Position numbers and translations under genes: made by a program. A DNA stretch of 64,000 nucleotides from Candidatus Iainarchaeum sp. (GTDB taxonomy: Archaea; Iainarchaeota; Iainarchaeia; Iainarchaeales; JAAZKV01): the NCBI GenBank assembly GCA_028691435.1, contig JAQUZG010000001.1, positions 66,921 to 130,920 on the forward strand, read 5' to 3'. Positions 1 to 64,000 of the stretch are shown here, piece by piece. How positions within the stretch are numbered: position 1 is the first letter of the stretch; each line of letters begins with the position of its first letter. The notes beneath the pieces were generated by a model. The model did not search any database and had not been told where the DNA came from. It saw only the letters and a program-made list of their open reading frames with translations.

Positions 1-2
1 AA

Positions 3-545
3 ACTTATCTAGAAGCAAAAAGAATAGGTAAAGTAGACAAAGATTTTATTTCATTTTGTGATTTTATTACAAAACAAAAAGAATTTTTTACTTCATCTTG
101 TTGTGCTGGAAGAATTACATTAGTTGGTCTTGATAAAGATGAATCAAAAAGAGAAAGTGCATTTCATCGAAAATGGCACAGAACTGTTGAATATAATGAA
201 ATTTTGGAAGGATTTTCTTCATTTGATGGCTATATTTTATGGTTTAAACAAGAACCATTAATTTTGCATCTTGGAACAAATACAATGGATAATGCACGTT
301 TAATTCTTGAAATCTGTGAAAAAGCAGGTTTTAAAAGAGCTGGCATAAAAGTAGCAAAAGATGGAAAATACATTGTAGAAATACTTGGAACACATAACAT
401 CAATGCCCCAATAAAAGAAAAAAATTCAATTGAGATTAATGAAGATTATTTAAAATATTTAGTTAAAAAAGGAAATGAAAAATTTAAAACAAATCAAAAA
501 ATGTTAAAAACTCTTGAAAAAGAATTTAAAAAAAATCTTAAATAA
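3..545 (+). CDS. taw3: tRNA wybutosine-synthesizing protein 3 (TYW3/Taw3), 5'-truncated at window edge
   Basis: The frame is open from nt 3 with no stop. The translation TYLEAKRIGKVDKDFISFCDFITKQKEFFTSSCCAGRITLVG carries the TYW3-type SSCxGRI motif. It continues into the listed ORF 204..545. Confidence 0.55.
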   Translation, partial: TYLEAKRIGKVDKDFISFCDFITKQKEFFTSSCCAGRITLVGLDKDESKRESAFHRKWHRTVEYNEILEGFSSFDGYILWFKQEPLILHLGTNTMDNARLILEICEKAGFKRAGIKVAKDGKYIVEILGTHNINAPIKEKNSIEINEDYLKYLVKKGNEKFKTNQKMLKTLEKEFKKNLK

Positions 546-563
546 ATTATTTTTTTCAGAACA

Positions 564-2093
564 TTAATTACCATAAATTACTTTTAATACTTTTTCTGGC
601 GAATAATAATAAGTTTGAATAAATTCAAGTATATCTTCTGGTTTTCTAATGTTTCTTGAAATCATCCAGTCAAGTATCATTTTTCTTGTTTCTATTTCTT
701 TTTTTATTTCGTTTTTTGTTAGTGATGTTTGCTCACTAAATTTTTCAATAGAATGTGATGGAATGTCAGTTCGTTTTAATTTTTCAAAATTTTGATCATA
801 TTCATATAAATTAGCCATGAGTACTTTTCCATCCATTTGACTTAATTCAGTTATTTCACTACAGTATCTAATAGTCTTGTCTTTATTGTGTTTTTTCTTC
901 ATTATAATTATAATATCAACTAAACTAATTAAGGCTGGGGGAATAGCAAAAGGTTTTTCTTGTAATTTTACAATTGCCTCTTTTGAATTATCTGCATGAA
1001 GTGTGCCAAGTGTGCCCCTGTGTCCATTATCCATTGCAGTAAAAAGTGTTAATGCATCATTTCCTCTAACTTCTCCAACAATTATTCTATCTGGTCTCAT
1101 TCTAAGTGAATTTTTAATTAAATCATTCATTGAAACTTCCATCTCAGTAGTATGTTTTGATTCAAGTGCGATACAATTATCTCTTTCAAAAAGTGATAAT
1201 TCAAGAGTATCTTCAATTGTAACTATTCTTTCATTAAGTCTTATAAAATTTGAAAGTGTATTAAGCATTACTGTTTTTCCAGTTGCTGTTCCTCCACAAA
1301 CAATAATATTATGTGGATAAATTCCAATTCCATCAACCATTGTCCAGAGAAACGCAGCAGCTTCACTAGTTAAACAATTAGTTTCAATTAAATCAAGAAT
1401 AGTTAAAGGAATTCTAGCAAATTTTCTTATTGTTAAAGTTGGAAATTTTGGCGAAATTGATTCATATGTAGCATTTACTCTGTATCCATTTGGAAGTCTT
1501 GAATCCATTAAAGGAGTAGTTAAACTAAAACTTTTTCCAGTTGAATTAGAAATTTTTCCAAGTATAGTGTGAAGTGATTTTTCATCAAGTGAAACATTTG
1601 TTTTACACATTCCATATTTTTTATGATAAATAAAAATAGAATTTTCTCCATTGACCATTAATTCTTCAAAATCATCTTCCATTTCAAAAAAATAAAGTTT
1701 TTTTAGTCCAATAGTTCTTGCAAGAAAATAATCTACAAATAATTCTTTATTTTTAATAAAATCTATTTTTTTAAACATTTCATTTAAACTTTTTTTTAAG
1801 TATTCATTATTTTTTTTATCAGGTAAAACTTTATTTAATTCATTAATATCAATACTTGAAAGAATATTTTCTCTAAAATTTAATGCAAAATCATCGGGTA
1901 ATTTTTCAATTAAAGATAATTCAGAAATTGCTCCATTAGTTTCAACAATTATTTTTAATAATTTAGCAAATTTAAATTCTTCATTAGTTAAAAAATTTTT
2001 ATTTAATTCATAAAAATTGTGGGTTATTCCTTCATAAATTGTGCCAATTCTAGTAGTTTCTAGTTTTTTTATTTTTAATTCAGCAAAACTCAT
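564..2093 (-). CDS. Archaeal type IV pilus/archaellum-type secretion ATPase (FlaI/ArlI/PilB/VirB11 superfamily)
   Basis: Walker A IIVCGGTATGKTVMLN, Walker B/Asp box RIIVGEVRG, His box GTLGTLHADN and 509 aa length are typical of archaeal FlaI/TadA-like ATPases. Confidence 0.8.
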   Translation of the reverse strand: MSFAELKIKKLETTRIGTIYEGITHNFYELNKNFLTNEEFKFAKLLKIIVETNGAISELSLIEKLPDDFALNFRENILSSIDINELNKVLPDKKNNEYLKKSLNEMFKKIDFIKNKELFVDYFLARTIGLKKLYFFEMEDDFEELMVNGENSIFIYHKKYGMCKTNVSLDEKSLHTILGKISNSTGKSFSLTTPLMDSRLPNGYRVNATYESISPKFPTLTIRKFARIPLTILDLIETNCLTSEAAAFLWTMVDGIGIYPHNIIVCGGTATGKTVMLNTLSNFIRLNERIVTIEDTLELSLFERDNCIALESKHTTEMEVSMNDLIKNSLRMRPDRIIVGEVRGNDALTLFTAMDNGHRGTLGTLHADNSKEAIVKLQEKPFAIPPALISLVDIIIIMKKKHNKDKTIRYCSEITELSQMDGKVLMANLYEYDQNFEKLKRTDIPSHSIEKFSEQTSLTKNEIKKEIETRKMILDWMISRNIRKPEDILEFIQTYYYSPEKVLKVIYGN

Positions 2094-2129
2094 AATTAAA
2101 TATATCTTTTTCTATATAATAATTTTATT

Positions 2130-3545
2130 ATGGTCCAAAATTTAACTAAAAAAATACAAAGTGCTAAAACTTTAATAAATTTAAGAAAAAAAATTTATTT
2201 TTCAGTTTTAAAAAAAGTTGTTCCAACAAAATCTGATTTATTAAAAGAAAAAAAATTATTTTTAGAAATAGAAAAAAAAGTTTTATCTATTGAAGGAAAA
2301 CATTCACATATTGAATGGTGTGGGTCATCAGCAAGAAATACTCATCTAAAGAATGATAGAGATTTAGATTTATTTATTATGTTTGATCGAGTATTCACTG
2401 AAGAAGAACTCGAAGGTGAAGGATTAAGAGTAGCTGCAAAAGTTTTTGGAAAAAATAAATATGAAAAAGCTTATTCTCAACATCCATATTTAAGAGGAAA
2501 AATTAAAGGGTTTGATGTTGAACTTGTACCTTCTTACAAAATGAACTCTGGTGAAAAAATAAAAAGTGCAGTTGACCGAACTTCCCTTCACAATAAATTT
2601 TTAACTGAAAAATTATCATTATCTCAAAAAAATGAAATTAGGTTATTAAAACAATTTTTAAAAGGAATAAATGCTTATGGGGCAGATCTAAAAAATTGTT
2701 CACTTCCGGGTTATGGGGCAGAATTACTAATTTATTATTATGGTGATTTTGAAAAAACAATTAAAGCAATTTCTAATTGGAAAGAAAAAGAAACAATAAT
2801 TCCATTTAAAACAAAATCAAAATTAAATTTGTCAATATTTAAAGAACCTCTTATTTTAATTGATCCAGTGGATGAAAATAGAAATGTTGCTTCTGCGTTA
2901 TCAAAAGAAAATTATGATAAAATGATTTACGCATCTAAATTATTTTTAGCTAATCCAACAATTAATTTCTTTTTTAATAAAAAACAAAATATGTGGCCAG
3001 TATCAAAAATTAGAGGATTTTTATCAAAAAAAGAGTTAATCTGTGTAAAAGCTTTTTTTCCAAAATCAATAATTGAAGATTTAATGTGGGGGCAATTTAG
3101 AAAATTTTTAAAAAAAATTTCACATTTTGTAAAAGAGAATGATTTTGTGATTGAAAATTCTAAAATATTTGGTGATGGAAAAGAAGTTTATTTTTTATTT
3201 CAATTTGAATCTTTAACTATTCAATCAGCAAAAAAATTAATTGGACCAAAATTTGATGATTTAGAAAATATAAAGAGATTTTTATTAAATAAAAAAGTTA
3301 TTTCTGGACCAAGAATAGAAAATGATAAAATTGTTATTGAAATTGAAAGAAAATACACATCACTCATTGAATTATTTAAATTATTTTTAAAAGAAAAAAT
3401 GATTGAAGAAAAAGATGGCGTAGTTAAAGCATTTAAAAAAGCTAAAATTTTAAATGAAAAAGAAATTATTGAAGAATATTCTAAAAATAAAGAATTTGGT
3501 AAATTTTTAATAAATTATTTAATTGGAAAAGAATCTTTTGAATAA
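2130..3545 (+). CDS. cca: CCA-adding tRNA nucleotidyltransferase, archaeal class I
   Basis: Pol-beta NTase signature WCGSSARNTHLKNDRDLDLFIMF (GS...DxD). Size of about 470 aa and overall layout match archaeal CCA enzymes. Confidence 0.75.
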   Translation: MVQNLTKKIQSAKTLINLRKKIYFSVLKKVVPTKSDLLKEKKLFLEIEKKVLSIEGKHSHIEWCGSSARNTHLKNDRDLDLFIMFDRVFTEEELEGEGLRVAAKVFGKNKYEKAYSQHPYLRGKIKGFDVELVPSYKMNSGEKIKSAVDRTSLHNKFLTEKLSLSQKNEIRLLKQFLKGINAYGADLKNCSLPGYGAELLIYYYGDFEKTIKAISNWKEKETIIPFKTKSKLNLSIFKEPLILIDPVDENRNVASALSKENYDKMIYASKLFLANPTINFFFNKKQNMWPVSKIRGFLSKKELICVKAFFPKSIIEDLMWGQFRKFLKKISHFVKENDFVIENSKIFGDGKEVYFLFQFESLTIQSAKKLIGPKFDDLENIKRFLLNKKVISGPRIENDKIVIEIERKYTSLIELFKLFLKEKMIEEKDGVVKAFKKAKILNEKEIIEEYSKNKEFGKFLINYLIGKESFE

Positions 3546-3583
3546 TTATCTATTTGTTATTTGAAAATAATTTTGTTTTTTTA

Positions 3584-3670
3584 CGGGCCTGGAGGGAATC
3601 GAACCCCCATCTCGGGATATCTTCAAATTATTACCGAAGTCCCGCCGGTTATCCATTGCCACACGGGCCC
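3584..3670 (-). tRNA. tRNA-Arg(UCG), putative, with ~15-nt intron 3' of position 37
   Basis: The reverse complement reads GGGCCCG..CGGGA-CTTCGG[TAATAATTTGAAGAT]A-TCCCG..GGGGGTTCGATTCCCTC-CAGGCCCG. It has acceptor and T arms with a GTTCGATTC T-loop. A 5-bp anticodon stem flanks the loop C-U-UCG-G plus an inserted 15 nt. The D-arm pairing is non-canonical and I could not resolve it. Confidence 0.6.
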
Positions 3671-3787
3671 ATATTATATTTTTAGTCATCTTTATTTTTA
3701 ACCTTTTTTATTGAAAAAAGTTATTTTATAAAGGTTACTAATAACAATTTCATTAAAAGAATATGATATTAATCTATTGGTGAGAGT

Positions 3788-3943
3788 ATGAAAAGATGTA
3801 CTATATGTAATAAAATTGTAACAAACGATAAAAGAGAATTCAAATGCCCTAGTTGCGGGAAATTAACTATCATTCGATGTGATGATTGTGAAAAAGCAGC
3901 AAAAACATACATTTGTAAAGAATGTGGATTTGTTGGGCCATAG
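3788..3943 (+). CDS. Small Zn-ribbon protein (COG2888-like, usually paired with aEF-1beta)
   Basis: 51-aa ORF MKRCTICNKIVTNDKREFKCPSCGKLTIIRCDDCEKAAKTYICKECGFVGP with four CxxC pairs. It lies immediately upstream of EF-1beta, as in many archaea. It is below the ORF-track size cutoff. Confidence 0.55.
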   Translation: MKRCTICNKIVTNDKREFKCPSCGKLTIIRCDDCEKAAKTYICKECGFVGP

Positions 3944-3952
3944 GTGAATAAA

Positions 3953-4219
3953 ATGGGTGATGCATTAGTTGTTTTTAAAATTTTTCCAGAAGATATGGAA
4001 TTACTTTCACAAATAGAAGAATCTTTAAGAAGTATAAATATTAATCAAATTACTTTTAAAGGACTTCAAAAAGAACCAATAGGATTTGGAATTGAAGTTA
4101 TTAAAGTTGGGTATATTGTTCCAGATAAAACTGATGGTTTAATGCCTTTGCTTGAAGAAGCACTTGCAAAAATTAATGGAGTTAGTCAAGTTGAAATGGC
4201 TGGCGTAACATTGATTTAA
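3953..4219 (+). CDS. ef1b: Translation elongation factor 1-beta (aEF-1beta)
   Basis: MGDALVVFKIFPEDME...GFGIEVIKVGYIVPD...VEMAGVTLI matches the archaeal EF1B fold and length. The track ORF starts at GTG 3944; ATG at 3953 is more likely. Confidence 0.75.
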   Translation: MGDALVVFKIFPEDMELLSQIEESLRSININQITFKGLQKEPIGFGIEVIKVGYIVPDKTDGLMPLLEEALAKINGVSQVEMAGVTLI

Positions 4220-4230
4220 TTTCTTTTTTT

Positions 4231-4890
4231 TTATATTTCAAAACCTAGTTTGTATTCTATGTCTATAATTAAATTTAGGCCATAATTTCGTGATTCTACA
4301 TTTTTAGCATTTATTGCTATGTGTTGTGCACCAAACCAAAAATTATGTAATATAGTTTTTAACATATCATTTTCAATTTTTAGTCTATATCCCACAGAAA
4401 CTTTTGCTTTTTTTAATCTAGCTAATGTTGCAAAAGATTCTTCCATTTTGACCGTATAATAATTAGTTTCTCTTGCTTTTTGCATAAATTTTGATCGATT
4501 TTCAATTATTAAATTTATTAAGTTTTTTCGTTTTTTTGTAGTTAAAACTAGTTTTGGAAGTTTTATACGTTTTTGAGTTTTGGCTAATTCATTTAAAGTC
4601 AAAATTAGTTTTTCTCTACCTAAATATATTCTTGATCTTCTTTTTTCTTCATTGTTATTATTTCTTTTTTTTTCAATATTTATTGCGGATAATCTCCTTT
4701 CAACAGTTTCAATATCATTTGCTATTTCTCTTTTATCAGCTTCACTATCAAACTCTCCTAAAGATTCTGTTAATTTTAATTGTTTTAATTGTTTTTCTAA
4801 TTCTATTCGCTCATTTAAACTAAGCGGTCTAAATTTTTGAATAACTTTAGATCTAGGTCTATTTGGTTGATGAGAATTTAATCTTGCCAT
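4231..4890 (-). CDS. Hypothetical basic/coiled-coil protein
   Basis: 219-aa ORF, K/R/E-rich with a predicted coiled coil. No motif recognised. Confidence 0.35.
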   Translation of the reverse strand: MARLNSHQPNRPRSKVIQKFRPLSLNERIELEKQLKQLKLTESLGEFDSEADKREIANDIETVERRLSAINIEKKRNNNNEEKRRSRIYLGREKLILTLNELAKTQKRIKLPKLVLTTKKRKNLINLIIENRSKFMQKARETNYYTVKMEESFATLARLKKAKVSVGYRLKIENDMLKTILHNFWFGAQHIAINAKNVESRNYGLNLIIDIEYKLGFEI

Positions 4891-4991
4891 ATACTATTAT
4901 GTGATTTTATCTTTTTATTTTTAACTTATTTTTAAATTTACTGGCATTTTACTTGAAATTTTATTTTAAATCTTTCTAATTATACTTATTT

Positions 4992-7043
4992 ATGATTAAT
5001 TCTTTAACTTTGATTAATTGGCGAACTCATAAAGAAACAAAAATTAATTTTGAAAAAGGCACTAATGTGATTATTGGTGTGATGGGGGCGGGTAAATCAT
5101 CTATTGTTAATGCATTATCTTTTGCTCTTTTTGGAACTTTTCCTCAATTAAAATCAAAACAAGTTTCATTAAAAGAAATAATTATGAATAAACCAAATAA
5201 AATGGATTATACAAAAGTAATTCTTGAATTTTCTCATAATGGTTTGAATTATATTGTTGATAGAAAAATAGTGGATGGGGCTACTGAAGCATATTTGCGA
5301 ACTATTGATTCAAAGTTAATTGCTGGTCCAAAACAAAAAGATGTTAATGAAAAAATAGAATCAATTCTTGGGTTAAATTATGAATTATTTAGTCGTGCAA
5401 TTTATGCTGAACAAAATGAAATTGATTTTTTCTTAAAATTAAGTCCTGGTGAAAGAAAAAAGAAATTTGATGAATTACTTGATTTAGAAAAATATGAAAT
5501 TGCTAGAAAAAATTCATTAACTTTAAAAAATCAGTTTGTTAAAGAATTTAAACAAAAAAATGATTTTGTTAATCAACAGAAAAAATTAATAGAAAATTAT
5601 GAAGAAGAAAAACTAAATGTTGATTTATTATCTAATAAAAATGAATTAGTTGATTTAAACTCAAAACTGGATTTACTAAATTCTAATTTTTTAACTATTC
5701 GATCAGAAAAAGAGGTTGCTGATAAAAAACTGATTTTATTTAATCAATTAAAAGATGAAATTATAAAAACAAAAACAAAAATCGAAACATTATCTTCTTC
5801 TATAGCTGGGACAAATCTGCAATCTAAAGAAGATTTAGATCGTAAAAAAGAAGAAACTTTTTCAAAAAAATTAAGTTTAATTAAATTAAAAGAAGCAAAA
5901 GAAAATGAAAAATCTATTCTTGATTTATCATTAAAAAAGATTTGGGAAGAAAAAAAAGTTAATGATTTTAAATTAAAAGAAATTGATTTTGAATTAAAAG
6001 AAATGTTAAATTTAGTTGGCACTTGTCCAAAGTGTAAGCAAAATTTAGATGAAAATCATAAAAAATCAATAATTGAATTAAACGAATCAAATAAATTAAA
6101 AATTATTAATGAAAATAATAGTTTACTTGAAAAAGAAAAAGAAATTACTCAAGAAATTACTAAAATTAAAAACGAAATGGCAATAAATGATAAATTAATA
6201 GAATCATTAAATTCTGACTTGTTTAATTTGCAAATAAACGAAAAAAAATTAATTGAATTAAATGAAAAGAAAAATCAAATTGATTTATTAAAAGAAAAAA
6301 TTCCAAAACTTGAAACAGAATTTGTTAATTTAAAAATTGATCAAACTATTGTTGATGAAATTAAACAAAAATATTTTGAATTAAAAGGACAAATTGATTT
6401 ATTAAAATCAAAGTTGATTTCAAAGCAAGACTTGATAAAAAGTATTGAATCAAATTTAATTAAAATAAAAAAAATTAAAGACTCTATTGCTTCTATTGAA
6501 ATTGATGCTATAAATGATGAGATTGTTTCAAAAAAACTTGGTGTTTTTGAAAATTGTTTAATTTCAACACAAAACGAATTAAGATTATCAATGATTGATA
6601 CAATAAATATTGCAATGTCTGATATTTGGCAAAATGTTTATCCATATAAAGATTATATTGATGCGAAATTAATTATTAATGATAATGGGTATGATTTTGT
6701 TGTTTTAAATAGAAACAATGAATGGGTTAGAGTTGATGGGATTTTAAGTGGTGGGGAACGAAGTGCGGGGGCACTATGTATTAGAATTGCTTTTGCGTTA
6801 GTTTTAACAAAAAATCTTTCAATGTTAATTCTTGATGAACCAACACATAATTTAGATTATAATGCAATTGATAAACTTAGTGAAATGTTTAGAGAAAAGT
6901 TACCAACTCTTGTTGAACAAATTTTTGTAATTACTCATGAAAAAGCATTTGAAACTGCAACAAATGGTAAAACTATTTTATTGACTAGAGATAAAAGTTT
7001 AGATGAATCAACAAAAGTAATTTTAGAAAATGAATTTGATTAA
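4992..7043 (+). CDS. rad50: Rad50/SbcC-family DNA double-strand-break repair ATPase (short, 683 aa) with zinc hook
   Basis: N-terminal Walker A GVMGAGKSSIVNALSFALFG, central coiled coil with CxxC hook GTCPKCKQ, C-terminal ABC signature LSGGERSAGAL, Walker B LILDEPTHNLD and H-loop VITHEK. Confidence 0.75.
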   Translation: MINSLTLINWRTHKETKINFEKGTNVIIGVMGAGKSSIVNALSFALFGTFPQLKSKQVSLKEIIMNKPNKMDYTKVILEFSHNGLNYIVDRKIVDGATEAYLRTIDSKLIAGPKQKDVNEKIESILGLNYELFSRAIYAEQNEIDFFLKLSPGERKKKFDELLDLEKYEIARKNSLTLKNQFVKEFKQKNDFVNQQKKLIENYEEEKLNVDLLSNKNELVDLNSKLDLLNSNFLTIRSEKEVADKKLILFNQLKDEIIKTKTKIETLSSSIAGTNLQSKEDLDRKKEETFSKKLSLIKLKEAKENEKSILDLSLKKIWEEKKVNDFKLKEIDFELKEMLNLVGTCPKCKQNLDENHKKSIIELNESNKLKIINENNSLLEKEKEITQEITKIKNEMAINDKLIESLNSDLFNLQINEKKLIELNEKKNQIDLLKEKIPKLETEFVNLKIDQTIVDEIKQKYFELKGQIDLLKSKLISKQDLIKSIESNLIKIKKIKDSIASIEIDAINDEIVSKKLGVFENCLISTQNELRLSMIDTINIAMSDIWQNVYPYKDYIDAKLIINDNGYDFVVLNRNNEWVRVDGILSGGERSAGALCIRIAFALVLTKNLSMLILDEPTHNLDYNAIDKLSEMFREKLPTLVEQIFVITHEKAFETATNGKTILLTRDKSLDESTKVILENEFD

Positions 7044-7059
7044 TTTTTTTAAAATAAAA

Positions 7060-7269
7060 TTAGTTAGAAGCAACTTTTTCTTTTGCTTCTTTTTTTGAAA
7101 TTCTTGCCATATATCCAGCTAAAACATTTCTACTATTTTTTGATAAACCTAGTTCTAATGGAGCTAAATTTTTTTTATTTGTTTCAAAATTACCACCAAA
7201 TTTTTCTGGCATTTCTGTTGTTAAAACTTCGGCTCTATATTTTAATCCTTTTGATACTGCTTTTCCCAT
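7060..7269 (-). CDS. Hypothetical small protein (69 aa)
   Basis: Protein-like composition, MGKAVSKGLKYRAEVLTTEMPEKFGG.... It lies directly downstream of rpoK on the same strand. Not recognised. Confidence 0.3.
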   Translation of the reverse strand: MGKAVSKGLKYRAEVLTTEMPEKFGGNFETNKKNLAPLELGLSKNSRNVLAGYMARISKKEAKEKVASN

Positions 7270-7280
7270 GTTATTCCCCT

Positions 7281-7487
7281 CTAAAATAATTCTACTCTTT
7301 TTATTGTCCCATCTGGGTATCGTCTAAGTACACTTAATGGTAATGATTTTTCTTCCATTTCTTTTTCAGCAACTCTAAGCATTGATAATTCTTTTGTGCC
7401 TTTAACTAAAGGAGGTGCTCCTAAAGATAATTGTAAAGCTCTTGCAGATAAAATTCTTGTTAATTCAAATCTTGTTAATCTACCCAT
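7281..7487 (-). CDS. rpoK: DNA-directed RNA polymerase subunit K (Rpo6/RpoK, Rpb6 homolog)
   Basis: LTRFELTRILSARALQLSLGAPPLV is the conserved Rpb6/omega motif. 68 aa. Confidence 0.8.
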   Translation of the reverse strand: MGRLTRFELTRILSARALQLSLGAPPLVKGTKELSMLRVAEKEMEEKSLPLSVLRRYPDGTIKRVELF

Positions 7488-7590
7488 TTTCTCACCAAGT
7501 AATAATTAATTTCTTGATAAGAAGCTTTAAAAAAGTAGCTTTTGTTTGATTATTTTTTAATAAATATTAAACTAGCTAATATTAGCCTTT

Positions 7591-9111
7591 TTATTGATTT
7601 CTGGTGCAAATTTTGATTATTTCTGGTGGATTTAAGTTATATTTTGTCAAAAAATCTTTAATTATTTTTAGTGGGTTGCTTCCTTCTAAGTAAATTACCT
7701 TTTTTCCAGAGTAATATGTTCTATATCCTTTTTTTTCTGAAAATTCTTTAAATTCATTAATTGTTTCTTCTTGAATACTAAGTATTGCTTTTGCAAGTTC
7801 ACTTGAAAAAAACTTTGATAGTTGATTTGTTAGATGAAATGGTATTTCATTTAATATTTCTTTATATTTTTGATAATAAATATTAAAATATTCTTTTTCA
7901 AAAGTTTTAGTATAAATTAAAGTATTTGTTTGATTTTCATTTAATTTATTTTTTTTATTAAATAATTCAAATAAAAAATCATTTTTTTTATTTAAACTAA
8001 TTGATAAAAAAGATTCTTTTTTTTGACAAAACCAAAATAGTTCATGATTTTTTTCAATTTTAATTTTTTCATCTAGGTATAATATTTGTGCATCAATTAA
8101 TGGGATTTTTATTTTTTCATTTAATTTAATTGGGCCGATGGGATATTTATTTGAAAAATTTGTAAATTTTCTTAATTCACGATCTTTTTTATTTTCATGT
8201 TCTTTATGGAATTTATCTGCAAATAATTTTGATTTTGTTTCATAATAAAAATTATTTTCATTAAAACTAACTTCTATTTTTGTTGAGGGTAAAATATTTT
8301 TATCAGTCATTTTGTTGGGTTTACAGCAATTACAATTTAATGTATCAAATCCAATATTATAAAAATTTTTTGAAATTAATTTTGAGATAGTGGCTCCAAA
8401 ATCAATTTGTGAAAAAGAATCAAGAATATTAAATGGGATATATTCTTTAGTTAAAAAATTCAACTTTTCATTAGTTTTTTCTAATGATTGGCCATGTTCA
8501 AAAAATATATTTTCTAAATATGATTCAATTATTTCTTGTTTATTTTGACTAATTCTATAAGGTGCTATTTTTAGTATTTTTGATAAAATTGCTTTTTTTA
8601 TTATTTCAATTGTATCTTTTTCATTTATTTTTATTGCTTGATTAAATGATACATTTTGAAAAACTGTTTTTTCAAAATCAATATATTTATCTTTATTATT
8701 TAATTCTAAATTTTCTTCAATCTTATTAATTTCATTATCGTTAATTTTAAATTCGTCAAAATAACTCCAATTTTTTTCAATTAAAAATATTCTTTCAGGT
8801 TCTAAAATTAAATATTGTTTGTTTATTGTTTTTGAAAATAAATTATTTAATTTTTTTAATTCATCAATATGCTTTGCTTTTATTTTTAAATAGTCATTTT
8901 CAGTTTCTAATAAAATGTTGTTTAATTTAAATTCATTTAGTAAATTTTCAAACGTGTTTTTTGTTAATTTTTCATTAGTTTTTATTTTTAAATAAGGGTA
9001 AAAAATAAAGTTTTTTCTTTGAGTATAATTTTTATTTTTAAATTCACAAAGAATCTGATTTTTTTCTTGATTATAGTTTACACTAACTAAATATGTGTGG
9101 GATGTAAGCAT
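7591..9111 (-). CDS. Hypothetical protein, last gene of the nurA-herA operon. N-terminus weakly resembles the family-B DNA polymerase N-terminal domain. Contains a CNCC cysteine cluster.
   Basis: YLVSVNYNQEKNQILCEFKNKNYTQRKNFIFYPYLKIK parallels the PolB N-terminal IxDxDYxxExGKPVIRxFKKENGxFKIExDRTFxPYxYA. No intact exo (DIE/YNGxxFD) or pol (YGDTDS) motifs. There is a 60-nt gap after herA on the same strand. Confidence 0.3.
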   Translation of the reverse strand: MLTSHTYLVSVNYNQEKNQILCEFKNKNYTQRKNFIFYPYLKIKTNEKLTKNTFENLLNEFKLNNILLETENDYLKIKAKHIDELKKLNNLFSKTINKQYLILEPERIFLIEKNWSYFDEFKINDNEINKIEENLELNNKDKYIDFEKTVFQNVSFNQAIKINEKDTIEIIKKAILSKILKIAPYRISQNKQEIIESYLENIFFEHGQSLEKTNEKLNFLTKEYIPFNILDSFSQIDFGATISKLISKNFYNIGFDTLNCNCCKPNKMTDKNILPSTKIEVSFNENNFYYETKSKLFADKFHKEHENKKDRELRKFTNFSNKYPIGPIKLNEKIKIPLIDAQILYLDEKIKIEKNHELFWFCQKKESFLSISLNKKNDFLFELFNKKNKLNENQTNTLIYTKTFEKEYFNIYYQKYKEILNEIPFHLTNQLSKFFSSELAKAILSIQEETINEFKEFSEKKGYRTYYSGKKVIYLEGSNPLKIIKDFLTKYNLNPPEIIKICTRNQ

Positions 9112-9171
9112 AACGTACTTACTTTTTCTTAATTTAAAAACAGTTTTTAAGTAGCTAGCCGGTGATAGTTT

Positions 9172-10698
9172 TTACAAGTAAGCTTCAGTATCTTTATTTA
9201 CAATTTCTTCTTTTTCATTAAATCTTTTTGCTAGGTCTTCAAGAGTAAATTCATGTTTTGAATTTTGTGATTTTTTTAATCGGACTTTAAAAAAAGTTGG
9301 AGCATTAACTGCTTCCCCTACTATTAGTGCATCTCCAACTTTAAGTGATGGAATCATATTTATACTTGTTGAATCAAGTCCTTCACTAGTTTGTTTAATG
9401 TGATCTAAATCATATGGGTTAGTAATTCTAAGTATAATTTGTGTATTACAATTAGCTAAAATTGAAGATGATAATCTTTTTGGTCTTTGTGAAATAACTA
9501 CTAATGATGCTCCAAATTTTCTACCTTCTCTAGCAATTGTGGTTAATGGTTCTCTTGCTATTGCTCTTTCTCCAGCTGTACTTTCTGGAATAAAATTGTG
9601 TGCTTCTTCAACAATCAAAGTAAATGGTGGAATTTTTGAATAATTATCTTGTCTAAGATTAAATAATTTTCTTGAAACTAATGCTACAATAATTTGTTTT
9701 TTTCGTTCATCCATTATATCATTTAAATTAATTATTGTTAATTGTCCTTGTTTTAAAAAATCATAAATGCTTGGCTTTTCAATTTTTTCAAAAAGATTTA
9801 ATTGTTCAACTTCATTAAGCATAGCAATTAATGGATTAGCAGTTTTTTCATCTAAATTAAGCACTTCATTTTTTATTTTATTTAAATCAAATGGGCCAGC
9901 TCCACTTTTCATCTCCTGTTTTAATTTATTTATTATATTTAGTATTTCTCTTTTTTGAATATGTGTAATTTTTGGAAAAATTGATGATAATACACTTGGT
10001 GTGATACTTGAACATTTAAATTTAATATCTTTTCCATTAATTATTTTTGTTTTTGAAGAATAATCAGTATATTTATTATCAGTTACTCCTTCTCCAAAAA
10101 AACTATATTCATTATGCACATCAAAAAGTAAAAGTGCGATTTGGCCGTCTTCTTTTTGTCTTTGAAGTATTTCTTCAATAATTACTGAAGTTAAAAAAGA
10201 TTTTCCAGCTCCACTAGTTGCTAATATTGCTAAGTGTTTTTGAAGTAATTTTGATAATTTTGGTTTTAAATTTACATTATGAAATGGTATTTCTCCAAGC
10301 ATTAATCCTTTTTCATCAATTCCTAAAAATCGTTTTATATTTTCGCCTTCTGCAATAAACACTTTTGTACCTGGGGATGGTGGAAAAGTTGGTCTTTGTA
10401 TTTGTTTATTTTCACTAAATATCCCAAGTGGTCTAGTTTTTGCAATTAAAAATTCCCAATCTGCTACTGGGAAATGGTTTTCCATTTCACTTCCGATTGT
10501 TTTTACTGAATCTGGTCGTTCAAAATATCTATTTGTTTTAATTAAATCTTCTACCATGCAAATCATATTGCCTTGTGAATATGGTATTTCGACAAACATT
10601 CCTTTGTGGATCATGCCGTTGTTGATTACAAAATCTACTCTTGATGGTGATGGCCCATCAAAATTTGAAACTACTGTCCCTAATTGTTTTTCGTCCAT
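9172..10698 (-). CDS. herA: HerA-type hexameric DNA helicase/translocase (FtsK-HerA superfamily, DUF87)
   Basis: Walker A LAILATSGAGKSFLTS, Walker B TLIVEEAHNFIP and the C-terminal VVISQRPKRLSSSILANCNTQIILRITNPYDL motif typical of HerA. Confidence 0.8.
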   Translation of the reverse strand: MDEKQLGTVVSNFDGPSPSRVDFVINNGMIHKGMFVEIPYSQGNMICMVEDLIKTNRYFERPDSVKTIGSEMENHFPVADWEFLIAKTRPLGIFSENKQIQRPTFPPSPGTKVFIAEGENIKRFLGIDEKGLMLGEIPFHNVNLKPKLSKLLQKHLAILATSGAGKSFLTSVIIEEILQRQKEDGQIALLLFDVHNEYSFFGEGVTDNKYTDYSSKTKIINGKDIKFKCSSITPSVLSSIFPKITHIQKREILNIINKLKQEMKSGAGPFDLNKIKNEVLNLDEKTANPLIAMLNEVEQLNLFEKIEKPSIYDFLKQGQLTIINLNDIMDERKKQIIVALVSRKLFNLRQDNYSKIPPFTLIVEEAHNFIPESTAGERAIAREPLTTIAREGRKFGASLVVISQRPKRLSSSILANCNTQIILRITNPYDLDHIKQTSEGLDSTSINMIPSLKVGDALIVGEAVNAPTFFKVRLKKSQNSKHEFTLEDLAKRFNEKEEIVNKDTEAYL

Positions 10699-10702
10699 TT
10701 TT

Positions 10703-11368
10703 TCACTCTTTTAATTTTTCTAATACTTCAAATATTTCATCTAAAGATGAAATTATAAAATCTGGTTTTATTTTTGTTTCATTTTTTTTATTTGTTCTAT
10801 TTATCCAACAACTGTGTATTTTACAATTATTTGCGCCCATTATATCACTTTCAAGAGAATCTCCAACCATTATTGCCTCGTTAGAGTTTACATTAAATTC
10901 ATTTAATATTTTTTCAAAAACTATTTTGTTTGGTTTTACATCCCCAAAATTAAATGAAAATCCTAAATAATCAAAATATTTAGTTAATTTTAATTTTTCA
11001 ATTATTTCTTCTGAATGTAAACTTTCGGCATTACTAAGTAATGCAACAGAATATTTATTTTTATTTAATTTTTCAAGAGTTGATCTTACTTCTGGAAAGT
11101 ATTTTATTTTATCAAATCTATTAAGATAAATTTCATTTAATTCTCTTTCTAAGTTTTCATTATTTATTTCATGGAATTCTTTAAAAAAATCGTTTCTTAA
11201 CTCTTCAAAATTATCATATTTCTTTTTTTGTACTGCATTTTCATATCTTGTAATAAATTCGTCCATGCTAATATTTGATTCTTTTAATAATGTCTTTAAA
11301 TTTGCAACATTTATTGTTGCTGGAATTAGAGTTTTCCAAAGATCAAAAATAATTAATTTAACTACCAT
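10703..11368 (-). CDS. HAD-superfamily hydrolase (subfamily IA-like)
   Basis: Motif I IIFDLWKTL (DxD/W variant), motif III K and motif IV MVGDSLESDIMGA. It lies 4 nt upstream of herA and 29 nt downstream of nurA. Confidence 0.6.
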   Translation of the reverse strand: MVVKLIIFDLWKTLIPATINVANLKTLLKESNISMDEFITRYENAVQKKKYDNFEELRNDFFKEFHEINNENLERELNEIYLNRFDKIKYFPEVRSTLEKLNKNKYSVALLSNAESLHSEEIIEKLKLTKYFDYLGFSFNFGDVKPNKIVFEKILNEFNVNSNEAIMVGDSLESDIMGANNCKIHSCWINRTNKKNETKIKPDFIISSLDEIFEVLEKLKE

Positions 11369-11396
11369 GACTTATCACATATATTTATTGACCAAT

Positions 11397-12452
11397 TTAT
11401 TTAAATGGTCTATTGCCTCTCCTTAAATTTAATTTTGGTCCAATTTTATCAATTAATTTATTGAATACTATTTCAATTTCTTCATTTGTTAATCTTGCTC
11501 GCATATCTGCTTCGATTAAAATTGATGGGTAAGAATAATCTTTATGTAATGATGAAAGTTGATAAACAATTGATGCAATTTCATTTGCTTTTTCTTTTAT
11601 ATCTTTTTTTGCAATAAATTCTATTCGTAAAGCTTTATCATAATTTGATGCCTTTAAATAAAATACATATATATTGTTGCTCCAGTCTTTAGTGTATTCT
11701 TTTAGAATGCTATGTTTTTCAATATTTTTTGAATAATTAAAAAAACAAGTTCTTTCCCCATTGATTAATATGTAATCAAGTATTGATGAGTCTGATGCAA
11801 ATTTTAATTGTTCTTCATTAAGTTTTAACGAATCAATTAACACTTCTTTAAATCTATTTCCTCTTGAATCTTCAACAGTTGAAATTAAAGTGCAATTGTT
11901 TTCTTCACTTGTTTTGTATAATTTTTGAAATAAATCAATTATTGACTCATAATCATCTTTAATTTTTGAATCACTTCTTGGTTTATTTTGATATTGTGGA
12001 ATAATTGAACCGTCAATAAAAAGATATTTTGGTTTTTTTTCAATAATTAATTCTATTGATGTTGTGATTTCTTTTTTTAATCTTTCAATACCTTTACTTT
12101 GTTCTTCTTCATCATTCTCAAGTCCATTTTTAAGTAAAATTGGTTCTGGAAAAAGAGTTGGTTTGAAGTATTCTGCTTTTGTTAACTTTGAATCATTATA
12201 ACTAAAAATGACTGCTCCAATTTTTATTAAAAGTATATCTAAAAATGAAAGTCTTTTAGAAACAAATCCACTATCTACTCCGGCTATATCGCAATCAAAT
12301 TTAACTATTTTTATTTTTGACACAATTGTTTCAATTTCATTAATTGATAATTTGCTTTTTGATGGCACTAAATATTTTCCAAGTGTTTCGTTTTTTGTGT
12401 AATGTTGATTAATTTCTTCAAATGCTTGGTTCATGAAATTAGTATATTGCAT
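11397..12452 (-). CDS. nurA: NurA 5'-3' nuclease
   Basis: Conserved NurA-domain aspartates IAGVDSGF and YLFIDGSIIP. About 350 aa. Classical archaeal partner of HerA. Confidence 0.7.
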   Translation of the reverse strand: MQYTNFMNQAFEEINQHYTKNETLGKYLVPSKSKLSINEIETIVSKIKIVKFDCDIAGVDSGFVSKRLSFLDILLIKIGAVIFSYNDSKLTKAEYFKPTLFPEPILLKNGLENDEEEQSKGIERLKKEITTSIELIIEKKPKYLFIDGSIIPQYQNKPRSDSKIKDDYESIIDLFQKLYKTSEENNCTLISTVEDSRGNRFKEVLIDSLKLNEEQLKFASDSSILDYILINGERTCFFNYSKNIEKHSILKEYTKDWSNNIYVFYLKASNYDKALRIEFIAKKDIKEKANEIASIVYQLSSLHKDYSYPSILIEADMRARLTNEEIEIVFNKLIDKIGPKLNLRRGNRPFK

Positions 12453-12613
12453 AAAAAGATATGATTTAATTGGTTTTTAATGGTTTTTGATGTGGTCAGC
12501 CGATTATTTTGAAAAATTTGATTAAATTTTTTATTTTTTTTGATTATTTTTTAAAATTTTGGTTTTACACGCAGGTTTTTAAATAAAAATGCTGTTTATA
12601 TCTATGTGATATT

Positions 12614-13105
12614 ATGAAAGCTATATTTGAAGTTAAAACAATTAATGCGCCTTGGAAGCCACCGTTTGATAAAGTAATAACAACAGAAACCTACACTGTT
12701 GATGAAAATGAATCATTTGATAGAATTACTGGTAATGGGTTTGATGAACCTGTTTTTACATTTGTTCAATCAATTGGCCAAATGGCAATTGTAGTTTATT
12801 CAAAGACATTTACTCTTAAAGGATTAAATCCAAGTAATAGACGAATACAATTATCTAATGGTGAAGAAATGGCTCTAACTTATTTGTGGGGCGAAAATGG
12901 CATAACAAAAAAAATTACATTTAAAGGATTTACTTATTCTGATGCAACTAATGATTCTAATGAAAACAATTCTTCAGAAATTAATTCAAATGAAACTGAA
13001 GTTAATAAAAGTGTGAATTCAGAACAAGATTTAAATCAAAATATTGAAGAAGATAATGAAAATAATAATTACAAAAATATTGATAATGAAACAATGATAA
13101 TGTAA
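12614..13105 (+). CDS. Hypothetical protein with acidic, Asn-rich C-terminal tail
   Basis: 163-aa ORF with no recognisable motif. Confidence 0.3.
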   Translation: MKAIFEVKTINAPWKPPFDKVITTETYTVDENESFDRITGNGFDEPVFTFVQSIGQMAIVVYSKTFTLKGLNPSNRRIQLSNGEEMALTYLWGENGITKKITFKGFTYSDATNDSNENNSSEINSNETEVNKSVNSEQDLNQNIEEDNENNNYKNIDNETMIM

Positions 13106-13109
13106 TTAT

Positions 13110-13343
13110 TTATTTTTTTCTTGTTGTTCTAAGTTGCATTCCATTTACTTTTCTTTTGAATCCTTCTAACATTGCTGTCATAACTTCTCTTTGAGCAGGT
13201 GTAATTGGTTCTCCATTTATTTTTCCAGTTCTTAATGCATTAGTTATTTCTTTAATTCCAGTTGATGCTCTTCCGTTTCTATTGTCCTTTCGTATCGCTC
13301 CTTCAATTTTACCACGCAATATTGTTGCTCTTGATACATTCAT
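13110..13343 (-). CDS. Hypothetical small basic protein, possibly nucleic-acid binding
   Basis: 77 aa, K/R-rich. The segment RNGRASTGIKEITNA loosely resembles an HU/IHF arm motif (RxGRNPxTGxxIxI) but in a different position. Not assigned. Confidence 0.3.
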   Translation of the reverse strand: MNVSRATILRGKIEGAIRKDNRNGRASTGIKEITNALRTGKINGEPITPAQREVMTAMLEGFKRKVNGMQLRTTRKK

Positions 13344-13430
13344 ACTATCACCTTATTTAATTTGTTTTTATTGTATTTAAATTTATTTAATTTAGTTATA
13401 TTTATAAACCTTATATGAAAATATATTCAT

Positions 13431-13745
13431 ATGAAGAAAGATTCATTTAAACTAAATGCTCCACATAAATGTTTTAATGTTCTTGGCAATGAATTAAGGT
13501 ATAAAATAATTCAATCTCTTACATTGTCTGAAAAGTCAGTTCTTGAACTATGTAATGAACTTGAAGAAGAACAAAGTAAAATTAGTCACTCTCTAACTCA
13601 ATTAAAAGAATGTAGTTTTGTTGATTTTAAAGTAAATGGAAAAGAACGAATTTATTATCTAAAAAGTGATGTGTTTACGAAAAATAAACCAATTTTCCAA
13701 GCAATTGCAGAACATGTTGAAAAATATTGTAAATATAAATACTAA
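13431..13745 (+). CDS. ArsR/SmtB-family HTH transcriptional regulator
   Basis: LGNELRYKIIQSL...SVLELCNEL...ISHSLTQLKECSFV is a typical ArsR wHTH. It sits directly upstream of iscS-iscU. Confidence 0.6.
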   Translation: MKKDSFKLNAPHKCFNVLGNELRYKIIQSLTLSEKSVLELCNELEEEQSKISHSLTQLKECSFVDFKVNGKERIYYLKSDVFTKNKPIFQAIAEHVEKYCKYKY

Positions 13746-13764
13746 ATATTTTATAGTTGATTTT

Positions 13765-14988
13765 ATGAAGAAAATAGACTCAAAAAAAATAAATTCAAAA
13801 AAATTAAAAACAATTTATTTTGATAATGGTGCGACAACACCTGTGCGAAAAGAAGTATTAAATGTTTCTTTACCATTTTTTTTGAAAGATTATGCTAATC
13901 CAAGTAGTTTTCATTCAACGGGATTAAAAGCAAAAAAAGCACTTGATGAATCTAGAAAAAAAATTGCTCAAATTCTAAATTGTGAAAAAGATGAAATTAT
14001 TTTTACAGGTAGTGGAACAGAAAGTATAAATCTTGCAATTAAAGGGATTGCATTTAATGAATTAATTAATTCAATAAAAGATAATAGAAAAATTAATGGA
14101 CATTTTATTACTCAAAAAACAGAACATGACGCAGTTTTGGCTACTATGAAGTGGTTAGAAAAATTAGGATTTGAAATAACTTATTTAGGCGTAGATAAAT
14201 ATGGATTAATTAATTTAAAAGATTTAAAAAAATCAATAAAATCAAACACATTACTTGTTAGTATAATGTATGCAAATAATGAAATTGGAACAATACAAGA
14301 TTTGCCAGCAATTTCAAGAATATGTAAAGAAAAAAAAGTTTTATTTCATACTGATGCTTGTCAAGGTGGAGAATATTTATTACTTGATGTAAAAAAACTT
14401 GGTGTGGATTTAATGACATTAAATGGAAGTAAAATTTATTCATTTAAAGGGACAGGATTACTTTATAAAAATAAAAATATTAAAATCGAACCATTGATTC
14501 ATGGCGGTGGCCAAGAATTTAATTTACGTTCTGGAACAGAAAATATTGCTGGGATTGTTGCACTTGTAAAAGCGTTAGAAATTGCAGAAAAAGAAAAAAT
14601 AATTGAATCAAAAAGATTAACAAAATTAAGAAATTATTTTATAAAAAAAGTAGAAAAAGAAATTCCAAAAACAAAGTTAAACGGCTCAATTGAAAATAGA
14701 CTTCCAAATAATATTAATTTTTCATTTTATGGTATTGAAGGCGAATCATTACTTTTGTTACTTAATGAAGCTGGAATAAATGTTTCTACTGGTTCGGCTT
14801 GTTCATCTAAATCCTTAGAAGCAAGTCATGTTTTAATGGCAATTGGTTTGACGCATGAATTAAGTCATTCAAGTATAAGATTTAGCCTTGGCTACAAATC
14901 TACAAAAAAAGAAATTGATTATGTTATTAACACATTAAAAGAAAGTGTAAAAAAATTAAGATTAATGAGTCCACTTTGGGAGGAATAA
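13765..14988 (+). CDS. iscS: Cysteine desulfurase (IscS/NifS, class V aminotransferase)
   Basis: TIYFDNGATTP, PLP-lysine region LNGSKIYSFKGTGLLY and catalytic Cys loop SACSS. The true start is probably ATG 13765; the track ORF begins at 13666, inside the upstream gene. Confidence 0.8.
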   Translation: MKKIDSKKINSKKLKTIYFDNGATTPVRKEVLNVSLPFFLKDYANPSSFHSTGLKAKKALDESRKKIAQILNCEKDEIIFTGSGTESINLAIKGIAFNELINSIKDNRKINGHFITQKTEHDAVLATMKWLEKLGFEITYLGVDKYGLINLKDLKKSIKSNTLLVSIMYANNEIGTIQDLPAISRICKEKKVLFHTDACQGGEYLLLDVKKLGVDLMTLNGSKIYSFKGTGLLYKNKNIKIEPLIHGGGQEFNLRSGTENIAGIVALVKALEIAEKEKIIESKRLTKLRNYFIKKVEKEIPKTKLNGSIENRLPNNINFSFYGIEGESLLLLLNEAGINVSTGSACSSKSLEASHVLMAIGLTHELSHSSIRFSLGYKSTKKEIDYVINTLKESVKKLRLMSPLWEE

Positions 14989-14990
14989 TT

Positions 14991-15407
14991 ATGCAAGTAG
15001 AAGGAGAAAATTGGTTTTATTCAGATATTGTAAAAGAACATTTTCTAAACCCAAAAAATTTTTTAAAAGACAAAAAAGATATTTTAGATTTTAATGGTTA
15101 TGGTAAAGTTGGTAATGTAAAATGTGGCGACATAATGGAAATGTGGATTAAAATAAAAAATGACAAAATTATTGATTGTAAATGGAAAACTTTTGGCTGT
15201 GCTAGTGCGATTGCATCTACTTCAATGTTATCTGTTATGTTAACTGAAAATGGTGGAATGAAATTAAATGATGCAATGAAATTAAGTGGAAAAGAAATTA
15301 CTGATAGGCTTGGTGGATTACCTGGAATAAAGATTCATTGTTCAGTTTTGGGTGATGAAGCACTTCGTGAAGCAATTAAAGATTATCAATCTAAAAACAA
15401 AGGATAG
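14991..15407 (+). CDS. iscU: Fe-S cluster scaffold IscU/NifU-like
   Basis: Conserved cysteines in VKCGD..., TFGCASAIASTS and HCSVL. GGAGG RBS 7 nt upstream of ATG 14991. Confidence 0.8.
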   Translation: MQVEGENWFYSDIVKEHFLNPKNFLKDKKDILDFNGYGKVGNVKCGDIMEMWIKIKNDKIIDCKWKTFGCASAIASTSMLSVMLTENGGMKLNDAMKLSGKEITDRLGGLPGIKIHCSVLGDEALREAIKDYQSKNKG

Positions 15408-15469
15408 TATAATTTTTGCTATTTATTTTTTATTGAGTTAATTTAGTAAAATAAATTAATTTAAAAACA

Positions 15470-15516
15470 ATTTAGTTCAATTCTTTTTAAAGATTTAATA
15501 CTTTGGGGGAAATTAA
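15470..15516 (+). promoter_or_regulatory. Putative TATA-like element plus strong GGGGG RBS for surface-protein gene
   Basis: tttaaagatttaatactttgggggaaattaaATG: A/T box about 30 nt upstream and a G-rich Shine-Dalgarno 8 nt before the start. Confidence 0.3.
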
Positions 15517-18111
15517 ATGGATTATTTTAAACAAATTTTTACAATTTTATTGGGGTTAATTTTAATTAGTGGGGTATTTGCGGCAAGTCCACAAATGTTA
15601 TTTTCTACTGAATTATCGGGTGCGCATTATACTAATTATCCTAGTCTTGATTTTTATGCATCTGATACTGATGGTGATTTAAATACACTTTTAGTTGATG
15701 TGAATTATGTGATTGATAATACTACTATTTTTCATGATCAAAATTCTAGTGTTGCGGTAGCTACTAATGATATTAATCAAAAAGTTAATTTAATTGGTTC
15801 GCCCGATGGGAATTACTTAATTACTTTAACAGCTATTGATAATGCATTAAATACAACAATCCAATCTTATTGGGTGTTTATTGATACTGCTGCTCCAGTA
15901 GTTACATCCGTTGTTACAGTTGATGAAGATTACCTTTATGGAATAAATAGGGAATTAACTGTAAAAGTTAATGCTACTGATTTGTCAGGAATTGGTAGAG
16001 TTTTTATTGATTTAAATAACATAATAAAAACAAATTGTGCAGTATCTGGAAGTTTTTGTGAAATGACTCAAAAAACAGACGGAAATTGGACAATAAATTT
16101 AGGTGATGGGTGGGATTATGATTTTAATCAATTTGATGTAAATGTAAGAGTTGGTGATAAAACTTTAGCAAATTTTGCCGATGCAAATTATTTGTTAAAT
16201 GATGGTCAAGGTATTTTTCTTTATAGTTTAGAATATGTTTCATCTGACTTAAATGGGATTTCATCAACAAATTTTAAAGACATTAATAACTTCCAAAGAG
16301 TTTTGAATTTAACATTTGAAAAAACAGGTTATGGAAAAATTGTTTTCAATCAAGATATTAATTTGCTTGATGGTATGACAGTTAATGAATTATTAAATTT
16401 AGCAAATGCAATAACAATTGATGTTAATAGTGAAAATACTGATCAAAAATCAATTGACATAAATAGTCTAGCTTTTGCAAATTTAAATAAATCAGCAACA
16501 CTATATTTATACAATTTAAATTATTCATCTATTCCAAAAATAATTTACATTAATTCAAGTGGGACTACTGAAGTTTGTTCAACAGATAGATGTTCATCTT
16601 TAGATTATAATTTGGTTTCAAAAACAGCAACATTTAATGTAACTGGATTTAGTAAATATCAAACATCTTATAATTTACCAGTATTTACTAATTCACTTTC
16701 AACAAATATTGATTCTGCTGAATATGAATTTTTTTCAGATTCAAACACACTTCAAATACAAGCTAGTCAAACATTTAAATTATTTATTCCTGTTACAAAA
16801 GGAAGTTATGATTTAAATTTATCATCTTGTAAAATTGATATAAACGGAATTATTTATTCTGCTGATTGGAACAGTGATGGTAATAATTGTCAATATCAAT
16901 TTGTTTCTGGTGTTCCAAATGGATCAAGTTGGACAGTAAAATTTAATATTAAAGATATTAATGGACATGATGTTAATTCTGCAACATACTCAATTGTTGG
17001 AGATTCATCTTCACCAATAATTACAATTTTATCTAATTCTTCAGTTTCAACTTCAACTGGAGTAATTACATTAAGATCTAATGAAAAATCAACTTGTAAA
17101 TATAATTCTTCAAATGTATCTTATGATTCAATGAATTCAAGTGTTTATTCATTAGCTGCAAACACATCATTAAACGTTACAATCTCTGGATTATCTTCTG
17201 GGACATCATATGGATATTATTTTAAATGTAAAGATTATGCTGGAAATGAATCAAATGCTGATAATAATTATATTTCATTTACAACATCTTCATCTTCTTC
17301 ACCTGATTCAGCAGCTAGTTCGGCTTCTTCATCATCTAATTCATCTTCAACAAAAGATTATATTGATGAAACTGCAAATACTCCTAATTCAACACCATTA
17401 GTAATTTCTAAATCTACTGATTCAGATGAAATTTCTAATGATGAAGTTAGAGGAATTTTAACTGATGCAAAAGATAATAATGGTAAAGCTCTATTTTCTG
17501 AAGAAGAAATTTTAAAAATGGTTGAAGAATCAAATAAATTTTCTTTTGTTAGAGAAGTTAAAGTAGAAGAAATTGATAATAATGGAATAATTACTTATCA
17601 AACGACTTTCACAATAAAAATAAAAAATACAACTGATAAAAATTTATCTGATGTATTAATTGTTGAAGTAATTCCAAAAGATTTAATAAATTTTATTGAT
17701 TTAAATATGATTAAATCAATTTATCAATTTAGAATATTAGCTAGTGATCCAGTTGTTGAATTTACTGTTCCATTGGTTGATGCAAATACTGAATTAGTAT
17801 TAGAATATACTATTGATTTAAACAATAAACCTGATGTAAACAATATTGTTTTTTCATCACCCTTAGTAAAAAATACAAACATATTTGTTGCAAAATCAAC
17901 TGATTCAATGAATTGGATTTTTGACATTCTTCAAATTATAATAATTTTGATAGTTCTTGGATTAATTATTGGGGCTGGGATAGTTATTTATTCAAACTCA
18001 AATAAATCTAAATCTAAAACTGATTCAAAAAAAGAGGTTAAAAAATCAACTGATTCAAAAGCGTCAAATTCGAACTCTGAACATAAAGGAAAATTCAAAT
18101 TAAAAAAGTAA
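15517..18111 (+). CDS. Large secreted surface glycoprotein, S-layer-like
   Basis: N-terminal signal peptide MDYFKQIFTILLGLILISGVFAAS. About 800 aa rich in N-x-S/T sequons. Ser-rich linker SSSSSPDSAASSASSSSNSSS. C-terminal TM helix IIIILIVLGLIIGAGIVIY plus a Lys-rich tail. Confidence 0.6.
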   Translation: MDYFKQIFTILLGLILISGVFAASPQMLFSTELSGAHYTNYPSLDFYASDTDGDLNTLLVDVNYVIDNTTIFHDQNSSVAVATNDINQKVNLIGSPDGNYLITLTAIDNALNTTIQSYWVFIDTAAPVVTSVVTVDEDYLYGINRELTVKVNATDLSGIGRVFIDLNNIIKTNCAVSGSFCEMTQKTDGNWTINLGDGWDYDFNQFDVNVRVGDKTLANFADANYLLNDGQGIFLYSLEYVSSDLNGISSTNFKDINNFQRVLNLTFEKTGYGKIVFNQDINLLDGMTVNELLNLANAITIDVNSENTDQKSIDINSLAFANLNKSATLYLYNLNYSSIPKIIYINSSGTTEVCSTDRCSSLDYNLVSKTATFNVTGFSKYQTSYNLPVFTNSLSTNIDSAEYEFFSDSNTLQIQASQTFKLFIPVTKGSYDLNLSSCKIDINGIIYSADWNSDGNNCQYQFVSGVPNGSSWTVKFNIKDINGHDVNSATYSIVGDSSSPIITILSNSSVSTSTGVITLRSNEKSTCKYNSSNVSYDSMNSSVYSLAANTSLNVTISGLSSGTSYGYYFKCKDYAGNESNADNNYISFTTSSSSSPDSAASSASSSSNSSSTKDYIDETANTPNSTPLVISKSTDSDEISNDEVRGILTDAKDNNGKALFSEEEILKMVEESNKFSFVREVKVEEIDNNGIITYQTTFTIKIKNTTDKNLSDVLIVEVIPKDLINFIDLNMIKSIYQFRILASDPVVEFTVPLVDANTELVLEYTIDLNNKPDVNNIVFSSPLVKNTNIFVAKSTDSMNWIFDILQIIIILIVLGLIIGAGIVIYSNSNKSKSKTDSKKEVKKSTDSKASNSNSEHKGKFKLKK

Positions 18112-18119
18112 TTTAAGTG

Positions 18120-18156
18120 GAAATGCAAATCAATGCATTTCTTTTTCTTTTTCTTA
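18120..18156 (+). terminator. Hairpin plus T-tract downstream of surface-protein gene
   Basis: gaaatgca-aatcaa-tgcatttc (8-bp stem) followed by tttttctttttctt. Confidence 0.4.
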
Positions 18157-18190
18157 TTAGTTTAAATAATAATCTAGTTATAATTAATTT

Positions 18191-18535
18191 ATGGAATTAG
18201 TACAATATATTATCATCAATAATTCACTTGGTATGAATAAAGGTAAAATTGCAGCACAAGCTTGCCATGCATCTGTTTTAGTGCTTGAAAAAGTTGATGA
18301 TGCGATTATTGATGATTGGAAAAATCAAGGAATGAAGAAAATTGTACTTAAAATAAATTCAACAGATGATTTAATTAAAAAGTTTCAATTTGTTAAAGAA
18401 AAAAAATTGCCTGTTGCATTAATTACAGATGCTGGTAAAACTCAAATTGCGCCTGGAAGTAAAACTTGTTTTGCTTGTGGACCAATTGATGAAAAAATTG
18501 GACAAGTTTATTTTTCAGATTTAAAATTACTTTAA
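18191..18535 (+). CDS. pth2: Peptidyl-tRNA hydrolase, archaeal/eukaryotic PTH2 type
   Basis: GMNKGKIAAQACHASV matches the PTH2 active-site region. 114 aa. Confidence 0.75.
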   Translation: MELVQYIIINNSLGMNKGKIAAQACHASVLVLEKVDDAIIDDWKNQGMKKIVLKINSTDDLIKKFQFVKEKKLPVALITDAGKTQIAPGSKTCFACGPIDEKIGQVYFSDLKLL

Positions 18536-18588
18536 TTTTAAAGTTAATAGAAATTTTTAGTATAAATTAATTATTTTTGGTGTAATCT

Positions 18589-19359
18589 ATGGAAAAAATG
18601 GGTTTTATTAGACAAGTTTATTCATTAATCAATCAATCCGATATTTTACTTGAAGTAATTGATGCGAGATTTCCAGACAGAACAAGAAATTTAGCTATTG
18701 AAAATATAATTATTCAAAAAGAAAAAGCGTTAATTTTTGTTTTAAATAAATCAGATTTAGTTTCTAGATCAAAAACTGCTAAAAGTAAAAAAAAATTGAT
18801 TGAAGAGAAAAAAGCAAGAGTTGTTTTTATTTCTGCAAAATCAAGAAATGGAATTTCTTTACTTAAACGAGAAATTAGCATGGTTAAATCTGAATTAAAA
18901 AAATCTGAATTAACTATCGGTTTAATTGGTTATCCTAATGCAGGAAAATCTTCTCTAATTAATGCATTAAGTGGAAAAGGAAGAGGAAAAGTTGGAGTTT
19001 CAAGTAAAGCTGGATTTACTAGGGGACTACAAAAAATAAAAGTTTCTGATGGAGTTTACTTAATTGATGCTCCAGGAATAATTCCCTATGATCAAAAAGA
19101 TGATTTTGAATTATTTTTAGTTGGAGCAAGAAATCCTAATCAAGTTGATGATGTTAATACAGTTGCAATAAAATTGATTTCTGAATTTAAAGAAGAAATT
19201 GCAAATTATTTTAAAATAAAAAATTATGAGAATTTAGATGAAGATGAAATCCTTGAAATTATTGGAAAACAAAATCATTTTTTAAAAGCAGGCGAATTAA
19301 TTGATGAAGATAAAACATCTCGTTTTATTTTAAACAAATATGATAGAAATGAAATGTAA
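18589..19359 (+). CDS. Circularly permuted ribosome-biogenesis GTPase (YlqF/RbgA/Nog2 family)
   Basis: G4 NKSDL precedes G1 GYPNAGKSSLINAL and G3 DAPG, the permuted order diagnostic of this family. Confidence 0.65.
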   Translation: MEKMGFIRQVYSLINQSDILLEVIDARFPDRTRNLAIENIIIQKEKALIFVLNKSDLVSRSKTAKSKKKLIEEKKARVVFISAKSRNGISLLKREISMVKSELKKSELTIGLIGYPNAGKSSLINALSGKGRGKVGVSSKAGFTRGLQKIKVSDGVYLIDAPGIIPYDQKDDFELFLVGARNPNQVDDVNTVAIKLISEFKEEIANYFKIKNYENLDEDEILEIIGKQNHFLKAGELIDEDKTSRFILNKYDRNEM

Positions 19360-19385
19360 TTATTTTATTAATTTATTTATATTTA

Positions 19386-19885
19386 TGGTTGAATATCTTT
19401 ATCAAGTTGATAAACATAATAAAGTTTTAGGAAAAGTTGAAAGAAACTTTGCGCATGAAAATGGAATCTTACATCGCGCTGGCATGGTTTTAATTTTTAA
19501 TAAAAACAATGAACTATTTTTAACAAAACGTGCTAAAACAAAATCTTATTCAAATTGTTATGATTGTGGTTGTTCTTATCATATTCAATATGGTGAAACA
19601 AATGATGGAGCATTAAAACGAGAATTGTTTGAAGAAACAAAATTAAAAGAAAATCCAATATTTTTTGGTGATTTTTTAATTGATAGTGAAATATCACTAG
19701 AAAAAATGTTTGTTTTAGTGTATGTTTTAATTACTGATTCAAAAATTGTTTTAGATTCAAAAGAAGCAGTTGATGGAAAATATTATTCCTTAAAAGAAGC
19801 AGATAAATTAATTTCTAAAGAATCAGTTATTTGGTTAAAACAAGCTTGGGGATTATATAAAAAAGTTAATAATTTATTTATCTAA
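19386..19885 (+). CDS. idi: Nudix-fold protein, isopentenyl-diphosphate isomerase type 1-like
   Basis: ILHRAGMVLIFNKNNELFLTKRA...CYDCGCSYHIQYGETNDGALKRELFEETKL aligns with IDI-1 LHRAFSVFLFN...VWTNSCCGHP...RRLxEELGI. The track ORF starts at 19340, overlapping the upstream gene; ATG 19386 is more plausible. Confidence 0.5.
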
Positions 19886-20066
19886 ATTTTTTATGTCTTC
19901 AATTATTTTTTTTAGTTTCATTTTTTTGCTTAGCGTTTTTTCTACTTCTAGTCGAAGTTGAAATTCTCTTACTATTTCATCATTAATTAGTCTCATAAAT
20001 TATTATTCTTGCTAAAGTGTTAAAAAGGCATCTTTATTTTGTTAAAATCAAAAAATTTAGTAAAAT

Positions 20067-20450
20067 TTAAAGTATATCTTCTATTTTTTTAGCTACTTTA
20101 TTTGCTTCGTCAAGTTTTATCATATAATTTTTGTTTCGTAAAACAAAATCTTGGGGTTTTAAAAGTATCCACCCTTTAAATGGCACTTTCCAAGCAATTA
20201 AAAATATGGCGCCAGCTTTTTTTGCCCAATTTATTTCTTCTTGCATTTGTTCTATTTCAATCGCTAAATAGTTTCCTTTTCGTGCTTTACATTCAAACGC
20301 AATAATTTTACCATTTTTTAGTGCAACAACATCTGGGCAAGGCAATGGATTAACTCCAGAACCAGCTACTCTTAATACAGCATATCCAATTTTATCAAGT
20401 AATTTGATTAATTCTCTTTCAGCGTTTGCTCCTTTTGCGTTTCTTGCCAT
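20067..20450 (-). CDS. hjc: Holliday junction resolvase Hjc
   Basis: KGANAERELIKLLDKIGYAVLRVAGSG...PDVVALKNGKIIAFECKARK is the Hjc nuclease fold (E, D, EVK motifs). Confidence 0.75.
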   Translation of the reverse strand: MARNAKGANAERELIKLLDKIGYAVLRVAGSGVNPLPCPDVVALKNGKIIAFECKARKGNYLAIEIEQMQEEINWAKKAGAIFLIAWKVPFKGWILLKPQDFVLRNKNYMIKLDEANKVAKKIEDIL

Positions 20451-20530
20451 TTAATCACTTTTTTTCCACATAGTAACATTTAAAATATCTTTATTTATTA
20501 ATTTTTCTAAGGATTAGTAAAATTGAGAAT

Positions 20531-20809
20531 ATGAAATTGTATTTAAAGGTTTCAACTGGAAAAAAAGCTTTTAGAATTGTTTTTTTTAATGATGATGAAA
20601 ACAAGCTTTTTGTTGAACTTAAAAATAATCCCAAAGATAATAAAGCAAACATTGAATTAATTAAAAATTTAAAAAAATTTTTTAATTGTGAAGTGAATTT
20701 AATTTCGGGATTTAAATCAAAAGAAAAATTAATTGAAATTATTTCTTCAAAAGAAGAAATTAATTTAGTTTTATTGAATTTCTCAAATACTAATTCTATT
20801 AAAAAATAA
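20531..20809 (+). CDS. DUF167/YggU-family protein
   Basis: KVSTGKKAFRIV...PKDNKANIELIKNLKKFF..EVNLISGFKSKEK matches the DUF167 pattern (GKAN.ELIKFL...V.IVSG..SR.K). Chosen over the overlapping antisense ORF 20491..20817. Confidence 0.55.
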   Translation: MKLYLKVSTGKKAFRIVFFNDDENKLFVELKNNPKDNKANIELIKNLKKFFNCEVNLISGFKSKEKLIEIISSKEEINLVLLNFSNTNSIKK

Positions 20810-20893
20810 TTTATCAAAAATTAAATTCTGATAAATTAAAATAAAAATATAGTCATTCATAAACATGAATTAAAAATAAGGGGTTGAATTAAA

Positions 20894-22489
20894 ATGGCTA
20901 AGACTTATTTAAGTACAGTAAAATATGAAATTAAAGCAAGTTATGAAATTACAGGAATTGTAGATAAACCTGATATTATTGGTGCTATTTTTGGTCAAAG
21001 TGAAGGATTACTTGGTCAAGATATGGACTTAAAGGAATTACAACAAAATGGAAAACTTGGAAGAATAGAAATTTCTGTTAAAAAAGGAAAAGGAAAAACT
21101 AATGGGGAAATAATTATTCCATCTTCATTAGATAAAGTTAAAACAAGTATTCTTGCAGCAACAATAGAAACAGTAAATAAAGTTGGTCCATGTGATGCAG
21201 TAATAAAAATTCTTGGTATAGAAGATACTAGACAAGAAAAACGAAGTGTTATTACAGACCGTGCAAAAGAACTTTTGAAAAGTATGCAAGCAAACGATGA
21301 ATCTACAGAAAGTATTGAAATTGCTGAAGAAATTAAATCAGATATTAGAACTGAAAAAATTGTAAAATATAAAGGACTTGCTGCTGGGCCAGAAGTTGAA
21401 ATGAGTGAAGAAATTATACTTGTTGAAGGAAGAGCAGATGTATTAAAACTATTAAGTTATGGTATAAAAAATGCAATTGAAATGAATGGTAGTAATATTT
21501 CACCAGCTTTAATTGAATTATGTAAAGTAAAAAATGTAACAGTTTTAGTTGATGGTGATAGAGGCGGAGAATTAAATATAAAAAAATTAGCTTCATTAAC
21601 AAAAATTGATTTTGTTGCAAAAGCACCAGATGGAAAAGAAGTTGAAGAACTAACACAAAAAGAAATTTTACTTTCTTTAAAAAGAAAAGTTCCATTTGCT
21701 GAATCAATAAGAAATAATTCAAATCAAGTTGAACAAACAAATAATTTTAATCAAAATCAAGGAAATGGTTATAGAAATAATAATTTTGTTCAAAGACCAT
21801 TTAATCCACACAATAATTTTGGTAATAGGCCAAATTTCAATAATAATGGTGGATTTAATAATAATTTTAATAATCGAAATAATTTCCAAGATAGAAACAA
21901 TTTTGGTAATAGGCCTAATTTCAATAATAATAGAAATGGTCAGAATTTTCAAGGTAATGGTTTTAGGAATAATAATTTTGTTCAAAGACCTAATTTCAAT
22001 AATAATCGGGATGGTCAGAATTTTCAAGGTAATGGTTTTAGGAATAATAATTTTGGTAATCGTCCTAATTTCAATTCACGACCTGGATTTAATCAAAGAC
22101 CTAGTTTTGGGCAACCAAATTTTAGATCAGATGCTCCTGTAGAATTTGATCAAAATCCAAGATTTGAAAATCAAAATATTGTTAGAGAAGAAAGAAACGA
22201 AGTAGTAACACCAAAAGAAATTCTTAATTTAAAAAAAGATTTTGATAAATTAAAAGGAAAAGGAAAAGCACGACTACTTGACGAAAAATATAAAAAAATC
22301 AAAGATGTTGGCGTAAAAGAAATGGTTGACACTATTGCAAAATCAAAGAAAAAAGTACATGTTATAATGTATGATGGAGTAATTTCAAAAAAAGTAATTG
22401 ATACTGCTGAAGAAAAAAACATCCCATATATTGTGGCTGTAAAAAAAGCAAAAGTATCTTCAACTAAAGTAAAATTAATTACAATGTAA
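20894..22489 (+). CDS. dnaG: Archaeal DnaG (Toprim primase-like, exosome-associated) with a large N/F/R/G-rich low-complexity insertion
   Basis: N-terminus KPDIIGAIFGQSEGLLGQDMDLKELQQNGKLGRIEI is diagnostic of archaeal DnaG. A Toprim region follows. An insertion of about 140 aa made of NNFGNRPNFNNN / GQNFQGNGFRNNNF repeats precedes the conserved C-terminus. Confidence 0.8.
   Translation: MAKTYLSTVKYEIKASYEITGIVDKPDIIGAIFGQSEGLLGQDMDLKELQQNGKLGRIEISVKKGKGKTNGEIIIPSSLDKVKTSILAATIETVNKVGPCDAVIKILGIEDTRQEKRSVITDRAKELLKSMQANDESTESIEIAEEIKSDIRTEKIVKYKGLAAGPEVEMSEEIILVEGRADVLKLLSYGIKNAIEMNGSNISPALIELCKVKNVTVLVDGDRGGELNIKKLASLTKIDFVAKAPDGKEVEELTQKEILLSLKRKVPFAESIRNNSNQVEQTNNFNQNQGNGYRNNNFVQRPFNPHNNFGNRPNFNNNGGFNNNFNNRNNFQDRNNFGNRPNFNNNRNGQNFQGNGFRNNNFVQRPNFNNNRDGQNFQGNGFRNNNFGNRPNFNSRPGFNQRPSFGQPNFRSDAPVEFDQNPRFENQNIVREERNEVVTPKEILNLKKDFDKLKGKGKARLLDEKYKKIKDVGVKEMVDTIAKSKKKVHVIMYDGVISKKVIDTAEEKNIPYIVAVKKAKVSSTKVKLITM
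21936..22054 (+). repeat. Near-perfect 44-bp direct repeat (period 75 bp) inside dnaG low-complexity region
   Basis: atggtcagaattttcaaggtaatggttttaggaataataatttt occurs at about 21936 and 22011. More degenerate copies lie upstream from about 21760. Confidence 0.7.
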
Positions 22490-22524
22490 ACTTTTTTTTA
22501 AAAGTTTATAAAAAATCAAAGATT

Positions 22525-22632
22525 TAAACTCTAAAAATAATTTTTAGAGTTTACTAAATTATTTTTGTGCAACCTAATGGGTTGCGATTTATTTTTTTAA
22601 AAAAATTTGTTTGCAACTCAATTGAGTTGCAA
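22525..22632. terminator. Three tandem perfect hairpins between convergent genes (bidirectional terminator candidates)
   Basis: Hairpin 1: 22525-22553 taaactctaaaaat/aatttttagagttta (13-bp stem). Hairpin 2: 22569-22585 gcaacc-taatg-ggttgc. Hairpin 3: 22611-22632 ttgcaactcaa/ttgagttgcaa. Each is flanked by A/T runs. Confidence 0.45.
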
Positions 22633-22645
22633 TTAAAAATTTGAA

Positions 22646-23146
22646 TTATTTTTTCTTTTTAAAAGCTCTAACTGGAGCATTTTTTTGTTTTAATTCTTTA
22701 AATGGTCTTAATGCTACTTGTGTTTCTTCAATTGGTAAAACAAAAGATGCGCTTAAGTAAAGATTTATTGCGAATAACAATAATGCTGCATATATGAATA
22801 ATATTGCAACTGGGAATGTTAATGCAGTAATCTTCTGTCTTGTTGTTAAAAATGTTTGATTAGGTGGTATTTGTGCACCAGTAATATCTTTTAATGAACT
22901 TTTACAATCTTGAAATTGTAATTGTGAAAGAACTTTTTGTTCTGTTGTTACATCCATTGTTTTATAATCAATTATTCTTGAATCAACAACGCATGTGTCA
23001 AAATCTCTTATAACTTGCCAAGAGTCAAAAACAACTGCAAAAGAATTAATAAACATCATAACTGCTATGATTATTAAAAAAATTGCGAATGATCTAACTA
23101 ATGGGTTATAATCTGAACCTATTTTAAATAATGATAATTTTTTCAA
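22646..23146 (-). CDS. Hypothetical membrane protein (2 TM)
   Basis: Hydrophobic segments AIFLIIIAVMMFINSFAVVF and VAILFIYAALLLFAINLYL. No motif. Confidence 0.4.
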   Translation of the reverse strand: MKKLSLFKIGSDYNPLVRSFAIFLIIIAVMMFINSFAVVFDSWQVIRDFDTCVVDSRIIDYKTMDVTTEQKVLSQLQFQDCKSSLKDITGAQIPPNQTFLTTRQKITALTFPVAILFIYAALLLFAINLYLSASFVLPIEETQVALRPFKELKQKNAPVRAFKKKK

Positions 23147-23364
23147 TCTAATCGCCCCCGATTTCTTAATTAATTAAGGAAAACTTATATTTAAAGGTTG
23201 TTAATAATTGTTTTTTGAAAATCTTATAAATGAAATAAATGTAGTTACCTCTTTTTATTAAATATAACAATTTTTATAAATTAGTTGATGTTTGTTTAAC
23301 TTTTCATTTTTCTAACTTTTTTAAAATAATAGTATTAATGTTTAGTTAATTTATTTTACTTAAA

Positions 23365-24753
23365 CTAAATTTTGCCAATTCGTTTGATGCCATGTGTTCG
23401 CATATATTCTTGCCAAACAATAAACACTATGCCTTTTGAAGCATCAAGATCTTTTCCACCAATCCTTAATTTTTTTGCGAATTGCTCAATTGTTTCAATT
23501 AATCCATTAAAATCAGTAATCACTGCATTATGGGCTGCTTTTGGATTTTTATAAAACCCAGCTGTATCCAAATCTAATAATGTTGAGGATGCAGTAATAT
23601 TATGTCCTGAAAAAACGCTCATTCCTTGTGAAGATAAAGATCCGCCTAATCTAACATCAAATGCGTATAATGATAATGCTAACCTACATGAAAAAACAAA
23701 TAATAATTCTTTTTTTACCTCATTTAATGAAACAAATTTTTTTGCTATTCTTGAATAAACTTTGCCTGTTTTAAGTGAATCCTTTGTTAGATTTATCCCA
23801 TAGTAGTCCATTGTTTGTCTCCAATCTTCATCAAATCTAAATTTATTAAGTTCCATAATCCTATGATTCAATGGGACGGAATATGCAAAATAAATTGGAT
23901 TTTTAATTTTTCCTTTTAAACTTGTGGCAGCTAAACCTTTCATTAATTTAAACCATCTAGCTCCCTTAAGATTTTTAATTGCTTTTTTTTCTTCTAAAGA
24001 AAGATATTTAGAATATTTCTTTATAAATGCATCTGGGTTTTTAATTGCAAGGGGAACTTGTTGTAAATCAAAAACTGCAATTGGATTCATAACACTTACT
24101 CGTCTTATAGCAGTAATTGAAAAATATTTTCTTACAAAAGGATCTGTTTTTAATTTAACTAATTCGTTTCTCAATAAGTTAGCATTTTCAATTGCGTTTG
24201 TAATTGTTTCTTCTCTTGCTAATCCAATATATCTCTGTTCTACAACATTTGGCCATCGTACGTATTCAAAAATAGATTTTACATTTGAATCAGTACTCAC
24301 TTTGTTTTTAAATTTTGACCTTCGTTTAATTTCATTTTCAGCTAATTTTGAAAAAAAATCATCATCCCTAAATAAACCATTCGCTTCAAAACTTTTTTTT
24401 AATTTTATTTCAATCTGTTCTTTAGATAAATTTGATTCAGATTCTGACTTAATCCTATTTTGTGATGCCCCCGTCCCCTTCATTACCAAAGTCATTTGTC
24501 TATTTGATTTTCCTTTTGGGGAAGTAGCAAAACTTCGCCCATGCGCCCCATCAAATTTAGTTTCAGGAGTCTTAATTGGAACAAGGTATAAATTTCTAGT
24601 ATCATGCCCATTTTCACGTAAACTTTCACCTACTTTTAAACGATGAACTGGGACTAGTAGGCTTCTTTGGTTTTTCAATGCTTTATGATCAAGCGGTAAA
24701 TCTAGTCTAAGTCTTGCTAAAACTGACATTGAATTAATTCTTTTTCTATGCAT
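23365..24753 (-). CDS. Hypothetical protein, compositionally atypical (GC-richer). Possible Pol-beta-like NTase motif near C-terminus.
   Basis: 462-aa ORF whose DNA is visibly more G/C-rich than its flanks. Basic, disordered N-terminus. The C-terminal GGSLSSQGMSVFSGHNITASSTLLDLDTAG ... AVITDFNG resembles a GS...DhDh...D nucleotidyltransferase pattern; a kinase-like H-N/DLD loop is an alternative. No family assigned. Confidence 0.35.
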   Translation of the reverse strand: MHRKRINSMSVLARLRLDLPLDHKALKNQRSLLVPVHRLKVGESLRENGHDTRNLYLVPIKTPETKFDGAHGRSFATSPKGKSNRQMTLVMKGTGASQNRIKSESESNLSKEQIEIKLKKSFEANGLFRDDDFFSKLAENEIKRRSKFKNKVSTDSNVKSIFEYVRWPNVVEQRYIGLAREETITNAIENANLLRNELVKLKTDPFVRKYFSITAIRRVSVMNPIAVFDLQQVPLAIKNPDAFIKKYSKYLSLEEKKAIKNLKGARWFKLMKGLAATSLKGKIKNPIYFAYSVPLNHRIMELNKFRFDEDWRQTMDYYGINLTKDSLKTGKVYSRIAKKFVSLNEVKKELLFVFSCRLALSLYAFDVRLGGSLSSQGMSVFSGHNITASSTLLDLDTAGFYKNPKAAHNAVITDFNGLIETIEQFAKKLRIGGKDLDASKGIVFIVWQEYMRTHGIKRIGKI

Positions 24754-25012
24754 ATCATTATTTATTTTTTAAAATTAATAATATTAACTATTATTAAAAA
24801 AGAGTTTGTTTACTTTATTCAATGATTTTAAGTTATGTATTTTAATTCAAAATTAATTGAAATATTTTTTTATTAAATTTATTGTAAAAAGGTTAAATTT
24901 GATTAAATATATTGTAAAAGAATGTTAATTGAACATATAAATCCAAGCACATAAAAAAATCAAAATTATATTATTTCTAGAAATTATTTCATATAATTTA
25001 AAAATTAATTAA

Positions 25013-25561
25013 TTATCTCAAGTTTAAATTAGTTAATCCATTAAAAAGTTTCACTGGAATTGTTTTTTTTAATTTACTAACATCAAGATATGATATCTGT
25101 CCAGTTTCATCTTTTATTAAAATTGATAATTTTTTAGTAAATGGGTGAGTAGTTATTTCAATAAATTTTCCACCATAAATTTTTCCGCTATTGCTTATGA
25201 ATGCGATTTGATCGCCAGGATAAACTCCTATAACTAATTTTCTTGCTTTTAATTCAATTTTTGAAATTGGGCCTCTTGCAAGTCTTTTTGCAAGTAATTT
25301 TTCATTAAACATTTCTTTTCTTCTTTGTGTAATATTTTTACTTATTTCTGTAAGATTTCCAATGGCTATTAAGTCAGCTCTGTTTTTTGGTCTTTGATTT
25401 TTTAATACTGTTTTTGTTGCTCTATCTTGTTCTCTTGCATGTTCTGATGCTTCTATTGCTTTTTCTCTTTCTTTAATTAGTCTTTTTTTTCTTAATTGAT
25501 ATTTTACTCTATCAGTCACAGTTGGCTTTGGTTTTCTTGCAAGCATATTTAATCTACTCAT
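25013..25561 (-). CDS. Hypothetical basic protein with C-terminal small beta-barrel (KOW/SH3-like?)
   Basis: N-terminal K/R-rich 110 aa, then KLVIGVYPGDQIAFISNSGKIYGGKFIEITTH. Confidence 0.3.
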   Translation of the reverse strand: MSRLNMLARKPKPTVTDRVKYQLRKKRLIKEREKAIEASEHAREQDRATKTVLKNQRPKNRADLIAIGNLTEISKNITQRRKEMFNEKLLAKRLARGPISKIELKARKLVIGVYPGDQIAFISNSGKIYGGKFIEITTHPFTKKLSILIKDETGQISYLDVSKLKKTIPVKLFNGLTNLNLR

Positions 25562-25576
25562 TTTTAATTTATATAT

Positions 25577-26338
25577 TTATCTTTTAGTTTTAAAATGTCT
25601 AAACACACTTTTTGAAGATTGTCTTGAGTGTAATTCTGCTAACGATTGGTTAATTGGTGCTTTCTTTCTTTTTTTTAATAAAGCTATTTTTAATGAATTT
25701 AAAACACGTTGTTTTGTTTTTGATTTTTTAGCATTATCATTTATAATTTCTCTGATTAATTTTCTTTCTCGTCCAAAAATTATTGTATTAATTGAAATAT
25801 TTGTTAAATCTTTAAATTGACTTAATTGTTCTCTTAAATTCGCTATGTGGCCAGCGCCCACAATAACAAAAATTAAACTATTTGCTCTTGTGTATGCACT
25901 AGCTCTAATATTTGCACTCATTGCATGTTCTCTTAAGTTTTCTAAAATTTCTAATTTTTTTGAATTAGTTTTTGAAAATTTTTTCTTTAATAAATCCGTT
26001 ATTTTATTGTGTTGTTGTTTAATACTCTTTGATTCAATAGGTATAATTTCAATACCTCTTTTTTTAGCAGTTATAATTATTTCTTCAAAAGCGTTATAAT
26101 CACTAAATAATTCATTAACTTTTTCTTTGTCTTCTGGAGATCCAAATCTTTTAATAGCAATTTTATAATTATTTATTTGTTGAAAAATTTCATTATAATT
26201 AAATGGAACTTCAAGAGCAATTCTTGAATTTCTTGGTAATTTTTGAATATAATTAATTATAGCTTCATGACATTTTAATTGATTGTCATGTACTAATGGA
26301 ATTAATTCAATTTTTGGTAATAAATTAGTTTGAACCAT
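25577..26338 (-). CDS. TraB/PrgY/GumN (TIKI)-family-like protein, putative
   Basis: C-terminal SLIFVIVGAGHIANL resembles the second GxxH motif of the TraB/TIKI family. The N-terminal motif is divergent. Confidence 0.35.
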   Translation of the reverse strand: MVQTNLLPKIELIPLVHDNQLKCHEAIINYIQKLPRNSRIALEVPFNYNEIFQQINNYKIAIKRFGSPEDKEKVNELFSDYNAFEEIIITAKKRGIEIIPIESKSIKQQHNKITDLLKKKFSKTNSKKLEILENLREHAMSANIRASAYTRANSLIFVIVGAGHIANLREQLSQFKDLTNISINTIIFGRERKLIREIINDNAKKSKTKQRVLNSLKIALLKKRKKAPINQSLAELHSRQSSKSVFRHFKTKR

Positions 26339-26432
26339 AATTAATCAATGTTTATTTGGTTTAAAATAACTTTTGATTTTAAAAAAAATAGAAATTTAAC
26401 ATTGTGATTAAACAATGTTAAATGTAATTAAT

Positions 26433-28181
26433 CTAATTTAATGTTTTTTCTTTGATTTCTTTTTTTACTTGATCAATAAATTCATCAAGTGTCATTGTTT
26501 TTTGTTCATTTTGTCTATTTCTTATAGTTACTGTTTTATTTTCTTGTTCTTTTGCCCCGGCAACAATTAAATAAGGAACTTTTTCTTTTTGTCCCTCTCT
26601 AATTCGATAACCTAGAGTTTCGTTTCTGTCATCAAGTTTTACTCGAATTTCTTCATCAAGTAATTTTGAATTAATTTCTTTAGCATACTCGCTAAAATTT
26701 TCAGAAACTGGTATGATTATAGCTTGAACTGGAGAAAGCCATGTTGGAAATTTTCCTCCAAAATGCTCAATTATAATTCCTGTGAATCGTTCAAAAGAAC
26801 CAAATGGAGCTCTATGGATCATTACTGGTCTATGGTCTTTTCCATCTGTGCCGGTATAATTCAAATCAAATCTATCTGGTAAATTATAATCTAGTTGTAT
26901 TGTTCCAGTTTGCCATTCTCTTCCTATTGCATCATTAATTACAATATCTGCTTTTGGGCCATAGAACGCTGCATCTCCTTCTTCAATTGTAAAATTAATG
27001 TTTTTTTCTTTAACAACATCGATTATTTCTTGTGTTGCTTTTTCCCAAATTTCTTTTGGCCCAACATATTTGTCACTATTTGGATCACGTGTGCCAATTC
27101 TCACTCTAAAATTTTTTAATCCAAGAGTATTCATTACATCCATTACTAAATCAAATACTCCTTTGAATTCTTGTTTTACTTGTTCTTGTGTACAAAAAAT
27201 ATGGGCATCGTCTTGAGTAAACCCTCTTACTCTTAAAAGTCCTGATAATTCTCCACTTTTTTCATATCTATAAACTGTTCCCATTTCACTTATTCTAAGT
27301 GGAAGCTCTCTATAACTTCTTTTTGTCTTTGCATAATATTCAATATGAAAAGGACAATTCATTGGTTTTAGATAATATTCTTCATCATCAATTTTTATTG
27401 GAGCATACATTATATCTTTATAATGTGCTAAATGCCCTGATGTAGAAAAGAGGTCTGATTTACCAATGTGTGGAGTTATCATAAATTGATATCCTCTTTT
27501 TTGTTGTTCTTTAATTAAGAAATTTTGTAATTGCATTCTAAGCATTGTTCCATTTGGGCACCAAATTGGAAGGCCTCTTCCAACTTTTTCACTCATCATG
27601 TACAAATCTAATTCTTTTCCAAGTTTAATGTTAGAATTTTCTTCAGCTTTTTTTCGTAGTTCAATCCACTCATTAAGTTCTTGTTTTGTTTTAAATGCGA
27701 TTCCATAAACTCTTTGTAATTGTTTATTTTTTTCATTACCTTTCCAGTAAGCTGATGAAATTTTTAATAGTTTTATTGTCCCTATTTCACCAACATTGTC
27801 TAAATGTGGGCCTTTACACATATCAATAAATTGACCATTTGTGTAAGTTGAAATTTCTTTTTCACCGTTTGCTTGGAGATCGTTGATCATTTCAATTTTA
27901 TATTTATTTTTTTCAAATATTTTTTTTGCTTCGTCAATTGAAACATTTTTTTGAATCATTTTATCTTTTCTTTTAAGTATTTGATTCATTTTTTGTTCAA
28001 TTTTATCAAGATCACTTTCTTTTAGATTGTAATCTAAATCAAAATCATAATGAAATCCTTGTTCTATTGGTGGACCAATTGCGATTAGAGCCGTCGGATA
28101 TTCACTAGTTAGTGCTTCTGCGAACACGTGTGCACTTGTGTGCCAAAACTTTTCCATATATTCTTTATCCGATTTTTCCAT
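26433..28181 (-). CDS. thrS: Threonyl-tRNA synthetase (class II), lacking N-terminal TGS domain
   Basis: Class II motifs plus HRAPFGSFERFTGIIIEHFGGKFPTWLSPVQAIIIPV and anticodon-binding C-terminus. The protein starts at the editing-domain HTSAHV motif. 582 aa. Confidence 0.8.
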   Translation of the reverse strand: MEKSDKEYMEKFWHTSAHVFAEALTSEYPTALIAIGPPIEQGFHYDFDLDYNLKESDLDKIEQKMNQILKRKDKMIQKNVSIDEAKKIFEKNKYKIEMINDLQANGEKEISTYTNGQFIDMCKGPHLDNVGEIGTIKLLKISSAYWKGNEKNKQLQRVYGIAFKTKQELNEWIELRKKAEENSNIKLGKELDLYMMSEKVGRGLPIWCPNGTMLRMQLQNFLIKEQQKRGYQFMITPHIGKSDLFSTSGHLAHYKDIMYAPIKIDDEEYYLKPMNCPFHIEYYAKTKRSYRELPLRISEMGTVYRYEKSGELSGLLRVRGFTQDDAHIFCTQEQVKQEFKGVFDLVMDVMNTLGLKNFRVRIGTRDPNSDKYVGPKEIWEKATQEIIDVVKEKNINFTIEEGDAAFYGPKADIVINDAIGREWQTGTIQLDYNLPDRFDLNYTGTDGKDHRPVMIHRAPFGSFERFTGIIIEHFGGKFPTWLSPVQAIIIPVSENFSEYAKEINSKLLDEEIRVKLDDRNETLGYRIREGQKEKVPYLIVAGAKEQENKTVTIRNRQNEQKTMTLDEFIDQVKKEIKEKTLN

Positions 28182-28321
28182 TTAATCAATCCTCCACATA
28201 TTAAATTTCTACTTAATAACTTTTAAAAAAGCAATTATTTTATAATGTTATAAAATTTTTTAAAAAATCAAATTTTATTAATAAATTATCAATATTAATA
28301 ATTTGCTTTAAAATCAGTTAA

Positions 28322-28918
28322 TTATCTCGTTGCACGTTTGCATCTTTCTCTTCCACAAAGAGAGTGAAACTCTGTGCAAAAATAATTTCCATCACTTATT
28401 TTTAAAAATTTGCAATTGTCCCAACTAGTGTCTCCTCTAAATGTTGAACCACTTTGTTTTATTACATTGGCAACAATATTACAATGTTGTTTTCCAATTT
28501 TTTGATTAGTTGTAGAAAAATTTTCATTTGATTTACTGTCTTGAATTTCTTCAACAATTGGTTGAGGTTTAGCATAATAAATTTCACTATCACTTGATTT
28601 TTTTGGTTCATCCGAATTGATATTTTGATTAATTAAAGGTTCATTAGAATCCATATTGTTTATATCATTACTTTCAATTGATTGAGAATAACTTGGTTTT
28701 ACCCCATATTTTTCTTGAGCTTGACTAATTAGTGATTCTTGATTAGAATCTTGACTTTTTAGACTTTCTTTTAAATCATTAAATGCACTTTTATCACATG
28801 ACTCCCCATCTATGATTTTACCAGCACTTGCCTTTATTTCAGAATTAGCTCTTCTTTGTTCAATATGTCTATCTGTTTGTTTTGCAGATGCTAACATGTC
28901 TCTCATTGCCATATACAA
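28322..28918 (-). CDS. Hypothetical protein with Cys-rich C-terminal module
   Basis: Ser/Asn/Gln-rich low-complexity N-terminal part. C-terminal CNIVANV...C..C...C..C cluster suggests a Zn-binding domain. Confidence 0.35.
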   Translation of the reverse strand: MYMAMRDMLASAKQTDRHIEQRRANSEIKASAGKIIDGESCDKSAFNDLKESLKSQDSNQESLISQAQEKYGVKPSYSQSIESNDINNMDSNEPLINQNINSDEPKKSSDSEIYYAKPQPIVEEIQDSKSNENFSTTNQKIGKQHCNIVANVIKQSGSTFRGDTSWDNCKFLKISDGNYFCTEFHSLCGRERCKRATR

Positions 28919-29038
28919 ATATAATGACTAATATTGGCTTAAAAATCTTTTCAAAACAACATTTTACTAAATTTTTAGTTTAATTCAACCAATTATATCC
29001 TTTTAACTTATTTTTGATTTTAATATATTTGATTAATT

Positions 29039-30271
29039 ATGATTTCTCCAGAGATTTGTATAAAATGTAAAGGGAAACTTCTTTGTGGATTAAAGTCTTG
29101 TCCAATTCTTGAAAAAAACTTTTCATCATCAAAAATTATTTCATCAATTAAAAATAATAATTTTAGTGGGTTTTCGCCACCTGGATTTTTTGTTTCTTGG
29201 AATAATTATCCAAAAGTAGCAGTTGCTCCTCTTTCAATGGCCCAAAGTGAGTCTGTTCAAATTAGTGATTTGCCTGAAAAATGGTATGGTTTACCTCAAG
29301 AAAAAATAATTTCATTTAGAGAATCACTTTTAAGATCGTATAAAATAATGTCTGTAAATTTAGCAAAAAATCCAAATTATGAACTTCTTAATTTTCAAGA
29401 ATTGACAATGTCAAAAAAAAATATTAATGTGGAAGTTAATCTTGACAGTAAACCAAAACTGGATACTTCTTTTGATTCGTTTTCTGCCCCTATGGGGCCA
29501 AGTGCAAAATTAAAGAAAATTTCTTTTTCTTCAAATATTAGTATTCCAAAAAAACTTGATTATTATAATCGGGATGTTGATGTAAAATCCAATGTTGCTT
29601 TAATTGACTTATATGAATCAGGAATAGCAGTCTCAACTTTAGCAAAAGTTTTATCCAGTGGATCACTTGGAGTAAAAAAGAATAGAAAAATTGTTCCAAC
29701 AAGATGGAGTATAACTGCTGTTGATAATAATATTTCAAAATATTTTATTAATGAAAAAATTATTGAAAATAAAATTATTGATAATTATAAATTATTTCAT
29801 TCAAATTATCTGGATAATAATTTTTATATTTTACTCCTTCCTTTTGCTTTTTCTTTTGAACAAATTGAAACTTGGTTGCCTGGTGGAATTTGGAATGCTG
29901 GTGCAAAAGATTATCAAATTCTTTCGGATTATGAATTAACTGCTGGATTAAAGGGTTATCCATCAGAAACAGAAGGGGCATATTATGCTGCTAGACTCGC
30001 AGTAGTAGAATATTTAAATAGAAATAAAATTAATGCTGCTGCAATTGTTTTTAGAGAAATTGGTCAAAATTATGCTGTTCCTTTAGGTGTTTGGCAAATA
30101 AGAGAAAATGTTAGAGCTGCATTAAAAGAAAAACCTCTTGAATTTTCAACATTTGATTTAGCCCTTAATTTTTTATCAACAAAATTAGTTGTGCCAATAG
30201 CACAATATAAGAAAAAATCAAACTTAATAAAACATTTTAAATTTCAAAAAAGATTAAACGAATGGTTCTAA
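29039..30271 (+). CDS. NreA-like DNA-repair protein (DUF650/DUF651-type) with C-terminal PIP box, putative
   Basis: N-terminal Cys cluster CIKCKGKLLCGLKSCP. The extreme C-terminus FQKRLNEWF fits the PCNA-interacting motif Qxx[LIM]xx[FWY][FY]. It is adjacent to and divergent from rfcS. Confidence 0.45.
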   Translation: MISPEICIKCKGKLLCGLKSCPILEKNFSSSKIISSIKNNNFSGFSPPGFFVSWNNYPKVAVAPLSMAQSESVQISDLPEKWYGLPQEKIISFRESLLRSYKIMSVNLAKNPNYELLNFQELTMSKKNINVEVNLDSKPKLDTSFDSFSAPMGPSAKLKKISFSSNISIPKKLDYYNRDVDVKSNVALIDLYESGIAVSTLAKVLSSGSLGVKKNRKIVPTRWSITAVDNNISKYFINEKIIENKIIDNYKLFHSNYLDNNFYILLLPFAFSFEQIETWLPGGIWNAGAKDYQILSDYELTAGLKGYPSETEGAYYAARLAVVEYLNRNKINAAAIVFREIGQNYAVPLGVWQIRENVRAALKEKPLEFSTFDLALNFLSTKLVVPIAQYKKKSNLIKHFKFQKRLNEWF

Positions 30272-30278
30272 AATTTAA

Positions 30279-31235
30279 TTATTTCATGAATTGTGCAAGT
30301 AATGCTTCAATTTGTATTCTTTCACTTGCGCCTTCTACTAATCTAAAATCATATTCTCCAATTTTATCAATTAAATCAATTTTTTTCTTTTCAGTTAATT
30401 TTTCATTTTCTAAATCCATTGTTTCTCTATAAATTTGTTTGATTATATCTTCTCCACTCATACCATAATCATACATTAATTCATCAAGCTTTTTTCTTGC
30501 TTCAAGAAATTTGTGATCAAGTGCAAGTATAATCATTTCTTGAACTTCTTTTGGTCTTGCTTTACTTGCAACAGAATATACTCCTTCTTCAGTAATATTT
30601 TTACTTAATGATGAACATGCTTGTAAGATATTGATTGCTTTTCTTAAATCTCCTTCTACAACATAATTAATTGCTTTTTTTGCTTGACTATCAATAGTTA
30701 ATTTTTCAGTATTGCACACAATGTCAATTTGTTTTTCAATATCACTAGCCATCAAAGGTTTAAATCTATAAACAACACATCTTGATTGAATTGGATCAAT
30801 AATTTTTGAAGAATAATTACAGCTTAAAATAAATCTACAGGTTTTTGTATATTTTTCCATTGTTCTTCTTAGTGCTTGTTGTGCATCAGTAGTTAATGCA
30901 TCACATTCATCTAAAAAAATTATTTTAAAATCACTATTAAATGCTAAAGTTCTAGCAAAGTCTTTAATCGTATTTCTTACAATTCCTATTCCTCTATCAT
31001 CACTTGCATTTAATTCTAAAAAGTTTTGTTCAAAATTTTCACCAAATAATTCTTTTGCCATTGCAATACTTGATGAAGTTTTTCCAGTTCCTGCTGGTCC
31101 AGAAAATAATAAATTTGGTAAATTTTTTATTTGAATATAATTTTTAAGTCTTTTAGTGATATCTTCATGGCCCACGACATTTTCCATTTTAATAGGACGA
31201 TACTTTTCAATCCATGGTAATTCTAAACTAGTCAT
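30279..31235 (-). CDS. rfcS: Replication factor C small subunit
   Basis: KYRP...LLFSGPAGTGKTSSSIAMAKELFG, DEAD-like Walker B IIFLDECDALT, SRC motif DPIQSRC. Confidence 0.85.
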   Translation of the reverse strand: MTSLELPWIEKYRPIKMENVVGHEDITKRLKNYIQIKNLPNLLFSGPAGTGKTSSSIAMAKELFGENFEQNFLELNASDDRGIGIVRNTIKDFARTLAFNSDFKIIFLDECDALTTDAQQALRRTMEKYTKTCRFILSCNYSSKIIDPIQSRCVVYRFKPLMASDIEKQIDIVCNTEKLTIDSQAKKAINYVVEGDLRKAINILQACSSLSKNITEEGVYSVASKARPKEVQEMIILALDHKFLEARKKLDELMYDYGMSGEDIIKQIYRETMDLENEKLTEKKKIDLIDKIGEYDFRLVEGASERIQIEALLAQFMK

Positions 31236-31349
31236 AATATTATTTAATTTAGAAATAATTAAAAGCTAAACCTTTTGCGATTTGCATTCTAATTCTAAAA
31301 GCGAATAATTAAAAACATTATATTTTATGAATAATTTATATTTAGAGGG

Positions 31350-32048
31350 ATGAGACTAATGGAAAAGAAAAAATATTTTGTTATTTTAGCAGTTTGGTTT
31401 ATTGTTACATTTGCAATCATGTGGTTTTTTGGTGGATCTTGCACAACTTTGTTTTCCTCAACTGGGGATGAATGTATTTCAACAAATATTCTTTCAGGTA
31501 TAAGAAATGTTCCATTAATTGGATATATTTTACCATATAATGCTTGGGTTTCATTCTTTTATTGGTTTAGTCCAGTAGCTGGGTTTTTCCTTGCTTATTT
31601 AATGATTAAATGGTATAATAAAACTTTTGAAACAAACAATGGGTCAGGGCCAGTAATGCTAGTTATGCTTATTGTTTTATTATTTGCAGGTTATTTCATA
31701 AATTTAACTTTTTATTATTCAGAATCTGCAGCACTTAATAGTAATTCACAAGTAAATTATACTCTGTCATTTTGCTTTGCTGAAGATACTGCCCAAAAAT
31801 GTAATGAAAATGTTTACAAAGTTAATCAACAAATTGCATCAAGTGCAACAGCATACCCAGTTTCGCAATATTTTCCAGTTTCATATTGGTCAGAGCTTAG
31901 AGAAAGTATTTATTTGATTTTTATGCTTGGGGCAATATCTGCATGGTTATTTTTATTCATTACTGAAAATGTATTTTCTCAATCCAAGTCAAATCTTGCT
32001 CATCACAAACACAAAAAAATAACTGATGATCAAAAAGAATTTGAATAA
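31350..32048 (+). CDS. Hypothetical multi-pass membrane protein
   Basis: Several hydrophobic helices, for example FVILAVWFIVTFAIMWFF. No motif. Confidence 0.4.
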   Translation: MRLMEKKKYFVILAVWFIVTFAIMWFFGGSCTTLFSSTGDECISTNILSGIRNVPLIGYILPYNAWVSFFYWFSPVAGFFLAYLMIKWYNKTFETNNGSGPVMLVMLIVLLFAGYFINLTFYYSESAALNSNSQVNYTLSFCFAEDTAQKCNENVYKVNQQIASSATAYPVSQYFPVSYWSELRESIYLIFMLGAISAWLFLFITENVFSQSKSNLAHHKHKKITDDQKEFE

Positions 32049-32098
32049 TTAATTATTATTTCAAATTCTATTTTTTATTTTTTAAGGTGTATTTATTG

Positions 32099-33364
32099 AT
32101 GGATGTAAAAAAAACTTTTTTTATTGAAGGCTATGGTTGTTCGTTAAATATTGGTGAAACAGAACAAATTTCAGGATTTTTAACAGATAATAAATTTAAA
32201 CGAGTTTTTGATTTTAAAAAAGCTAATTTTATTATAATTAATACTTGTTCAGTAAAAATGGTGACTGAGCAAAGGATGCTTTCAAGAATAAAATTGTTGT
32301 TTGAAAATAAGAAAATTAATGCAAAAATTATTGTTGTTGGTTGTCTTGCAAAGACAAATAAAAAAGAGATTGAAAATATTTCAAAATCTTTTGATTTAGT
32401 GGTGCTTGATACAAAACTTTCTTCAATTTCAAAATATTTTGATTTAAATCAAATTGATTTTTCTCCAAATGTAACTTCTGATAAAACAAATAAATTAGTT
32501 TCAATAATTCCAATTTCAATTGGATGTTTAGGTAATTGTACATATTGTGCAACAAAAATTGCAAGAGGTAATTTAAAGTCATATTCTTTAGAGTCATTAA
32601 ACACAGCATTTAAAAAAGCAATAAAAACAAGTAAAGAAATTTGGTTAACTTCTCAAGATCTTGGGTGTTATGGGTTTGACATAAATACTGATTTGCCAAC
32701 TCTATTAGAAAAATTGCTTGAAAATAAAGGTGATTATAAAATAAGACTTGGCATGATGAACCCTAATCATTTCAATAAAATACAAAAAGACTTATTGCCT
32801 TTGTTTGATGATGAACGATTATACAAATTTTTACATTTGCCCGTTCAATCAGGATCAAACAAAATTTTGAAATCAATGAATAGATTTTATACAAAAGAAG
32901 ATTATATAAAAATTATTAATAAATTAAAAAAAATTATCCCATCAATTACAATTTCTACTGATATTATTGTTGGATTTCCATTTGAATCTGAAATTGATTT
33001 TTTAGAAACTGTTGATGTTACAAAAAAAACTATGCCTCAAGTAATTAATCTTTCTAGATTTGGAAAAAGAAAAGGTACTATTGCGGCAACTTTGCCTAAT
33101 CAAATCAATGAAACAATAAAAAAAGACAGAAGTAAAAAAATTTCTGAATTATCAAAAGATTATATGTTAAAAAATAATCAAATTTATTTAAATAAAATTT
33201 TTAAAATTTTAATTGTTGAAAAAGAAAAAGACTTTTTTACGGGGAGAACAAATAATTATCGGCCAGTTTTAGTTAAATCAAACAAATCTCTTTTAGGAAA
33301 AATTGTTAAAGTAAAAATTACTTCAGTTTATTCTCATTTTTTAAAAGGTGAATTAATTAATTAA
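32099..33364 (+). CDS. Radical-SAM methylthiotransferase (MiaB/MtaB-like tRNA MTTase) with C-terminal TRAM domain
   Basis: N-terminal MTTase Cys triad FFIEGYGCSLN...IINTCSV. Radical-SAM CLGNCTYC. C-terminal TRAM-like KIVKVKITSV. Confidence 0.7.
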   Translation: MDVKKTFFIEGYGCSLNIGETEQISGFLTDNKFKRVFDFKKANFIIINTCSVKMVTEQRMLSRIKLLFENKKINAKIIVVGCLAKTNKKEIENISKSFDLVVLDTKLSSISKYFDLNQIDFSPNVTSDKTNKLVSIIPISIGCLGNCTYCATKIARGNLKSYSLESLNTAFKKAIKTSKEIWLTSQDLGCYGFDINTDLPTLLEKLLENKGDYKIRLGMMNPNHFNKIQKDLLPLFDDERLYKFLHLPVQSGSNKILKSMNRFYTKEDYIKIINKLKKIIPSITISTDIIVGFPFESEIDFLETVDVTKKTMPQVINLSRFGKRKGTIAATLPNQINETIKKDRSKKISELSKDYMLKNNQIYLNKIFKILIVEKEKDFFTGRTNNYRPVLVKSNKSLLGKIVKVKITSVYSHFLKGELIN

Positions 33365-33469
33365 ATATTTTTTATATCTGATTTTTTCAAGTTATTTTTT
33401 TATTATTTTAATTTTTATTAATTTTTATAAAAATGCTCTATTTTTAAACTTTTTTTCTAATTATTAAGT

Positions 33470-34279
33470 ATGATTAAGTTAGTTTTTGAAAGAAGTATTG
33501 AAGAATATAAAAGTAATATTAAAGTAGTATTGTCTTTTGGGTTATTATTATTGTTTGTGCCTTTATTTTTATTTTTTGATCAATTTTTAGTTGCCTCAGG
33601 AACATCATTTTTACTTTATTATGGATCAATTCTAGCCATAATTGGTTTAATTATTGGAGCAATTTTTTTATACTTTTTTTCTTTTTTTATAACGTTAATT
33701 ATTTATTCAGTAAAAAGAGATGTTCAAAATGTCAGATATGAAGGATTTTGGAATGAAGCAGTTAGAGATAACTCTATTAAAATTTTCTTATTTTATTTTC
33801 TAATTTCATTTTTAGTTTATGTAGTTTCAATTACTGGGTTAATGTTTGGATTAAATGATATTTTTATTTTTGTTAACTTAATAATTTTAATAATTGTAAT
33901 GTTTGTTCCACAAAGTTTAGTTTTAGATGATGTGCATATTGTTGATGCTATATCAAATAGTATTGATTTTTTAAAAACAAATAAAAAAACTTGTTTTGTA
34001 ATTTTTGCAATCGGTTCAATTGCTTTATTTATCACATTAATTATCGAATTTGTTTTAAACGTTTTTAATTTACCCGGATCATTTTTGTCATTTATTATTG
34101 TTTTACTTTTAATAACTCCATTTATTGAACAAATGAAATCTTATGCTTATGTTTTGAAAAATGATTTAATTAAAAGTCCAGAAATACATCAAACAAGAAT
34201 TGATAAAATTAAACAAGTACCAAAGAAAAAAATTAATGCTGTTAGATTAAGAGAAATGCCAACAAAAGGAAAGATTTAG
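33470..34279 (+). CDS. Hypothetical multi-pass membrane protein
   Basis: 6-7 predicted TM helices. No motif. Confidence 0.4.
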   Translation: MIKLVFERSIEEYKSNIKVVLSFGLLLLFVPLFLFFDQFLVASGTSFLLYYGSILAIIGLIIGAIFLYFFSFFITLIIYSVKRDVQNVRYEGFWNEAVRDNSIKIFLFYFLISFLVYVVSITGLMFGLNDIFIFVNLIILIIVMFVPQSLVLDDVHIVDAISNSIDFLKTNKKTCFVIFAIGSIALFITLIIEFVLNVFNLPGSFLSFIIVLLLITPFIEQMKSYAYVLKNDLIKSPEIHQTRIDKIKQVPKKKINAVRLREMPTKGKI

Positions 34280-34280
34280 T

Positions 34281-35816
34281 TTAATTTTTAATAAAATTGA
34301 TTAATTCTATATTTTTATCAATTAAATTATTTACTTCTTTTATATCTGTAGTTATTCCTGTTAAACAATAAGTTTTTTCATCTTTTTCACTTTCATTAAA
34401 AGGAGTTGTTTCTTTTTCATTAATTTTTGAAAATTTAATTAATGCTTCTTTTGTAGCTCCAAAAATTTCACAATTTTCAATTTGTAATGTTATTTTGTTT
34501 ATTATTTTTTTATTTAATTTATCTTTTTCAATATTTAATTTTTTAGCAATATTTTCAGTTGAAGTCAATCCAATACCAATACTTAATTCATTAATATCAA
34601 TTCCAGAATTAATTGTAATAAAATCATTTTTTTTAATTTCAAATAATTCTTTAATTTGTTCAATTATTTGATCTAAATTGTTAAAAAAATTATTTTCATT
34701 CTTATCATTTAATTTTTCAAGATTTATTGAAACCATTAAAAAAATTCCTTTTCTTTTTGATGCAATATCTTTAGTTATCATAAATTTTTCTTCGCGTGAA
34801 TTATTTAAAATTAATAAATTTTTATCTAAATTAATTAATTTTAAAGAATATTTTGAATCTATTAAATTTACTATATTTAAATTATTTTTTATTAACAAAT
34901 TTGTTAATTCAATACTTCTTAATTTATCATAATTTTTATTTTTTAATTCTTTTTGATAAGTGCTTGGCAAATATAATTCACAAGAAATTAATGATTTTTC
35001 ATTTAATCTTATTAGATCTATTATCAAGTTTTTTGTTTTTTCAAAATCTTTTTTTGTTTTTAAAAAACAACTTGCTACTGTGTTTAATCCAAAAATTGCA
35101 ATTGGCGAGTACACATATTTTTGTATATTTGTCGTATCTACAAAATTAGTAATTAATGTTGATTCAATATTTTCTTTTAGAGTGCAAATGTGTGTGTAAC
35201 CATAAATTCTTGTACAAAATCCTTCTAAATCTTCAACTTTTATTGTGCTATTAAATATCAAATCTCTTGCTTTTTTTGGAATTTTTTTTAGTAATACATA
35301 TTCTTTTGCCATTTCTCCTTTTTCAAGATTTATTAATACTCTTTTTTCAGCATCAAATATTGGAACACCAACTCTGGTATAATCATTTCTAACATCATTA
35401 AGTCCATAACTAATAAGTTTTGCACAAACTAGTTCTCTAATTAATGGAGCACTAATAAAATTCATGTCTAAATCTTTAATTTCATTTTCAACTTCATTTG
35501 TTATTTTTTCAGCAAGTGTTCTTGATATTTTTGTTTCTATTAAAAGAGATTTTATAATTTGTCCACGATTAAATTCTTCAAGAGTTTCTTTTGATGTATA
35601 TACGTGTAATTTGCTAAATTTTTTATAAATTTCACATGCTGTTGGATCATAAATATTAAGTAATTCAATTGTTTTTTCTCTAAGTTTTTTGGAATTAGTT
35701 TCATTTAATTTACTTAACTCTTTTATTATTTTTGTATTTGTCCAATCATTCGCTCCAGATTTTGAAATTTCTTTAGAAATTTGTTGAATCGGTTCTTCAA
35801 TAATTGCTTCTTCCAT
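34281..35816 (-). CDS. ATP-cone domain protein of unknown function
   Basis: Residues 60-150 (KIIKELSKL...SRTLAEKITNEVENEI...APLIRELVCAKLISYG) fit the ATP-cone. The remaining 360 aa are unassigned and carry no RNR glycyl-radical or Zn-ribbon motifs. Confidence 0.35.
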   Translation of the reverse strand: MEEAIIEEPIQQISKEISKSGANDWTNTKIIKELSKLNETNSKKLREKTIELLNIYDPTACEIYKKFSKLHVYTSKETLEEFNRGQIIKSLLIETKISRTLAEKITNEVENEIKDLDMNFISAPLIRELVCAKLISYGLNDVRNDYTRVGVPIFDAEKRVLINLEKGEMAKEYVLLKKIPKKARDLIFNSTIKVEDLEGFCTRIYGYTHICTLKENIESTLITNFVDTTNIQKYVYSPIAIFGLNTVASCFLKTKKDFEKTKNLIIDLIRLNEKSLISCELYLPSTYQKELKNKNYDKLRSIELTNLLIKNNLNIVNLIDSKYSLKLINLDKNLLILNNSREEKFMITKDIASKRKGIFLMVSINLEKLNDKNENNFFNNLDQIIEQIKELFEIKKNDFITINSGIDINELSIGIGLTSTENIAKKLNIEKDKLNKKIINKITLQIENCEIFGATKEALIKFSKINEKETTPFNESEKDEKTYCLTGITTDIKEVNNLIDKNIELINFIKN

Positions 35817-35916
35817 ATACTAATTATGTGCAGAAATGATTAAATATATCTATTTGTCTATTAATTATGATAGGTATTAATTGTAATAAATTATAATCTT
35901 TTATTAGGGTGATTAA

Positions 35917-36396
35917 ATGGAACTAGATAAGATAGATCATATTATACTTGAAGCTTTGTTAAGGGACGGAAGGATTGCTTTTTCTACAATTGCAAAAGAA
36001 ACAAATTTAACTGATGTTGCTATAAAAAAAAGATTTGAGTCATTAAAAAGAAGAAATATTATTTCAGGTATAACCCTTGATTTAAATTTTAAATCTTTAG
36101 GATATGAAAATCCAATTTATATTCAAATTCGTAGTGAAATTTCAAAAAACAAAGATATTATAAAAAAATTAAAAACACTTGATTTTATTTTGGAAGTTTA
36201 TCATGTGCTTGGTGATTATAATTTATTTTGTAAAATGATTGTGCCAAATTTAGATGCTGGTGAAAAAGCAATAAATCAGCTTGGTTTAATTGACGGAATA
36301 ATTGATTTAAAAACAATGGTCGTTTTGTCGGAGTTAAAAAAATCAACAACTCTTCCAGCAAAAACATTACAAAATAGTTTAACTGGAAAAACATAA
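35917..36396 (+). CDS. Lrp/AsnC-family transcriptional regulator
   Basis: N-terminal HTH DKIDHIILEALLRDGRIAFSTIAKETNLTDVAIKKRFESL and C-terminal RAM domain. Confidence 0.75.
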   Translation: MELDKIDHIILEALLRDGRIAFSTIAKETNLTDVAIKKRFESLKRRNIISGITLDLNFKSLGYENPIYIQIRSEISKNKDIIKKLKTLDFILEVYHVLGDYNLFCKMIVPNLDAGEKAINQLGLIDGIIDLKTMVVLSELKKSTTLPAKTLQNSLTGKT

Positions 36397-36490
36397 TTAA
36401 TATATAATTAATTTGAAAATAGTTGATAATTTATTAATTTGTCGAAAACATCTGCTTTCTTTTTAATTATTTTTATTAATAGTTTATTTT

Positions 36491-38641
36491 ATGTATCTAA
36501 TTATCTCAGAAAAAGCCATTGCTGGAAAAAATATTGCTGATTTTTTAGCTGATGGGAAAGTAATTGAAAAAAATATTTTAAATGCAAAAGTGTTTGAATT
36601 TAATTATAACGGTGAAAGTGTAAGATTAATTCCTTTGCGTGGGCATATTAGTGATGTTGAATTTCCAAAAGATTATTCTCATTGGCAATCGGTTTCATTG
36701 CAAAGATTAGTTGATGCGCCAATTATTTATTCAAAAAAAGAATTTTCAATAATTAATTGTATTAAAAATTCTGCACTAGATGCTACAAAAATAATTATTG
36801 CAACAGATGCTGATAGAGAAGGGGAGTCAATTGGTTTAGAAGCAATTAATCCAGCTATTGAAGCAAACAAGTCTATTGAGATTAAAAGAGCTTATTTTTC
36901 AGCAATTACAAAAAAAGATATTGATAAATCTTTTGAAAATTTAGAAAAATTTGATTATAATTTTGCATATTCTGCTGATGCTAGGAGAGAACTTGATTTG
37001 ATTTGGGGAGCGGTTTTGACTAGATATGTTTCATTAACTTCTGGCCAACTTGGAAAAAATTTTTTGAGTGTTGGTAGAGTACAAACCCCAACACTTGCAT
37101 TAATTGTTGATCGAGAAAAAGAGCGAATGAATTTTAAAAAAGAAAAATATTTTGAAATAGTTGCTAATTGTAATAAAATTGATGAAAAAAAAGAAGAATT
37201 TACTGCGATGCACAAATCAGGAAAGATTTTTGATAAATTAAAAGCAGATAAAATAATTGAAAAAAACATTAAGCAATTAAATGTAAAAAAAATTACAACT
37301 AAAGAAAAAATTGTTAAAAAACCTATTCCATTTAATACAACAGAATTTTTACGATCGGCAGCAAATATTGGAGTTTCTGCTGGAAAAGCTATGGATTTAG
37401 CTGAAACACTTTATCAAAAAGGATTTACATCTTATCCTAGAACTGATAATCAAACTTATTCTGAAAATATTGATTTAAAAGAAATTGTAAATAAACTTGC
37501 TAGTGTGCCTGAATTTGTTGATGATGTTAATTTAGTTTTAAATCAAGAAAAAATTATTCCTTCTAAAGGAAAAGAAACTAAAGATCATCCGCCTATATAT
37601 CCTGTAGTTGGAGTTAAAAAAAACATGTTAAATAAAGATGAATGGAAAATTTATGAATTAATTTGCAGAAGGTTTTTGGCTACTCTTTTTATTGATGCTA
37701 AAACTGAAAATGTTAGTGTTCTATTAGACGATCAAGAGGAAGAATTTGTTGCAACAGGCCAAGTAATTTTGGATGCTGGGTGGAAAAAAATTTATTATTA
37801 TAGTAAATTAAATGAAACAATTTTACCAAAATTAGTTGTTGATGAAATTGTTAATGTAAAAAAAATTGATTGTTTAGAAAAAGAAACACAACCTCCAGCA
37901 AGGTATAGCCAATCATCTTTAATTAAATTGATGGAGGATAATAATCTCGGAACAAAATCGACTAGGCCAGCAATAATTCAAAAATTATATTCTAGAAATT
38001 ATATTTTAGGAAACAAAAGTATTGAACCTAGTGATATTGCATTTTCTGTAATTAATTCTTTACAAAAACATTGTAGTATTGTGACTAAACCAGACATGAC
38101 TAGTGAACTTGAAAAAGAAATGGATGAAATTGCTGCTGGAAAAAAAGAAAAATTAAAAGTAGTTAAGGATTCGTCAAAAGTTTTACATTCAATTCTTGAT
38201 ATACTTGAAAAAGAAAAAGAAGGAATAAGAAATGATATTAAATCATCTGTAAAAAATTCAAGAGTATTAACTAAATGTGCTAAGTGTGGGGGAGATTTAA
38301 TTATTAGAACAGGAAAAACAGGTAAAAGATTTGTTGGATGTAATAATTATCCAAAATGCAATAATTCTTTTCCACTTCCTCAAAAAGGAACAATCGAATC
38401 AACTGATGAAATTTGTGAATTTTGTAATGCACCAATTATTAAAGTGCAAACTGGTAGGTTTAATTATAAAATGTGTTTAACTATGACTTGCAAATCTAAA
38501 GATTCTTGGAAGAAAAAAGAAACTATAAAATCAGTTGAAAGTACTAAAAAACAAGTGGGTCGAAAAAAAGATATTTCAAATTTAAATTTAGAAAAAAAGG
38601 AAACTAAAACAAAAAAAGTAAGTAATAAAATAAAAAAGTAA
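36491..38641 (+). CDS. topA: Type IA DNA topoisomerase (Topo I/III) with C-terminal Zn ribbons
   Basis: Toprim MYLIISEKAIAGKNIADF, catalytic-Tyr region and C-terminal CAKCGGDL...GCNNYPKC zinc ribbons. Confidence 0.8.
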   Translation: MYLIISEKAIAGKNIADFLADGKVIEKNILNAKVFEFNYNGESVRLIPLRGHISDVEFPKDYSHWQSVSLQRLVDAPIIYSKKEFSIINCIKNSALDATKIIIATDADREGESIGLEAINPAIEANKSIEIKRAYFSAITKKDIDKSFENLEKFDYNFAYSADARRELDLIWGAVLTRYVSLTSGQLGKNFLSVGRVQTPTLALIVDREKERMNFKKEKYFEIVANCNKIDEKKEEFTAMHKSGKIFDKLKADKIIEKNIKQLNVKKITTKEKIVKKPIPFNTTEFLRSAANIGVSAGKAMDLAETLYQKGFTSYPRTDNQTYSENIDLKEIVNKLASVPEFVDDVNLVLNQEKIIPSKGKETKDHPPIYPVVGVKKNMLNKDEWKIYELICRRFLATLFIDAKTENVSVLLDDQEEEFVATGQVILDAGWKKIYYYSKLNETILPKLVVDEIVNVKKIDCLEKETQPPARYSQSSLIKLMEDNNLGTKSTRPAIIQKLYSRNYILGNKSIEPSDIAFSVINSLQKHCSIVTKPDMTSELEKEMDEIAAGKKEKLKVVKDSSKVLHSILDILEKEKEGIRNDIKSSVKNSRVLTKCAKCGGDLIIRTGKTGKRFVGCNNYPKCNNSFPLPQKGTIESTDEICEFCNAPIIKVQTGRFNYKMCLTMTCKSKDSWKKKETIKSVESTKKQVGRKKDISNLNLEKKETKTKKVSNKIKK

Positions 38642-38664
38642 TTATTAAATTACTTTTTCATTAA

Positions 38665-38735
38665 GAGTAACAGATTTTAGAATTAGAGCCTGGTGAGCCA
38701 ATCTGTTACTCTCAAATAAACTTTCTTTTCTTGGT
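38665..38735 (+). terminator. 12-bp inverted repeat with large loop followed by T-rich tract (terminator or small RNA)
   Basis: gagtaacagatt-[24 nt]-aatctgttactc, then tcaaataaactttcttttctt. It lies within a 233-nt intergenic spacer after topA. Confidence 0.35.
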
Positions 38736-38874
38736 TATCGCCTCCGACATAATACTTACTGTCTTTTTTATTAATATACATTAGTATGTTTTTTATGTAC
38801 TTTTTGTTATATTTAAAAATGTTTGTGTGTTATAAAATATATAAAATATGTGTTTTTCTTTAGGGGTGAGTTAA

Positions 38875-39417
38875 TTGCCACAAAAAATTGAAGCGGAAGA
38901 TGAAATTAGATTAACTATTTTAAAATCATTACTTGAAAATGGTGTTGTTCAACCAAATTTACATAAAATAAAATCAAAAACAAAATATCATTTAGCTACA
39001 ATTAAATCATCTCTTGATTTTTTACAAAAAGAAGGGGTAATTCTTGGTTTTGGTCCAAAAATTTCTTTTTCAAAATTATCTTATCGAATTGAAATTATTG
39101 AATTGCTTCAACTTGATTTTTCTAATCAAGATTTAATTAACAAATATTTGGATCTATTAAAAAAAGATTCGCATGTTTGGGAAGTTCATTCAATAATTGG
39201 GACTGGCAATTATAATGTTGTTGTTTATAGATTTCATAGAGACATTGAAACTTATCATAAAAATCTACAAGAAATGTATATTAAAAAACTTCAAAATTAT
39301 TATGATGTAGTTAAAGACAGACAAATATTTTATCTAACAAGTCCCACATTTAAAAAAATGTCAAGAACTGATGCAATAATTGATGTTTTATTGGATCGAC
39401 ATGGATTAAAAAAATAA
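38875..39417 (+). CDS. Putative Lrp/AsnC-like regulator (wHTH + RAM-like domain). TTG start.
   Basis: N-terminal wHTH ILKSLLENGVVQPNLHKI...ATIKSSLDFLQKEGVI. C-terminal VWEVHSIIGTGNYNVVVY resembles a RAM domain. AGGGGTGA RBS precedes TTG. Confidence 0.4.
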   Translation: MPQKIEAEDEIRLTILKSLLENGVVQPNLHKIKSKTKYHLATIKSSLDFLQKEGVILGFGPKISFSKLSYRIEIIELLQLDFSNQDLINKYLDLLKKDSHVWEVHSIIGTGNYNVVVYRFHRDIETYHKNLQEMYIKKLQNYYDVVKDRQIFYLTSPTFKKMSRTDAIIDVLLDRHGLKK

Positions 39418-39488
39418 TTAAGTATTATGTTTTGATATTTTAATCGAAAAAACATAAATTTTTATTATATTTTTTCTATTTTATACTT

Positions 39489-40283
39489 ATGGAAATCGAA
39501 TTAGATTTAAAAAAATCAATTAATGATAATGCAACATTCTATTTTTTAGAGTCTAAAGAAATGCGAAAAAAAATTAATGGATTAACTATTGCAATTAATA
39601 AAAACAAAGAACAAATTGAAAAAAAAATTAAATTAAATAATACTTTAGAAAAAGTAAAAAAAAGTTGGTATGAAAAATATAGGTGGTTTTTTACTTCAGA
39701 TGGGTTTTTAGTTGTTGGTGGAAAAGATGCTCATCAAAATGAAGAAATTGTAAAAAAACATATGGATGAAAAAGATATTTATTTTCATGCTGATGTTTAT
39801 GGTGCACCACATTGTGTATTAAAAATAAATTCTAATCAGGTAAATAAATTAACTAATCAATCATTAGTTGAAGCTAGTGAATTCGCAGTTACTTTTTCTA
39901 AAGCTTTTGAACAAGGACTAGTTTTAGCTGATGCATATTCTGTTAAACCTGACCAAGTTTCAAAAAGAGCTCCTAGTGGATCAAGTATGGGTGTTGGGGC
40001 ATTTATGATTTATGGGCAAAGAAACTGGTTCAAAAATACACCATTAAGTTTAGGTGTTGGAGTTTTAAAAAAAGAAAATAAACTTATGTCTGGCCCAATT
40101 AATGCTATTAAAAAAAATTGTGCCTTTTTTGTTGAATTAAAACAAGGGACTACTGAAAAAAATCAAACTGCAAATGAATTAAAAAAAATATTTTCTGATG
40201 CAAAACCACTTAGTTTTAATTTTTCTAATGAATCTTTTCTTTCAATAATTCCTAATGGTAATTTTGATATTAAAAAAAATTAA
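39489..40283 (+). CDS. NFACT-R (DUF814) domain protein, Rqc2/NEMF-related ribosome quality control factor
   Basis: YRWFFTSDGFLVVGGKDAHQNEEIVKKHMDEKDIYFHADVYGAPHCVL matches the DUF814 core WF.TSDG..I.VGrna.eNe.L....DiwfHa...GSHvV. Confidence 0.65.
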   Translation: MEIELDLKKSINDNATFYFLESKEMRKKINGLTIAINKNKEQIEKKIKLNNTLEKVKKSWYEKYRWFFTSDGFLVVGGKDAHQNEEIVKKHMDEKDIYFHADVYGAPHCVLKINSNQVNKLTNQSLVEASEFAVTFSKAFEQGLVLADAYSVKPDQVSKRAPSGSSMGVGAFMIYGQRNWFKNTPLSLGVGVLKKENKLMSGPINAIKKNCAFFVELKQGTTEKNQTANELKKIFSDAKPLSFNFSNESFLSIIPNGNFDIKKN

Positions 40284-40345
40284 CATTTGACGAAATTAAA
40301 TATTTTTTAATTACATTTATAATCTTTATCAATTCTTCTTCTATT

Positions 40346-42730
40346 ATGGTTGATGAAATTGAATTAATTGTTCAAGATCCTGATCCAACACATGTTGGAA
40401 GGAATATAATCACTCTTGACAAAAATTCAAAATTAAAAATTGGTGTTACTTCTGGTGACATTGTAGAAATTGAAGGTAAGAAAAAAACTGCCGCTCTTGT
40501 TTGGCCAGCAAAAGTTGATGATGTTGGAAAAGAAATTGTTAGAATGGACTCTTTTATAAGACATAATGCAGGAGTTGCATTAAGTGATAAAGTAAAAATT
40601 AGAAAGTGTGTTCCTCGTGAAGCAAAGAGAATTGTTTTAGCACCTATTGAAGAAGTAAGAATAATCGCATCAGGGTATGATAGAATTTTAAAAAAATCTT
40701 TTCTTGGTAGACCTTTAACTATTGGTGATAATGTTTGGGTTAGTGTTTTTGGTTCGGGTTTTATTTACAAAGTTGTTGATACACAACCCCGTGCAATAGT
40801 AAAAGTAACTGATAATACTGAATTTTCATTAAAAGAAAAGCCTGTTGCTGATACCCTTGAAGGAATTTCAAGAGTTGCTTATGAAGATATTGGAGGATTA
40901 ACTGAACAAGTAAAAAAAATTAGAGAAATGGTTGAACTTCCAATGAAGCATCCTGAATTATTTCAAAAACTTGGTGTGATTCCCCCAAAAGGAATTTTAC
41001 TTTATGGAGCTCCTGGGACTGGAAAAACTCTTTTAGCAAAAGCTGTTGCAAATGAAGCACAAGTTCATTTAATTTATATTTCTGCTCCAGAAGTGATGGG
41101 GAAATTTGTTGGTGAAGCAGAAGAAAGAGTAAGAAAAATTTTTAAAGAAGCACAAGATAATGCTCCATCTTTAATTTTTATTGACGAGATTGATGCAATT
41201 GCATCTAAACGAGATGAAGTAGTTGGAGAAGTTGAACGAAGAGTTGTTGCACAACTTCTTTCATTAATGGATGGACTTGCAGCAAGAGGGGAAGTAATTG
41301 TAATGGCTGCAACAAATAGAATAAATTCTATTGATGAAGCATTGCGTAGGCCTGGAAGATTTGATAGAGAAATTGAAGTTGGGGTGCCTGATAAAAAATC
41401 AAGAAAACAAATTTTAAATATTCATACTCGTGGTATGCCATTAGCAAAAAATTATTTAACTAATAAAAAAATAGATAATTTAAATTTAACAACTGATCAA
41501 AAAGTTATCTATGATATTGTTAAATCAAGTAAAAAAATAGATATTGTTGATATTTTTAAAAGTTATAATGAAATGACTCAATCAAAAAAACCTATGTCAG
41601 AAATTGCTGATATATTAAGAGATATGTGTGATAAAGAAATTTTAAAAAGAACTGATTTTGATATTGAATATTTTTCTGATTTAACTCATGGATTTGTTGG
41701 AGCAGATTTGCAAGCTTTAACAAAAGAAGCTGCGATGAAAGCTTTACGAAGATATTTGCCTGAAATTGAAAAGTTAAGTGATGCTGAAACAATACCTATT
41801 GAAGTATTAACTTCTTTAAAAATTACAAAACAAGATTTTTTAGATGCTCTTAAAGACGTGTCTCCGTCTGGACTTAGAGAATTTACTAGTGAAATTCCAA
41901 ATGTGTTGTGGGAAGATATTGGGGCTCTTGAGGATGTAAAAGATGAATTAAAACAAGCTGTTGAATGGCCAATAAAACATCCAACTGTATTTAAAGAAAT
42001 GGGGATTGTTCCACCTAAAGGTGTATTGCTTTATGGGCCACCAGGCACTGGAAAAACAATGCTTGCAAAAGCTGTTGCTACTGAATCGGGCGCGAATTTT
42101 ATTTCAATTAAAGGGCCAGAATTATTAATTAAATGGGTTGGAGATTCTTCAAAAGCTGTTAAAAAATTATTTAGAAAAGCTCGTCAACTTGCACCATGTA
42201 TTGTATTTATTGATGAAATTGATTCAATTGCATACAATAGAAATTCTGATATGTCTGGTGGAAAAGGTGTTACTGAAATAATTAATCAATTATTAACTGA
42301 ACTTGATGGGGTTGAAGCATTAAGAGACGTTGTTTTTATTGCGGCCACAAATCGTCCTGATTTAATTGACAAAGCTATGCTTAGACCTGGAAGACTTGAT
42401 AAATTAATTATGGTTCCTGTTCCAAATGAAAAATCAAGAGAAGAAATATTAAAAGTTTTACTTAAAAATGTGAATGTTGACAAAACTGTTTCTTTAAAAG
42501 AATTAACTAAAAAAACAGAAGGATTTTCTGGAGCTGATTTATCAGGATTAATTAGAGAAGCAGCATTACTTTTATTAAAAGAAAATAAAATGAAACCTGC
42601 TCCAATTACAATGTATCACATTAATAAAATATTAGAAAAAACTAAACCTACTATTGATGAAGAATCAGAAAAAGCCTATAGTGAATTTAAAGAAAAAGTG
42701 CTTGATTTTAGACCAACTTATGTTGGGTAG
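40346..42730 (+). CDS. cdc48: Cdc48/VCP/p97 AAA+ ATPase (N-domain + D1 + D2)
   Basis: Two AAA modules: [20 protein letters not shown] / [10 protein letters not shown] and [20 protein letters not shown] / [10 protein letters not shown]. Cdc48 N-domain. Confidence 0.9.
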
Positions 42731-42762
42731 TCAAAATAATTATTTTTGTTTATTCTAATATT

Positions 42763-43194
42763 TTATTCAATATTTTTTATTTCAAAATCAATTTGATTAT
42801 TTTTTTTAAATAATATAAAATTAATTTTTTGATTATATTCTTGTTGTATTAAATTTATTTTATTTGGAAACTTTATAATAAACTTTTTTGTTTTATTTTC
42901 TAAGTATAGTTTTTCATTTTCACTTTTTATTAAAAGATTAAATGCATTAAATTCAATTTCTTTTTTTGAATCATTATCTAAAAACATAAAAAATCCTATT
43001 TCATTTTCTAGATTTTTTGAAAAGTTTTCAATATTTTTATTTTCTACAAACGATATAAATTTTGAATTTACTTCTATTATAGCTGGTAAAATTATTGTTA
43101 ATGCTAAAAATGATGCTGCAATCAACATCATTAATTCTATCGAAATTTGACCAAATTTGTTTAATTTTATTTTTTTCTTTAACATTTTCACCAA
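42763..43194 (-). CDS. Class III signal peptide (archaeal type IV pilin-like) protein
   Basis: KKKIKLNKFG|QISIELMMLIAASFLAL: basic stretch, G|Q cleavage-like site, Glu at +5, hydrophobic helix. Confidence 0.6.
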   Translation of the reverse strand: MVKMLKKKIKLNKFGQISIELMMLIAASFLALTIILPAIIEVNSKFISFVENKNIENFSKNLENEIGFFMFLDNDSKKEIEFNAFNLLIKSENEKLYLENKTKKFIIKFPNKINLIQQEYNQKINFILFKKNNQIDFEIKNIE

Positions 43195-43253
43195 ACTCTC
43201 TTATTTTAGGACAGTTGTTTTAATTTTTGCTTTTTTATTGTTCAAATTGCAGC

Positions 43254-43439
43254 TTAAATCTTATCAATTTTTTCAAACACATCTTTTGCAGTTTTTTCTA
43301 TTTTTTTAGCCCCTTGGTCCGATGTAGATTGTAATTGTGAAACAAGTACAAGTACAACAGCAACAACTGCTGCTAAAACAATTATTAATTCAACTGAAAT
43401 TTGTGCTTTTTCTTCTTTGATCAATTTTTTTAAATTCAT
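43254..43439 (-). CDS. Small class III signal peptide pilin-like protein (61 aa)
   Basis: KEEKA|QISVELIIVLAAVVAVVLVLV with Glu at +5. Confidence 0.6.
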   Translation of the reverse strand: MNLKKLIKEEKAQISVELIIVLAAVVAVVLVLVSQLQSTSDQGAKKIEKTAKDVFEKIDKI

Positions 43440-43608
43440 AAAAAATTACTTTTTTTGTTTGTTTAAAAAGCTATTTTAAATTTCGCTAATAGTCGATATA
43501 GTATATGCGTTTAAAATAAGTTAAAACAATTATACTAAATTTTGTAATTAATTAGTTTATGTTATTTTGCAATAATTTATATATATTTTTCATATTAATC
43601 TATATACT

Positions 43609-44244
43609 ATGACAACAAAAAAATCAATTTGGTATTTTTCAAAACAAGAAAAAATTGATTTGTTAATTAGTTGGCTAACTTTATCACTAGCTTTTGCAGT
43701 TGTAATCTCGCCAATTTTTTTAGGAATTCCTGAATTTATAATTTCTTTTCCAATTGCATTAATTGCTGTTGGAACTGGTTTTGTTTTACATGAAATGGCA
43801 CATAGACAAATGGCAAGACATTTTGGATTTCATTCAGAATATAGGGCATGGTATCCAGGTTTAGTTTTTGCTTTTTTCTTAGCATTAATAACAAAAGGGG
43901 CATTTATTTTTGCAGCACCTGGTGCAACATATTTTTTTGGAGAAACAGTAACTACTCAGCAAGAAGGTAAAATTTCAATTGCTGGGCCAATAACAAATTT
44001 AGTTGTTGGATTTATTTTAATTTTTTTATTTTTATTTTCGCATTCATCATTTTGGCAAATTGTATTGATCAAATCAGCATTAATTAATTTCTGGTTTGCA
44101 GCATTTAATTTAATTCCATTTGGGCCACTTGATGGTGCAAAAGTGATGAAATGGAATTCAAGACTTTGGATTTTAGTTTTTGCAATTTCAGCATTACTTG
44201 CTTTATTTCCAATTCAAATTTTTACAGTTTTAAATTTAATTTAA
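43609..44244 (+). CDS. Membrane-embedded zinc metalloprotease, site-2 protease (M50) family-like
   Basis: HExxH within a TM helix (GFVLHEMAHRQMARHFG) and a downstream FNLIPFGPLDGAKV matching the S2P LDG motif. 211 aa. Confidence 0.55.
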   Translation: MTTKKSIWYFSKQEKIDLLISWLTLSLAFAVVISPIFLGIPEFIISFPIALIAVGTGFVLHEMAHRQMARHFGFHSEYRAWYPGLVFAFFLALITKGAFIFAAPGATYFFGETVTTQQEGKISIAGPITNLVVGFILIFLFLFSHSSFWQIVLIKSALINFWFAAFNLIPFGPLDGAKVMKWNSRLWILVFAISALLALFPIQIFTVLNLI

Positions 44245-44597
44245 TAACATACGTTTAATTTTATTTTTTTAAATTGAAAAAATAAATCATTTATTTCTTC
44301 TTCTCTAGTAACACAATTTTTACCATTTAATTCATTTAAATTATCAAAAATTATTTTTCCATTAACTTCTATTTTAAAATAATTAAAAAATTTTTTTGCA
44401 TCAGTTATTAGTTCATCTGTGTTAGTGTTATTATAACTCCAAATTTTAATTAAATCATTTTCTTGTTGAATTATAATAAGATCAGTATAATTTTTATTAA
44501 TACTAAAATTAACATTTACAATTAATATTAAAACAAGTATTATTGAAATAATTGTTTCAAATGAAAAAACTTGACCTCTTAAATTTAATTTTGTCAT
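44241..44597 (-). CDS. Class III signal peptide pilin-like protein
   Basis: LNLRG|QVFSFETIISIILVLILIV. Confidence 0.55.
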   Translation of the reverse strand: MTKLNLRGQVFSFETIISIILVLILIVNVNFSINKNYTDLIIIQQENDLIKIWSYNNTNTDELITDAKKFFNYFKIEVNGKIIFDNLNELNGKNCVTREEEINDLFFQFKKIKLNVCY

Positions 44598-45046
44598 TTT
44601 TTACACCCTTTTAAAGATAAAACTTTTTTATTATCCTTGATTAACACATATCTCTTTATTGTAACACAATCTTTGCTTTCTAACAAATCATGGAAAATTT
44701 GTTTCTCATCTAATTTAATTTCTTTAACAAAAAAATTTTTGATATTTAGTTGTTTTATTTTACTAAATAAACTTTCATCTAATTGATTACTAATTATTCG
44801 CTTTTTTTCATAATCTATTTGACAACTTCCAAGAAGTGAATTTTCAATATTTCTATTTTTTACAAAACTATCTGCTAAAAAAATAGTTTTTTCAATTAGT
44901 TCATTGTCTTTAAATTGATTTAAATTAAAATTATAATTTTGAAAATATGAACTCATTAAAATAAATATTGTAATTAGAATTAAACAAAAACTAACAATTA
45001 AATCAATTGAATAAAACATTGCTTTTTCATTTAATATAATGTTCAC
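44594..45046 (-). CDS. Pilin-like protein with N-terminal hydrophobic helix
   Basis: NEKA|MFYSIDLIVSFCLILITIFIL. Overlaps neighbouring genes by 4 nt. Confidence 0.45.
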   Translation of the reverse strand: MNIILNEKAMFYSIDLIVSFCLILITIFILMSSYFQNYNFNLNQFKDNELIEKTIFLADSFVKNRNIENSLLGSCQIDYEKKRIISNQLDESLFSKIKQLNIKNFFVKEIKLDEKQIFHDLLESKDCVTIKRYVLIKDNKKVLSLKGCKK

Positions 45047-45353
45047 TTTTTTCCACCTCTAATTGATTTGATTTAATTATTTTTGGAATTATTTGACTAA
45101 ATTTTTCTTTGTTAAAAACAATATTTTCTTCTCCAAAACAACTAATTTTATCAATGTATTCATTTGCACTATTAGAATAAATTGAATCAATCAAATTCAT
45201 ACAAAATACACTTTCATTTTTTGAAATCAATTCATTATTCTTAAATTCAAAACCAGTATTAATTTTTATTAAACTAGACGAGATTATTGAAATTCCAATT
45301 ATTAATCCAAGTAAAACAAACATAAATTCAATAGTATTCATTTTATCACACAA
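45027..45353 (-). CDS. Pilin-like protein
   Basis: MNTIEFMFVLLGLIIGISII with acidic residue at +5. Confidence 0.45.
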   Translation of the reverse strand: MCDKMNTIEFMFVLLGLIIGISIISSSLIKINTGFEFKNNELISKNESVFCMNLIDSIYSNSANEYIDKISCFGEENIVFNKEKFSQIIPKIIKSNQLEVEKSEHYIK

Positions 45354-45912
45354 CTTTTAATCCAACATAACTTATTTTGTAATCTATTGGAATTTCAAAA
45401 TAAGTATTCATTTTATCACCTATTTTTTTAGTCAATTTAATAGTTTTTTCAAAATTTGATGTAAAAATATAATCTATAATTGTTACTTTTTCTAAATGAG
45501 TTATTGAAACTTTTGTAACTTTATTTAAATTTTCTTTTGTAGGTAAATTAATTTCATTTTTTAATTGATTTTCTAAAATTAAATTTTCTTTTAAAAATAT
45601 TTTTTCTAAATTTTGATTAATATTTTCTTTAATTGTATCTGAATCAAAATATTGTTTAATAAATTCTTTTTGAAGTTCTTGATAAATTACATTGTCAATT
45701 TTTTCTTCAAGAATAGTTCTTTTACAATTAATTATTTCATTTATACTTAATGTGTTTTGCATTAAATTATTTTTCTCATTTATTTGTTGAAAAATAATTA
45801 ATTGATTAATTATCATTATTATAATTATAAAAAATAAAATGTAACTAAAAAGTCCCTTTTTATTTAATCTCATAATTAATTGCGTTTTATTTTCATTTTT
45901 AAACAATTGCAT
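45346..45912 (-). CDS. Class III signal peptide pilin-like protein
   Basis: RLNKKG|LFSYILFFIIIIMIINQLIIF. Confidence 0.5.
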   Translation of the reverse strand: MQLFKNENKTQLIMRLNKKGLFSYILFFIIIIMIINQLIIFQQINEKNNLMQNTLSINEIINCKRTILEEKIDNVIYQELQKEFIKQYFDSDTIKENINQNLEKIFLKENLILENQLKNEINLPTKENLNKVTKVSITHLEKVTIIDYIFTSNFEKTIKLTKKIGDKMNTYFEIPIDYKISYVGLKVV

Positions 45913-46037
45913 CTTTTCGTCAATCTATTAAGTTGTGACTAATTTGTTATATTTATTACTGGCTATTTAATTAGTTATTAAATGACTAATAAAAACCTTT
46001 AAAATACCTATATTATGTATTTTCTTATAGTGGTTAA

Positions 46038-47567
46038 ATGGTAAATTATTCTAAAAAAGTTGAGGAAATACTTCATTTATCTGACTCTGTTGAAATAGAT
46101 CAAATAAAAGCACTTAGTGAAATTGAAAGAGCACTTTTAATCAATTTAACAGAAAAATTTATTGATTTAGATGATGCTGCTAATTTATCAAAGTTACCTA
46201 TTGATTCAGCAAGAAGAGCAAGTGCTTGGTTAGCTGAAAAAAAATATATGAATTTAAAAGAAAATGACAAAGAAACTTTTTTATTAACTTTAGAAGGAAA
46301 AAAAATTGTAAAAAATGATTTTGCAGAAAATATTATGATTAAATATTTAGAAGAAAATGGCGATTCATCTTTTAACCAATTACAATCAAATGCAAATTTA
46401 ACTAATCAAGAATTTACTGTTGCACTGGGAATAAACAAAAAGAAAGCATTTATTTCAATTTCTAATGGAATTATTTCTCTAACAGGTGTGCATAAAGAAA
46501 TTAAGCAAACAATTTCAAAAGAATTATTATCTCTTCTAACTTCAAAATCAAATCTAACTGATGAAGAAAAACAATTAGTTAATGAATTTTTAAAAAGAGG
46601 ATTAATTGAAAAAAAAATAATTTCTTCAAAAGAAATTTCATTAACTAAAAATGGTTTAGTTGCTAAAGAATTTTTATTAAAAAATAAAGTTGAGCGAGTT
46701 TATGATTTAGAAGGAGAAGTTCCAAGAATTTTTATGGGAAAAAAAGCGCCTTATTTACAGTTCCTTTCTCAAATTCGTTCAAAACTTGTTGCGCTTGGAT
46801 TTAATGAAATGCCTACTCCATTAGTAGTTTCAGAATTTTATAATTTCGATGTATTATTTCAACCTCAAAATCATCCAGCACGAACTTGGTCAGATACTTA
46901 TCAATTGACTAGACCAACTGTTTCAAAACTACCTGACAAAAAAATTATTGATTCAATTAGGGCTGCTCATGAAAATGGTGGAAAAGCAAATAGTAAAGGT
47001 TGGGGATATAAGTGGGATGAAAACATAGCAAAAAAATTAATGCCTGCTGCACAAGGTACTGCACATTCTGCAAAAACAATGATTAATGACAAAGAAATGC
47101 CAAAAAAACATTTTGCAATTGCAAGGGTGTTTAGGCCCGATGTTTTAGATGCAACACACTTAATTGAATTTAATCAAATGGAAGGGTATATAGTTGGTCA
47201 AGATTTAAATTTTAGAAATCTTCTTGGTATGCTTAAAGAATTTGCAATAGAAATTGCAGGTGCAGAGAAAGTAAAATTTTTTCCAGACTATTATCCATTC
47301 ACAGAACCAAGTGTACAACTAAGTGCAAAACACCCTGATTTAGGTTGGGTGGAATTAGGTGGAGCTGGAATGTTTAGGCCAGAAATATTAAAAAACATTG
47401 GAATTGATGGTCAAGCAATTGCTTGGGGATTTGGAATTGATAGACTTGCAATGTTTAAACTTGGAATAAAAGATATTAGATATTTATTTGCAGAAGATTT
47501 AGGCTACTTAAGAAAAGCCCCTGCTGTTATGCTTGATGATGTGAGGTCTTATTTATGCCAACACTAA
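46038..47567 (+). CDS. pheS: Phenylalanyl-tRNA synthetase alpha subunit (archaeal type)
   Basis: Class II catalytic core (FRPDVLDATHLIEFNQMEG, GAGMFRPEIL, GFGIDRLAM) with N-terminal wH extensions. Confidence 0.85.
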   Translation: MVNYSKKVEEILHLSDSVEIDQIKALSEIERALLINLTEKFIDLDDAANLSKLPIDSARRASAWLAEKKYMNLKENDKETFLLTLEGKKIVKNDFAENIMIKYLEENGDSSFNQLQSNANLTNQEFTVALGINKKKAFISISNGIISLTGVHKEIKQTISKELLSLLTSKSNLTDEEKQLVNEFLKRGLIEKKIISSKEISLTKNGLVAKEFLLKNKVERVYDLEGEVPRIFMGKKAPYLQFLSQIRSKLVALGFNEMPTPLVVSEFYNFDVLFQPQNHPARTWSDTYQLTRPTVSKLPDKKIIDSIRAAHENGGKANSKGWGYKWDENIAKKLMPAAQGTAHSAKTMINDKEMPKKHFAIARVFRPDVLDATHLIEFNQMEGYIVGQDLNFRNLLGMLKEFAIEIAGAEKVKFFPDYYPFTEPSVQLSAKHPDLGWVELGGAGMFRPEILKNIGIDGQAIAWGFGIDRLAMFKLGIKDIRYLFAEDLGYLRKAPAVMLDDVRSYLCQH

Positions 47568-49216
47568 CTTTATCAAAATCAGATTTTGACAAATTACTTG
47601 GAAAAAAAACAAATCGTGATGAACTTGAAGAATTACTTGAATATGTAAAAGGTGAAATTGATTCATTAAATCAAGATGAATTAAAAGTTGATTGTAAAGA
47701 AACAAATCGACCAGATTTATGGTCAACAGAAGGAATAATTAGAGAATTAAAAGCTAGAACTGGTAAAGAAAAAGGAATAAAAAAATATGCTGTAGAAAAA
47801 GGTGACATAAAAATTTATGTTGATAAAAATTTAGAAAAAGTTCGACCAAAAAGTGTTTGTGCAGTAGTAAAAGGAATAAAAATTACTGAAGAACTTTTAA
47901 TTCAATTAATTCAAATTCAAGAAAAAGTTTGTGAAGGATTTGGAAGAAAAAGAAAAGAAGCTGCAATGGGATTATATGATTTAGATGTAATGACTCCCCC
48001 ACTTTATTATAAAGGATTTAAAGATAATGAAATTGAATTTGTTCCTCTTGATTATAAAGTTGCAATGCGACCAAGCGAAATTTTATTACAACACGATAAA
48101 GGAAAAGCATATGCTCACTTACTAAAAGATGTGCCAGTATACCCAATAATTATTGATTCAAAAAATGTTGTTGCTTCAATGCCGCCAATAATTAACTCAA
48201 ATATCACTGGAAAAGTTAGTGAAAAAACAAAAAATCTTTTTATTGAAGTAACTGGTTCAAAACAAGACTCAATTGAAACAGCACTTGAAGTTATGTGTAT
48301 GGCATTAGCTGACAGAGGTGGAAAAATTTATTCTTGTGAAGTAATATATGAAAAAGAAACAATTATTTCACCAAAATTTTTAACAAATAAAATAACTTTA
48401 ACAAAATCAGAAATTGAAAAAGTTACAGGTTTAAAATTATCAAATGATGAAATAAAAGACTTGTTAGAAAAAGCAAGGTATGATGTGCAAGTAAAAGGTT
48501 ATGATTTTATTTGTGAATATCCAGCATATAGATTAGATATTTTTCAAGCAGTTGATGTTATTGAAGATCTATTAATTTCTTATGGTTTTAATAAAATAGA
48601 ACCTCAAAAAATAGTAATGAATGTAGTTGGTAGTGAAAGAGCAGATAAAAAATATGAAGAATTTGTTAGAGCAGCATGTGTTGGTTTAGGACTACAAGAA
48701 ATCCAAACTTTTAATTTAACTTCAAAAGAAATACAATGCGAAAAAATGAATTTACCAAATGAAATTGATTCATTTGTTGAAATTTCTAATCCAGTTTCAA
48801 TAAATTATCAAATTATGCGAAAGCGATTATCTCCATCGTTACTTTCATTTTTATCAAAAAATAAAAATCAAGAATTTCCACAAAATATTTTTGAAGTTGG
48901 GAATTGTTTAGAATTAAACGAAAAAGCGGAAAATGGAGTTAATCAAAAAACAAATTTATGTGTTGCATTGACTCATTCAAATGTAAATTTCACAGAAATA
49001 AAGTCAATTTTTGTTACACTTTGTGAATATCTTGATTTAAAATACAATTTTGAAAAAATAACTGAAAAAGAAAAATCAAATTATTCATTCTTAGGTCAAA
49101 ATTCAATAAAAATCAAAGTAAATGGGAAAACTGGGTATATGGGGGAAATTGATAAAAAAGTTGAAGAAAATTTTGGATTAAAAAAACCAGTTTATTTGTT
49201 TGAATTTGAACTTTAA
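47555..49216 (+). CDS. pheT: Phenylalanyl-tRNA synthetase beta subunit (archaeal type)
   Basis: B3/B4 and B5 domain layout. Overlaps pheS by 13 nt. 553 aa. Confidence 0.8.
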   Translation: MPTLTLSKSDFDKLLGKKTNRDELEELLEYVKGEIDSLNQDELKVDCKETNRPDLWSTEGIIRELKARTGKEKGIKKYAVEKGDIKIYVDKNLEKVRPKSVCAVVKGIKITEELLIQLIQIQEKVCEGFGRKRKEAAMGLYDLDVMTPPLYYKGFKDNEIEFVPLDYKVAMRPSEILLQHDKGKAYAHLLKDVPVYPIIIDSKNVVASMPPIINSNITGKVSEKTKNLFIEVTGSKQDSIETALEVMCMALADRGGKIYSCEVIYEKETIISPKFLTNKITLTKSEIEKVTGLKLSNDEIKDLLEKARYDVQVKGYDFICEYPAYRLDIFQAVDVIEDLLISYGFNKIEPQKIVMNVVGSERADKKYEEFVRAACVGLGLQEIQTFNLTSKEIQCEKMNLPNEIDSFVEISNPVSINYQIMRKRLSPSLLSFLSKNKNQEFPQNIFEVGNCLELNEKAENGVNQKTNLCVALTHSNVNFTEIKSIFVTLCEYLDLKYNFEKITEKEKSNYSFLGQNSIKIKVNGKTGYMGEIDKKVEENFGLKKPVYLFEFEL

Positions 49217-49266
49217 TTCAAAAATCAACCATTACTCCTTTTATTCTTTTTCTATTTAATTTTATT

Positions 49267-50337
49267 ATGGTAAATTTATTTGAAAAAAAAGAAATTAATT
49301 CAATTTTAAAAGATGAACGATTTCTTTATCCTGAATATATTCCCGAAAAACTTTCTTTTAGAGAAAGTGAAATTGATGAAATAGTTTTTTGCCTTAAACC
49401 CGCAACAGTTGGAAAAAAACCAACCAATTTATTTGTTTGTGGTGTCCCAGGAACAGGGAAAACAGTTTCTTCAAAATTTATTTTAAACGAATTAACTGAA
49501 TTTTCAGATAGAATTAATTGTATGTATATTAATTGCTTTGAAACAAATTCAAAATATTCAATTTTAGCAAAAGCAACTAATCATTTTGGTTATGCTGTTC
49601 CAATTAGAGGGATGAGTAGTGATGAAATTTTTGAAAGATTTGTAGCAGTAATAAAATCAAAAAAAATTATTCCAATTTTTGTTTTTGATGAAGCAGAACA
49701 GTTATTAAAAGATGAATCCTCAAAAGAATTACTCTATGATTTATCGAGATTAAATGAAAAATTTGGAATTATTGCAGGGTTAGTTTTTATTTCAAATGAC
49801 AATATGTTTGTTTCATTACTTGATGATAGAGTAAGAAGTTCACTTAATCCATCCAAAATACTTTTTGAAAAGTACACAAGTCTTGAATTAAAAGAAATTT
49901 TAAAAGAGCGAAGTAAATTTGCTTTTTTTGATAATGTAATTGATGATGAAGTTATTCCACTTTGCGCAGCTCATGCATCAAAAACTGGGGATGCAAGACT
50001 TGCAATAGGAGTTTTACTTAAAGCTGCTCGTTTAGCAGAAAAAGAAAATTCAAAAAAGATTTTGATCAAACATGTTAGAGCATCATTTTTAGAAGAAAAA
50101 CCACAAAAAATAGAAATAATTGAAAATTTATCCAATCAAGAAAAATTAATTATTGATTTGTTGAAAAAAAATAAAACTGGATTAACATCTGGAGAAATTT
50201 ATGAAAAATTATCCAATGATTTTGCAGAACGAACACTTAGAACCGCACTTTCTAATCTAAATGAAAAAAATATTATTTTTGCAGAAAAATTACAAAAAGG
50301 AAAAGGATTTACTAGATTAATTAAAATTAAACAATAA
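49267..50337 (+). CDS. cdc6: Orc1/Cdc6 replication initiator
   Basis: AAA+ Walker A LFVCGVPGTGKTVSS, Walker B IFVFDEAEQL and a C-terminal winged helix. Confidence 0.85.
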   Translation: MVNLFEKKEINSILKDERFLYPEYIPEKLSFRESEIDEIVFCLKPATVGKKPTNLFVCGVPGTGKTVSSKFILNELTEFSDRINCMYINCFETNSKYSILAKATNHFGYAVPIRGMSSDEIFERFVAVIKSKKIIPIFVFDEAEQLLKDESSKELLYDLSRLNEKFGIIAGLVFISNDNMFVSLLDDRVRSSLNPSKILFEKYTSLELKEILKERSKFAFFDNVIDDEVIPLCAAHASKTGDARLAIGVLLKAARLAEKENSKKILIKHVRASFLEEKPQKIEIIENLSNQEKLIIDLLKKNKTGLTSGEIYEKLSNDFAERTLRTALSNLNEKNIIFAEKLQKGKGFTRLIKIKQ

Positions 50338-50485
50338 AATTGTTAATTTTTTAATTTATGATTATTGTTTACTTTTTTAAAAATTCTATTTAATTCTTAT
50401 TTTCTAGTTTTTAATTTAAACCATACTTTTTTATATTATTTTTAGTATATTATATGTAGAGATTAGTTATCTGTTGGTGGTAAAA

Positions 50486-51703
50486 ATGGCTGAAAATGCA
50501 AATGTAAAAAATATTAAAAAGGTAAATAAAGATGTTAAACAAGTAAAAAAATCTAGTGTTTTAGTTAAAAAACAAGTTTCATCTAATGCTAAATCAGTAA
50601 AAAAAGCATTATCTCATAACAAAAAGCAAGATGAGGAAATAGAAAAATTAAAAGCAGACTTACAAAAATTAAAATCTACTGACAAAAAGAAAGTAAATTC
50701 AAAACGAATTTCAGAATATAATCTTTTTATTAGACGACAAATTAATTCAGGGATGTCTTTTGAAAAAGCAGTTGCCCAATGGAATAAATATAAATCTCTT
50801 GAAGATAAAACTGGTAGAAGACCATCTGCATATAATCAATTCATTGGTTCTCAAATGAGACTTGGAAAAACTATGGAAGAATCAATTGTACTTTGGAAAT
50901 TAGCTAAAGAAGGAAAACTTGGTAAAAAAGGTTCAACAAGAACTATTACAAAAACAGTTATAAAAAAAGTTCCAACCGTAAAAAAAGTATTGACTCCTCC
51001 AAAAATTCAAACAAGAACGGTAACAAAAGTTGTTGAAAAAGAACCATCTTTTGATTATTCAAAAATAAAAAATATTGTTCAATCATCAGTTGATGATATT
51101 CAATCATCAATGCGATCATCAATTTCATCAATGGATATTTCAGTTAAATCACATTTAAAATCAGTTAATTTAATTGATGATGAAAATGTAGCAATTAATT
51201 TAGTTCAAACTTATTTTAAAGAAATTGCTAGACTTGGATTTAAAAGACAATTAACTCTTGATGAAATAATTAATCATTATTTTTATGCATTAGTTAAAGT
51301 AAGGTTGGTAAGTGAATCTAAAACTAGTATGATGACTGATGAAGAAGTTTCATTAAGATTAGTGCAATTATACTGTGCAGAAATCCCAAGACTTGGATTT
51401 AAACGAAAACTTGATTTAGATCAAATTGTTGAAATTTATTTTTACGTTTTAAATAAACTTAAAAATAAAGAAGAATTAATTAAAAAAATAAAAACAGCTT
51501 CAAATATTTCTCAATCAAATAGTCAAGATTCATCAAAGCAAGATTCTAATGAAAAACAATCAAATCAAAATATTGATTTAACAGTAACTGCAAAAGTAAC
51601 TGCTCCAAAAGAAATGGATTCTCAATCTAACCAAAATGCGCCAATTATTAAAAAAGAAAAAACTATTGCTGAAATTCTTGAAGAATCAAGTGATATTGAA
51701 TAG
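50486..51703 (+). CDS. Lys-rich repeat protein with two YABBY/HMG-like motifs and two ~50-aa tandem repeats (putative DNA-binding)
   Basis: Repeat pair 1: KRISEYNLFIRRQINSGMSFEKAVAQWNK and RRPSAYNQFIGSQMRLGKTMEESIVLWKL, compared with YABBY RVPSAYNRFIKEEIQRIK...AAKNW. Repeat pair 2: LVQTYFKEIARLGFKRQLTLDEIINHYFYAL and LVQLYCAEIPRLGFKRKLDLDQIVEIYFYVL. ATG 50486 is preferred over TTG 50474. Confidence 0.5.
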   Translation: MAENANVKNIKKVNKDVKQVKKSSVLVKKQVSSNAKSVKKALSHNKKQDEEIEKLKADLQKLKSTDKKKVNSKRISEYNLFIRRQINSGMSFEKAVAQWNKYKSLEDKTGRRPSAYNQFIGSQMRLGKTMEESIVLWKLAKEGKLGKKGSTRTITKTVIKKVPTVKKVLTPPKIQTRTVTKVVEKEPSFDYSKIKNIVQSSVDDIQSSMRSSISSMDISVKSHLKSVNLIDDENVAINLVQTYFKEIARLGFKRQLTLDEIINHYFYALVKVRLVSESKTSMMTDEEVSLRLVQLYCAEIPRLGFKRKLDLDQIVEIYFYVLNKLKNKEELIKKIKTASNISQSNSQDSSKQDSNEKQSNQNIDLTVTAKVTAPKEMDSQSNQNAPIIKKEKTIAEILEESSDIE

Positions 51704-51893
51704 TTATAATAAATCTTTGTGTCTAAAAAACACATTGATTTTTTCATAAATTAATTTTTTTTATTAAAATATTTTTCTATTTCTGTAATTTCTTTTTCTC
51801 TTTGTTTTAGTCCAAATTTAAATAATACAAAAATCATAACTAAACAAAAAATAGTTAAAACAATTAAAAAAATATCACTATAATTCATATTAT

Positions 51894-52610
51894 TCACCTG
51901 AAATTTAATTTTTTACCACTGTCTAAAATTATTGGTTTTGTATTAAGTACACTTTCTTCAATTCTTTTTTTAAAATCTTTTGGATCAATTTTTGTTGTTA
52001 CATTAAACATATCATATTGCATAGGAATAACTGTTTGTGGTTTTAGTATTTTTGTTACCCTAACAGCATCAATAACATCCATTGTAGTAACACTTATTGG
52101 TAATAATGCAATATCTGCATCAACTGCTGGAAATGAATCAATCAATTTAGTTATTCCAGCATGATAAATTTTTTTATTATCCATTTCTACTACATATCCA
52201 GTAGTACAAAAACATTTTGGCGAATGTGCGATAATTGGTTTTATTTTAACATTTTTTAATTGAATTTCTTTATTTGGAATAAGTGATTTTTTTAAGTTTC
52301 TTGGAATATCAATACTATTCAAAATATAATCATTAGCTATTACTGTTGCATCATTTCTTATTGAAATTTCTTTTATTGCATCTTTATCAAAGTGTTCTTC
52401 CGTTTCATTAGTTATTAAAATTAATGAAATTTTTTTTAAATCTTCTTTCTTTACTGGAATATTTTTTTCACGTTTATAATTTGTTTTAGTTTCATTAAAA
52501 ATGGGATCAATTAATATTGATTCTTTGTTATGATTTATCTTAAAAAAAGAATGACCAAAATATTGAAGCTCAACCATATATACATTAAGTATGCAACTCC
52601 ATTTAAACAT
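51894..52610 (-). CDS. Metallo-beta-lactamase-fold hydrolase (UPF0173-like)
   Basis: MBL-fold layout. The canonical HxHxDH box is not well preserved. Confidence 0.45.
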   Translation of the reverse strand: MFKWSCILNVYMVELQYFGHSFFKINHNKESILIDPIFNETKTNYKREKNIPVKKEDLKKISLILITNETEEHFDKDAIKEISIRNDATVIANDYILNSIDIPRNLKKSLIPNKEIQLKNVKIKPIIAHSPKCFCTTGYVVEMDNKKIYHAGITKLIDSFPAVDADIALLPISVTTMDVIDAVRVTKILKPQTVIPMQYDMFNVTTKIDPKDFKKRIEESVLNTKPIILDSGKKLNFR

Positions 52611-52686
52611 ATCATTAAATTTTATAAAAATTTTCTTTTTTTGCTCATTAATAAAATTTAATAATACTTTTATACATTATTTTGTT

Positions 52687-53472
52687 ATGAATTTTAGAAA
52701 ATTAATTTTACTATTTTTATTTTTCGTTTTTGTAAGTGCTGTTTACTCGGCAAGTTTATCACAACCAGCATATTCTATTTATCAACATGACATTGAAATT
52801 GATATTGATATTGATGGGAATTCAGTAGTTGTTGAAAAATTTTACTTGTCTTTTCAAAATGAAAATGATAAATTAAATTTTAGAAAAAAAAGTGATGAAC
52901 TTGGAACAGATTTTCAAAATTGGATTGAGTTTAATCCAGTTTTTACTTATAGCATAGGAAATAAAGATTTAGTTGAAAAAACAATTGTTGAATATTCTGA
53001 TGGTGTTCAAAATTATATTAAGTTAACTTATGCTTTGACTGAACAAATTGTTTTTGAGTCAAAAGAATCAACTTTTATGAAAGAACTTGTATTAAAAACA
53101 AAATATTTTGATTATTTTTATGATGGTAGTTGGGTAATTCCTGATAATACAATGGTGGCGATAATTTTACCTGCGGGGGCAGAAGTTGGTGAAAATATTG
53201 AACCAAGTGCTGACATTTCTTCAGTTGGACAAAGAAAAAAAATAATTTGGAACGGGTATAAAACATCAAATAAATTAAGTTTGTCGTATGTTACTTGGAA
53301 AAAAATTACTCCTGTAATTGATTTAACTGAATTAATTAATTTTTTAACAGGGACAACAACAGGCATAATAATTATTTTTGTTTCTTCAGTTGTTCTTGCA
53401 ATAATTTTAATTAAAAGAAAATTAATAATTAATGTAATAGAAGATTTTGTTGAAGATAATTCAAAATTTTAA
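52687..53472 (+). CDS. Secreted protein with C-terminal TM anchor
   Basis: Signal peptide MNFRKLILLFLFFVFVSAVYSAS and C-terminal TM GIIIIFVSSVVLAIILIKRK. The track ORF starts at 52591, but the signal peptide begins at ATG 52687. Confidence 0.5.
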   Translation: MNFRKLILLFLFFVFVSAVYSASLSQPAYSIYQHDIEIDIDIDGNSVVVEKFYLSFQNENDKLNFRKKSDELGTDFQNWIEFNPVFTYSIGNKDLVEKTIVEYSDGVQNYIKLTYALTEQIVFESKESTFMKELVLKTKYFDYFYDGSWVIPDNTMVAIILPAGAEVGENIEPSADISSVGQRKKIIWNGYKTSNKLSLSYVTWKKITPVIDLTELINFLTGTTTGIIIIFVSSVVLAIILIKRKLIINVIEDFVEDNSKF

Positions 53473-53477
53473 TTTTT

Positions 53478-54782
53478 TTAAAATAAAGTTGTTTGTTTGT
53501 GTTTTGACATTTTTTCAATTATTATTTGTTCTTTTTTTTCTTTTGCATCTTTAAACAAAATTTCTACTTTTTTTGTGTCTTTTTTTGTATTGAGTAAATA
53601 TGCCATTTCTTCTTCGCTAAATTCGAAATAATTTATATAATCGCTCATTTTTTCTTTTTCTGTTAAATATAATTCAATTAATGGTAAATCTTTGATTGCT
53701 TGTTTTTCGCTACAATGTGTTTTTTTTGAAATTTTTTTTGCGATTTCTTTTTTTACTTTTCGTTTAGCTGAATTAGTTGATAAACTTGAAATTAATGATG
53801 GAAATTGAAAAGGTCTCCATCCAGAATAAACTTTTTCTTTTGATAATCCAACTCCCACAGTTGATAAAAAATAAACATATTTTAAAAATCCATAATGTTG
53901 TCTTTTATAAATTCGCCCATTATAAATGTCACTTTTACTAAAATATTCATAAGCTTTAGCGATATCTTCTCCTTCATATTGTCTTGGAATATTTTCATCT
54001 ACCCAAGATAATAATAAATCACTTGATGTTTCAGAATTATTTATTGCTTCATTTATTTCTTTTATTGTTTTTCCTTTAAATATTTTAGTCATTATAGAAA
54101 AAATTTTTTCTTTTTTAGACCGAGCAAATAATCCTTCAATATCTTTTGTAGTAACATTTTTCCCAAGTGATTGTAAATCAAGTAATGCTCCCCTAAAATC
54201 ACCCTCACTATTTTTTCCAAGTAACTTTAATGAATCTTCTTCAAATTCAATATTTTCAATAGTTGCAATTTCTTTAAGTTTTTTTGCAATCGACAAATAA
54301 TTTATTTTTTTAAATTCAATTAGTTCTGCTAAACTTCTTAAAGGAACTAATTTTTTATCAGAATAAACTTCATTAGCTGTTAAAATTATTGGATTATTAG
54401 AATTTTTTATTATTGTCATTATTGCACTTGCTCCACCCCTATCTTGTGCTTGTAATCCATCTATTTCATCAATTAAAATTAGCCTTTTTTTAGAAAATAA
54501 TGTTGAATTTTGACTAGCAACACCCATTATTTTTTCAATATTCTCTTTATCTCTTAAATCTGAAGAGTTCATTTCAAATATTTGCCAATCATTTTTTTTT
54601 GCGATTAAATAAGCTAAGGTAGTTTTTCCATTTCCGCTATTTCCATAAAAAAGTAAGGGTTTTTGTTTAATTCCACTTTCCCATTTTTCAGCCCAATTTA
54701 AAGCATTTTCTACAATTTCCGAATTTCCAATAAATTCTTCAATAGTTTTTGGAAAATATTTATCAGTAAATAATTGACTCAT
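53478..54782 (-). CDS. rfcL: Replication factor C large subunit
   Basis: DKYFPKTIEEFIGN...LLFYGNSGNGKTTLAYLIAK, Walker B LILIDEIDGL and the RFC-large C-terminal region. Confidence 0.8.
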   Translation of the reverse strand: MSQLFTDKYFPKTIEEFIGNSEIVENALNWAEKWESGIKQKPLLFYGNSGNGKTTLAYLIAKKNDWQIFEMNSSDLRDKENIEKIMGVASQNSTLFSKKRLILIDEIDGLQAQDRGGASAIMTIIKNSNNPIILTANEVYSDKKLVPLRSLAELIEFKKINYLSIAKKLKEIATIENIEFEEDSLKLLGKNSEGDFRGALLDLQSLGKNVTTKDIEGLFARSKKEKIFSIMTKIFKGKTIKEINEAINNSETSSDLLLSWVDENIPRQYEGEDIAKAYEYFSKSDIYNGRIYKRQHYGFLKYVYFLSTVGVGLSKEKVYSGWRPFQFPSLISSLSTNSAKRKVKKEIAKKISKKTHCSEKQAIKDLPLIELYLTEKEKMSDYINYFEFSEEEMAYLLNTKKDTKKVEILFKDAKEKKEQIIIEKMSKHKQTTLF

Positions 54783-54841
54783 ATATAATTAGTTAAACCA
54801 AATAATTAAAATATAATCCGCGGGGCATATTGTGCTTTAAA

Positions 54842-56059
54842 TTATCTTTTATTAAACACAATTTCAATTACATCTCCATATTCAAGAACATAATCTTTTC
54901 CAATAATTTGTTTTGTTTTAACATTTATTGCTTTAATAAAATTATCTCCAATATCACTATGTAAATAATATGCAAAATCTAATGCTGTGCTTCCACGTTT
55001 CATTAAAAAACAATCTGGGATATATCTTCCTTCTTTATCTTGTAATCCTTTTGTTCCTCCAGGGAATATTGGGATATAATTTAATACATTAAGTACTGTT
55101 TCATCTAAACATTTTTGTATGCCTGTTCCATTAAATTTTTTTAATACTGTTTTATCAATAACTTCAAGTCCTTCTTTTTGTTTTTCATTTAATTCGCCAA
55201 TAATTTCAAATTTATCTTGGCCTGGATAATATTTTAATATTCCAGCTTTTGCCGCTTTTCTTAAAGATAATTCACTTGCTGCAGAACAAGGTATAATTGT
55301 AAGATTATTGAATCTTTCTTTCATTTTTTTAATATTTTCTTCTGATGTTGGCATATCACATTTGTTTGCTGCAATAATTATTGGTTTACTTAATTCTCGA
55401 CATTTTTTTGCAAATTTTGTTTTGTCTTCAATAGTCCAATCAGAAAACATTTTTTCATCTATTTTTAAATCTCTTAATGCTTTTTCAATATGGTGTGTTA
55501 AAATTTTAATTCCTGATAAATGTTGTGAAAGAATTATGACTTTTTTCTTAAAATCTTTTTCTGCAACTTTTCCAAATTTTGCCCAATTATTTTCAATAAT
55601 TTTTAAAAACCAAAGTTCTATTTCTCGTTCTAAAAATTCAACATCTTTGCAAGGGTCGTGACTTCCAGGCGCAACCATATTCCCTTCTTCATTTGTACTC
55701 CCAGATGCATCAACTACATGTATCAAAGCATCTGCTTGACTTAAATCGTTTAAAAATTTATTTCCAAGGCCTTTTCCTTCATTTGCACCAGGCACAAGTC
55801 CAGCAACATCAATTAATTCAATTGGAACATATCTAATTGGATTATTATTTTCATTAAGTAAAAAACCACTTCTTGGATTACTAATTACTCCAAAATATTT
55901 TCCAGCATCTTCTACTCTAATAAATGCCGTTCCTTTGTTAGGTTCAATTGTGGTAAATGGGTAAGAAGCAATTCCAACATCCATCAAAGTTGCAGCTGAA
56001 AACAAAGTACTCTTACCACAAGATGGTTTTCCAACTATACCTATCTGCATATTTATCAA
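54842..56059 (-). CDS. Obg-like ATPase/GTPase (YchF/OLA1 family)
   Basis: MQIGIVGKPSCGKSTLFSAAT...ASYPFTTIEPNKG matches the YchF N-terminus. G-domain plus C-terminal TGS-like domain. Confidence 0.7.
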   Translation of the reverse strand: MINMQIGIVGKPSCGKSTLFSAATLMDVGIASYPFTTIEPNKGTAFIRVEDAGKYFGVISNPRSGFLLNENNNPIRYVPIELIDVAGLVPGANEGKGLGNKFLNDLSQADALIHVVDASGSTNEEGNMVAPGSHDPCKDVEFLEREIELWFLKIIENNWAKFGKVAEKDFKKKVIILSQHLSGIKILTHHIEKALRDLKIDEKMFSDWTIEDKTKFAKKCRELSKPIIIAANKCDMPTSEENIKKMKERFNNLTIIPCSAASELSLRKAAKAGILKYYPGQDKFEIIGELNEKQKEGLEVIDKTVLKKFNGTGIQKCLDETVLNVLNYIPIFPGGTKGLQDKEGRYIPDCFLMKRGSTALDFAYYLHSDIGDNFIKAINVKTKQIIGKDYVLEYGDVIEIVFNKR

Positions 56060-56190
56060 ATAATTTAAATTTACAAATATTTTTAATAGCTAGTTTTGAG
56101 TTTATTAACTTGTTATTTTTTATTTTATTTAAGTTTAATAATTTTATGATTTATAGAAATAATTATATTCTCTAAAATTATTAATTTATT

Positions 56191-56781
56191 ATGTTTTGGA
56201 TTGGAATAATAATAATTTCATTGATTGTTTTAGTGATTCTTTTTCTTTTATTAGTTAGAAATACTTCAACTATTAACGCAATAATTTTTGAAAATGAACG
56301 AAAAATATCTCAAATGGATTCACAATTAAAACTAGCTAATTTAAAATTCATGAAAGGAAAAATTAGTAAAAATGTTTTTGAAGAATTAAAATTAGATTTT
56401 GAATCAAAAAAAACTTTTTTTGAACTTGAAAATAATAAATTGAAAGAAATTGATTTGCCAGGCGTTAGTAAAAAAGTAGAATTAATTTATAATAAACTTG
56501 ATAAGCCAACAAGATATAAAAAAATACATATTCAAAATCTTGTTTATGATTCAGAATTAATTAGAAAAGAAATGAAATCACTTGAAAATAAGTTATTAAA
56601 AGGTGCAATGGATCAAAAAACATTTGAAAAATTAATTGCTTTAAAAGAAAATGATTTAATTTCAAAAGAAGCAGAATTAATTGATTTTGTAAGATTTGCT
56701 AATGGAAAAAACGCTAATAATATAATTTTTGATGATGATTCTTCTAGTTTTGATAATAAAAAAACTAAATTAAAAAAATAA
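56191..56781 (+). CDS. Hypothetical single-pass membrane coiled-coil protein
   Basis: N-terminal TM IGIIIISLIVLVILFLLLV, then a charged coiled coil. Confidence 0.35.
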   Translation: MFWIGIIIISLIVLVILFLLLVRNTSTINAIIFENERKISQMDSQLKLANLKFMKGKISKNVFEELKLDFESKKTFFELENNKLKEIDLPGVSKKVELIYNKLDKPTRYKKIHIQNLVYDSELIRKEMKSLENKLLKGAMDQKTFEKLIALKENDLISKEAELIDFVRFANGKNANNIIFDDDSSSFDNKKTKLKK

Positions 56782-56787
56782 TTTTTT

Positions 56788-57714
56788 TTAAATTTGAAAT
56801 TCATCAAATTCGTTTGGAGCAAAAGAATTTTTAAAATTTTCACGTGCTTCATTTTCAAATTCTTTTATATTATTTGTTCTTGCACTAAAATGTATTAAAA
56901 TTAATTTTTTTACATTGGCTTTTTTTGCAATTTCACTTGCTTCTTTAGCAGTAGAATGTTTTGTTTTTTTAGCTTTAGTTAATTCATCATTTAAGAATGT
57001 AGATTCATGAACAAGTATGTCCGAATTTTTTGCATTATTTATGGTTTCTTTACATGGTCTACTATCCATCGCAATTGTTATTTTTCTACCTATTCGTCTT
57101 TTAGAATAATCAAAAACATCCTTTTTTGTAAAAATCTTATCATTAACTTTAATTTTTTTTCCTTCAATTAATTTTGAATAAAGTGGACCAACAGGTATGC
57201 CTAATTTTTCAGCTTTTTTTCTATCAAAAACTCCTTCTTTATCTTTTTCTTTAAACACAAATCCAAAACAACTGATCTCATGATCTAATGGAAATGCTTT
57301 AACTTCAAAAAAATCATTTTTGTAAATTGTTCCTTTTTTAATTTCTTTATAAATTATTTGAAAACTTGGTTTTATAATTTCTTTAAGCATTCTTTCAATT
57401 TTTTGTTTTCCCCAAGTGGGAGAAAAAATTGTTAATGGTTCGCTTCTGTTGTTTAATTGCATTGTTATAATCCACCCAAAAAGACCAAGGAAATGATCTG
57501 TATGCATATGACTTATAAAAATATTATCTATTTTCATTAATGAAATTTTTGATTTCATTAATTGTTTTTGTGTTCCTTCAGGGCAATCAAATAATAGATT
57601 ATTTCCAAAATAACTAATTATACTGCTTGAAAAACTTTTATCTTTTTGTGGAACTGAGCCACAATTACCAAGAATTGTTAATTTTATTTTTTCCATCTTA
57701 TTTATATTAATCAA
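56788..57714 (-). CDS. rnz: Ribonuclease Z (tRNA 3'-processing endonuclease)
   Basis: MBL motif [13 protein letters not shown] and the short-form RNase Z layout of about 308 aa. Confidence 0.8.
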
Positions 57715-57736
57715 GAAAGCCTTTTTAAGATTTTAC

Positions 57737-59785
57737 TTGTGGTATTTATTTATGGCTAAGAAATCAAATAAACAAAAGATTGACTCTGATTCATCTTTTG
57801 AATACTTTGCAGAAAGTTCAAGTGATTTGAGTAATTTTAAACAAAATTCAAAATCAACTTCATCAAATTCACAAAACATTTCAAAAAATTCTTTACAAAA
57901 AGATGACGAAAAAGAAAATAAAAAAGTTATTACTGACTTTTCTTTTACTGATACATCTCAAATTTTTATTCCAAAATTATTGCTTAAACAAGTTATTGGT
58001 CAAGAAAAAAGTGTTGAATTAATAAAAAAAGCTGCTGCTCAAAAAAGAAATGTTTTACTAATTGGTTATCCTGGTACTGGAAAATCTTTGCTTGCAAAAG
58101 CTATGTCACAAATACTTCCAACTCAAGCACTTCAAGATGTTTTAATTTATCCAAATAATGATGATTCAAATAATCCAAAAGTAAGAGTTGTTCCAGCTGG
58201 AAAAGGAAAAGAAATTCTTGATGAATTAAAATTTCAATCTTCTAAAGAAGATGATTCAGTAAGATTATTTTCATTTGTTCTTCCACTTGGGTGGATGGTT
58301 TTATCAACTGTACTTTGGCAATTAAAATGGTATTCAGATATAATTTATGCAGCATTTATTTTAATTGGAGCGGTTCTTTTAATTGGATTAAGTGTTAGTG
58401 GTCAGATGAGAAGTAAATCTAATGCAAATTTACCAAAACTTTTAATAAATAATTTTAATAAAAAATTTGCACCTTTTTTTGAAGCAACTGGTGCTAGGGC
58501 TGGAGCACTTTTGGGTGATGTTAGACACGATCCACTTCAAAGTGGTGGACTAGGCACTCCTGCACATTTAAGAGTAGAGCCTGGAATGATTCACAAGGCA
58601 AGTGGGGGGGTATTATTTATTGATGAAATTGCAATGCTTTCATATAAGTCTCAACAAGAATTGTTAAGTGCAATGCAAGAGAAAAAATATTCAATTACTG
58701 GCCAAAGTGAAAATTCATCTGGAGCAATGACTAGAACTGATGCAATTCCTTGTGATTTTGTTTTAGTTGCAGCTGGAAATTATAATGATCTTGAAAAAGT
58801 TCATCCAGCACTTCGTTCAAGAATTAGGGGATATGGGTATGAAGTTTATATGAATGTGGATATGCCAGATAATGAAGAAAATAGATTTAAAATTGCTCAA
58901 TTTGTTGCACAAGAAATAGAAAATGATGGTAAGATCCCACATTTTGACAAAAGTGCAGTAGAAGAAATAATTTTTGAAGCAAGAAGAAGATCAGATAAAA
59001 AAGGAAAATTAACTTTAAAATTAAGAGATTTGGGTGGGTTAATTAGAGCTGCTGGAGACTTAGCAAGAGAACAAAATAAAAATGTTGTATCATTTGATGA
59101 TGTAATTAAAGCTAAAGAAACTTCAAAAACTCTTGAAGGTCAAATTGTTGATAAAATGATAGAAACTAAAAAGAATTATGAAGTTTATTTAACAACTGGA
59201 AGTGCCGTTGGAAGAGTAAATGGTTTGGCGGTATTTGGTGAAGGTAGTGCTGGAAGTATTATTCCAATCGAAGCAGCAGTAACTCCTCCATCATCAAGAA
59301 ATACTTTGCGTGTAATTGCTACTGGAAAACTTGGAGAAATTGCAAAAGAAGCTGTAGAAAATGTTTCAGTAATTTTCAAAAAAGTTTCAGGAAAAAATTT
59401 TGCAAAAGATATTCATATTCAATTTTTACAAACTTATGAGGGTGTTGAAGGGGATTCTGCATCAGTATCAATTGCAACAGCAGTAATTTCTGCAATAGAG
59501 CGTATCCCTATCAAACAACATTTAGCAATGACTGGATCATTAAGTGTTAGAGGAGAAGTACTTCCTATTGGGGGGGTTTCTTCAAAAATTGAAGCTGCAA
59601 TAAAAGCTGGATTTAAAGAAGTAATTGTGCCAAAATCAAACTTTGCAGATATTGTAATTTCGAAAGACAAACTTGATCAAATAAAAATTTTATCTGTTTC
59701 ATCATTAACTGATGTTTTAAAATTAGCTTTAGTTGATAGTGCTGCAAAGAAAAAATTAATTTCAAAATTTGAAAAAATAATTTAA
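57737..59785 (+). CDS. lonB: Archaeal membrane-bound Lon protease (LonB)
   Basis: AAA+ Walker [22 protein letters not shown] insertion [17 protein letters not shown]...[11 protein letters not shown] inside the ATPase domain. Lon protease Ser-Lys dyad region [28 protein letters not shown]. Confidence 0.85.
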
Positions 59786-61011
59786 TTTTTATTAATTAAA
59801 ATTATTTTTCCTTCTTTAAATAAAAATTCATTTCTTTTTATTTTTATTTCTTCTTTTTCTGTTTTACAAATTAAATATTCTTTCTTTTTATCAATTTCAA
59901 TTATTTTTCCAATTACATTTCCTTCTTCATCTAAAACTAATGTATCTAAATATAACTTTGTTATTTTGTTTTGGATATTAAATATTTTTGCTATGTTTAT
60001 TGCAACAATTAAAAAAATCAAACTAATCATTATGTTTAGACTAAACCAAGAAAGTGTTGTTTGTCTTAAAAATACAAGTGTTGCTGATTCAATAATTAAC
60101 CAAATACAAATCAATAAACAACTTTGTAAAATATATTTTCCTATTTTGTATGCTTTTTTATCATATACTCCATCAATCATTTTTCCAACAAGTAAACTTA
60201 TTCCAGAAAATGCAATAAATGGATAAATTATTTTTAAAGCAGAAATTAGATCTAAACTAACATCAATAAATTCTGAAGATCTTATTTGAATAAACATTAA
60301 TAATACTCCAATAATTGGTAAAATTAATGCTAATGTATAAACAACAACACTAACTCTTTGTTCTTTTATACTTTTTATTAAAACTTTAAATATATTTACA
60401 ATTTTTTCTTCTATTCCAAATCCTTTCATAAATAAATATATTCCAATTATGAATGAAAGTGCTTGTAATGAAATATTTCCAAACAATAAATAAGCTACAA
60501 TTACAATTCCAGGTATTCCAAAAATTGTTCTAGCAACACTTGGATCTTTTATTACTTCTTTAATTGTATAAAAAGTTGATTCAACAGCTTTTGCTTGCTT
60601 AATTATAATTTGTTCTGTTGAAATTATTTTTCCCCTTGATTGTAAAAGTGGTATGACTTGATTATCTTCATCACCATCAGTAACTAAAATCCAGCCTTCA
60701 ATAAAAAAGTTTTTTTGAATAACATCTAATTGTCGATTTATTTCTTTATCTGATAATAAATTGTCTTTTCCGTGTCCTGTTATTGTTACAATTTCAATAT
60801 TTTTAAAATGTTTTTTTGCATCTTTAATTTTTTTAACTGCTGCAAAAATAGTATTTGCATCACTTTCTGCTGGATCAGCCAATATGAGTTTTGTTGCAGC
60901 ATCAATGTTTCTTTCAACACCAATTACTGGGCCACTTATTCCAGTCTTTCTTCCAAGATCATTGTCTCTATCAACACAAACAACTAACACTTTATTTTTC
61001 ATAAATTTCAC
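59782..61011 (-). CDS. DUF373-like archaeal membrane protein, putative
   Basis: N-terminal soluble domain [17 protein letters not shown], then 6 TM helices. Family assignment from memory only. Confidence 0.35.
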
Positions 61012-61145
61012 ATTTTAATTAATTTTTTTTACAATTAATGTTATTGACTATTAATATTATGTAATGGATACATTTATTTATATATTATGTTTATTAATAA
61101 TATATAGTATTATGTATTTAGTTAAAGTTATGGATTAGTGAGATT

Positions 61146-62096
61146 ATGGAATTCAAATATGTTGTTTTTGGTATAATTTTAATTGCAATCTCTATAATCG
61201 CTGTTTTATTTTTTTTAAATCTTAAATTTTTACTTTCGCACGGTTTAATTTATTATTTGATTTGGATAATTATTGGGGCGGTTTTTCTCTTTATTGCAGC
61301 AAAGTCTTTTGTTCAATTAATGGATTATCAAAGAGCAGTAATTTATAGATTTGGAAAATTTAGTAGAGTTAAAGGGCCAGGGTTAACATTTGTTTTAGTT
61401 GGAGTTGAATCATATTCTTTAGTTGATTTAAGAGTAAAAACTATTGATGTTCCAAAACAAGATGTTGTTACAAAAGATCGAATTGAATTAAGTGTTGATA
61501 CAGTAATTTATTTAAAAGTTAATAAGGATGCTCAAAGTGTAGTTAATTCAGTTGTTGAAGTTGAAGATTATGTTAATGCATCTTGTCTTTTTGTAATTTC
61601 ATCAATTCGTGATGTAATGGGATCAATGAATTTAAGTGAAATAATTTCAAATATTGAATTAATAAATGCACATGTAAAAAATAGTCTTGAAAAAATTTCA
61701 AAACATTGGGGAATTTCCGTTGAATCTGTTGAAATAAAAGATGTTCAAATCCCAGAAACTGTAATTAATGCGATGCATGAAGAAAAAGCAGCTGTTCAAC
61801 AAAAATTAGCAAGAATGGAAAAAGCTTTAGCACATAAGGCTGAAATAGAGGCAGTAAAAGAAGCAACTACAAATCTTGATGATAAAGCGCTAGCATATTA
61901 TTATATTAAAGCGATCGAAAATATGTCTAATGGTAAGGGGAACAAAGTATTTTTCCCAGCTGAATTTACTAAAATTGCAGATTCATTAACTAATATGGTG
62001 CCATCAAAAAAAGCTGAATTATCTCAAGAATATAAAGACTTGTTAAAAGAATACATTGATAAGTCAGTTTCAAAAGCTAAAAAATCAAAAAAATAG
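61146..62096 (+). CDS. SPFH/band-7 (stomatin/prohibitin-like) membrane protein
   Basis: N-terminal TM, then SPFH core QRAVIYRFGKFSRVKGPGLTFVLVGVESYSLVDLRVKTIDVPKQDVVTKD. Confidence 0.75.
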   Translation: MEFKYVVFGIILIAISIIAVLFFLNLKFLLSHGLIYYLIWIIIGAVFLFIAAKSFVQLMDYQRAVIYRFGKFSRVKGPGLTFVLVGVESYSLVDLRVKTIDVPKQDVVTKDRIELSVDTVIYLKVNKDAQSVVNSVVEVEDYVNASCLFVISSIRDVMGSMNLSEIISNIELINAHVKNSLEKISKHWGISVESVEIKDVQIPETVINAMHEEKAAVQQKLARMEKALAHKAEIEAVKEATTNLDDKALAYYYIKAIENMSNGKGNKVFFPAEFTKIADSLTNMVPSKKAELSQEYKDLLKEYIDKSVSKAKKSKK

Positions 62097-62164
62097 TTTT
62101 TCTAAAAAACTATATTTAATTTCATTAAACAAATAGTTAAAATAATTAAAAAAATAGAAAAGAA

Positions 62165-62437
62165 TTATTTTATTTTAGCAAATTCTTTTTTTAATTCACT
62201 AACTTCACTTTGTAATTCTTTTATTGCTTCAATCAAAACTTTTTTTGGGTTTGATGAATTTGTTGTTAAAATAAATCTTGCTTTTTTATCTAAAGGATGT
62301 TCTAATCTGTAAGCAACGAATTCAACATTTTCGTTTTCAGCTAATTTTTCTCTTAAAACATTTGGAATAGTGTGTCTTTCACCATTTAAGTAAAATTCTA
62401 ATTTTTTTCCTTCATTAGTTAAAATTTCTATTTCCAT
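62165..62437 (-). CDS. rpoL: DNA-directed RNA polymerase subunit L (Rpo11/RpoL)
   Basis: LEFYLNGERHTIPNVLREKL...VEFVAYRLEHPL matches the Rpb11/RpoL fold. 90 aa. Confidence 0.75.
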   Translation of the reverse strand: MEIEILTNEGKKLEFYLNGERHTIPNVLREKLAENENVEFVAYRLEHPLDKKARFILTTNSSNPKKVLIEAIKELQSEVSELKKEFAKIK

Positions 62438-63089
62438 TTCTATTCACTCCTCTATCATTGCTATTAAAGTTTCTATTATTAATATTATTAAATCTTCCTC
62501 TTTGATTTGAATTATTAAAAGATTGTCGATTTGGTCTATTTTCAAAAGTCTCTTTCTTTAAATACCATTTTCTATCTTCTGATTGATTACAATCAAAGCA
62601 AGTTAATCTATTATTTGAAAAAACCATTTCTTTTCTGCATTTTGTACAATATGCTATTATTACACCAAGACCTTCTTCTTTAGTAGATAATTCAGTTGTA
62701 TTTTCATTAACAGAAATTACTTTTGCTTTTATAATATCTCCTAGTTTCATACAACTATCTGGTCTTTCAACAAAATTATTGCTGATATTTCTAACTGCGA
62801 TTTGACCTTTTGTCATATTAATTATGTGATTATTTTCTGCTTTTATTAATTCAAGTACTGCTGTAGAATCCTTAATTAATGAAACTCTACCATAAACAAT
62901 ATCTCCTTCTTTTACTAATCTTCTTGATTTTGCATCAATTTCCACTTCTTTTTCAGTTTCGTTAAAAATTATTTTACCAAATGCTGTTGATTTTATTTCA
63001 CCATTATCTCCAACAGTATTTTTACCCGGCAAATATTCTTCCTCAGTAGCTAAAACTTGTCCAGGAACAGCTATTTTTTCATTACTCAT
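62415..63089 (-). CDS. csl4: Exosome complex RNA-binding cap protein Csl4 with N/R/F-rich C-terminal tail
   Basis: N-terminal domain VPGQVLA, S1 domain GDIVYGRVSLIKDSTAVLEL and Zn-ribbon CTKCRKEM...CFDCN. The csl4-rpoL adjacency is conserved in archaea. Tail: NRPNRQSFNNSNQRGRFNNINNRNFNSNDRGVNRNGNRNFN. Confidence 0.75.
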   Translation of the reverse strand: MSNEKIAVPGQVLATEEEYLPGKNTVGDNGEIKSTAFGKIIFNETEKEVEIDAKSRRLVKEGDIVYGRVSLIKDSTAVLELIKAENNHIINMTKGQIAVRNISNNFVERPDSCMKLGDIIKAKVISVNENTTELSTKEEGLGVIIAYCTKCRKEMVFSNNRLTCFDCNQSEDRKWYLKKETFENRPNRQSFNNSNQRGRFNNINNRNFNSNDRGVNRNGNRNFN

Positions 63090-63253
63090 ATAAAAACCTC
63101 TTTTTGTTTCATTATAATCAATAAACAGTTAAAATAAACTTATACTAGAAAACCTTTTATATTTCTAAAAGAATTAATTTATGAAAAGTATTTAAATATG
63201 TGGTAAACTAAAAAAAGTTAAATTAATTTGTTAACTAGGGTAATCTGAGTAAT

Positions 63254-64000
63254 ATGGTTTTAGAAGTTTTAATTGGTGAAGTAAAAATTAGAAAAAAGCC
63301 TTATTTAATTTTACCATTTGTAATGCTAATTACAATTACAGGGATATTTTTTGCGTATTGGCTTTTTCCAAATTATTCATCTATTCTTTCTGTTGCATTT
63401 GTTACAATTGGATTAGTTCCAATGCTTTATAATATAATTACTGTTGAAGAATCTGACGAAATGATTGAAAGAAAATCATGTACTACTTTTTTTGCAAGAC
63501 ATTTTAGCTTGATAATGATATTTATTTTTGTTTTTTTTGGAGTAATTTTAGCATTTTCTATGGCTTATGTTTTTGCACCAGTGGAAATAAAAGAAACTCT
63601 TTTCAAAGAGCAAATAAATTCATTTTGTTGGGTAACTGGATCATGTAAAAATTTACAACCATTATCTCTTTTTGGAAATGCTGTTGGAACAGGCGCGGAG
63701 GTGTGCAAGGATCCAACACAAGCTTCAATGATTGGATGTACAAGTTATATTTTTATAAATAATGCAAAAGTTTTATTTTTTGCAATAGTGTTATCTTTAC
63801 TTTATGGTGCTGGATCAATATTCATTATTGTTTGGAATGCGTCAATACTTGGGTTATTTTTTGGTGAAATGTTTTTGATTGATAATCATTTAGCTGGACT
63901 AGGATTACTCAATGGGTTATTAATTGGACATGGCCCACCTGAATTATTAGGTTATGTTTTTGGAGCACTTGCAGGAGCGATTCTTTCAGCAATGGTTGCA
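63254..64000 (+). CDS. Multi-pass membrane protein (SpoIIM/DUF95-like?), 3'-truncated at window edge
   Basis: The ORF from ATG 63254 runs to the window end. Several TM helices. NNAKVLFFAIVLSLLYGAGSIFIIVWNASILG resembles DUF95. Confidence 0.35.
   Translation, partial: MVLEVLIGEVKIRKKPYLILPFVMLITITGIFFAYWLFPNYSSILSVAFVTIGLVPMLYNIITVEESDEMIERKSCTTFFARHFSLIMIFIFVFFGVILAFSMAYVFAPVEIKETLFKEQINSFCWVTGSCKNLQPLSLFGNAVGTGAEVCKDPTQASMIGCTSYIFINNAKVLFFAIVLSLLYGAGSIFIIVWNASILGLFFGEMFLIDNHLAGLGLLNGLLIGHGPPELLGYVFGALAGAILSAMVA

Follow-up and report, generated by a model that had tools for sequence, protein, structure and literature searches.

Two predicted proteins of the exosome cap, DnaG and Csl4, which are encoded in the same window (the whole 64-kb stretch of DNA analysed) of a Candidatus Iainarchaeum genome, carry low-complexity regions that match in grammar, with Arg and aromatic residues set among polar spacers and with few Lys or aliphatic residues. 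DnaG has it internally, as a linker encoded in part by tandem DNA repeats, and Csl4 as a C-terminal tail (Table 1). Both may be read as multivalent RNA-capturing, possibly condensate-forming disordered modules of the exosome cap, a reading to which a probability of about 0.55 is given; RNA binding, cooperation of DnaG with Csl4 and condensation are the parts of it that we infer.

Table 1. Features of the dnaG and csl4 loci (positions are those of the window).
Feature	Position	Strand	Description or basis
dnaG coding sequence	20894..22489	+	531 aa + stop; assigned as archaeal DnaG, Toprim protein of the exosome cap
DnaG folded N-terminal half (conserved N-terminal domain + Toprim), aa 1-283	20894..21742	+	AlphaFold, conserved columns
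DnaG low-complexity linker (predicted disordered), aa 284-434, ~150 residues	21743..22195	+	AlphaFold, composition, spacing
Degenerate older copies of repeat sub-units	21746..21895	+	Repeat comparison
Young in-frame tandem repeat; 75-bp units 21896-21970 and 21971-22045, partial third	21896..22075	+	Tandem Repeats Finder, repeat search
Exact 45-bp copy 1, encodes (N)GQNFQGNGFRNNNF	21936..21980	+	Exact 45-mer
Exact 45-bp copy 2	22011..22055	+	Identical to 21936-21980
DnaG folded C-terminal domain, aa 435-531	22196..22486	+	pLDDT 92-97; conserved columns from ~aa 440
csl4, assigned as exosome cap RNA-binding protein Csl4, 224 aa; then rpoL (62165-62437)	62415..63089	-	NCBIfam, Pfam
Csl4 low-complexity C-terminal tail, aa 178-224 (47 aa), ...FENRPNRQSFNNSNQRGRFNNINNRNFNSNDRGVNRNGNRNFN	62418..62558	-	Composition scan, AlphaFold

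The ORF at 20894-22489 is, judged from its above-cut-off model match, its Toprim motifs and its conserved flanking domains, archaeal DnaG. It scores 430 bits against the NCBIfam archaeal DnaG equivalog NF003108 / PRK04031 (cut-off 300), and since model positions 1-414 of 419 are spread over residues 10-527, the protein has about 110-150 residues beyond the model. The Pfam domains Toprim, Toprim_2 and Toprim_4 fall on aa 173-252 (nt 21410-21649), and the motif residues E178 and D220-G-D222 are invariant among 65 homologues. The product is 100% identical to P0001, a protein listed at NCBI as 'DNA primase DnaG [Candidatus Iainarchaeum sp.]', and the nearest other DnaG in the collections searched is 61% identical. 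The AlphaFold pLDDT of aa 1-283 is mostly 80-97, and as far as aa 263 the alignment has columns with little or no variation. A search of solved structures with DnaG matched solely the Toprim core of a bacterial primase (4e2k, E=5e-4) and no archaeal DnaG structure. DnaG attaches to the exosome via Csl4 and needs its C-terminal domain for this, and it binds RNA through the N-terminal and Toprim domains (PMC3672285, PMC4227792). The requirement of the C-terminal domain for binding the Csl4-exosome was found in Sulfolobus (PMC4227792), from which alone the physical association through Csl4 is known (PMC3672285). The canonical DnaG of Sulfolobus solfataricus is likewise made up of three folded modules, an N-terminal RNA-binding domain, Toprim and a C-terminal domain, and its partner Csl4 has a gene in the present genome too (PMC4227792, PMC3672285); the family model has 419 positions, and it is the linker that brings the present protein to 531 residues. 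In the text of PMC4227792, 'linker' and 'variable' each occur 0 times.

The initial annotation had placed a low-complexity segment between Toprim and the conserved C-terminal domain, and it is located here at aa 284-434. This linker is predicted to be disordered, with a pLDDT below 50 and no secondary structure between neighbouring domains above 90. The composition of aa 276-425 is N 35%, F 15%, R 11%, G 10%, Q 9% and P 7%, with K, I and L at 0% each (16%, 11% and 9% in the remainder of DnaG); N and Q together make up 44%, and 51 of the 52 Asn codons are AAT in a genome of 25% GC. The ORFs of the window overall contain N 7%, F 5%, R 3% and K 11%, and an Asn/Phe/Arg-rich whole proteome was therefore dismissed as an explanation. 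Mutational bias alone does not account for 0% Lys and 11% Arg in a genome of this GC content. The linker contains 24 aromatics, 18 Arg and 0 Lys, and its net charge is about +10. The aromatics are 4-9 residues apart and never adjacent (spacing CV 0.21 versus 0.86 in shuffles, p<1e-4). RPx[F/Y] motifs number six, with 0.2 expected.

The linker can be set against several definitions of low-complexity domains. Martin et al. in 2020 are said to have described the prion-like type as aromatic stickers spaced uniformly along a polar disordered sequence, and the linker, with its uniform aromatic spacing in a polar sequence predicted to be disordered, has these properties. An RGG/RG motif domain, reportedly defined by Thandapani et al. 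in 2013 through two or three RGG or RG at short spacing, is not found in the linker, which contains 0 RGG and 0 RG. Michelitsch and Weissman in 2000 reportedly set the threshold for a prion domain at no fewer than 30 Q/N per 80 consecutive residues, and the best 80-residue stretch, which starts at aa 274, exceeds it with 43. Other traits of prion domains are lacking, as the Q/N-richness is not kept in orthologues and the linker has 11% Arg and 7% Pro. A protein search with aa 261-447 returned 85 word-sharing candidates with 0 significant, DnaG itself included; low-complexity scoring suppresses matches to the linker, and the search is hence uninformative on other proteins with similar regions.

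The 75-bp period of the tandem DNA repeats, which had been noticed earlier, is confirmed. Tandem Repeats Finder reports 21899-22075 with period 75 (25 codons), 2.4 copies, 88% matches and a score of 291. The two full units are 89% identical, which bears out growth by tandem DNA duplication. With this identity, an exact 45-mer and a period divisible by 3, they are near-identical in-frame tandem units, as in a VNTR. The repeat first given as 44 bp is the exact 45-mer, which occurs twice in the window, whereas 0 of 100 shuffles contain such a pair even when 3 mismatches are allowed. The peptide units are those originally described, NNFGNRPNFNNNR and (N/D)GQNFQGNGFRNNNF. Older degenerate copies are likewise present, for example at 21812-21886 (64% identity), and their sub-units match younger ones closely (39 of 42 positions for 21757-21798 versus 21949-21990; 34 of 36 for 21812-21847 versus 21896-21931). 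The 75-bp units differ at 8 positions, every one of them within the first 40 nt, and are identical over the last 35 (Fisher p=0.006); the array is therefore a mosaic. Some sister-lineage DnaG pairs are identical apart from one whole-unit indel block of 18-67 aa, which may reflect true polymorphism or a collapse in assembly. The exact 45-bp copy and these whole-unit indels make a recent expansion or contraction of the repeat plausible. A search for strain variants with an exact 44-mer in JGI metagenome contigs gave 0 matches, and no record of the exact DnaG protein was found in the contig index. The Rfam scan of the window has no match at this locus, and the repeat is thus not a known RNA element.

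The region had been called an insertion, which does not hold, as an equivalent linker of 67-206 aa is present at the same position in all 120 closest DnaG homologues (Iainarchaeota, DPANN). The median contents of these linkers and of the folded parts are 16.7% versus 3.6% for Arg, 1.9% versus 14.3% for Lys, 12.9% versus 3.3% for aromatics and 3.8% versus 28.5% for aliphatics. The net charge is positive in 119 of the 120. The aromatics are evenly placed, about 6 apart, and their spacing CV falls under the 5th percentile of the linker's own shuffles in 97 of 116 homologues. Pooled, the linkers have 8 adjacent aromatics versus 207 expected, are depleted of RR, and carry RPx[F/Y] 7-fold over expectation, with three or more motifs in only 27 of 120 and a median of 1. 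These spacing and motif statistics overstate the case, since the homologues are not mutually independent and the duplication of short units in tandem by itself accounts for part of the regular spacing and of the motif excess. The sequence diverges quickly at constant grammar, and the linker outpaces the folded parts (for example, core 96% versus linker 74%, and 90% versus 57%); 14 of 69 relatives have tandem repeats of their own, with differing periods.

The spacer residues vary with base composition. The Asn content of the 120 orthologous linkers ranges from 0 to 34%, and among 59 relatives Asn and Gly are correlated with genome GC (rho -0.46 and +0.43) and Arg is not (rho 0.03). The orthologous regions of GC-richer relatives include RGG, RG and FG boxes, and by this comparison the Asn-rich linker at 25% GC is a version of their RGG/FG-like linker. 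Hence, the description as RGG fails literally for this protein and stands for its GC-richer orthologues, whereas 'prion-like' fits the Asn spacers of this AT-rich genome and not a conserved trait. To judge from the orthologues, the conserved property is Arg plus aromatics and not Q/N. The grammar itself, with Arg, evenly placed aromatics, polar spacers and positive charge, is of the RGG/aromatic RNA-binding, phase-separating type, as had been suggested. In some genomes labelled Iainarchaeum (L023, L027, L032, L075) the linker is only 17-46 aa, and model DnaG proteins function with a short one; a long linker is therefore dispensable. In Micrarchaeota, which also retain Csl4, the linkers of DnaG are instead rich in Q, E and K (median Arg 7%, aromatics 3%). 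Archaea-wide, the same position holds 9-370 aa of acidic, Lys-rich or Ser/Arg-rich sequence, and with almost any composition accepted it resembles a permissive spacer.

The link of DnaG to the exosome, already raised in the initial annotation, gains support from Csl4, which is encoded in the window and has a tail that matches the linker. The product of 62415-63089 is identified as the exosome cap protein Csl4 by its score of 157 bits against NCBIfam NF034126 (cut-off 90; residues 6-174 on model positions 2-173 of 180), by the Pfam domains ECR1_N, EXOSC1 and S1 and by four invariant Cys, in keeping with the zinc ribbon of this family. Cluster 1 DPANN, this phylum included, keep Csl4 (PMC7414124). 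The tail is positioned past the end of the model, has a pLDDT below 50 and shows the N/R/F grammar of the DnaG linker, with 2 RG and no RGG. In a scan of the window for Arg- and aromatic-containing, Lys-poor and aliphatic-poor sequence, the DnaG linker and the Csl4 tail were the sole stretches that passed; RFC, Cdc6 and topoisomerase I in the window lack the grammar. Every genuine stretch of this kind in about 620 kb, which covered the dnaG and csl4 neighbourhoods of relatives and one 64-kb window, lies in DnaG or Csl4. Nine other hits in the relatives' loci were rejected as out-of-frame Arg-rich readings of GC-rich DNA, which are not proteins.

The Csl4 tails of relatives are RGG/FG regions of 39-122 aa. 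Among 28 distinct ones, Arg is 20%, aromatics 12%, Lys 3% and aliphatics 1%, the charge is +4 to +15 and the aromatic spacing 6-8; with up to 5 RGG and 13 RG per tail, they belong to the RGG/RG class by motif count. Three more distant Csl4 proteins are without a tail. A relative with a csl4 of 93% DNA identity is present in ENA assembly ERZ27247350. Between two strains of 93% DNA identity, the csl4 tail differs at 5 of 141 nt and has no indel, and the body differs at 44 of 531; the two changes in Arg codons are synonymous. From this comparison, the tail is under constraint, and among close strains it is no less conserved than the body. Where dnaG and csl4 are on one contig, linker and tail have pentamers in common (FRPNN/RPNNF, FRPRF, RPRFG). 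In k-mer pairing (k=3, k=4), 3 of 4 same-contig pairs matched best with their own partner, a result from few pairs that is confounded by composition. A fifth pair, P0008 with P0126, was dropped, as the two lie on separate records of 985,290 and 983,011 bp.

Several known systems resemble these regions in part. Eukaryotic RGG/RG (GAR)/aromatic regions, such as those of the FUS family, hnRNPA1 and the GAR domains of nucleolin and fibrillarin, are alike in their Arg-rich, Lys-poor disorder, regular aromatics, polar spacers, positive charge and RNA-handling host proteins, and the likeness is literal in the orthologous regions of GC-richer relatives, which have RGG, RG and FG boxes. The present regions differ in being archaeal and in their position on DnaG and Csl4, two proteins of the exosome cap; in addition, the DnaG linker has Asn for Gly, no RGG/RG, and Phe rather than Tyr, and is internal rather than terminal. 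We know of no description of the C-terminal 'lasso' of Rrp6 as a repeat-built Arg/aromatic array. It has no sequence homology to the regions described here, which occur as a matching set on two cap proteins. The lasso is, however, also a flexible basic region on an exosome-associated protein, and it binds RNA and stimulates the exosome (PMC5314766). By analogy, the DnaG linker and Csl4 tail may have a similar role in RNA binding and exosome stimulation.

Bacterial RNase E has a disordered C-terminal half with Arg-rich RNA-binding segments, and it forms BR-body condensates in Caulobacter. There too, an RNA-decay machine has an Arg-rich region of low complexity that evolves fast, binds RNA and drives condensates, but the enzyme belongs to another protein family and domain of life, and the region has alternating charge blocks and protein-docking microdomains in place of evenly spaced aromatics. 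Q/N-rich prion-like domains and the Asn-rich low-complexity regions of AT-rich genomes, that of Plasmodium among them, are comparable in the high N+Q content (44% here) and in AAT-coded Asn at 25% GC, whereas the orthologues of the linker conserve Arg and aromatics rather than Q/N, and Arg and Pro break its Asn runs.

A mechanism can be proposed on these grounds. The linker connects the RNA-binding N-terminal/Toprim half of DnaG to the exosome-docking C-terminal domain, and selection in this Iainarchaeota clade would maintain it as a 'sticker and spacer' region. Positively charged Arg and aromatics, about every six positions, would be the stickers, and the polar residues that track base composition, Gly in GC-richer relatives and Asn at 25% GC, would be the spacers. 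New linker material arises by in-frame tandem duplication and unit-level recombination, and later decays with the grammar retained. Csl4, the docking subunit for DnaG, bears a tail of the same grammar, and on the exosome's entry side linker and tail would form a flexible multivalent fringe round it. Such a fringe may bind RNA non-specifically through Arg-phosphate and Arg/Phe-base contacts and raise the local RNA concentration for degradation or tailing. It could also self-associate and join RNA in condensate-like assemblies, aromatic-Arg contacts having been described as drivers of phase separation (PMC10888811). That Iainarchaeota have independently evolved an analogue of the RNA-decay condensates known as bacterial BR-bodies and eukaryotic RNA granules, with DnaG, Csl4 and RNA forming membraneless exosome assemblies, is a speculative extension that we regard as rather doubtful. 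Were it true, the Gly/Asn spacer would be free to follow GC, and the clade would be a natural experiment on 'molecular grammar'.

Other explanations have to be weighed. The linker could be a neutral spacer at a Toprim-CTD junction that needs flexibility alone, inflated by slippage and AT-biased mutation, with selection acting only against hydrophobic or structured sequence. The span of 9-370 aa in many compositional classes across archaea, the dependence of Asn on GC, the separate repeats of 14 of 69 relatives, the very short linkers in some of them and the divergence ahead of the core (96% versus 74%; 90% versus 57%) all agree with such a spacer. Nevertheless, we consider it unlikely: AT-driven sequence is predicted to be rich in Lys, Asn and Ile, whereas Lys, Ile and Leu are at 0% and Arg at 11%; aromatics are 4-fold enriched and regularly placed in 97 of 116 homologues; Arg is independent of GC and the net charge positive in 119 of 120; and the same grammar arises independently as a Csl4 tail that is conserved between close strains at least as well as the body. 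It is clearly improbable that the region is an array of docking motifs, in which RPx[F/Y]-type motifs would bind a folded partner (Csl4, Rrp4, an Sm-like protein, aRNase J or a helicase) or the linker would bind the Csl4 tail, strengthening or regulating the attachment of DnaG instead of binding RNA. The motif excess (7-fold pooled, 6 versus 0.2 in this DnaG), the pentamers in common between same-contig DnaG and Csl4 (FRPNN/RPNNF, FRPRF, RPRFG) and the role of Csl4 as the docking route of DnaG (PMC3672285) would suit it. The motif is not conserved in the clade, however, being found at least three times in only 27 of 120 linkers (median 1); common k-mers can stem from common composition, which leaves the pairing test weak; and both regions are net positive, which disfavours mutual binding without RNA.

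A role in replication is less probable still, although the Toprim catalytic residues are intact and Arg/aromatic disordered regions bind single-stranded DNA in addition to RNA. The linker would then serve a proposed primase-type activity as an ssDNA-binding or helicase-tethering region, comparable to the linker of SSB, but the matching tail is found on an exosome protein, and the nearby RFC, Cdc6 and topoisomerase I have no such grammar. With Arg about every 8 residues and 7% Pro breaking the Asn runs, and with orthologue Asn ranging over 0-34%, a true prion or amyloid switch is scarcely credible, in spite of the 43 Q/N in the best 80 residues against the reported threshold of 30. Nor is there much reason to suspect a collapsed or expanded repeat in the assembly, a very remote prospect. 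The source is a metagenome-assembled genome, no second independent assembly of this dnaG was found, and the sister-lineage differences of one 18-67 aa unit could be collapses. Against this, the exact repeat spans just 45 bp, less than large k-mers or ordinary reads, 8 positions distinguish the two units, the reading frame is intact through the entire array, and every relative has a comparable linker.

RNA-binding, condensate-driving Arg/aromatic low-complexity regions have received much study in eukaryotes and, more recently, in bacteria. To our knowledge, they are almost undescribed in archaea, and a literature search found no mention of such a DnaG linker or of the Csl4 tail. Here the same grammar occurs on two archaeal exosome proteins known to touch, and it is conserved in the clade despite quick sequence turnover. 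In practical terms, length differences among archaeal dnaG annotations are mostly due to the hypervariable linker, which repeat collapse may distort in short-read assemblies. The natural series of spacers from Gly to Asn along genome GC, with the stickers constant, would be useful for tests of the sticker-spacer model. With respect to the organisms themselves, the RNA-capturing reading of the linker and tail offers a concrete hypothesis for how genome-reduced DPANN archaea may capture RNA substrates.

The region between the Toprim and C-terminal domains of DnaG (residues 284-434) is predicted by AlphaFold2, from 65 homologues, without secondary structure and with pLDDT <50, both flanking halves being above 90. 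Residues 276-425 consist of N 35%, F 15%, R 11%, G 10%, Q 9% and P 7% and are devoid of K, I and L, which make up 16%, 11% and 9% of the remaining protein; the window ORFs used for comparison hold N 7%, F 5%, R 3% and K 11%. The 24 aromatics of the linker are placed 4-9 residues apart and never adjacent (CV 0.21 against 0.86±0.16 in 10,000 shuffles), and there are 6 copies of the motif RPx[F/Y] where 0.2 would be expected. The protein itself is a DnaG, scoring 430 bits (cut-off 300) with the archaeal DnaG equivalog NF003108 of NCBIfam, of which positions 1-414 of 419 are stretched across residues 10-527. NCBI holds an identical protein, named DnaG, from a metagenome-assembled genome of 'Candidatus Iainarchaeum sp.'

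The initial annotation described this feature as an N/F/R/G-rich insertion, and the feature is real and correctly described, but the segment is not private to this DnaG. All of the best 120 homologues (39-61% identity, 416-582 aa) carry an equivalent low-complexity linker at the same site (67-206 aa, median 115), barely alignable in sequence and constant in composition. Compared with the folded parts, the median linker holds 16.7% Arg (3.6%), 1.9% Lys (14.3%), 12.9% aromatics (3.3%) and 3.8% aliphatics (28.5%). Of 120 linkers, 119 are net positive; the median charge is +9, and that of the window DnaG is +10. The aromatic-spacing CV falls below the 5th percentile of own shuffles in 97 of 116 homologues, and pooled linkers show 8 adjacent aromatics against 207 expected, RR halved and RPx[F/Y] enriched 7-fold, figures that overstate independence because these sequences share ancestry and internal repeats alone yield regular spacing. 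Asn varies from 0 to 34% among the homologue linkers; across 59 species-representative genomes it falls with local GC (rho -0.46), Gly rises (rho +0.43) and Arg stays flat (rho 0.03). The window is the extreme case of this series, with the lowest GC and the highest Asn. We read its Asn as an AT-rich stand-in for the Gly spacers of relatives, and its Arg as held against a mutational pull to Lys. A better description of the segment is the Asn-spaced form, in an AT-rich genome, of a disordered Arg/aromatic linker found across the clade.

Queried with the N-terminal and Toprim half, a set of 1.84 billion cluster representatives yields 302 matches at E<=1e-30. Among the best 150 of these, the junction ranges from 9 to 370 residues and may be Arg/aromatic, Arg/Ser or Arg/Asp, Lys-rich, strongly acidic (halophile-like), Asn-rich or near-absent; homologues P0141, P0165, P0167, P0189, P0209, P0245 and P0250 represent this diversity. 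Median linker length, Arg and aromatic content are 125 aa, 17% and 14% in the closest unlabelled archaea (n=6), 100 aa, 17% and 9% under the Iainarchaeum label (n=18), 98 aa, 7% and 3% under Micrarchaeota (n=17), and 56 aa, 10% and 4% under Woesearchaeota (n=9). A few Iainarchaeum-labelled genomes have short linkers of 17-46 aa. Therefore, this junction is a hypervariable hot spot of archaeal DnaG in general, and what belongs to the clade is the Arg/aromatic grammar. The DnaG papers (PMC3672285, PMC4227792) make no mention of a hypervariable junction or linker. Archaeal DnaG contigs also occur in bins labelled Chloroflexota, Falkowbacteria, Acidobacteriota, 'bacterium' and Acidoferrum (loci L013, L016, L018, L051, L052, L069), and are probably DPANN sequence that public assemblies assigned to the wrong bin.

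The near-identical 44-bp repeat reported initially is an exact 45-mer (21936-21980 and 22011-22055) with a 75-bp period and older copies upstream of the young units. The window contains the 45-mer twice, where 0 copies are expected even if 3 mismatches are tolerated. The young units differ at 8 positions, all in the first 40 nt (Fisher p=0.006). Segment 21757-21798 matches 21949-21990 at 39/42 positions, and 21812-21847 matches 21896-21931 at 34/36; as sub-blocks are closer to other units than neighbouring sub-blocks are, the array is a mosaic, the product of several rounds of duplication or conversion and not of a single event. Tandem DNA repeats of their own occur in the linker-coding sequence of 14 of 69 relatives, with periods of 15-120 bp that are multiples of three with one exception. 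Homologues with folded parts ~100% identical differ by single blocks of 18 aa (P0056/P0061) and 67 aa (P0006/P0075), or by a 36-aa block flanked by a 16-aa direct repeat (P0046/P0074), and P0035/P0038, with folded parts at 98% identity, differ by one of 38 aa; these whole-block differences reflect either strain polymorphism or short-read repeat collapse. Linker identity drops much faster than that of the core (74% at 96% core identity, 57% at 90%). No close relative of the window dnaG occurs in the collections searched.

When all six frames of the window are scanned for stretches that combine high Arg and aromatic content with few Lys and aliphatics, exactly two emerge: the linker of DnaG and 62418-62567 (-), at the end of csl4. 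The encoded exosome cap protein, Csl4, matches NCBIfam NF034126 at 157 bits (cut-off 90; residues 6-174 on positions 2-173 of 180) and has the Pfam domains ECR1_N, EXOSC1 and S1 plus a four-Cys ribbon. Its tail, …FENRPNRQSFNNSNQRGRFNNINNRNFNSNDRGVNRNGNRNFN, lies outside the family model, and residues 178-224 are predicted to be disordered (pLDDT <50). Tails of 39-122 aa are found in all 8 protein-database relatives at >=38% identity to the window Csl4 and at all 23 metagenome loci where the gene end is complete and RKW[F/Y] is present; 3 more distant Csl4 proteins end directly after the zinc ribbon. The 28 distinct tails have Arg 20%, aromatics 12%, Lys 3% and aliphatics 1%, with Gly up to 36%, a charge of +4 to +15, an aromatic spacing peak at 6-8, and at most 5 RGG and 13 RG; those of the relatives are real RGG/FG tails. 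In ~620 kb (window plus 108 loci), genuine stretches of this grammar number 38 in DnaG, 26 in Csl4 and none elsewhere, which is a small sample of other genes because the loci were picked for dnaG and csl4. Three further dnaG-csl4 pairs share a contig, and pentamers such as FRPNN, FRPRF and RPRFG are common to the partners; in a k-mer pairing of the 4 pairs, a weak test, the own partner was the best match in 3. These data demonstrate the anatomy and the conservation of linker and tail.

Another public assembly contains a close relative of the window organism (L120; ENA ERZ27247350, contig k141_589204). Its csl4-rpoL region is 93.2% identical in DNA over 827 bp without gaps. The tail has the same length and differs at 5 of 141 nt, the body at 44 of 531; the two Arg codon changes of the tail are both synonymous.

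Features of the window, with coordinates
Feature	Position	Strand	Remarks
tRNA	3584-3670	-	putative; 87 nt; Rfam, 40.8 bits
Rad50-like	4992-7043	+	DNA-end-resection cluster (4992-12452)
ORF	7591-9111	-	506 aa; same cluster; without Pfam match
HerA	9172-10698	-	same cluster
HAD hydrolase			same cluster
NurA	11397-12452	-	same cluster
ORF	15517-18111	+	864 aa; no Pfam family (E<=1e-4)
dnaG	20894-22489	+	531-aa ORF
Toprim domain	DnaG aa 173-252	+	Pfam
Tandem repeat	21899-22075		Tandem Repeats Finder: period 75 (25 codons), 2.4 copies, 88% matches, score 291
Young repeat units	21896-21970, 21971-22045	+	89% mutual identity
ORF	23365-24753	-	462 aa; directly downstream of dnaG; no Pfam family (E<=1e-4)
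GC minimum	44001-46000		18.6%; several short ORFs
ORF	50474-51703	+	409 aa; no Pfam family (E<=1e-4)
csl4	62415-63089	-	224 aa; tail-bearing; rpoL next after gene
Csl4 C-terminal tail	62418-62558	-	47 aa; N/R/F-rich; DnaG-linker grammar

The window (GC ~25%) carries ordinary archaeal housekeeping genes, which include CCA-adding enzyme, Rad50/HerA/NurA, Hjc, ThrRS, PheRS, RFC, Cdc6, topoisomerase I and Cdc48. Mre11 was not recognised in the resection cluster. ARAGORN finds no tRNA in the whole window, and the Rfam match may be an archaeal tRNA that contains an intron or is atypical in another way.

A neutral spacer driven by slippage would account for the hypervariability of the linker and the link between Asn and GC; it leaves unexplained the preference for Arg over Lys at 25% GC, the enrichment and spacing of aromatics and the twin tail on Csl4, and is a possibility of rather low probability. 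An array of protein-docking motifs, or direct binding of linker to tail, is consistent with the RPx[F/Y] enrichment, but this motif is not clade-wide and both regions are cationic; the idea is unlikely. A linker for replication-related single-stranded-DNA binding is more improbable still. The prion-like character suggested initially holds as far as the 43 Q/N residues exceed the 30-per-80 rule, yet Q/N-richness is not the conserved property of these linkers, and a true prion is very unlikely. An assembly artefact is equally so, as the exact repeat is 45 bp only, the units are distinguishable and the reading frame is unbroken through the whole array.

In Sulfolobus, DnaG joins the exosome only with Csl4 in the cap, its C-terminal domain is required for exosome binding, and RNA is bound by its N-terminal and Toprim domains (PMC3672285, PMC4227792). 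Csl4 is retained in Cluster 1 DPANN, including the phylum of the window organism (PMC7414124). We therefore propose that the linker and the tail lie together on the RNA-entry side of the exosome as two multivalent disordered regions of Arg/aromatic type and positive charge. A literature search on archaeal exosome proteins returned nothing relevant on regions that are disordered, RGG-type or prion-like. The nearest analogues are the disordered half of bacterial RNase E and the RGG/aromatic regions that eukaryotic RNA-binding proteins carry. A third such analogue is the 'lasso' of Rrp6, which binds RNA (PMC5314766). Aromatic-Arg contacts are described as drivers of phase separation (PMC10888811). 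An Arg/aromatic disordered linker with a matching Csl4 tail is a known type of module in a new setting, and we infer, with a probability of about 0.55, that the two would capture RNA and, together with it, may self-associate.

What the first reader, a model, noticed from the sequence alone, without database searches (positions are those of the whole stretch)
23147..24753. Compositionally foreign gene flanked by long AT-rich spacers
The 462-aa ORF is visibly GC-richer than its surroundings (runs such as ccccgtcccc and gcgcccc are essentially absent elsewhere). It is bracketed by unusually long non-coding spacers of 218 and 259 nt in an otherwise tightly packed genome. This is consistent with horizontal acquisition. 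The protein has a basic, disordered N-terminus and a C-terminal GGS...(21)...DLD...D pattern reminiscent of minimal Pol-beta-type nucleotidyltransferases or a kinase-like catalytic loop. It is not assignable from sequence alone and is a candidate novel enzyme, for example a defence or mobile-element protein.
Basis: partly seen in the sequence, partly recalled or inferred. Interest (0 to 1): 0.6.

Follow-up and report, generated by a model that had tools for sequence, protein, structure and literature searches.

The report
Rare SelO-like kinase-fold gene in DPANN archaeon
The flagged gene is not clearly foreign DNA; it encodes a real protein from a very rare, unnamed family, found mostly in tiny DPANN archaea, whose predicted structure most resembles the AMP/UMP-attaching "pseudokinase" SelO/YdiU.

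Summary
The ORF 23365..24753 (-), 462 aa, is real. Its two flanking spacers (218 and 259 nt) are among the five longest of 61 gaps in the window.

The "foreign composition" claim is weak. Gene GC is 30.2% against a gene mean of 25.2% (sd 3.8), rank 4 of 53. Most of the excess follows from amino-acid composition. I found no att-like repeats, no integrase, no adjacent tRNA, and no phage, plasmid or defence match. The neighbours are housekeeping genes.

The protein matches no Pfam, NCBIfam, PADLOC or PDB sequence. Only 13 cluster representatives exist among 1.84 billion, mostly from Diapherotrites/Iainarchaeota MAGs.

By a low-confidence motif alignment, SelO's Lys, Asn, DFG-Asp and one phosphate-binding Arg are retained. 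Its nucleophile-activating Asp, alphaC Glu and second Arg are not. As in SelO, there is no canonical HRD Asp.

Best reading: a new SelO-like kinase-fold family, probably a nucleotide-using (NMP-transferring) enzyme. It is not a Pol-beta nucleotidyltransferase.

The parts
23365..24753 (-). CDS, 462 aa: SelO-like protein-kinase-like (PKL) fold protein. NCBI record MDD3159442.1, locus tag PHQ98_00565, 'hypothetical protein'.
24532..24549 (-). Residues 69-74, GAHGRS: N-lobe motif 'H-x-R-S'. H71 is nearly invariant in the family.
   Evidence: Alignment A2. Codons GGG GCG CAT GGG CGA AGT. Extended hhalign places H71 opposite the His of SelO 'GHQFG' with low confidence.
24469..24480 (-). Residues 92-95, KGTG: strand ending in the putative beta3 Lys (K92), followed by G-x-G. 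This is the other GC-rich run.
   Evidence: K92 and G93 nearly invariant. Strand E88-92 in the model. Aligned to SelO 'HLKGAG' K113. The K113 role comes from PMC8097203.
24259..24465 (-). Residues about 97-165: helical insertion (three helices plus a loop), present only in this protein and P0002.
   Evidence: Gapped in the other 13 family sequences. Helices 99-106, 111-124 and 131-149 in the model.
24139..24228 (-). Residues 176-205: 'G-G/L-A-R' motif (G177 invariant), a long alphaC-like helix (181-203) and the invariant D204-P205.
   Evidence: Aligned to SelO 'GDGRAVLRSSIRE' with low confidence. The alphaC Glu position is not conserved in the family.
23860..23883 (-). Residues 291-298, Y-S-V-P-L-N-H-R: invariant Y291 and R298, seven residues apart, at the positions of SelO R176 and R183 (gamma-phosphate ligands).
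   Evidence: Invariant columns. Strand 286-293. hhalign extension gives Y291 to R176 and R298 to R183. The R176/R183 role comes from PMC8097203.
23554..23622 (-). Residues 378-400, MSVFSGHNITASSTLLDLDTAGF: catalytic-loop and metal-binding segment. It holds invariant N385 and D394 (nine residues apart, as SelO N253 and D262) and nearly invariant D396.
   Evidence: This is the only segment that hhalign aligns to SelO at default settings (E 0.047). It follows the long helix 343-368, as in a kinase C-lobe.
24754..25012 (.). Upstream spacer, 259 nt, 11.6% GC. Presumed terminator of the 182-aa gene and own promoter of the target. No ORF of 26 or more aa, no Rfam hit, no stable fold.
23147..23364 (.). 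Downstream spacer, 218 nt, 17.4% GC (305 nt if the next gene starts at the ATG at 23059). It ends in a GGGGGCG tract just upstream of the TTG start of the 166-aa membrane protein.

Best explanation
The ORF is a resident, independently transcribed gene. It encodes a member of a very small, unclassified protein family with a protein-kinase-like fold. The nearest known relative is SelO/YdiU, the 'pseudokinase' that binds the nucleotide flipped and transfers AMP or UMP to proteins.

Inferred mechanism:
- The N-lobe Lys (K92 in KGTG) and the Arg after strand 286-293 (R298) hold the distal phosphates of an NTP.
- N385 and D394 hold Mg2+/Mn2+.
- The enzyme transfers a nucleotide-derived group to a substrate. 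NMP transfer with release of pyrophosphate is the most likely reaction. Transfer of the gamma-phosphate is less likely.

The family lacks the canonical HRD Asp, as SelO does. It also lacks SelO's own nucleophile-activating Asp, so a different residue would have to activate the substrate. Candidates are the family-specific invariant or near-invariant residues D396, D204, H71 and Y291.

The mild GC excess reflects Gly/Ala/Arg-rich conserved motifs in a genome drifting to 25% GC. It is not demonstrable foreign origin.

Shown: the gene is real, the family is rare, the fold is kinase-like, SelO is the closest solved structure, and the motifs are conserved.
Inferred: the residue equivalences, the flipped nucleotide, the chemistry, and the substrate (unknown).
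My sub-probabilities: PKL fold 0.9. SelO is the closest known family 0.75. Catalytically active 0.7. NMP transfer specifically 0.35-0.4.
For: Real gene:
- Full-length homologue at 48% identity, with conservation concentrated in motifs.
- 12 remote homologues with the same motifs.

Fold:
- AF2 on alignment A2 gives pLDDT 87.5 and pTM 0.84, against 47.9 with only two sequences.
- Foldseek independently ranks four YdiU chains first (E 4e-3 to 2e-2, prob 1.00).

Motifs:
- hhalign of the family against a SelO alignment picks exactly the N...D active-site segment: N385 to N253 and D394 to D262, both nine residues apart.
- Greedy extension gives a collinear set: H71 to GHQFG His, K92 to K113, Y291 to R176, R298 to R183.
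- The roles of these SelO residues are in PMC8097203 and bioRxiv 10.1101/692707.
- The position five residues before N385, where kinases have the HRD Asp, is V/S/P/C across the family and Val in SelO.

Chemistry:
- Both top structural neighbours are adenylating enzymes rather than phosphotransferases. For SelO/YdiU. For NIS synthetases this is from my own knowledge.

ATP-linked context:
- In one bacterial protein, P0014, the domain occurs twice, at least once directly after a HATPase_c domain, together with a PPDK-like ATP/His phosphotransfer module.

Resident gene:
- All neighbours with a family match are housekeeping: Hjc, DnaG-like Toprim, ThrRS, Nre, RFC, IscS/IscU.
- No repeats, integrase or defence hits.
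- Four of the six organism-named family members (P0001, P0008, P0012, P0013) are from Diapherotrites/Iainarchaeota, the phylum the source assigns to the host.
- Homologues track the GC of their hosts across 35-62%.
Against: - Sequence-level support for homology to SelO is weak. hhalign gives E 0.047, probability 1.1%, score 23.4. An unrelated ProRS control gave E 0.39, score 15.4.
- There is no Pfam PF02696 hit in any of the 15 members even at E 10, and no PDB sequence hit.
- Foldseek TM-scores to YdiU are only 0.31-0.32.
- SelO's alphaC Glu (E136), R176 and nucleophile-activating Asp (D252 in P. syringae, D246 in E. coli) are not conserved in the family.
- I could not inspect model coordinates, so the placement of K92, R298, D396, D204 and H71 around a nucleotide pocket is untested.
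- No conserved gene neighbourhood points to a substrate.
- The model rests on only 15 sequences.
- The synonymous GC residual is the highest in the window, and the gene is absent at the syntenic site of relatives. An older transfer therefore cannot be excluded.
Confidence: 0.6

Rival explanations
1. It is a conventional phosphotransferase. It would be an atypical protein kinase or small-molecule kinase of the PKL superfamily that binds ATP in the normal orientation and transfers the gamma-phosphate. An alternative base (for example D396 or D204) would replace the missing HRD Asp.
Confidence: 0.2
2. It is a non-catalytic pseudokinase: a scaffold or nucleotide sensor that keeps the fold but performs no transfer reaction.
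For: It lacks the HRD Asp, the alphaC Glu and SelO's catalytic Asp. Divergence is very high within a tiny family (20-27% identity for all members except P0002).
Against: The residues that survive 20-27% identity are exactly the nucleotide- and metal-binding ones: K92, N385 and D394, plus R298, D396, H71 and D204. Such a pattern is typical of active enzymes.
Confidence: 0.1
3. It is an NIS-synthetase-like (IucA/IucC-type) ligase. It would adenylate a small-molecule carboxylate and condense it with an amine or alcohol.
Against: They score below SelO. No Pfam IucA_IucC or FhuF match appears even at E 10. The protein is about 120 residues shorter than NIS synthetases. No siderophore or other biosynthetic genes are nearby in any of the six contexts.
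Confidence: 0.07
4. One reading: a recently, horizontally acquired gene encoding a minimal Pol-beta-type nucleotidyltransferase (CD-NTase or MNT-like) with a defence or mobile-element role.
For: GC and GC3 are in the upper tail, and the synonymous GC residual is the highest of 53 genes. Both spacers are long. The gene is absent downstream of ThrRS in relatives that are collinear upstream of it. One distant family member (P0010) lies beside AbiE, PIN and MqsA-like toxin-antitoxin genes.
Against: GC lies within the gene distribution and is matched by ThrRS. There are no att-like repeats, integrase or adjacent tRNA. There are no PADLOC, PHROG, BFVD, phage, plasmid or IMG/VR matches. The fold is kinase-like, with no Pol-beta NTase among the top structural matches. 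The non-collinear segment also contains core genes (Hjc, DnaG-like), so the difference is a rearrangement and not an island.
Confidence: 0.03

Closest known systems
SelO / YdiU (Pfam PF02696, UPF0061): protein adenylyltransferase / UMPylase pseudokinase. Structures 6EAC, 6K20/6LNA, 6III, 9JYM.
   Same: Best structural match by two methods. Both have a protein-kinase-like fold without the HRD Asp. Both have a 'KGxG' Lys strand. The Asn and Asp metal ligands are nine residues apart. An Arg lies at the R183 position. Total size is similar (462 against about 480 aa).
   Different: No detectable sequence-family membership. The alphaC Glu is not conserved. R176 is replaced by an invariant Tyr. The nucleophile-activating Asp just before the Asn is variable. 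There are extra invariant residues: D396 (giving D-x-D), D204-P205 and H-x-R-S. There is no C-terminal CxxS/Sec redox tail. This protein has a roughly 70-residue helical insertion. The family is found in DPANN archaea, whereas SelO is reported as almost absent from archaea (3 of 107 genomes, Euryarchaeota only; PMC3281104).
NIS siderophore synthetases (IucA/IucC family: AcsD 3FFE, SbnC 7CBB)
   Different: Lower scores than SelO. No sequence-family match. NIS synthetases are longer (565-586 aa). No biosynthetic gene context.
Eukaryotic-type and atypical protein kinases (ePK, RIO, Bud32/PRPK, haspin)
   Different: No HRD Asp. No conserved alphaC Glu. No Pkinase, RIO1 or Kdo Pfam match. SelO-type extra elements align better, with 246 residues aligned.
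   Same: Only a superficial G-S ... D-x-D string and, possibly, nucleotidyl-transfer chemistry.
   Different: Different fold. G-S to D-x-D spacing is 21 residues, against about 10-13 from my own knowledge. The first Gly is not conserved. No structural or PADLOC match.

Membership tests
Protein-kinase-like (PKL) fold superfamily | Bilobal fold: a beta-rich N-lobe and a helical C-lobe, with a long alphaE-like helix followed by the catalytic loop and a metal-binding Asp. | tested here: met
   [not shown]
Protein-kinase-like (PKL) fold superfamily | Conserved nucleotide and metal ligands: beta3 Lys, catalytic-loop Asn, DFG-type Asp. | tested here: met
   K92 is nearly invariant. N385 and D394 are invariant in 15 sequences at 20-49% identity.
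Protein-kinase-like (PKL) fold superfamily | Catalytic Asp of the HRD motif (five residues before the Asn). | tested here: not met
   This position is V/S/P/C in all members. The same is true of SelO (HGV).
SelO/YdiU (PF02696) | Match to the family profile at or above the Pfam gathering score. | tested here: not met
   No PF02696 hit for any of the 15 members even at E 10. hhalign against the SelO alignment gives E 0.047, probability 1.1%.
SelO/YdiU (PF02696) | Closest structural similarity to solved SelO/YdiU. | tested here: met
   [not shown]
SelO/YdiU (PF02696) | Active-site set K113, E136, R176, R183, N253, D262 (P. syringae numbering). | tested here: inconclusive
   By a low-confidence alignment, K113, R183, N253 and D262 have conserved equivalents (K92, R298, N385, D394). 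E136 is not conserved. R176 corresponds to the invariant Y291. The 3D placement could not be checked.
SelO/YdiU (PF02696) | Asp immediately before the Asn (D252, or D246 in E. coli) that activates the substrate nucleophile. | tested here: not met
   The position is H/L/Q/T/G/E/D/I/Y/W across the family; it is H384 here.
SelO/YdiU (PF02696) | Flipped nucleotide orientation and transfer of AMP/UMP. | not testable with these tools
   This needs biochemistry or a ligand-bound structure.
Pol-beta nucleotidyltransferase superfamily (CD-NTase, MNT) | Alpha/beta NTase fold with G[SG]-x(about 10-13)-[DE]x[DE] on adjacent strands and a third carboxylate. | tested here: not met
   [not shown]
NIS synthetase (IucA/IucC) | Match to the IucA_IucC / FhuF profiles and a biosynthetic gene context. 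| tested here: not met
   [not shown]
Genomic island / recent horizontal transfer | Composition outside the genome's gene distribution. | tested here: not met
   GC rank 4 of 53, about +1.3 sd. The synonymous residual of +0.020 compares with +0.017 for ThrRS. Codon bias B ranks 6 of 27 among genes over 300 aa.
Genomic island / recent horizontal transfer | Flanking direct repeats, an integrase or transposase, or a tRNA target. | tested here: not met
   Only short AT-rich chance repeats. The nearest tRNA is at 3584-3670. Neighbours are housekeeping genes.
Genomic island / recent horizontal transfer | Presence/absence polymorphism at a conserved locus in relatives. | tested here: inconclusive
   Relatives L009 and L010 (ThrRS about 71% identical) are collinear with window 28322-38641. 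Downstream of ThrRS they carry ProRS and FlaI/T2SSF-type genes instead. The differing segment in the window also holds the core genes Hjc and DnaG, so this is a rearrangement.
Anti-phage defence system | Match to known defence protein models or a conserved defence-island context. | tested here: not met
   PADLOC gives 0 families for the target and for P0002. Only one distant member (P0010) lies beside AbiE, PIN and MqsA-like genes.

The most novel reading that the evidence does not exclude
This is the founding example of a previously undescribed, DPANN-centred sister family of SelO. It would use the flipped-nucleotide, NMP-transferring mechanism with a re-wired catalytic centre: D-x-D instead of D-F-G, Tyr instead of Arg176, no Asp before the Asn, and an extra H-x-R-S motif. 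That would mean protein NMPylation by kinase-fold enzymes exists in archaea, where SelO itself is almost absent. Such an enzyme might regulate translation or stress proteins in these reduced-genome, probably host-dependent cells.
Probability: 0.3. Interest if true: 0.7.

Novelty: new variant of a known kind. Interest (0 to 1): 0.5.

Why it matters
SelO/YdiU showed that a "dead" kinase can bind ATP upside-down and attach AMP or UMP to proteins. It is described as widespread in bacteria and eukaryotes but nearly absent from archaea (PMC3281104).

A structurally SelO-like family would matter for three reasons. It keeps the nucleotide and metal ligands but swaps the residues thought to activate the substrate. 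It is found mainly in Diapherotrites/Iainarchaeota and Altiarchaeota MAGs. It would therefore extend this chemistry, or a new variant of it, to DPANN archaea and give a natural experiment on which residues are essential for the flipped-ATP mechanism.

It also attaches a concrete, testable hypothesis to an orphan "hypothetical protein" family that no profile library covers.

For the genome scan itself, the lesson is cautionary. GC-rich runs in a 25%-GC genome can simply be Gly/Ala/Arg catalytic motifs and need not signal foreign DNA.

Tried and rejected
1. Profile and sequence libraries: Pfam, NCBIfam, PADLOC and PHROGs scans of the target, of P0002 and of all family members gave nothing.
2. 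PDB sequence and profile searches gave only noise (CTP synthase; 'Gogy').
3. Word-indexed search of 5.8 billion proteins, with the single sequence and with a two-sequence profile, returned only the protein itself and P0002.
4. AF2 with the two-sequence alignment was unusable (pLDDT 47.9). It was rescued only by adding the remote homologues.
BFVD viral structures gave no match.
6. Scans of genome contigs with A1 and A3, metagenome contigs with A1, and viral contigs with A1 and A3 found no relatives. A2 was too divergent to seed a scan.
7. DNA of P0002's contig could not be fetched, so I could not make a codon-level or dN/dS comparison.
8. tblastn against plasmids and phages found no match.
9. 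Search for att-like repeats found only AT-rich chance matches.
10. Spacers as ncRNA or small genes: there is no Rfam hit in either spacer, since the only match at E of 1 or less lies inside the CDS. There are no ORFs over 34 aa. Folding is weaker than shuffles.
11. Conserved neighbours: the flanking 166-, 182- and 253-aa proteins have no homologues next to any other family member.
12. aaRS genes lie nearby in some contexts (ThrRS here, AspRS at P0002, GlnRS at P0010). I judged this not significant (about p 0.1 by my own rough binomial).
13. The 484-aa ORF downstream of ThrRS in relative L010 looked like a possible positional counterpart. It is ProRS.
14. The primary SelO paper (PMC6524645) is not held. 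Residue roles were taken from a review and from the YdiU preprint.
Full report
**Source and setting.** The window is 25.1% GC. The target protein is identical to NCBI MDD3159442.1 (locus tag PHQ98_00565), a 'hypothetical protein' from a MAG. The source names the organism 'Candidatus ainarchaeum sp.'. No such name exists in the taxonomy. The nearest name is Candidatus Iainarchaeum (phylum Iainarchaeota, formerly Diapherotrites; DPANN / Nanobdellati).

Every gene around the target that has a family match is a housekeeping gene:
- IscS/IscU, PTH2, a GTPase, NUDIX and Hjc;
- DUF167 and a DnaG-like Toprim protein;
- ThrRS, Nre, the RFC small subunit and a MiaB-like radical-SAM enzyme;
- an AsnC regulator, topoisomerase I, NFACT and CDC48.

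**Checking the observation.** The ORF 23365..24753 (-) of 462 aa exists. Its start is corroborated by the homologue P0002.

The spacers are as stated: 218 nt downstream and 259 nt upstream. With all start codons allowed, the window has 61 gaps, median 59 nt and 90th percentile 181 nt. These two rank 5th and 3rd, and the longest gap contains a tRNA. Their base composition (17.4% and 11.6% GC) is typical of intergenic DNA here (16.8 +/- 5.1%). They contain no ORF longer than 34 aa and no Rfam match. They fold less well than shuffled controls (z +1.15 and +1.40). I read them as plain promoter and terminator DNA, which implies that the gene is its own transcription unit.

The GC claim is only mildly true.
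- Gene GC is 0.302 against a mean of 0.2515 (sd 0.038), rank 4 of 53. ThrRS is 0.301, Hjc 0.318 and CDC48 0.311.
- Given its amino-acid composition and genome-wide synonymous usage, the expected GC is already 0.282.
- The residual (+0.020) is the largest of 53 genes but barely above ThrRS (+0.017). Karlin codon bias ranks 6th of the 27 genes over 300 aa.
- The excess sits in residues 1-100.
- The 50-codon GC3 maximum (0.28, residues 51-110) ties for second of 1607 windows. Two other genes show equal or higher peaks.
- 12 of 25 Gly codons are GGC or GGG, against 21% genome-wide.

The strongest compositional outliers in the window are in fact AT-rich genes, for example 42763-45912 at 16-20% GC.

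**Rarity and distribution.** The word-indexed search of 5.8 billion clusters found only the protein itself and one homologue. That homologue is P0002 (JGI sample 3300072015): 48% identity, full length, on a 45-kb contig.

The exhaustive HMMER search of 1.84 billion cluster representatives found 13 at E of 1e-3 or better. None carries a Pfam domain in the homologous region.

The organisms named by the sources are:
- Diapherotrites/Iainarchaeum for P0008, P0012 and P0013;
- Altiarchaeota for P0006;
- one Omnitrophota bacterium for P0014.

P0003 lies on an archaeal-type contig, next to L11-Spt5-SecE-FtsZ.

The alignment of 15 domains (A2) has 20-27% identity for all but P0002. Even so, G177, D204, Y291, R298, N385 and D394 are invariant, and H71, K92, G93, P224, G319 and D396 are nearly invariant. 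Residues of about 97-165 are an insertion peculiar to the target and P0002.

**Fold.** With two sequences, AlphaFold failed (pLDDT 47.9). With A2 it gave pLDDT 87.5 and pTM 0.84. That includes an ordered N-terminal region, with residues 11-60 at pLDDT 90-95, which contradicts 'disordered'.

Foldseek against the whole PDB independently ranked four E. coli YdiU/SelO chains first (E 3.8e-3 to 1.6e-2, probability 1.00), though with low TM-scores of 0.31-0.32. SbnC came next. No Pol-beta nucleotidyltransferase appears in either list. BFVD viral structures gave nothing.

**Residue mapping to SelO.** I recovered genuine SelO sequences from the PDB. A sequence I recalled from memory served only as bait, and the deposited sequences were read from the output. 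From these I built a small SelO alignment, A4.

hhalign of A2 against A4 gives a single default local alignment. It is exactly MSVFSGHN385ITASSTLLD394LDTAGF against HGVMNTDN253MSILGITFD262FGPFAF. The PDB chain numbering is one higher than the native numbering used here. The score is 23.4, E 0.047, probability 1.1%. An unrelated control (ProRS) gave score 15.4, E 0.39. The sequence signal alone is therefore marginal.

With greedy extension, the same alignment runs collinearly through:
- H71 to the His of GHQFG;
- K92 (KGTG) to K113 (KGAG);
- G177 to the GDG motif;
- Y291 to R176;
- R298 to R183.

In SelO, K113, R176 and R183 hold the buried gamma-phosphate of the flipped ATP. E136 stabilises K113. 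D262 (the DFG Asp) is essential (PMC8097203). For E. coli YdiU, the authors made K107A, E130A, N247A and D256A among their active-centre mutants and report that most such mutations abolished activity. They propose that D246, the residue just before the Asn, activates the substrate (bioRxiv 10.1101/692707). SelO lacks the HRD Asp and has HGV instead (PMC3281104).

In the new family:
- the HRD-Asp position is V/S/P/C, as in SelO;
- the position of D246/D252 is variable (H384 here);
- the alphaC Glu is not conserved;
- R176 is an invariant Tyr.

The family therefore shares SelO's nucleotide and metal scaffold but not its proposed catalytic base. It has its own invariant acidic and basic residues (D396, D204, H71).

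**Mechanistic reading.** What is shown: a confident kinase-like fold, SelO as the nearest structure, and conservation focused on nucleotide and metal ligands.

What is inferred: an active enzyme that binds an NTP with Mg2+/Mn2+. Three observations point to NMP transfer. The best two structural neighbours, SelO and the NIS synthetases, are adenylating enzymes. The SelO-specific phosphate-binding Arg position is invariant. The HRD Asp is absent. I therefore favour NMP (AMP/UMP) transfer with release of pyrophosphate, at probability 0.35-0.4, over gamma-phosphate transfer, at about 0.2. The substrate is unknown.

The only functional context clue is P0014. This is a 2695-aa Omnitrophota protein in which the domain occurs twice (537-897 and 2096-2439). 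The second copy directly follows the HATPase_c domain at 1966-2072. Pfam reports a second HATPase_c stretch whose coordinates the scan did not give. A PPDK-like ATP-binding and mobile-His module (1191-1529) lies between the two copies.

**Foreign or native?**

Evidence against recent transfer or a mobile element:
- no att-like repeats;
- no integrase, transposase or adjacent tRNA;
- no PADLOC or PHROG matches;
- no relatives in plasmids, phages or IMG/VR;
- a family centred on the host's own phylum;
- homologues whose GC tracks their hosts (0.35/0.38, 0.45/0.50, 0.62/0.61, 0.47/0.50).

Relatives of the host have 29-39% GC. This lineage has therefore drifted strongly to AT, and constrained Gly/Ala/Arg motifs would lag behind.

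Evidence for a non-conserved locus:
- Metagenome contigs with ThrRS 70-76% identical were recovered.
- L009 and L010 are collinear with window 28322-38641.
- Downstream of ThrRS they carry ProRS (L010 only), a FlaI/T2SSE ATPase and a T2SSF protein.
- They carry none of the window's genes from 20067-26338.

That segment also contains the core genes Hjc and DnaG-like. It is therefore a rearrangement breakpoint and not an inserted island. The near-absence of close homologues in 15 billion proteins means the gene is patchily distributed. Gain or repeated loss cannot be distinguished here.

**Comparison with the known, and verdict.** The protein works, by inference, like SelO/YdiU. It is not a member of PF02696, because the profile match and two catalytic-residue criteria fail. 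It is a member of the PKL fold superfamily. It is not a Pol-beta NTase, not an NIS synthetase by sequence or context, and not a recognisable defence protein.

I found no paper describing such a family.

I rate it a new variant of a known kind, with moderate interest. It is worthwhile for people studying pseudokinases, AMPylation and DPANN biology. The evidence is purely computational and rests on a 15-sequence model and low-confidence residue equivalences.

Noticed in passing
window 21899-22075 (within CDS 20894-22489, +): The DnaG-like Toprim protein carries a roughly 130-residue Asn/Phe/Gln/Gly/Arg-rich low-complexity insertion (NNFGNRPNFNNN...). It includes a 75-nt tandem repeat of 2.4 copies at 88% identity. 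This is a prion-like, expanding segment inside a core replication/RNA-degradation protein.
   Followed up: partly
window 42763-45912, also 7591-9111 and 34281-35816: The real compositional outliers of the window are AT-rich genes. Five small genes at 42763-45912 have 16-20% GC. Two roughly 510-aa genes have 19-20%. All are further from the gene mean than the flagged gene.
   Followed up: no
window 3584-3670 (-): Rfam finds a tRNA (40.8 bits, 87 nt), but ARAGORN reports no tRNA anywhere in the window. It may contain an intron or be otherwise atypical. It lies in the longest gap.
   Followed up: no
window 26433-28181 boundary; loci L009, L010 (positions about 11700-17000): Synteny with the nearest relatives (ThrRS about 71% identical) holds for window 28322-38641 but ends exactly at the 3' end of ThrRS. 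The relatives continue with ProRS (L010 only), a FlaI/T2SSE ATPase and a T2SSF protein. The window continues with two orphan genes, the target, a membrane protein, DnaG and Hjc.
   Followed up: partly
window 23153-23160 and 22646-23146 (-): A GGGGGCG tract lies 7-14 nt upstream of the TTG at 23146 that would start the 166-aa two-TM membrane protein. It resembles a ribosome-binding site and favours the TTG start over the ATG at 23059.
   Followed up: no
window 22568-22586 (+) and 22632-22611 (-): Two convergent terminator-like hairpins with T-tails sit in the 156-nt gap between the DnaG-like gene and the 166-aa gene. Four such sites occur in 3.3 kb, against 0.8 expected.
   Followed up: no
L006 1-8088 (GCA_016214265.1, Omnitrophota): A 2695-aa partial protein carries two copies of the SelO-like domain, two HATPase_c stretches (the one with reported coordinates lies directly before the second copy) and a PPDK_N / PEP-utilizers module. 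It is a candidate multi-step ATP-dependent signalling enzyme.
   Followed up: partly
L002 3212-7197 / L003 1951-5936: The distant family member P0010 lies directly downstream of an AbiEi/AbiEii pair. It is near a PIN-domain gene and, in L003, an MqsA-like antitoxin. This is the only family member found in a toxin-antitoxin or defence-like neighbourhood.
   Followed up: no
window 25577-26338 (-) and 25013-25561 (-): The two genes between ThrRS and the target are orphans. The 253-aa protein has only sub-threshold TraB/PrgY/GumN, Tiki and ChaN-like matches (E 6e-4 to 4e-3). The 182-aa basic protein has none. Neither has homologues in the related loci.
   Followed up: partly
window 38875-39417 (+): An apparent 847-nt gene-free gap (with ATG-only ORF calling) is filled by a 180-aa ORF with a TTG start. 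TTG starts therefore need to be allowed when judging spacer lengths in this genome.
   Followed up: yes
[not shown]
   Followed up: no

Follow-up and report, generated by a model that had tools for sequence, protein, structure and literature searches.

Gene organization of the locus

The locus lies in a 64 kb window of Candidatus Iainarchaeum sp. DNA (all positions given here are those of the window), in which nucleotides 42763 to 45912 hold six small minus-strand genes for pilin-like proteins together with one gene for an M50/site-2-protease (S2P)-like protein; all seven open reading frames (ORFs) lie where a preliminary description of this DNA had placed them. The p143 gene (42763 to 43185, minus strand) encodes a pilin-like protein of 140 aa (start ATG at 43185, within an ORF that reaches back to a TTG at 43194) that has a globular part; the gene is separated by 59-68 nt from p61 (43254 to 43439, minus strand; 61 aa), which encodes the predicted major pilin. 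An AT-rich intergenic region of 169 bp (43440 to 43608) lies between p61 and the divergently oriented M50 gene (43609 to 44244, plus strand; PF02163 match), which at its other end meets p118 tail-to-tail with a 4-nt overlap. The remaining four genes, all on the minus strand, form an operon: p188 (45346 to 45912) comes first, then p108 (45027 to 45341), for a leaderless pilin-like protein whose conserved start is the ATG at 45341, then p150 (44594 to 45046; 150 aa), for a predicted minor pilin with a GTG start preceded by a Shine-Dalgarno-like GAGGTG, and last p118 (44241 to 44597), also for a predicted minor pilin. These pilin genes had been described as packed with 4-nt overlaps, which is true of p118/p150 but of no other pair: p150 and p108 overlap by 20 nt, and p108 and p188 overlap by 8 nt or, if p108 starts at its conserved ATG, are separated by a 4-nt gap. 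The pilin genes are 41-45 kb away from a gene for a FlaI/PilB-type secretion ATPase (564 to 2093, minus strand; PF00437).

Class III signals in p61 and p143

The p143 leader reads MLKKKIKLNKFG/QISIELMML (the slash marking the predicted cleavage site), with the site KFG/QISIE, and the p61 leader reads MNLKKLIKEEKA/QISVELIIVLAAVVAVVLVLVSQ, with the site KA/QISVE; p61 thus has a predicted 12-aa leader and a mature protein of 49 aa, in which a globular domain is absent. The consensus of the two families, [KR][AG]/QxSxE, is that of a class III signal. In the window the corresponding Pfam model (PF04021, Class_IIIsignal) scores 16.7 bits for p143 and 19.4 bits for p61, both under the gathering cut-off of 23.7, and it is matched at E ≤ 0.01 by 53 of the 65 p61/p143 orthologs scanned (best E = 1.9e-5). 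The Gln, Ser and Glu are invariant across the 65-sequence alignment of p61 and p143; among 61 p61 orthologs Q+1, S+3 and E+5 are invariant and the hydrophobic core nearly so, and p143 has 62 orthologs, almost all with p61 adjoining. A weak match of p61 to Flp1_like was also found, and its top matches among PDB sequences (the Geobacter pilin PilA-N and archaellins) are weak, none of them significant.

The four-gene operon

The products of p188, p108, p150 and p118 match no family in Pfam or NCBIfam. The p118 protein begins MTKLNLRG/QVFSFETIISIIL, with the site RG/QVFSFE and the family consensus KG/FVFSxEA, and across its 58 orthologs the Gly at -1 and the Glu at +6 are each 91% conserved. The p150 protein, with 59 orthologs in the loci, begins MNIILNEKA/MFYSIDLIVS and has the family consensus KG/xIFSxDA, the two families sharing KG/xxFSx[DE]A. 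A p150 profile search of 1.84 billion representatives returned 254 clusters, with lengths of 107-211 aa among the 150 matches listed; an AlphaFold2 model of the protein (pLDDT 80.8) has a helix at residues 2-62 and six beta strands, and fold searches with p150 gave no significant match. Its Cys127/Cys148 pair is conserved and the Cys pair of p108 is 100% conserved, and these invariant pairs are consistent with exported domains. The p108 protein begins MNTIEFMFVLLGLIIG, its Glu being residue 5 of the unprocessed chain, and its 38 orthologs begin MNS[LI][ED]A with the leader absent upstream. The N-terminus of p188 reads ...NKKG/LFSYILFF and most of its orthologs begin MKG/FFSF; the Gly at -1 is 98% conserved across 52 orthologs, the helix has no acidic residue, and the motif NELI..E..NKERT.lENN.DKII is conserved after the helix.

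Pilin character of the six families

The preliminary description had attributed archaeal prepilin-type N-termini to all six proteins. This stands for the cleavage site in five of them, each with a [KR]-x(0,1)-[GA] site abutting a hydrophobic helix of ~20 residues, but not for p108, which has no such site; p188 is the exception to the acidic residue at +5/+6. A basic residue at -2/-3 with Gly or Ala at -1 is present in p143, p61, p118, p150 and p188, and in 52-62 orthologs of each, and not in p108. All six proteins have a single predicted TM segment, at the N-terminus, with a mean hydropathy of 2.5-3.2 over 20 residues. When ORFs of at least 40 aa in the window were scanned with a strict [KR][GA]-plus-hydrophobic motif, 4 of 197 matched, all four in the cluster (hypergeometric P = 2.5e-7). 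The N-terminal segments of all six families are interrelated by hhalign, with pairwise probabilities of 94% for p118-p150, 94% for p108-p143 and 83% for p108-p150.

The retention of class-III-type sites in 38-62 orthologs per family supports pilin character, as do the invariant Gln, Ser and Glu of p61 and p143, the confinement of strict-motif hits to cluster ORFs, the hhalign links among the N-termini, the helix-plus-sheet model of p150 and the Cys pairs of p150 and p108. Counting against it are the PF04021 scores below cut-off in the window, the four families that match neither Pfam nor NCBIfam, the siteless p108, the non-acidic p188, and the acidic residue of p150 and p118 at +6, not +5. The set of six pilin-like genes is real and strongly conserved.

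Conservation of the gene neighborhood

In about 60 Iainarchaeota (DPANN) genomes, all six pilin orthologs adjoin the M50 ortholog, usually in the order p188-p108-p150-p118, p143-p61, M50, Cdc48. With strands included (p188+ p108+ p150+ p118+ p143- p61- M50+), this order is present in full in 31 loci and almost in full in many others, and the commonest arrangement among relatives is the divergent pair p61-/M50+. Synteny of the M50 gene with pilins in relatives had been set beforehand as a test that could refute the preliminary description, and the synteny is borne out: of 40 Iainarchaeota loci with at least 3 kb either side of M50, 36 have a pilin-like gene no more than 1 kb from M50. The same 36 have Cdc48 within 1.5 kb of it. 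PheRS, Cdc48, NFACT, an HTH protein and topoisomerase I are equally syntenic around the M50/pilin block. In every arrangement except L027, M50 and the pilin genes are divergent or convergent. The embedding of M50 within the cluster, also described earlier, is found in the window and in L035 and in no other loci, because the three-gene segment p143-p61-M50 is inverted in these two. The proximity of M50 to the pilin genes survives at least four different local rearrangements, which is also expected under selection for linkage and counts against M50 being a mere neighbor.

Four Iainarchaeota loci (L056, L061, L065 and L066) have the M50 ortholog without pilins, and in all four it directly adjoins c13_216, a TM-anchored wHTH protein of the ArsR type that heads the pilin operon in deeper Iainarchaeota and is missing both from the window and from the closest relatives of the window. 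The M50 ortholog has other neighbors in MAGs labeled Woesearchaeota, Nanoarchaeota and Parvarchaeota, and KsgA- and PAC2-like genes adjoin M50 orthologs in other DPANN MAGs.

The M50 protease

The M50 protein matches Pfam Peptidase_M50 (PF02163) at 43.2 bits against a cut-off of 27.2, and the S2P-like motifs ascribed to it are present, HEMAH at residues 61-65 and N..P....DG at residues 167-176, with H61, E62, H65, N167, P170, D175 and G176 invariant among 30 homologs. It has six predicted TM segments and matches the structure of the M. jannaschii S2P MJ0392 (PDB 3B4R) with E = 9e-10, ~70 residues aligning well. Like MJ0392, an M50B protease, it combines HExxH with NxxPxxxxDG and about six TM helices in ~210-225 aa, with PDZ and CBS domains absent. 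The source names of its 3596 homologs are site-2 protease or Zn-dependent protease; the gene, single-copy and widely conserved, encodes a membrane protease, and in Iainarchaeota it has pilin neighbors.

The secretion ATPase and assembly machinery

The product of 564 to 2093 is, as previously described, the sole T2SSE-family ATPase in the window (PF00437, 117.5 bits), with no paralog within it, and its best NCBIfam match is the archaellum ATPase FlaI at 240 bits, under the equivalog cut-off of 550. The gene is flanked by a TYW3 fragment and a CCA-adding enzyme, and the context CCA-enzyme ... ATPase ... TYW3 recurs in L082, a 41%-identical relative; the isolation of the ATPase from the pilin genes is conserved. 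We regard it as a candidate motor for the pilins. The absence of ATPase, platform and A24 peptidase genes from the cluster was borne out, as was that of a platform gene next to the ATPase, both in the window and in L082. No TadC/FlaJ platform is present in the 64 kb window, where the only proteins with at least six TM segments are M50, DUF373 and one unassigned 269-aa protein, and neither the window nor 0.9 Mb of relatives' loci yielded a prepilin peptidase or TadC/FlaJ. The machinery is therefore assumed, not seen, which counts against the pilus interpretation.

The pilin set is indeed dispersed, being encoded away from the ATPase, with platform and peptidase absent from the 64 kb window. To call the system unconventional is not warranted, since stand-alone pilin sets have already been described for archaeal type IV pili, where they use ATPase/TadC pairs encoded elsewhere (PMC4858521; bioRxiv 10.64898/2026.04.22.720090). 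The locus is another archaeal stand-alone pilin set of a kind already described.

Comparison with known systems

In being short, having Gln at +1 and lacking a globular domain, p61 resembles the Epd major pilin (TFF system 1), the likeness being drawn from these features; the p61 and p143 leaders likewise share with the Epd system the [GA]/Q ending and the QxSxE signature of PF04021. The Epd pilus of Methanococcus maripaludis has the major pilin EpdE (arCOG06620), the minor pilins EpdA-C and the peptidase EppA, and helix-only Epd major pilins have been described for TFF system 1, which is reported in some DPANN (10.64898/2026.04.22.720090; PMC4858521). As is proposed for the cluster, several further class-III-signal proteins accompany the major pilin of the Epd system as minor pilins, and its pilin genes can sit apart from the ATPase. 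The Epd locus, however, comprises 11 genes, among them one for a peptidase of its own, whereas the Iainarchaeota pilin set is apart from every machinery gene; the leaderless p108 and the absence of any Pfam or NCBIfam match for p188, p108, p150 and p118 are further differences.

Bacterial minor-pilin sets, which prime or cap filaments in type IV pili, type II secretion and Com systems, combine an abundant pilin with low-abundance ones that have Gly at -1 and an N-terminal helix, one of them non-acidic. The Iainarchaeota locus is like ComGC with ComGD-G (PMC8727766), GspG with GspH-K, and Flp with TadE/TadF in having a small pilin beside a pilin-like operon of about four genes. The KG/F.FS.EA motif recalls the bacterial G/FTLIE. 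Unlike the bacterial sets, the present one is archaeal, has no detected sequence homology to them and carries its acidic residue at +6, and a role as tip complex is one we infer. Archaea are not known to have outer-membrane or secretin components.

Control of the TcpP/YaeL type, in which an S2P and a membrane-tethered wHTH regulator govern a type IV pilus operon, provides an analogy only: in deeper Iainarchaeota the counterparts of all three, namely M50, c13_216 and a pilin operon, neighbor each other, but c13_216 is of the ArsR type, unlike an OmpR/ToxR-type regulator, and is missing from the window.

Interpretation of the locus

We think it probable that the six genes encode subunits of the filament in a type IV pilus-like appendage made by Iainarchaeota and that M50 is their neighbor by frozen gene order. 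The predicted major pilin would be p61, a 49-residue helix-only subunit of Epd/Flp-like character, with p143 as a second class-III-signal pilin having a globular part, and p188, p108, p150 and p118 may be four low-abundance minor pilins that probably prime or cap the filament. The precursors would enter the membrane via the N-terminal helix and be cleaved after the conserved Gly or Ala by a prepilin peptidase encoded elsewhere, with the leaderless p108 presumably joining the filament uncut, and the FlaI-like ATPase (564 to 2093) and a platform protein encoded elsewhere would polymerize the subunits. The M50 gene would have stood beside the pilin genes since early in the phylum, and a three-gene inversion put it inside the cluster here.

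The products of p188, p108, p150 and p118 could alternatively be no part of the filament but accessory or stator-like proteins that remain anchored in the membrane, as ArlF/ArlG do in the archaellum, and aid the assembly or anchoring of a filament made of p61/p143. The missing leader of p108, the non-acidic helix of p188, the acidic residue of p150 and p118 at +6, the lack of a match of all four to any Pfam pilin family, and fold searches that are not pilin-specific would all suit such proteins. We nevertheless judge this improbable: three of the four families show 86-98% conservation of K/R-G immediately ahead of the helix, which would be difficult to account for if no peptidase recognized it, profile comparison ties the N-terminal helices of the four to those of p143 and p61, and a four-protein operon beside a major pilin resembles known minor-pilin sets (ComGD-G, PMC8727766). 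As to the protease, the preliminary description had suggested that the S2P could process or regulate the pilins. We found no specific support for such processing or regulation, the adjacency of M50 to Cdc48 equaling that to the pilins (36 of 40 loci each), and a dedicated S2P-pilin module does not hold up either, as the linkage is no stronger than background synteny, M50 and the pilin genes are co-directional only in L027, and M50 is found pilin-less. Frozen gene order appears to account for the M50-pilin adjacency, a joint role being speculative, and we infer the absence of a role for M50 in the pilus.

A part of M50 in regulated intramembrane proteolysis, in which it would cut a tethered transcription factor controlling the pilin operon or degrade unassembled pilins, has a precedent in the control of the Vibrio toxin-coregulated pilus by TcpP/YaeL. 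The pilins are small type II single-span proteins, a kind that RseP-like S2Ps remove. Consistent with this, M50 stays beside the pilins in at least four arrangements, the p143-p61-M50 trio underwent inversion as one block in the window and L035, and c13_216, which heads the pilin operon in deeper lineages and adjoins M50 in pilin-less loci, has the N-in, single-TM topology of the classic S2P substrate type; moreover, no substrate is known for an archaeal S2P, MJ0392 included (PMC9263693). Such a part is still unlikely, given that the window and its closest relatives are without c13_216, that pilin adjacency to M50 is no stronger than that of Cdc48, that M50, in opposite orientation, is not co-transcribed with the pilin genes, and that its ortholog has unrelated neighbors in other DPANN MAGs. 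The more specific proposal, that M50 is a pilus switch turning the pilin genes on or off by releasing c13_216, or a quality-control protease clearing unassembled helix-only pilins, we consider quite unlikely; if either version is true, an archaeal S2P would for the first time have a function and a substrate assigned to it, and control by proteolysis would be new for type IV pili of archaea. That M50 itself removes the class III leaders, standing in for an A24 prepilin peptidase, is extremely improbable. It would be favored by the position of S2P active sites close to the cytoplasmic face and their action on helices of N-in, C-out orientation (MjS2P), and also by the failure to find an A24-like (GxGD, multi-TM) gene in the window or the 0.9 Mb of loci, although that search covered a small part of any genome. 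Against it, the same M50 ortholog is widespread in archaea that have PibD/FlaK-type peptidases. Type IV pili have been reported for Diapherotrites genomes in general (PMC8561730). The K/R-G/A site followed by Gln is, in addition, the signature for aspartic prepilin peptidases, and the M50 ortholog occurs in DPANN MAGs without pilin neighbors.

Significance

DPANN archaea are thought to rely on surface filaments for holding host cells, and their pilin repertoires are annotated mostly as hypothetical proteins. The locus gives one phylum a conserved subunit set, comprising a predicted helix-only major pilin, a globular pilin and four unannotated minor-pilin-like families, one of them leaderless, whose proteins are targets for proteomics, cryo-EM and host-attachment studies. 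An S2P beside pilin genes, accompanied in some lineages by a tethered regulator, is also a place to seek an archaeal S2P substrate. Should the link to the protease prove to be no more than frozen gene order, which is the reading that the evidence favors, the locus would be a useful, if unsurprising, addition to the catalog of archaeal type IV pilin sets.

Gene layout of the pilin-like cluster

Seven genes lie between Cdc48 (40346-42730, +), which flanks the p143 side, and PheRS alpha/beta (46038-49216, +), on the p188 side. Six encode the small pilin-like proteins p143 (42763-43194, -; real ATG at 43185), p61 (43254-43439, -), p118 (44241-44597, -), p150 (44594-45046, -), p108 (45027-45353, -; conserved ATG at 45341) and p188 (45346-45912, -); the seventh, M50, encodes a site-2 protease (S2P; 43609-44244, +). 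The M50 protein is identical to that of a "Candidatus ainarchaeum sp." MAG, and this assigns the window to Iainarchaeota/Diapherotrites, a phylum of DPANN archaea. The cluster as it had been seen in the preliminary description is borne out, with small corrections. The G+C content of the window is about 25% and reaches its lowest value, 18.6%, at 44001-46000, a stretch with negative GC skew that coincides with the four-gene p188-p118 operon.

For comparison, 80 loci from species-representative genomes were retrieved with a profile of M50 homologues; in most Iainarchaeota loci, phmmer/hmmsearch places orthologues of all six small proteins beside M50, and clustering gives 38-62 members per small-protein family. 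The usual order, with strands, is PheRSa-, c9_90+, [c13_216+], p188+, p108+, p150+, p118+, p143-, p61-, M50+, Cdc48-, NFACT-, HTH-, TopoI-. The complete seven-gene string is present in 31 loci, and many more carry truncated or near-complete versions. The segment p143-p61-M50 is inverted relative to this order in the window and in the relative L035, the six-gene block is inverted in L045 and L054, and L027 has another gene order again. The description of a cluster "wrapped around" M50 therefore holds for the window as it stands, but the wrapping is a product of the inversion and is found only in the window and L035; we reject an embedding by design, since one inversion accounts for it.

The protein family c9_90, with members of about 90 aa, occurs in 48 loci, for example at L010:2861-3124(+). 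Its proteins have two TM segments and share a conserved YYNR motif; Pfam has no family for them. Because in most relatives it lies immediately upstream of p188 and on the same strand, it may be a seventh member of the cluster. The window lacks c9_90: only 125 bp lie there between p188 and PheRS alpha.

Pilin-type N-termini and predicted architecture

A strict scan for [KR][GA] followed by a hydrophobic helix matched 4 of 197 ORFs in the window, every one of them in the cluster (P = 2.5e-7); p143 in the window has K at -3, and p108 is without a leader. Family alignments give N-termini (with a slash at the predicted cleavage site) of EEKA/QISVELIIVLAAVVAVVL for p61 (nearly invariant), [RK][AG]/QxS[LI]EYLLL for p143, KG/xIFSxDA for p150, KG/FVFSxEA for p118 and MKG/FFSF for p188, with MNS[LI][ED]A beginning at residue 1 in p108. 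The Q, S and E are invariant in 65 p61/p143 sequences, 53 of which match PF04021 (Class_IIIsignal) at E<=0.01, the window's own p61 and p143 scoring under the gathering score. By hhalign the N-terminal segments are related to one another (p143-p61, 95%; p143-p108, 94%; p118-p150, 94%), and the p61+p143 profile draws only weak matches from PDB sequences, namely a Geobacter pilin and archaellins at E 0.1-0.8.

An AlphaFold2 model of p150, built from a 19-sequence alignment (pLDDT 80.8), places a helix at residues 2-62 ahead of six beta strands, a predicted architecture in keeping with the pilin "lollipop". The p150 and p108 families each carry an invariant Cys pair with a spacing of exactly 21 residues, and in the p150 model the pair sits on the neighbouring strands 125-136 and 139-149; together, the Cys pairs and the model suggest a C-terminal disulfide, a predicted feature that resembles the D-region of bacterial pilins. 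An exhaustive profile search among 1.84 billion representatives gave 254 clusters for p150, a narrow family; the 150 listed of these 254 span lengths of 107-211 aa. Where the source names a member, the name is hypothetical protein, except for one JGI entry ("uncharacterized Fe-S cluster-containing protein"). A word-indexed protein search had returned only 3 relatives of p150 with the single sequence and 19 with a 48-sequence profile, low counts that reflect the limit of its index, because local phmmer/hmmsearch of the fetched loci gave 59.

The pilus interpretation of the six genes, as offered in the preliminary description, is well supported as far as their sequence motifs, conservation and predicted architecture go.

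An isolated ATPase

The only T2SSE/FlaI-type ATPase gene in the window (564-2093, -) is flanked by a TYW3 fragment and a CCA-adding enzyme. A metagenome scan with this ATPase returned two loci, of which L082 is the informative one: its relative (L082:7893-9521) is 41% identical and stands in the context CCA ... ATPase ... LigT-TYW3, so the housekeeping context, and hence the isolation, is conserved. No platform gene lies beside the ATPase in either the window or L082. Pfam and NCBIfam searches of all multi-TM ORFs in the window returned no TadC/FlaJ platform and no A24 prepilin peptidase, a GxGD scan of multi-TM ORFs across 0.9 Mb of fetched loci returned no prepilin peptidase, and Pfam found neither among unassigned membrane proteins encoded close to the relatives' clusters. 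One window protein of 269 aa (33470-34279, +), for which seven TM segments are predicted, matches neither Pfam nor NCBIfam; with no GxGD motif, it does not stand out as a prepilin peptidase.

Archaea have been described with stand-alone pilin sets and with Epd major pilins that are helix-only, and system 1 has been described for some DPANN; type IV pili are also reported from genomes of Diapherotrites (PMC4858521; 10.64898/2026.04.22.720090; PMC8561730). We therefore reject the view that the isolated ATPase is unusual, its isolation being conserved and stand-alone sets well described. The system had been said to look "dispersed or unconventional": dispersed it is, with an isolated ATPase that has no platform gene beside it, but this layout, although real, is ordinary for archaea.

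Elsewhere in the window, 15517-18111 (+) encodes an 864-aa protein that has a signal sequence at its N-terminus, a Ser-rich linker and a TM anchor at its C-terminus; Pfam does not match it, and it is possibly an S-layer or adhesin protein. A DNA-repair cluster occupies 4992-12452 (Rad50-like, 4992-7043; HerA, 9172-10698; NurA, 11397-12452), and the 221-aa ORF between HerA and NurA (10703-11368) is probably Mre11.

The M50 protease and the pilin genes

M50 scores above the PF02163 cut-off, is predicted to have six TM segments and matches structure 3B4R, the S2P of M. jannaschii; its HExxH and NxxPxxxxDG motifs are invariant in 30 homologues. Forty Iainarchaeota loci extend 3 kb or more on both sides of M50, and in 36 of them a pilin gene lies within 1 kb of it, confirming that the synteny extends to relatives; Cdc48 lies within 1.5 kb in 36 of the same 40. 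The M50-pilin synteny is thus real, but not specific. M50 diverges from p61 and converges on Cdc48; in the window it also converges on p118, with which it overlaps by 4 nt. L027 is the sole locus where M50 and a pilin gene run in the same direction. M50 stands without pilin genes in L056, L061, L065 and L066, and between KsgA-like and PAC2-like genes in MAGs labelled Woesearchaeota, Nanoarchaeota and Parvarchaeota. The literature searched yielded no link of S2P/M50 to archaeal pilins, and the substrates of archaeal S2Ps are unknown (PMC9263693). Given the equal proximity of Cdc48, the rarity of co-directional arrangements and the occurrence of M50 apart from pilins, the functional linkage of protease and pilins that had been proposed is not supported beyond frozen gene order.

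One lead keeps the idea of coupling alive. The family c13_216, absent from the window, consists of proteins in which an ArsR-type winged helix (PF01022/PF12840) precedes a TM anchor, as at L040:3047-3715(+) and L061:5158-5865(+), with homologues in L021, L036, L038, L042-46, L054, L056, L057 and L063-66. In deeper Iainarchaeota it heads the pilin operon, upstream of p188, and in loci without pilin genes it directly adjoins M50; its predicted topology would suit a candidate S2P substrate. The cluster itself is a stand-alone set of archaeal type IV pilins, four families of which are unannotated.
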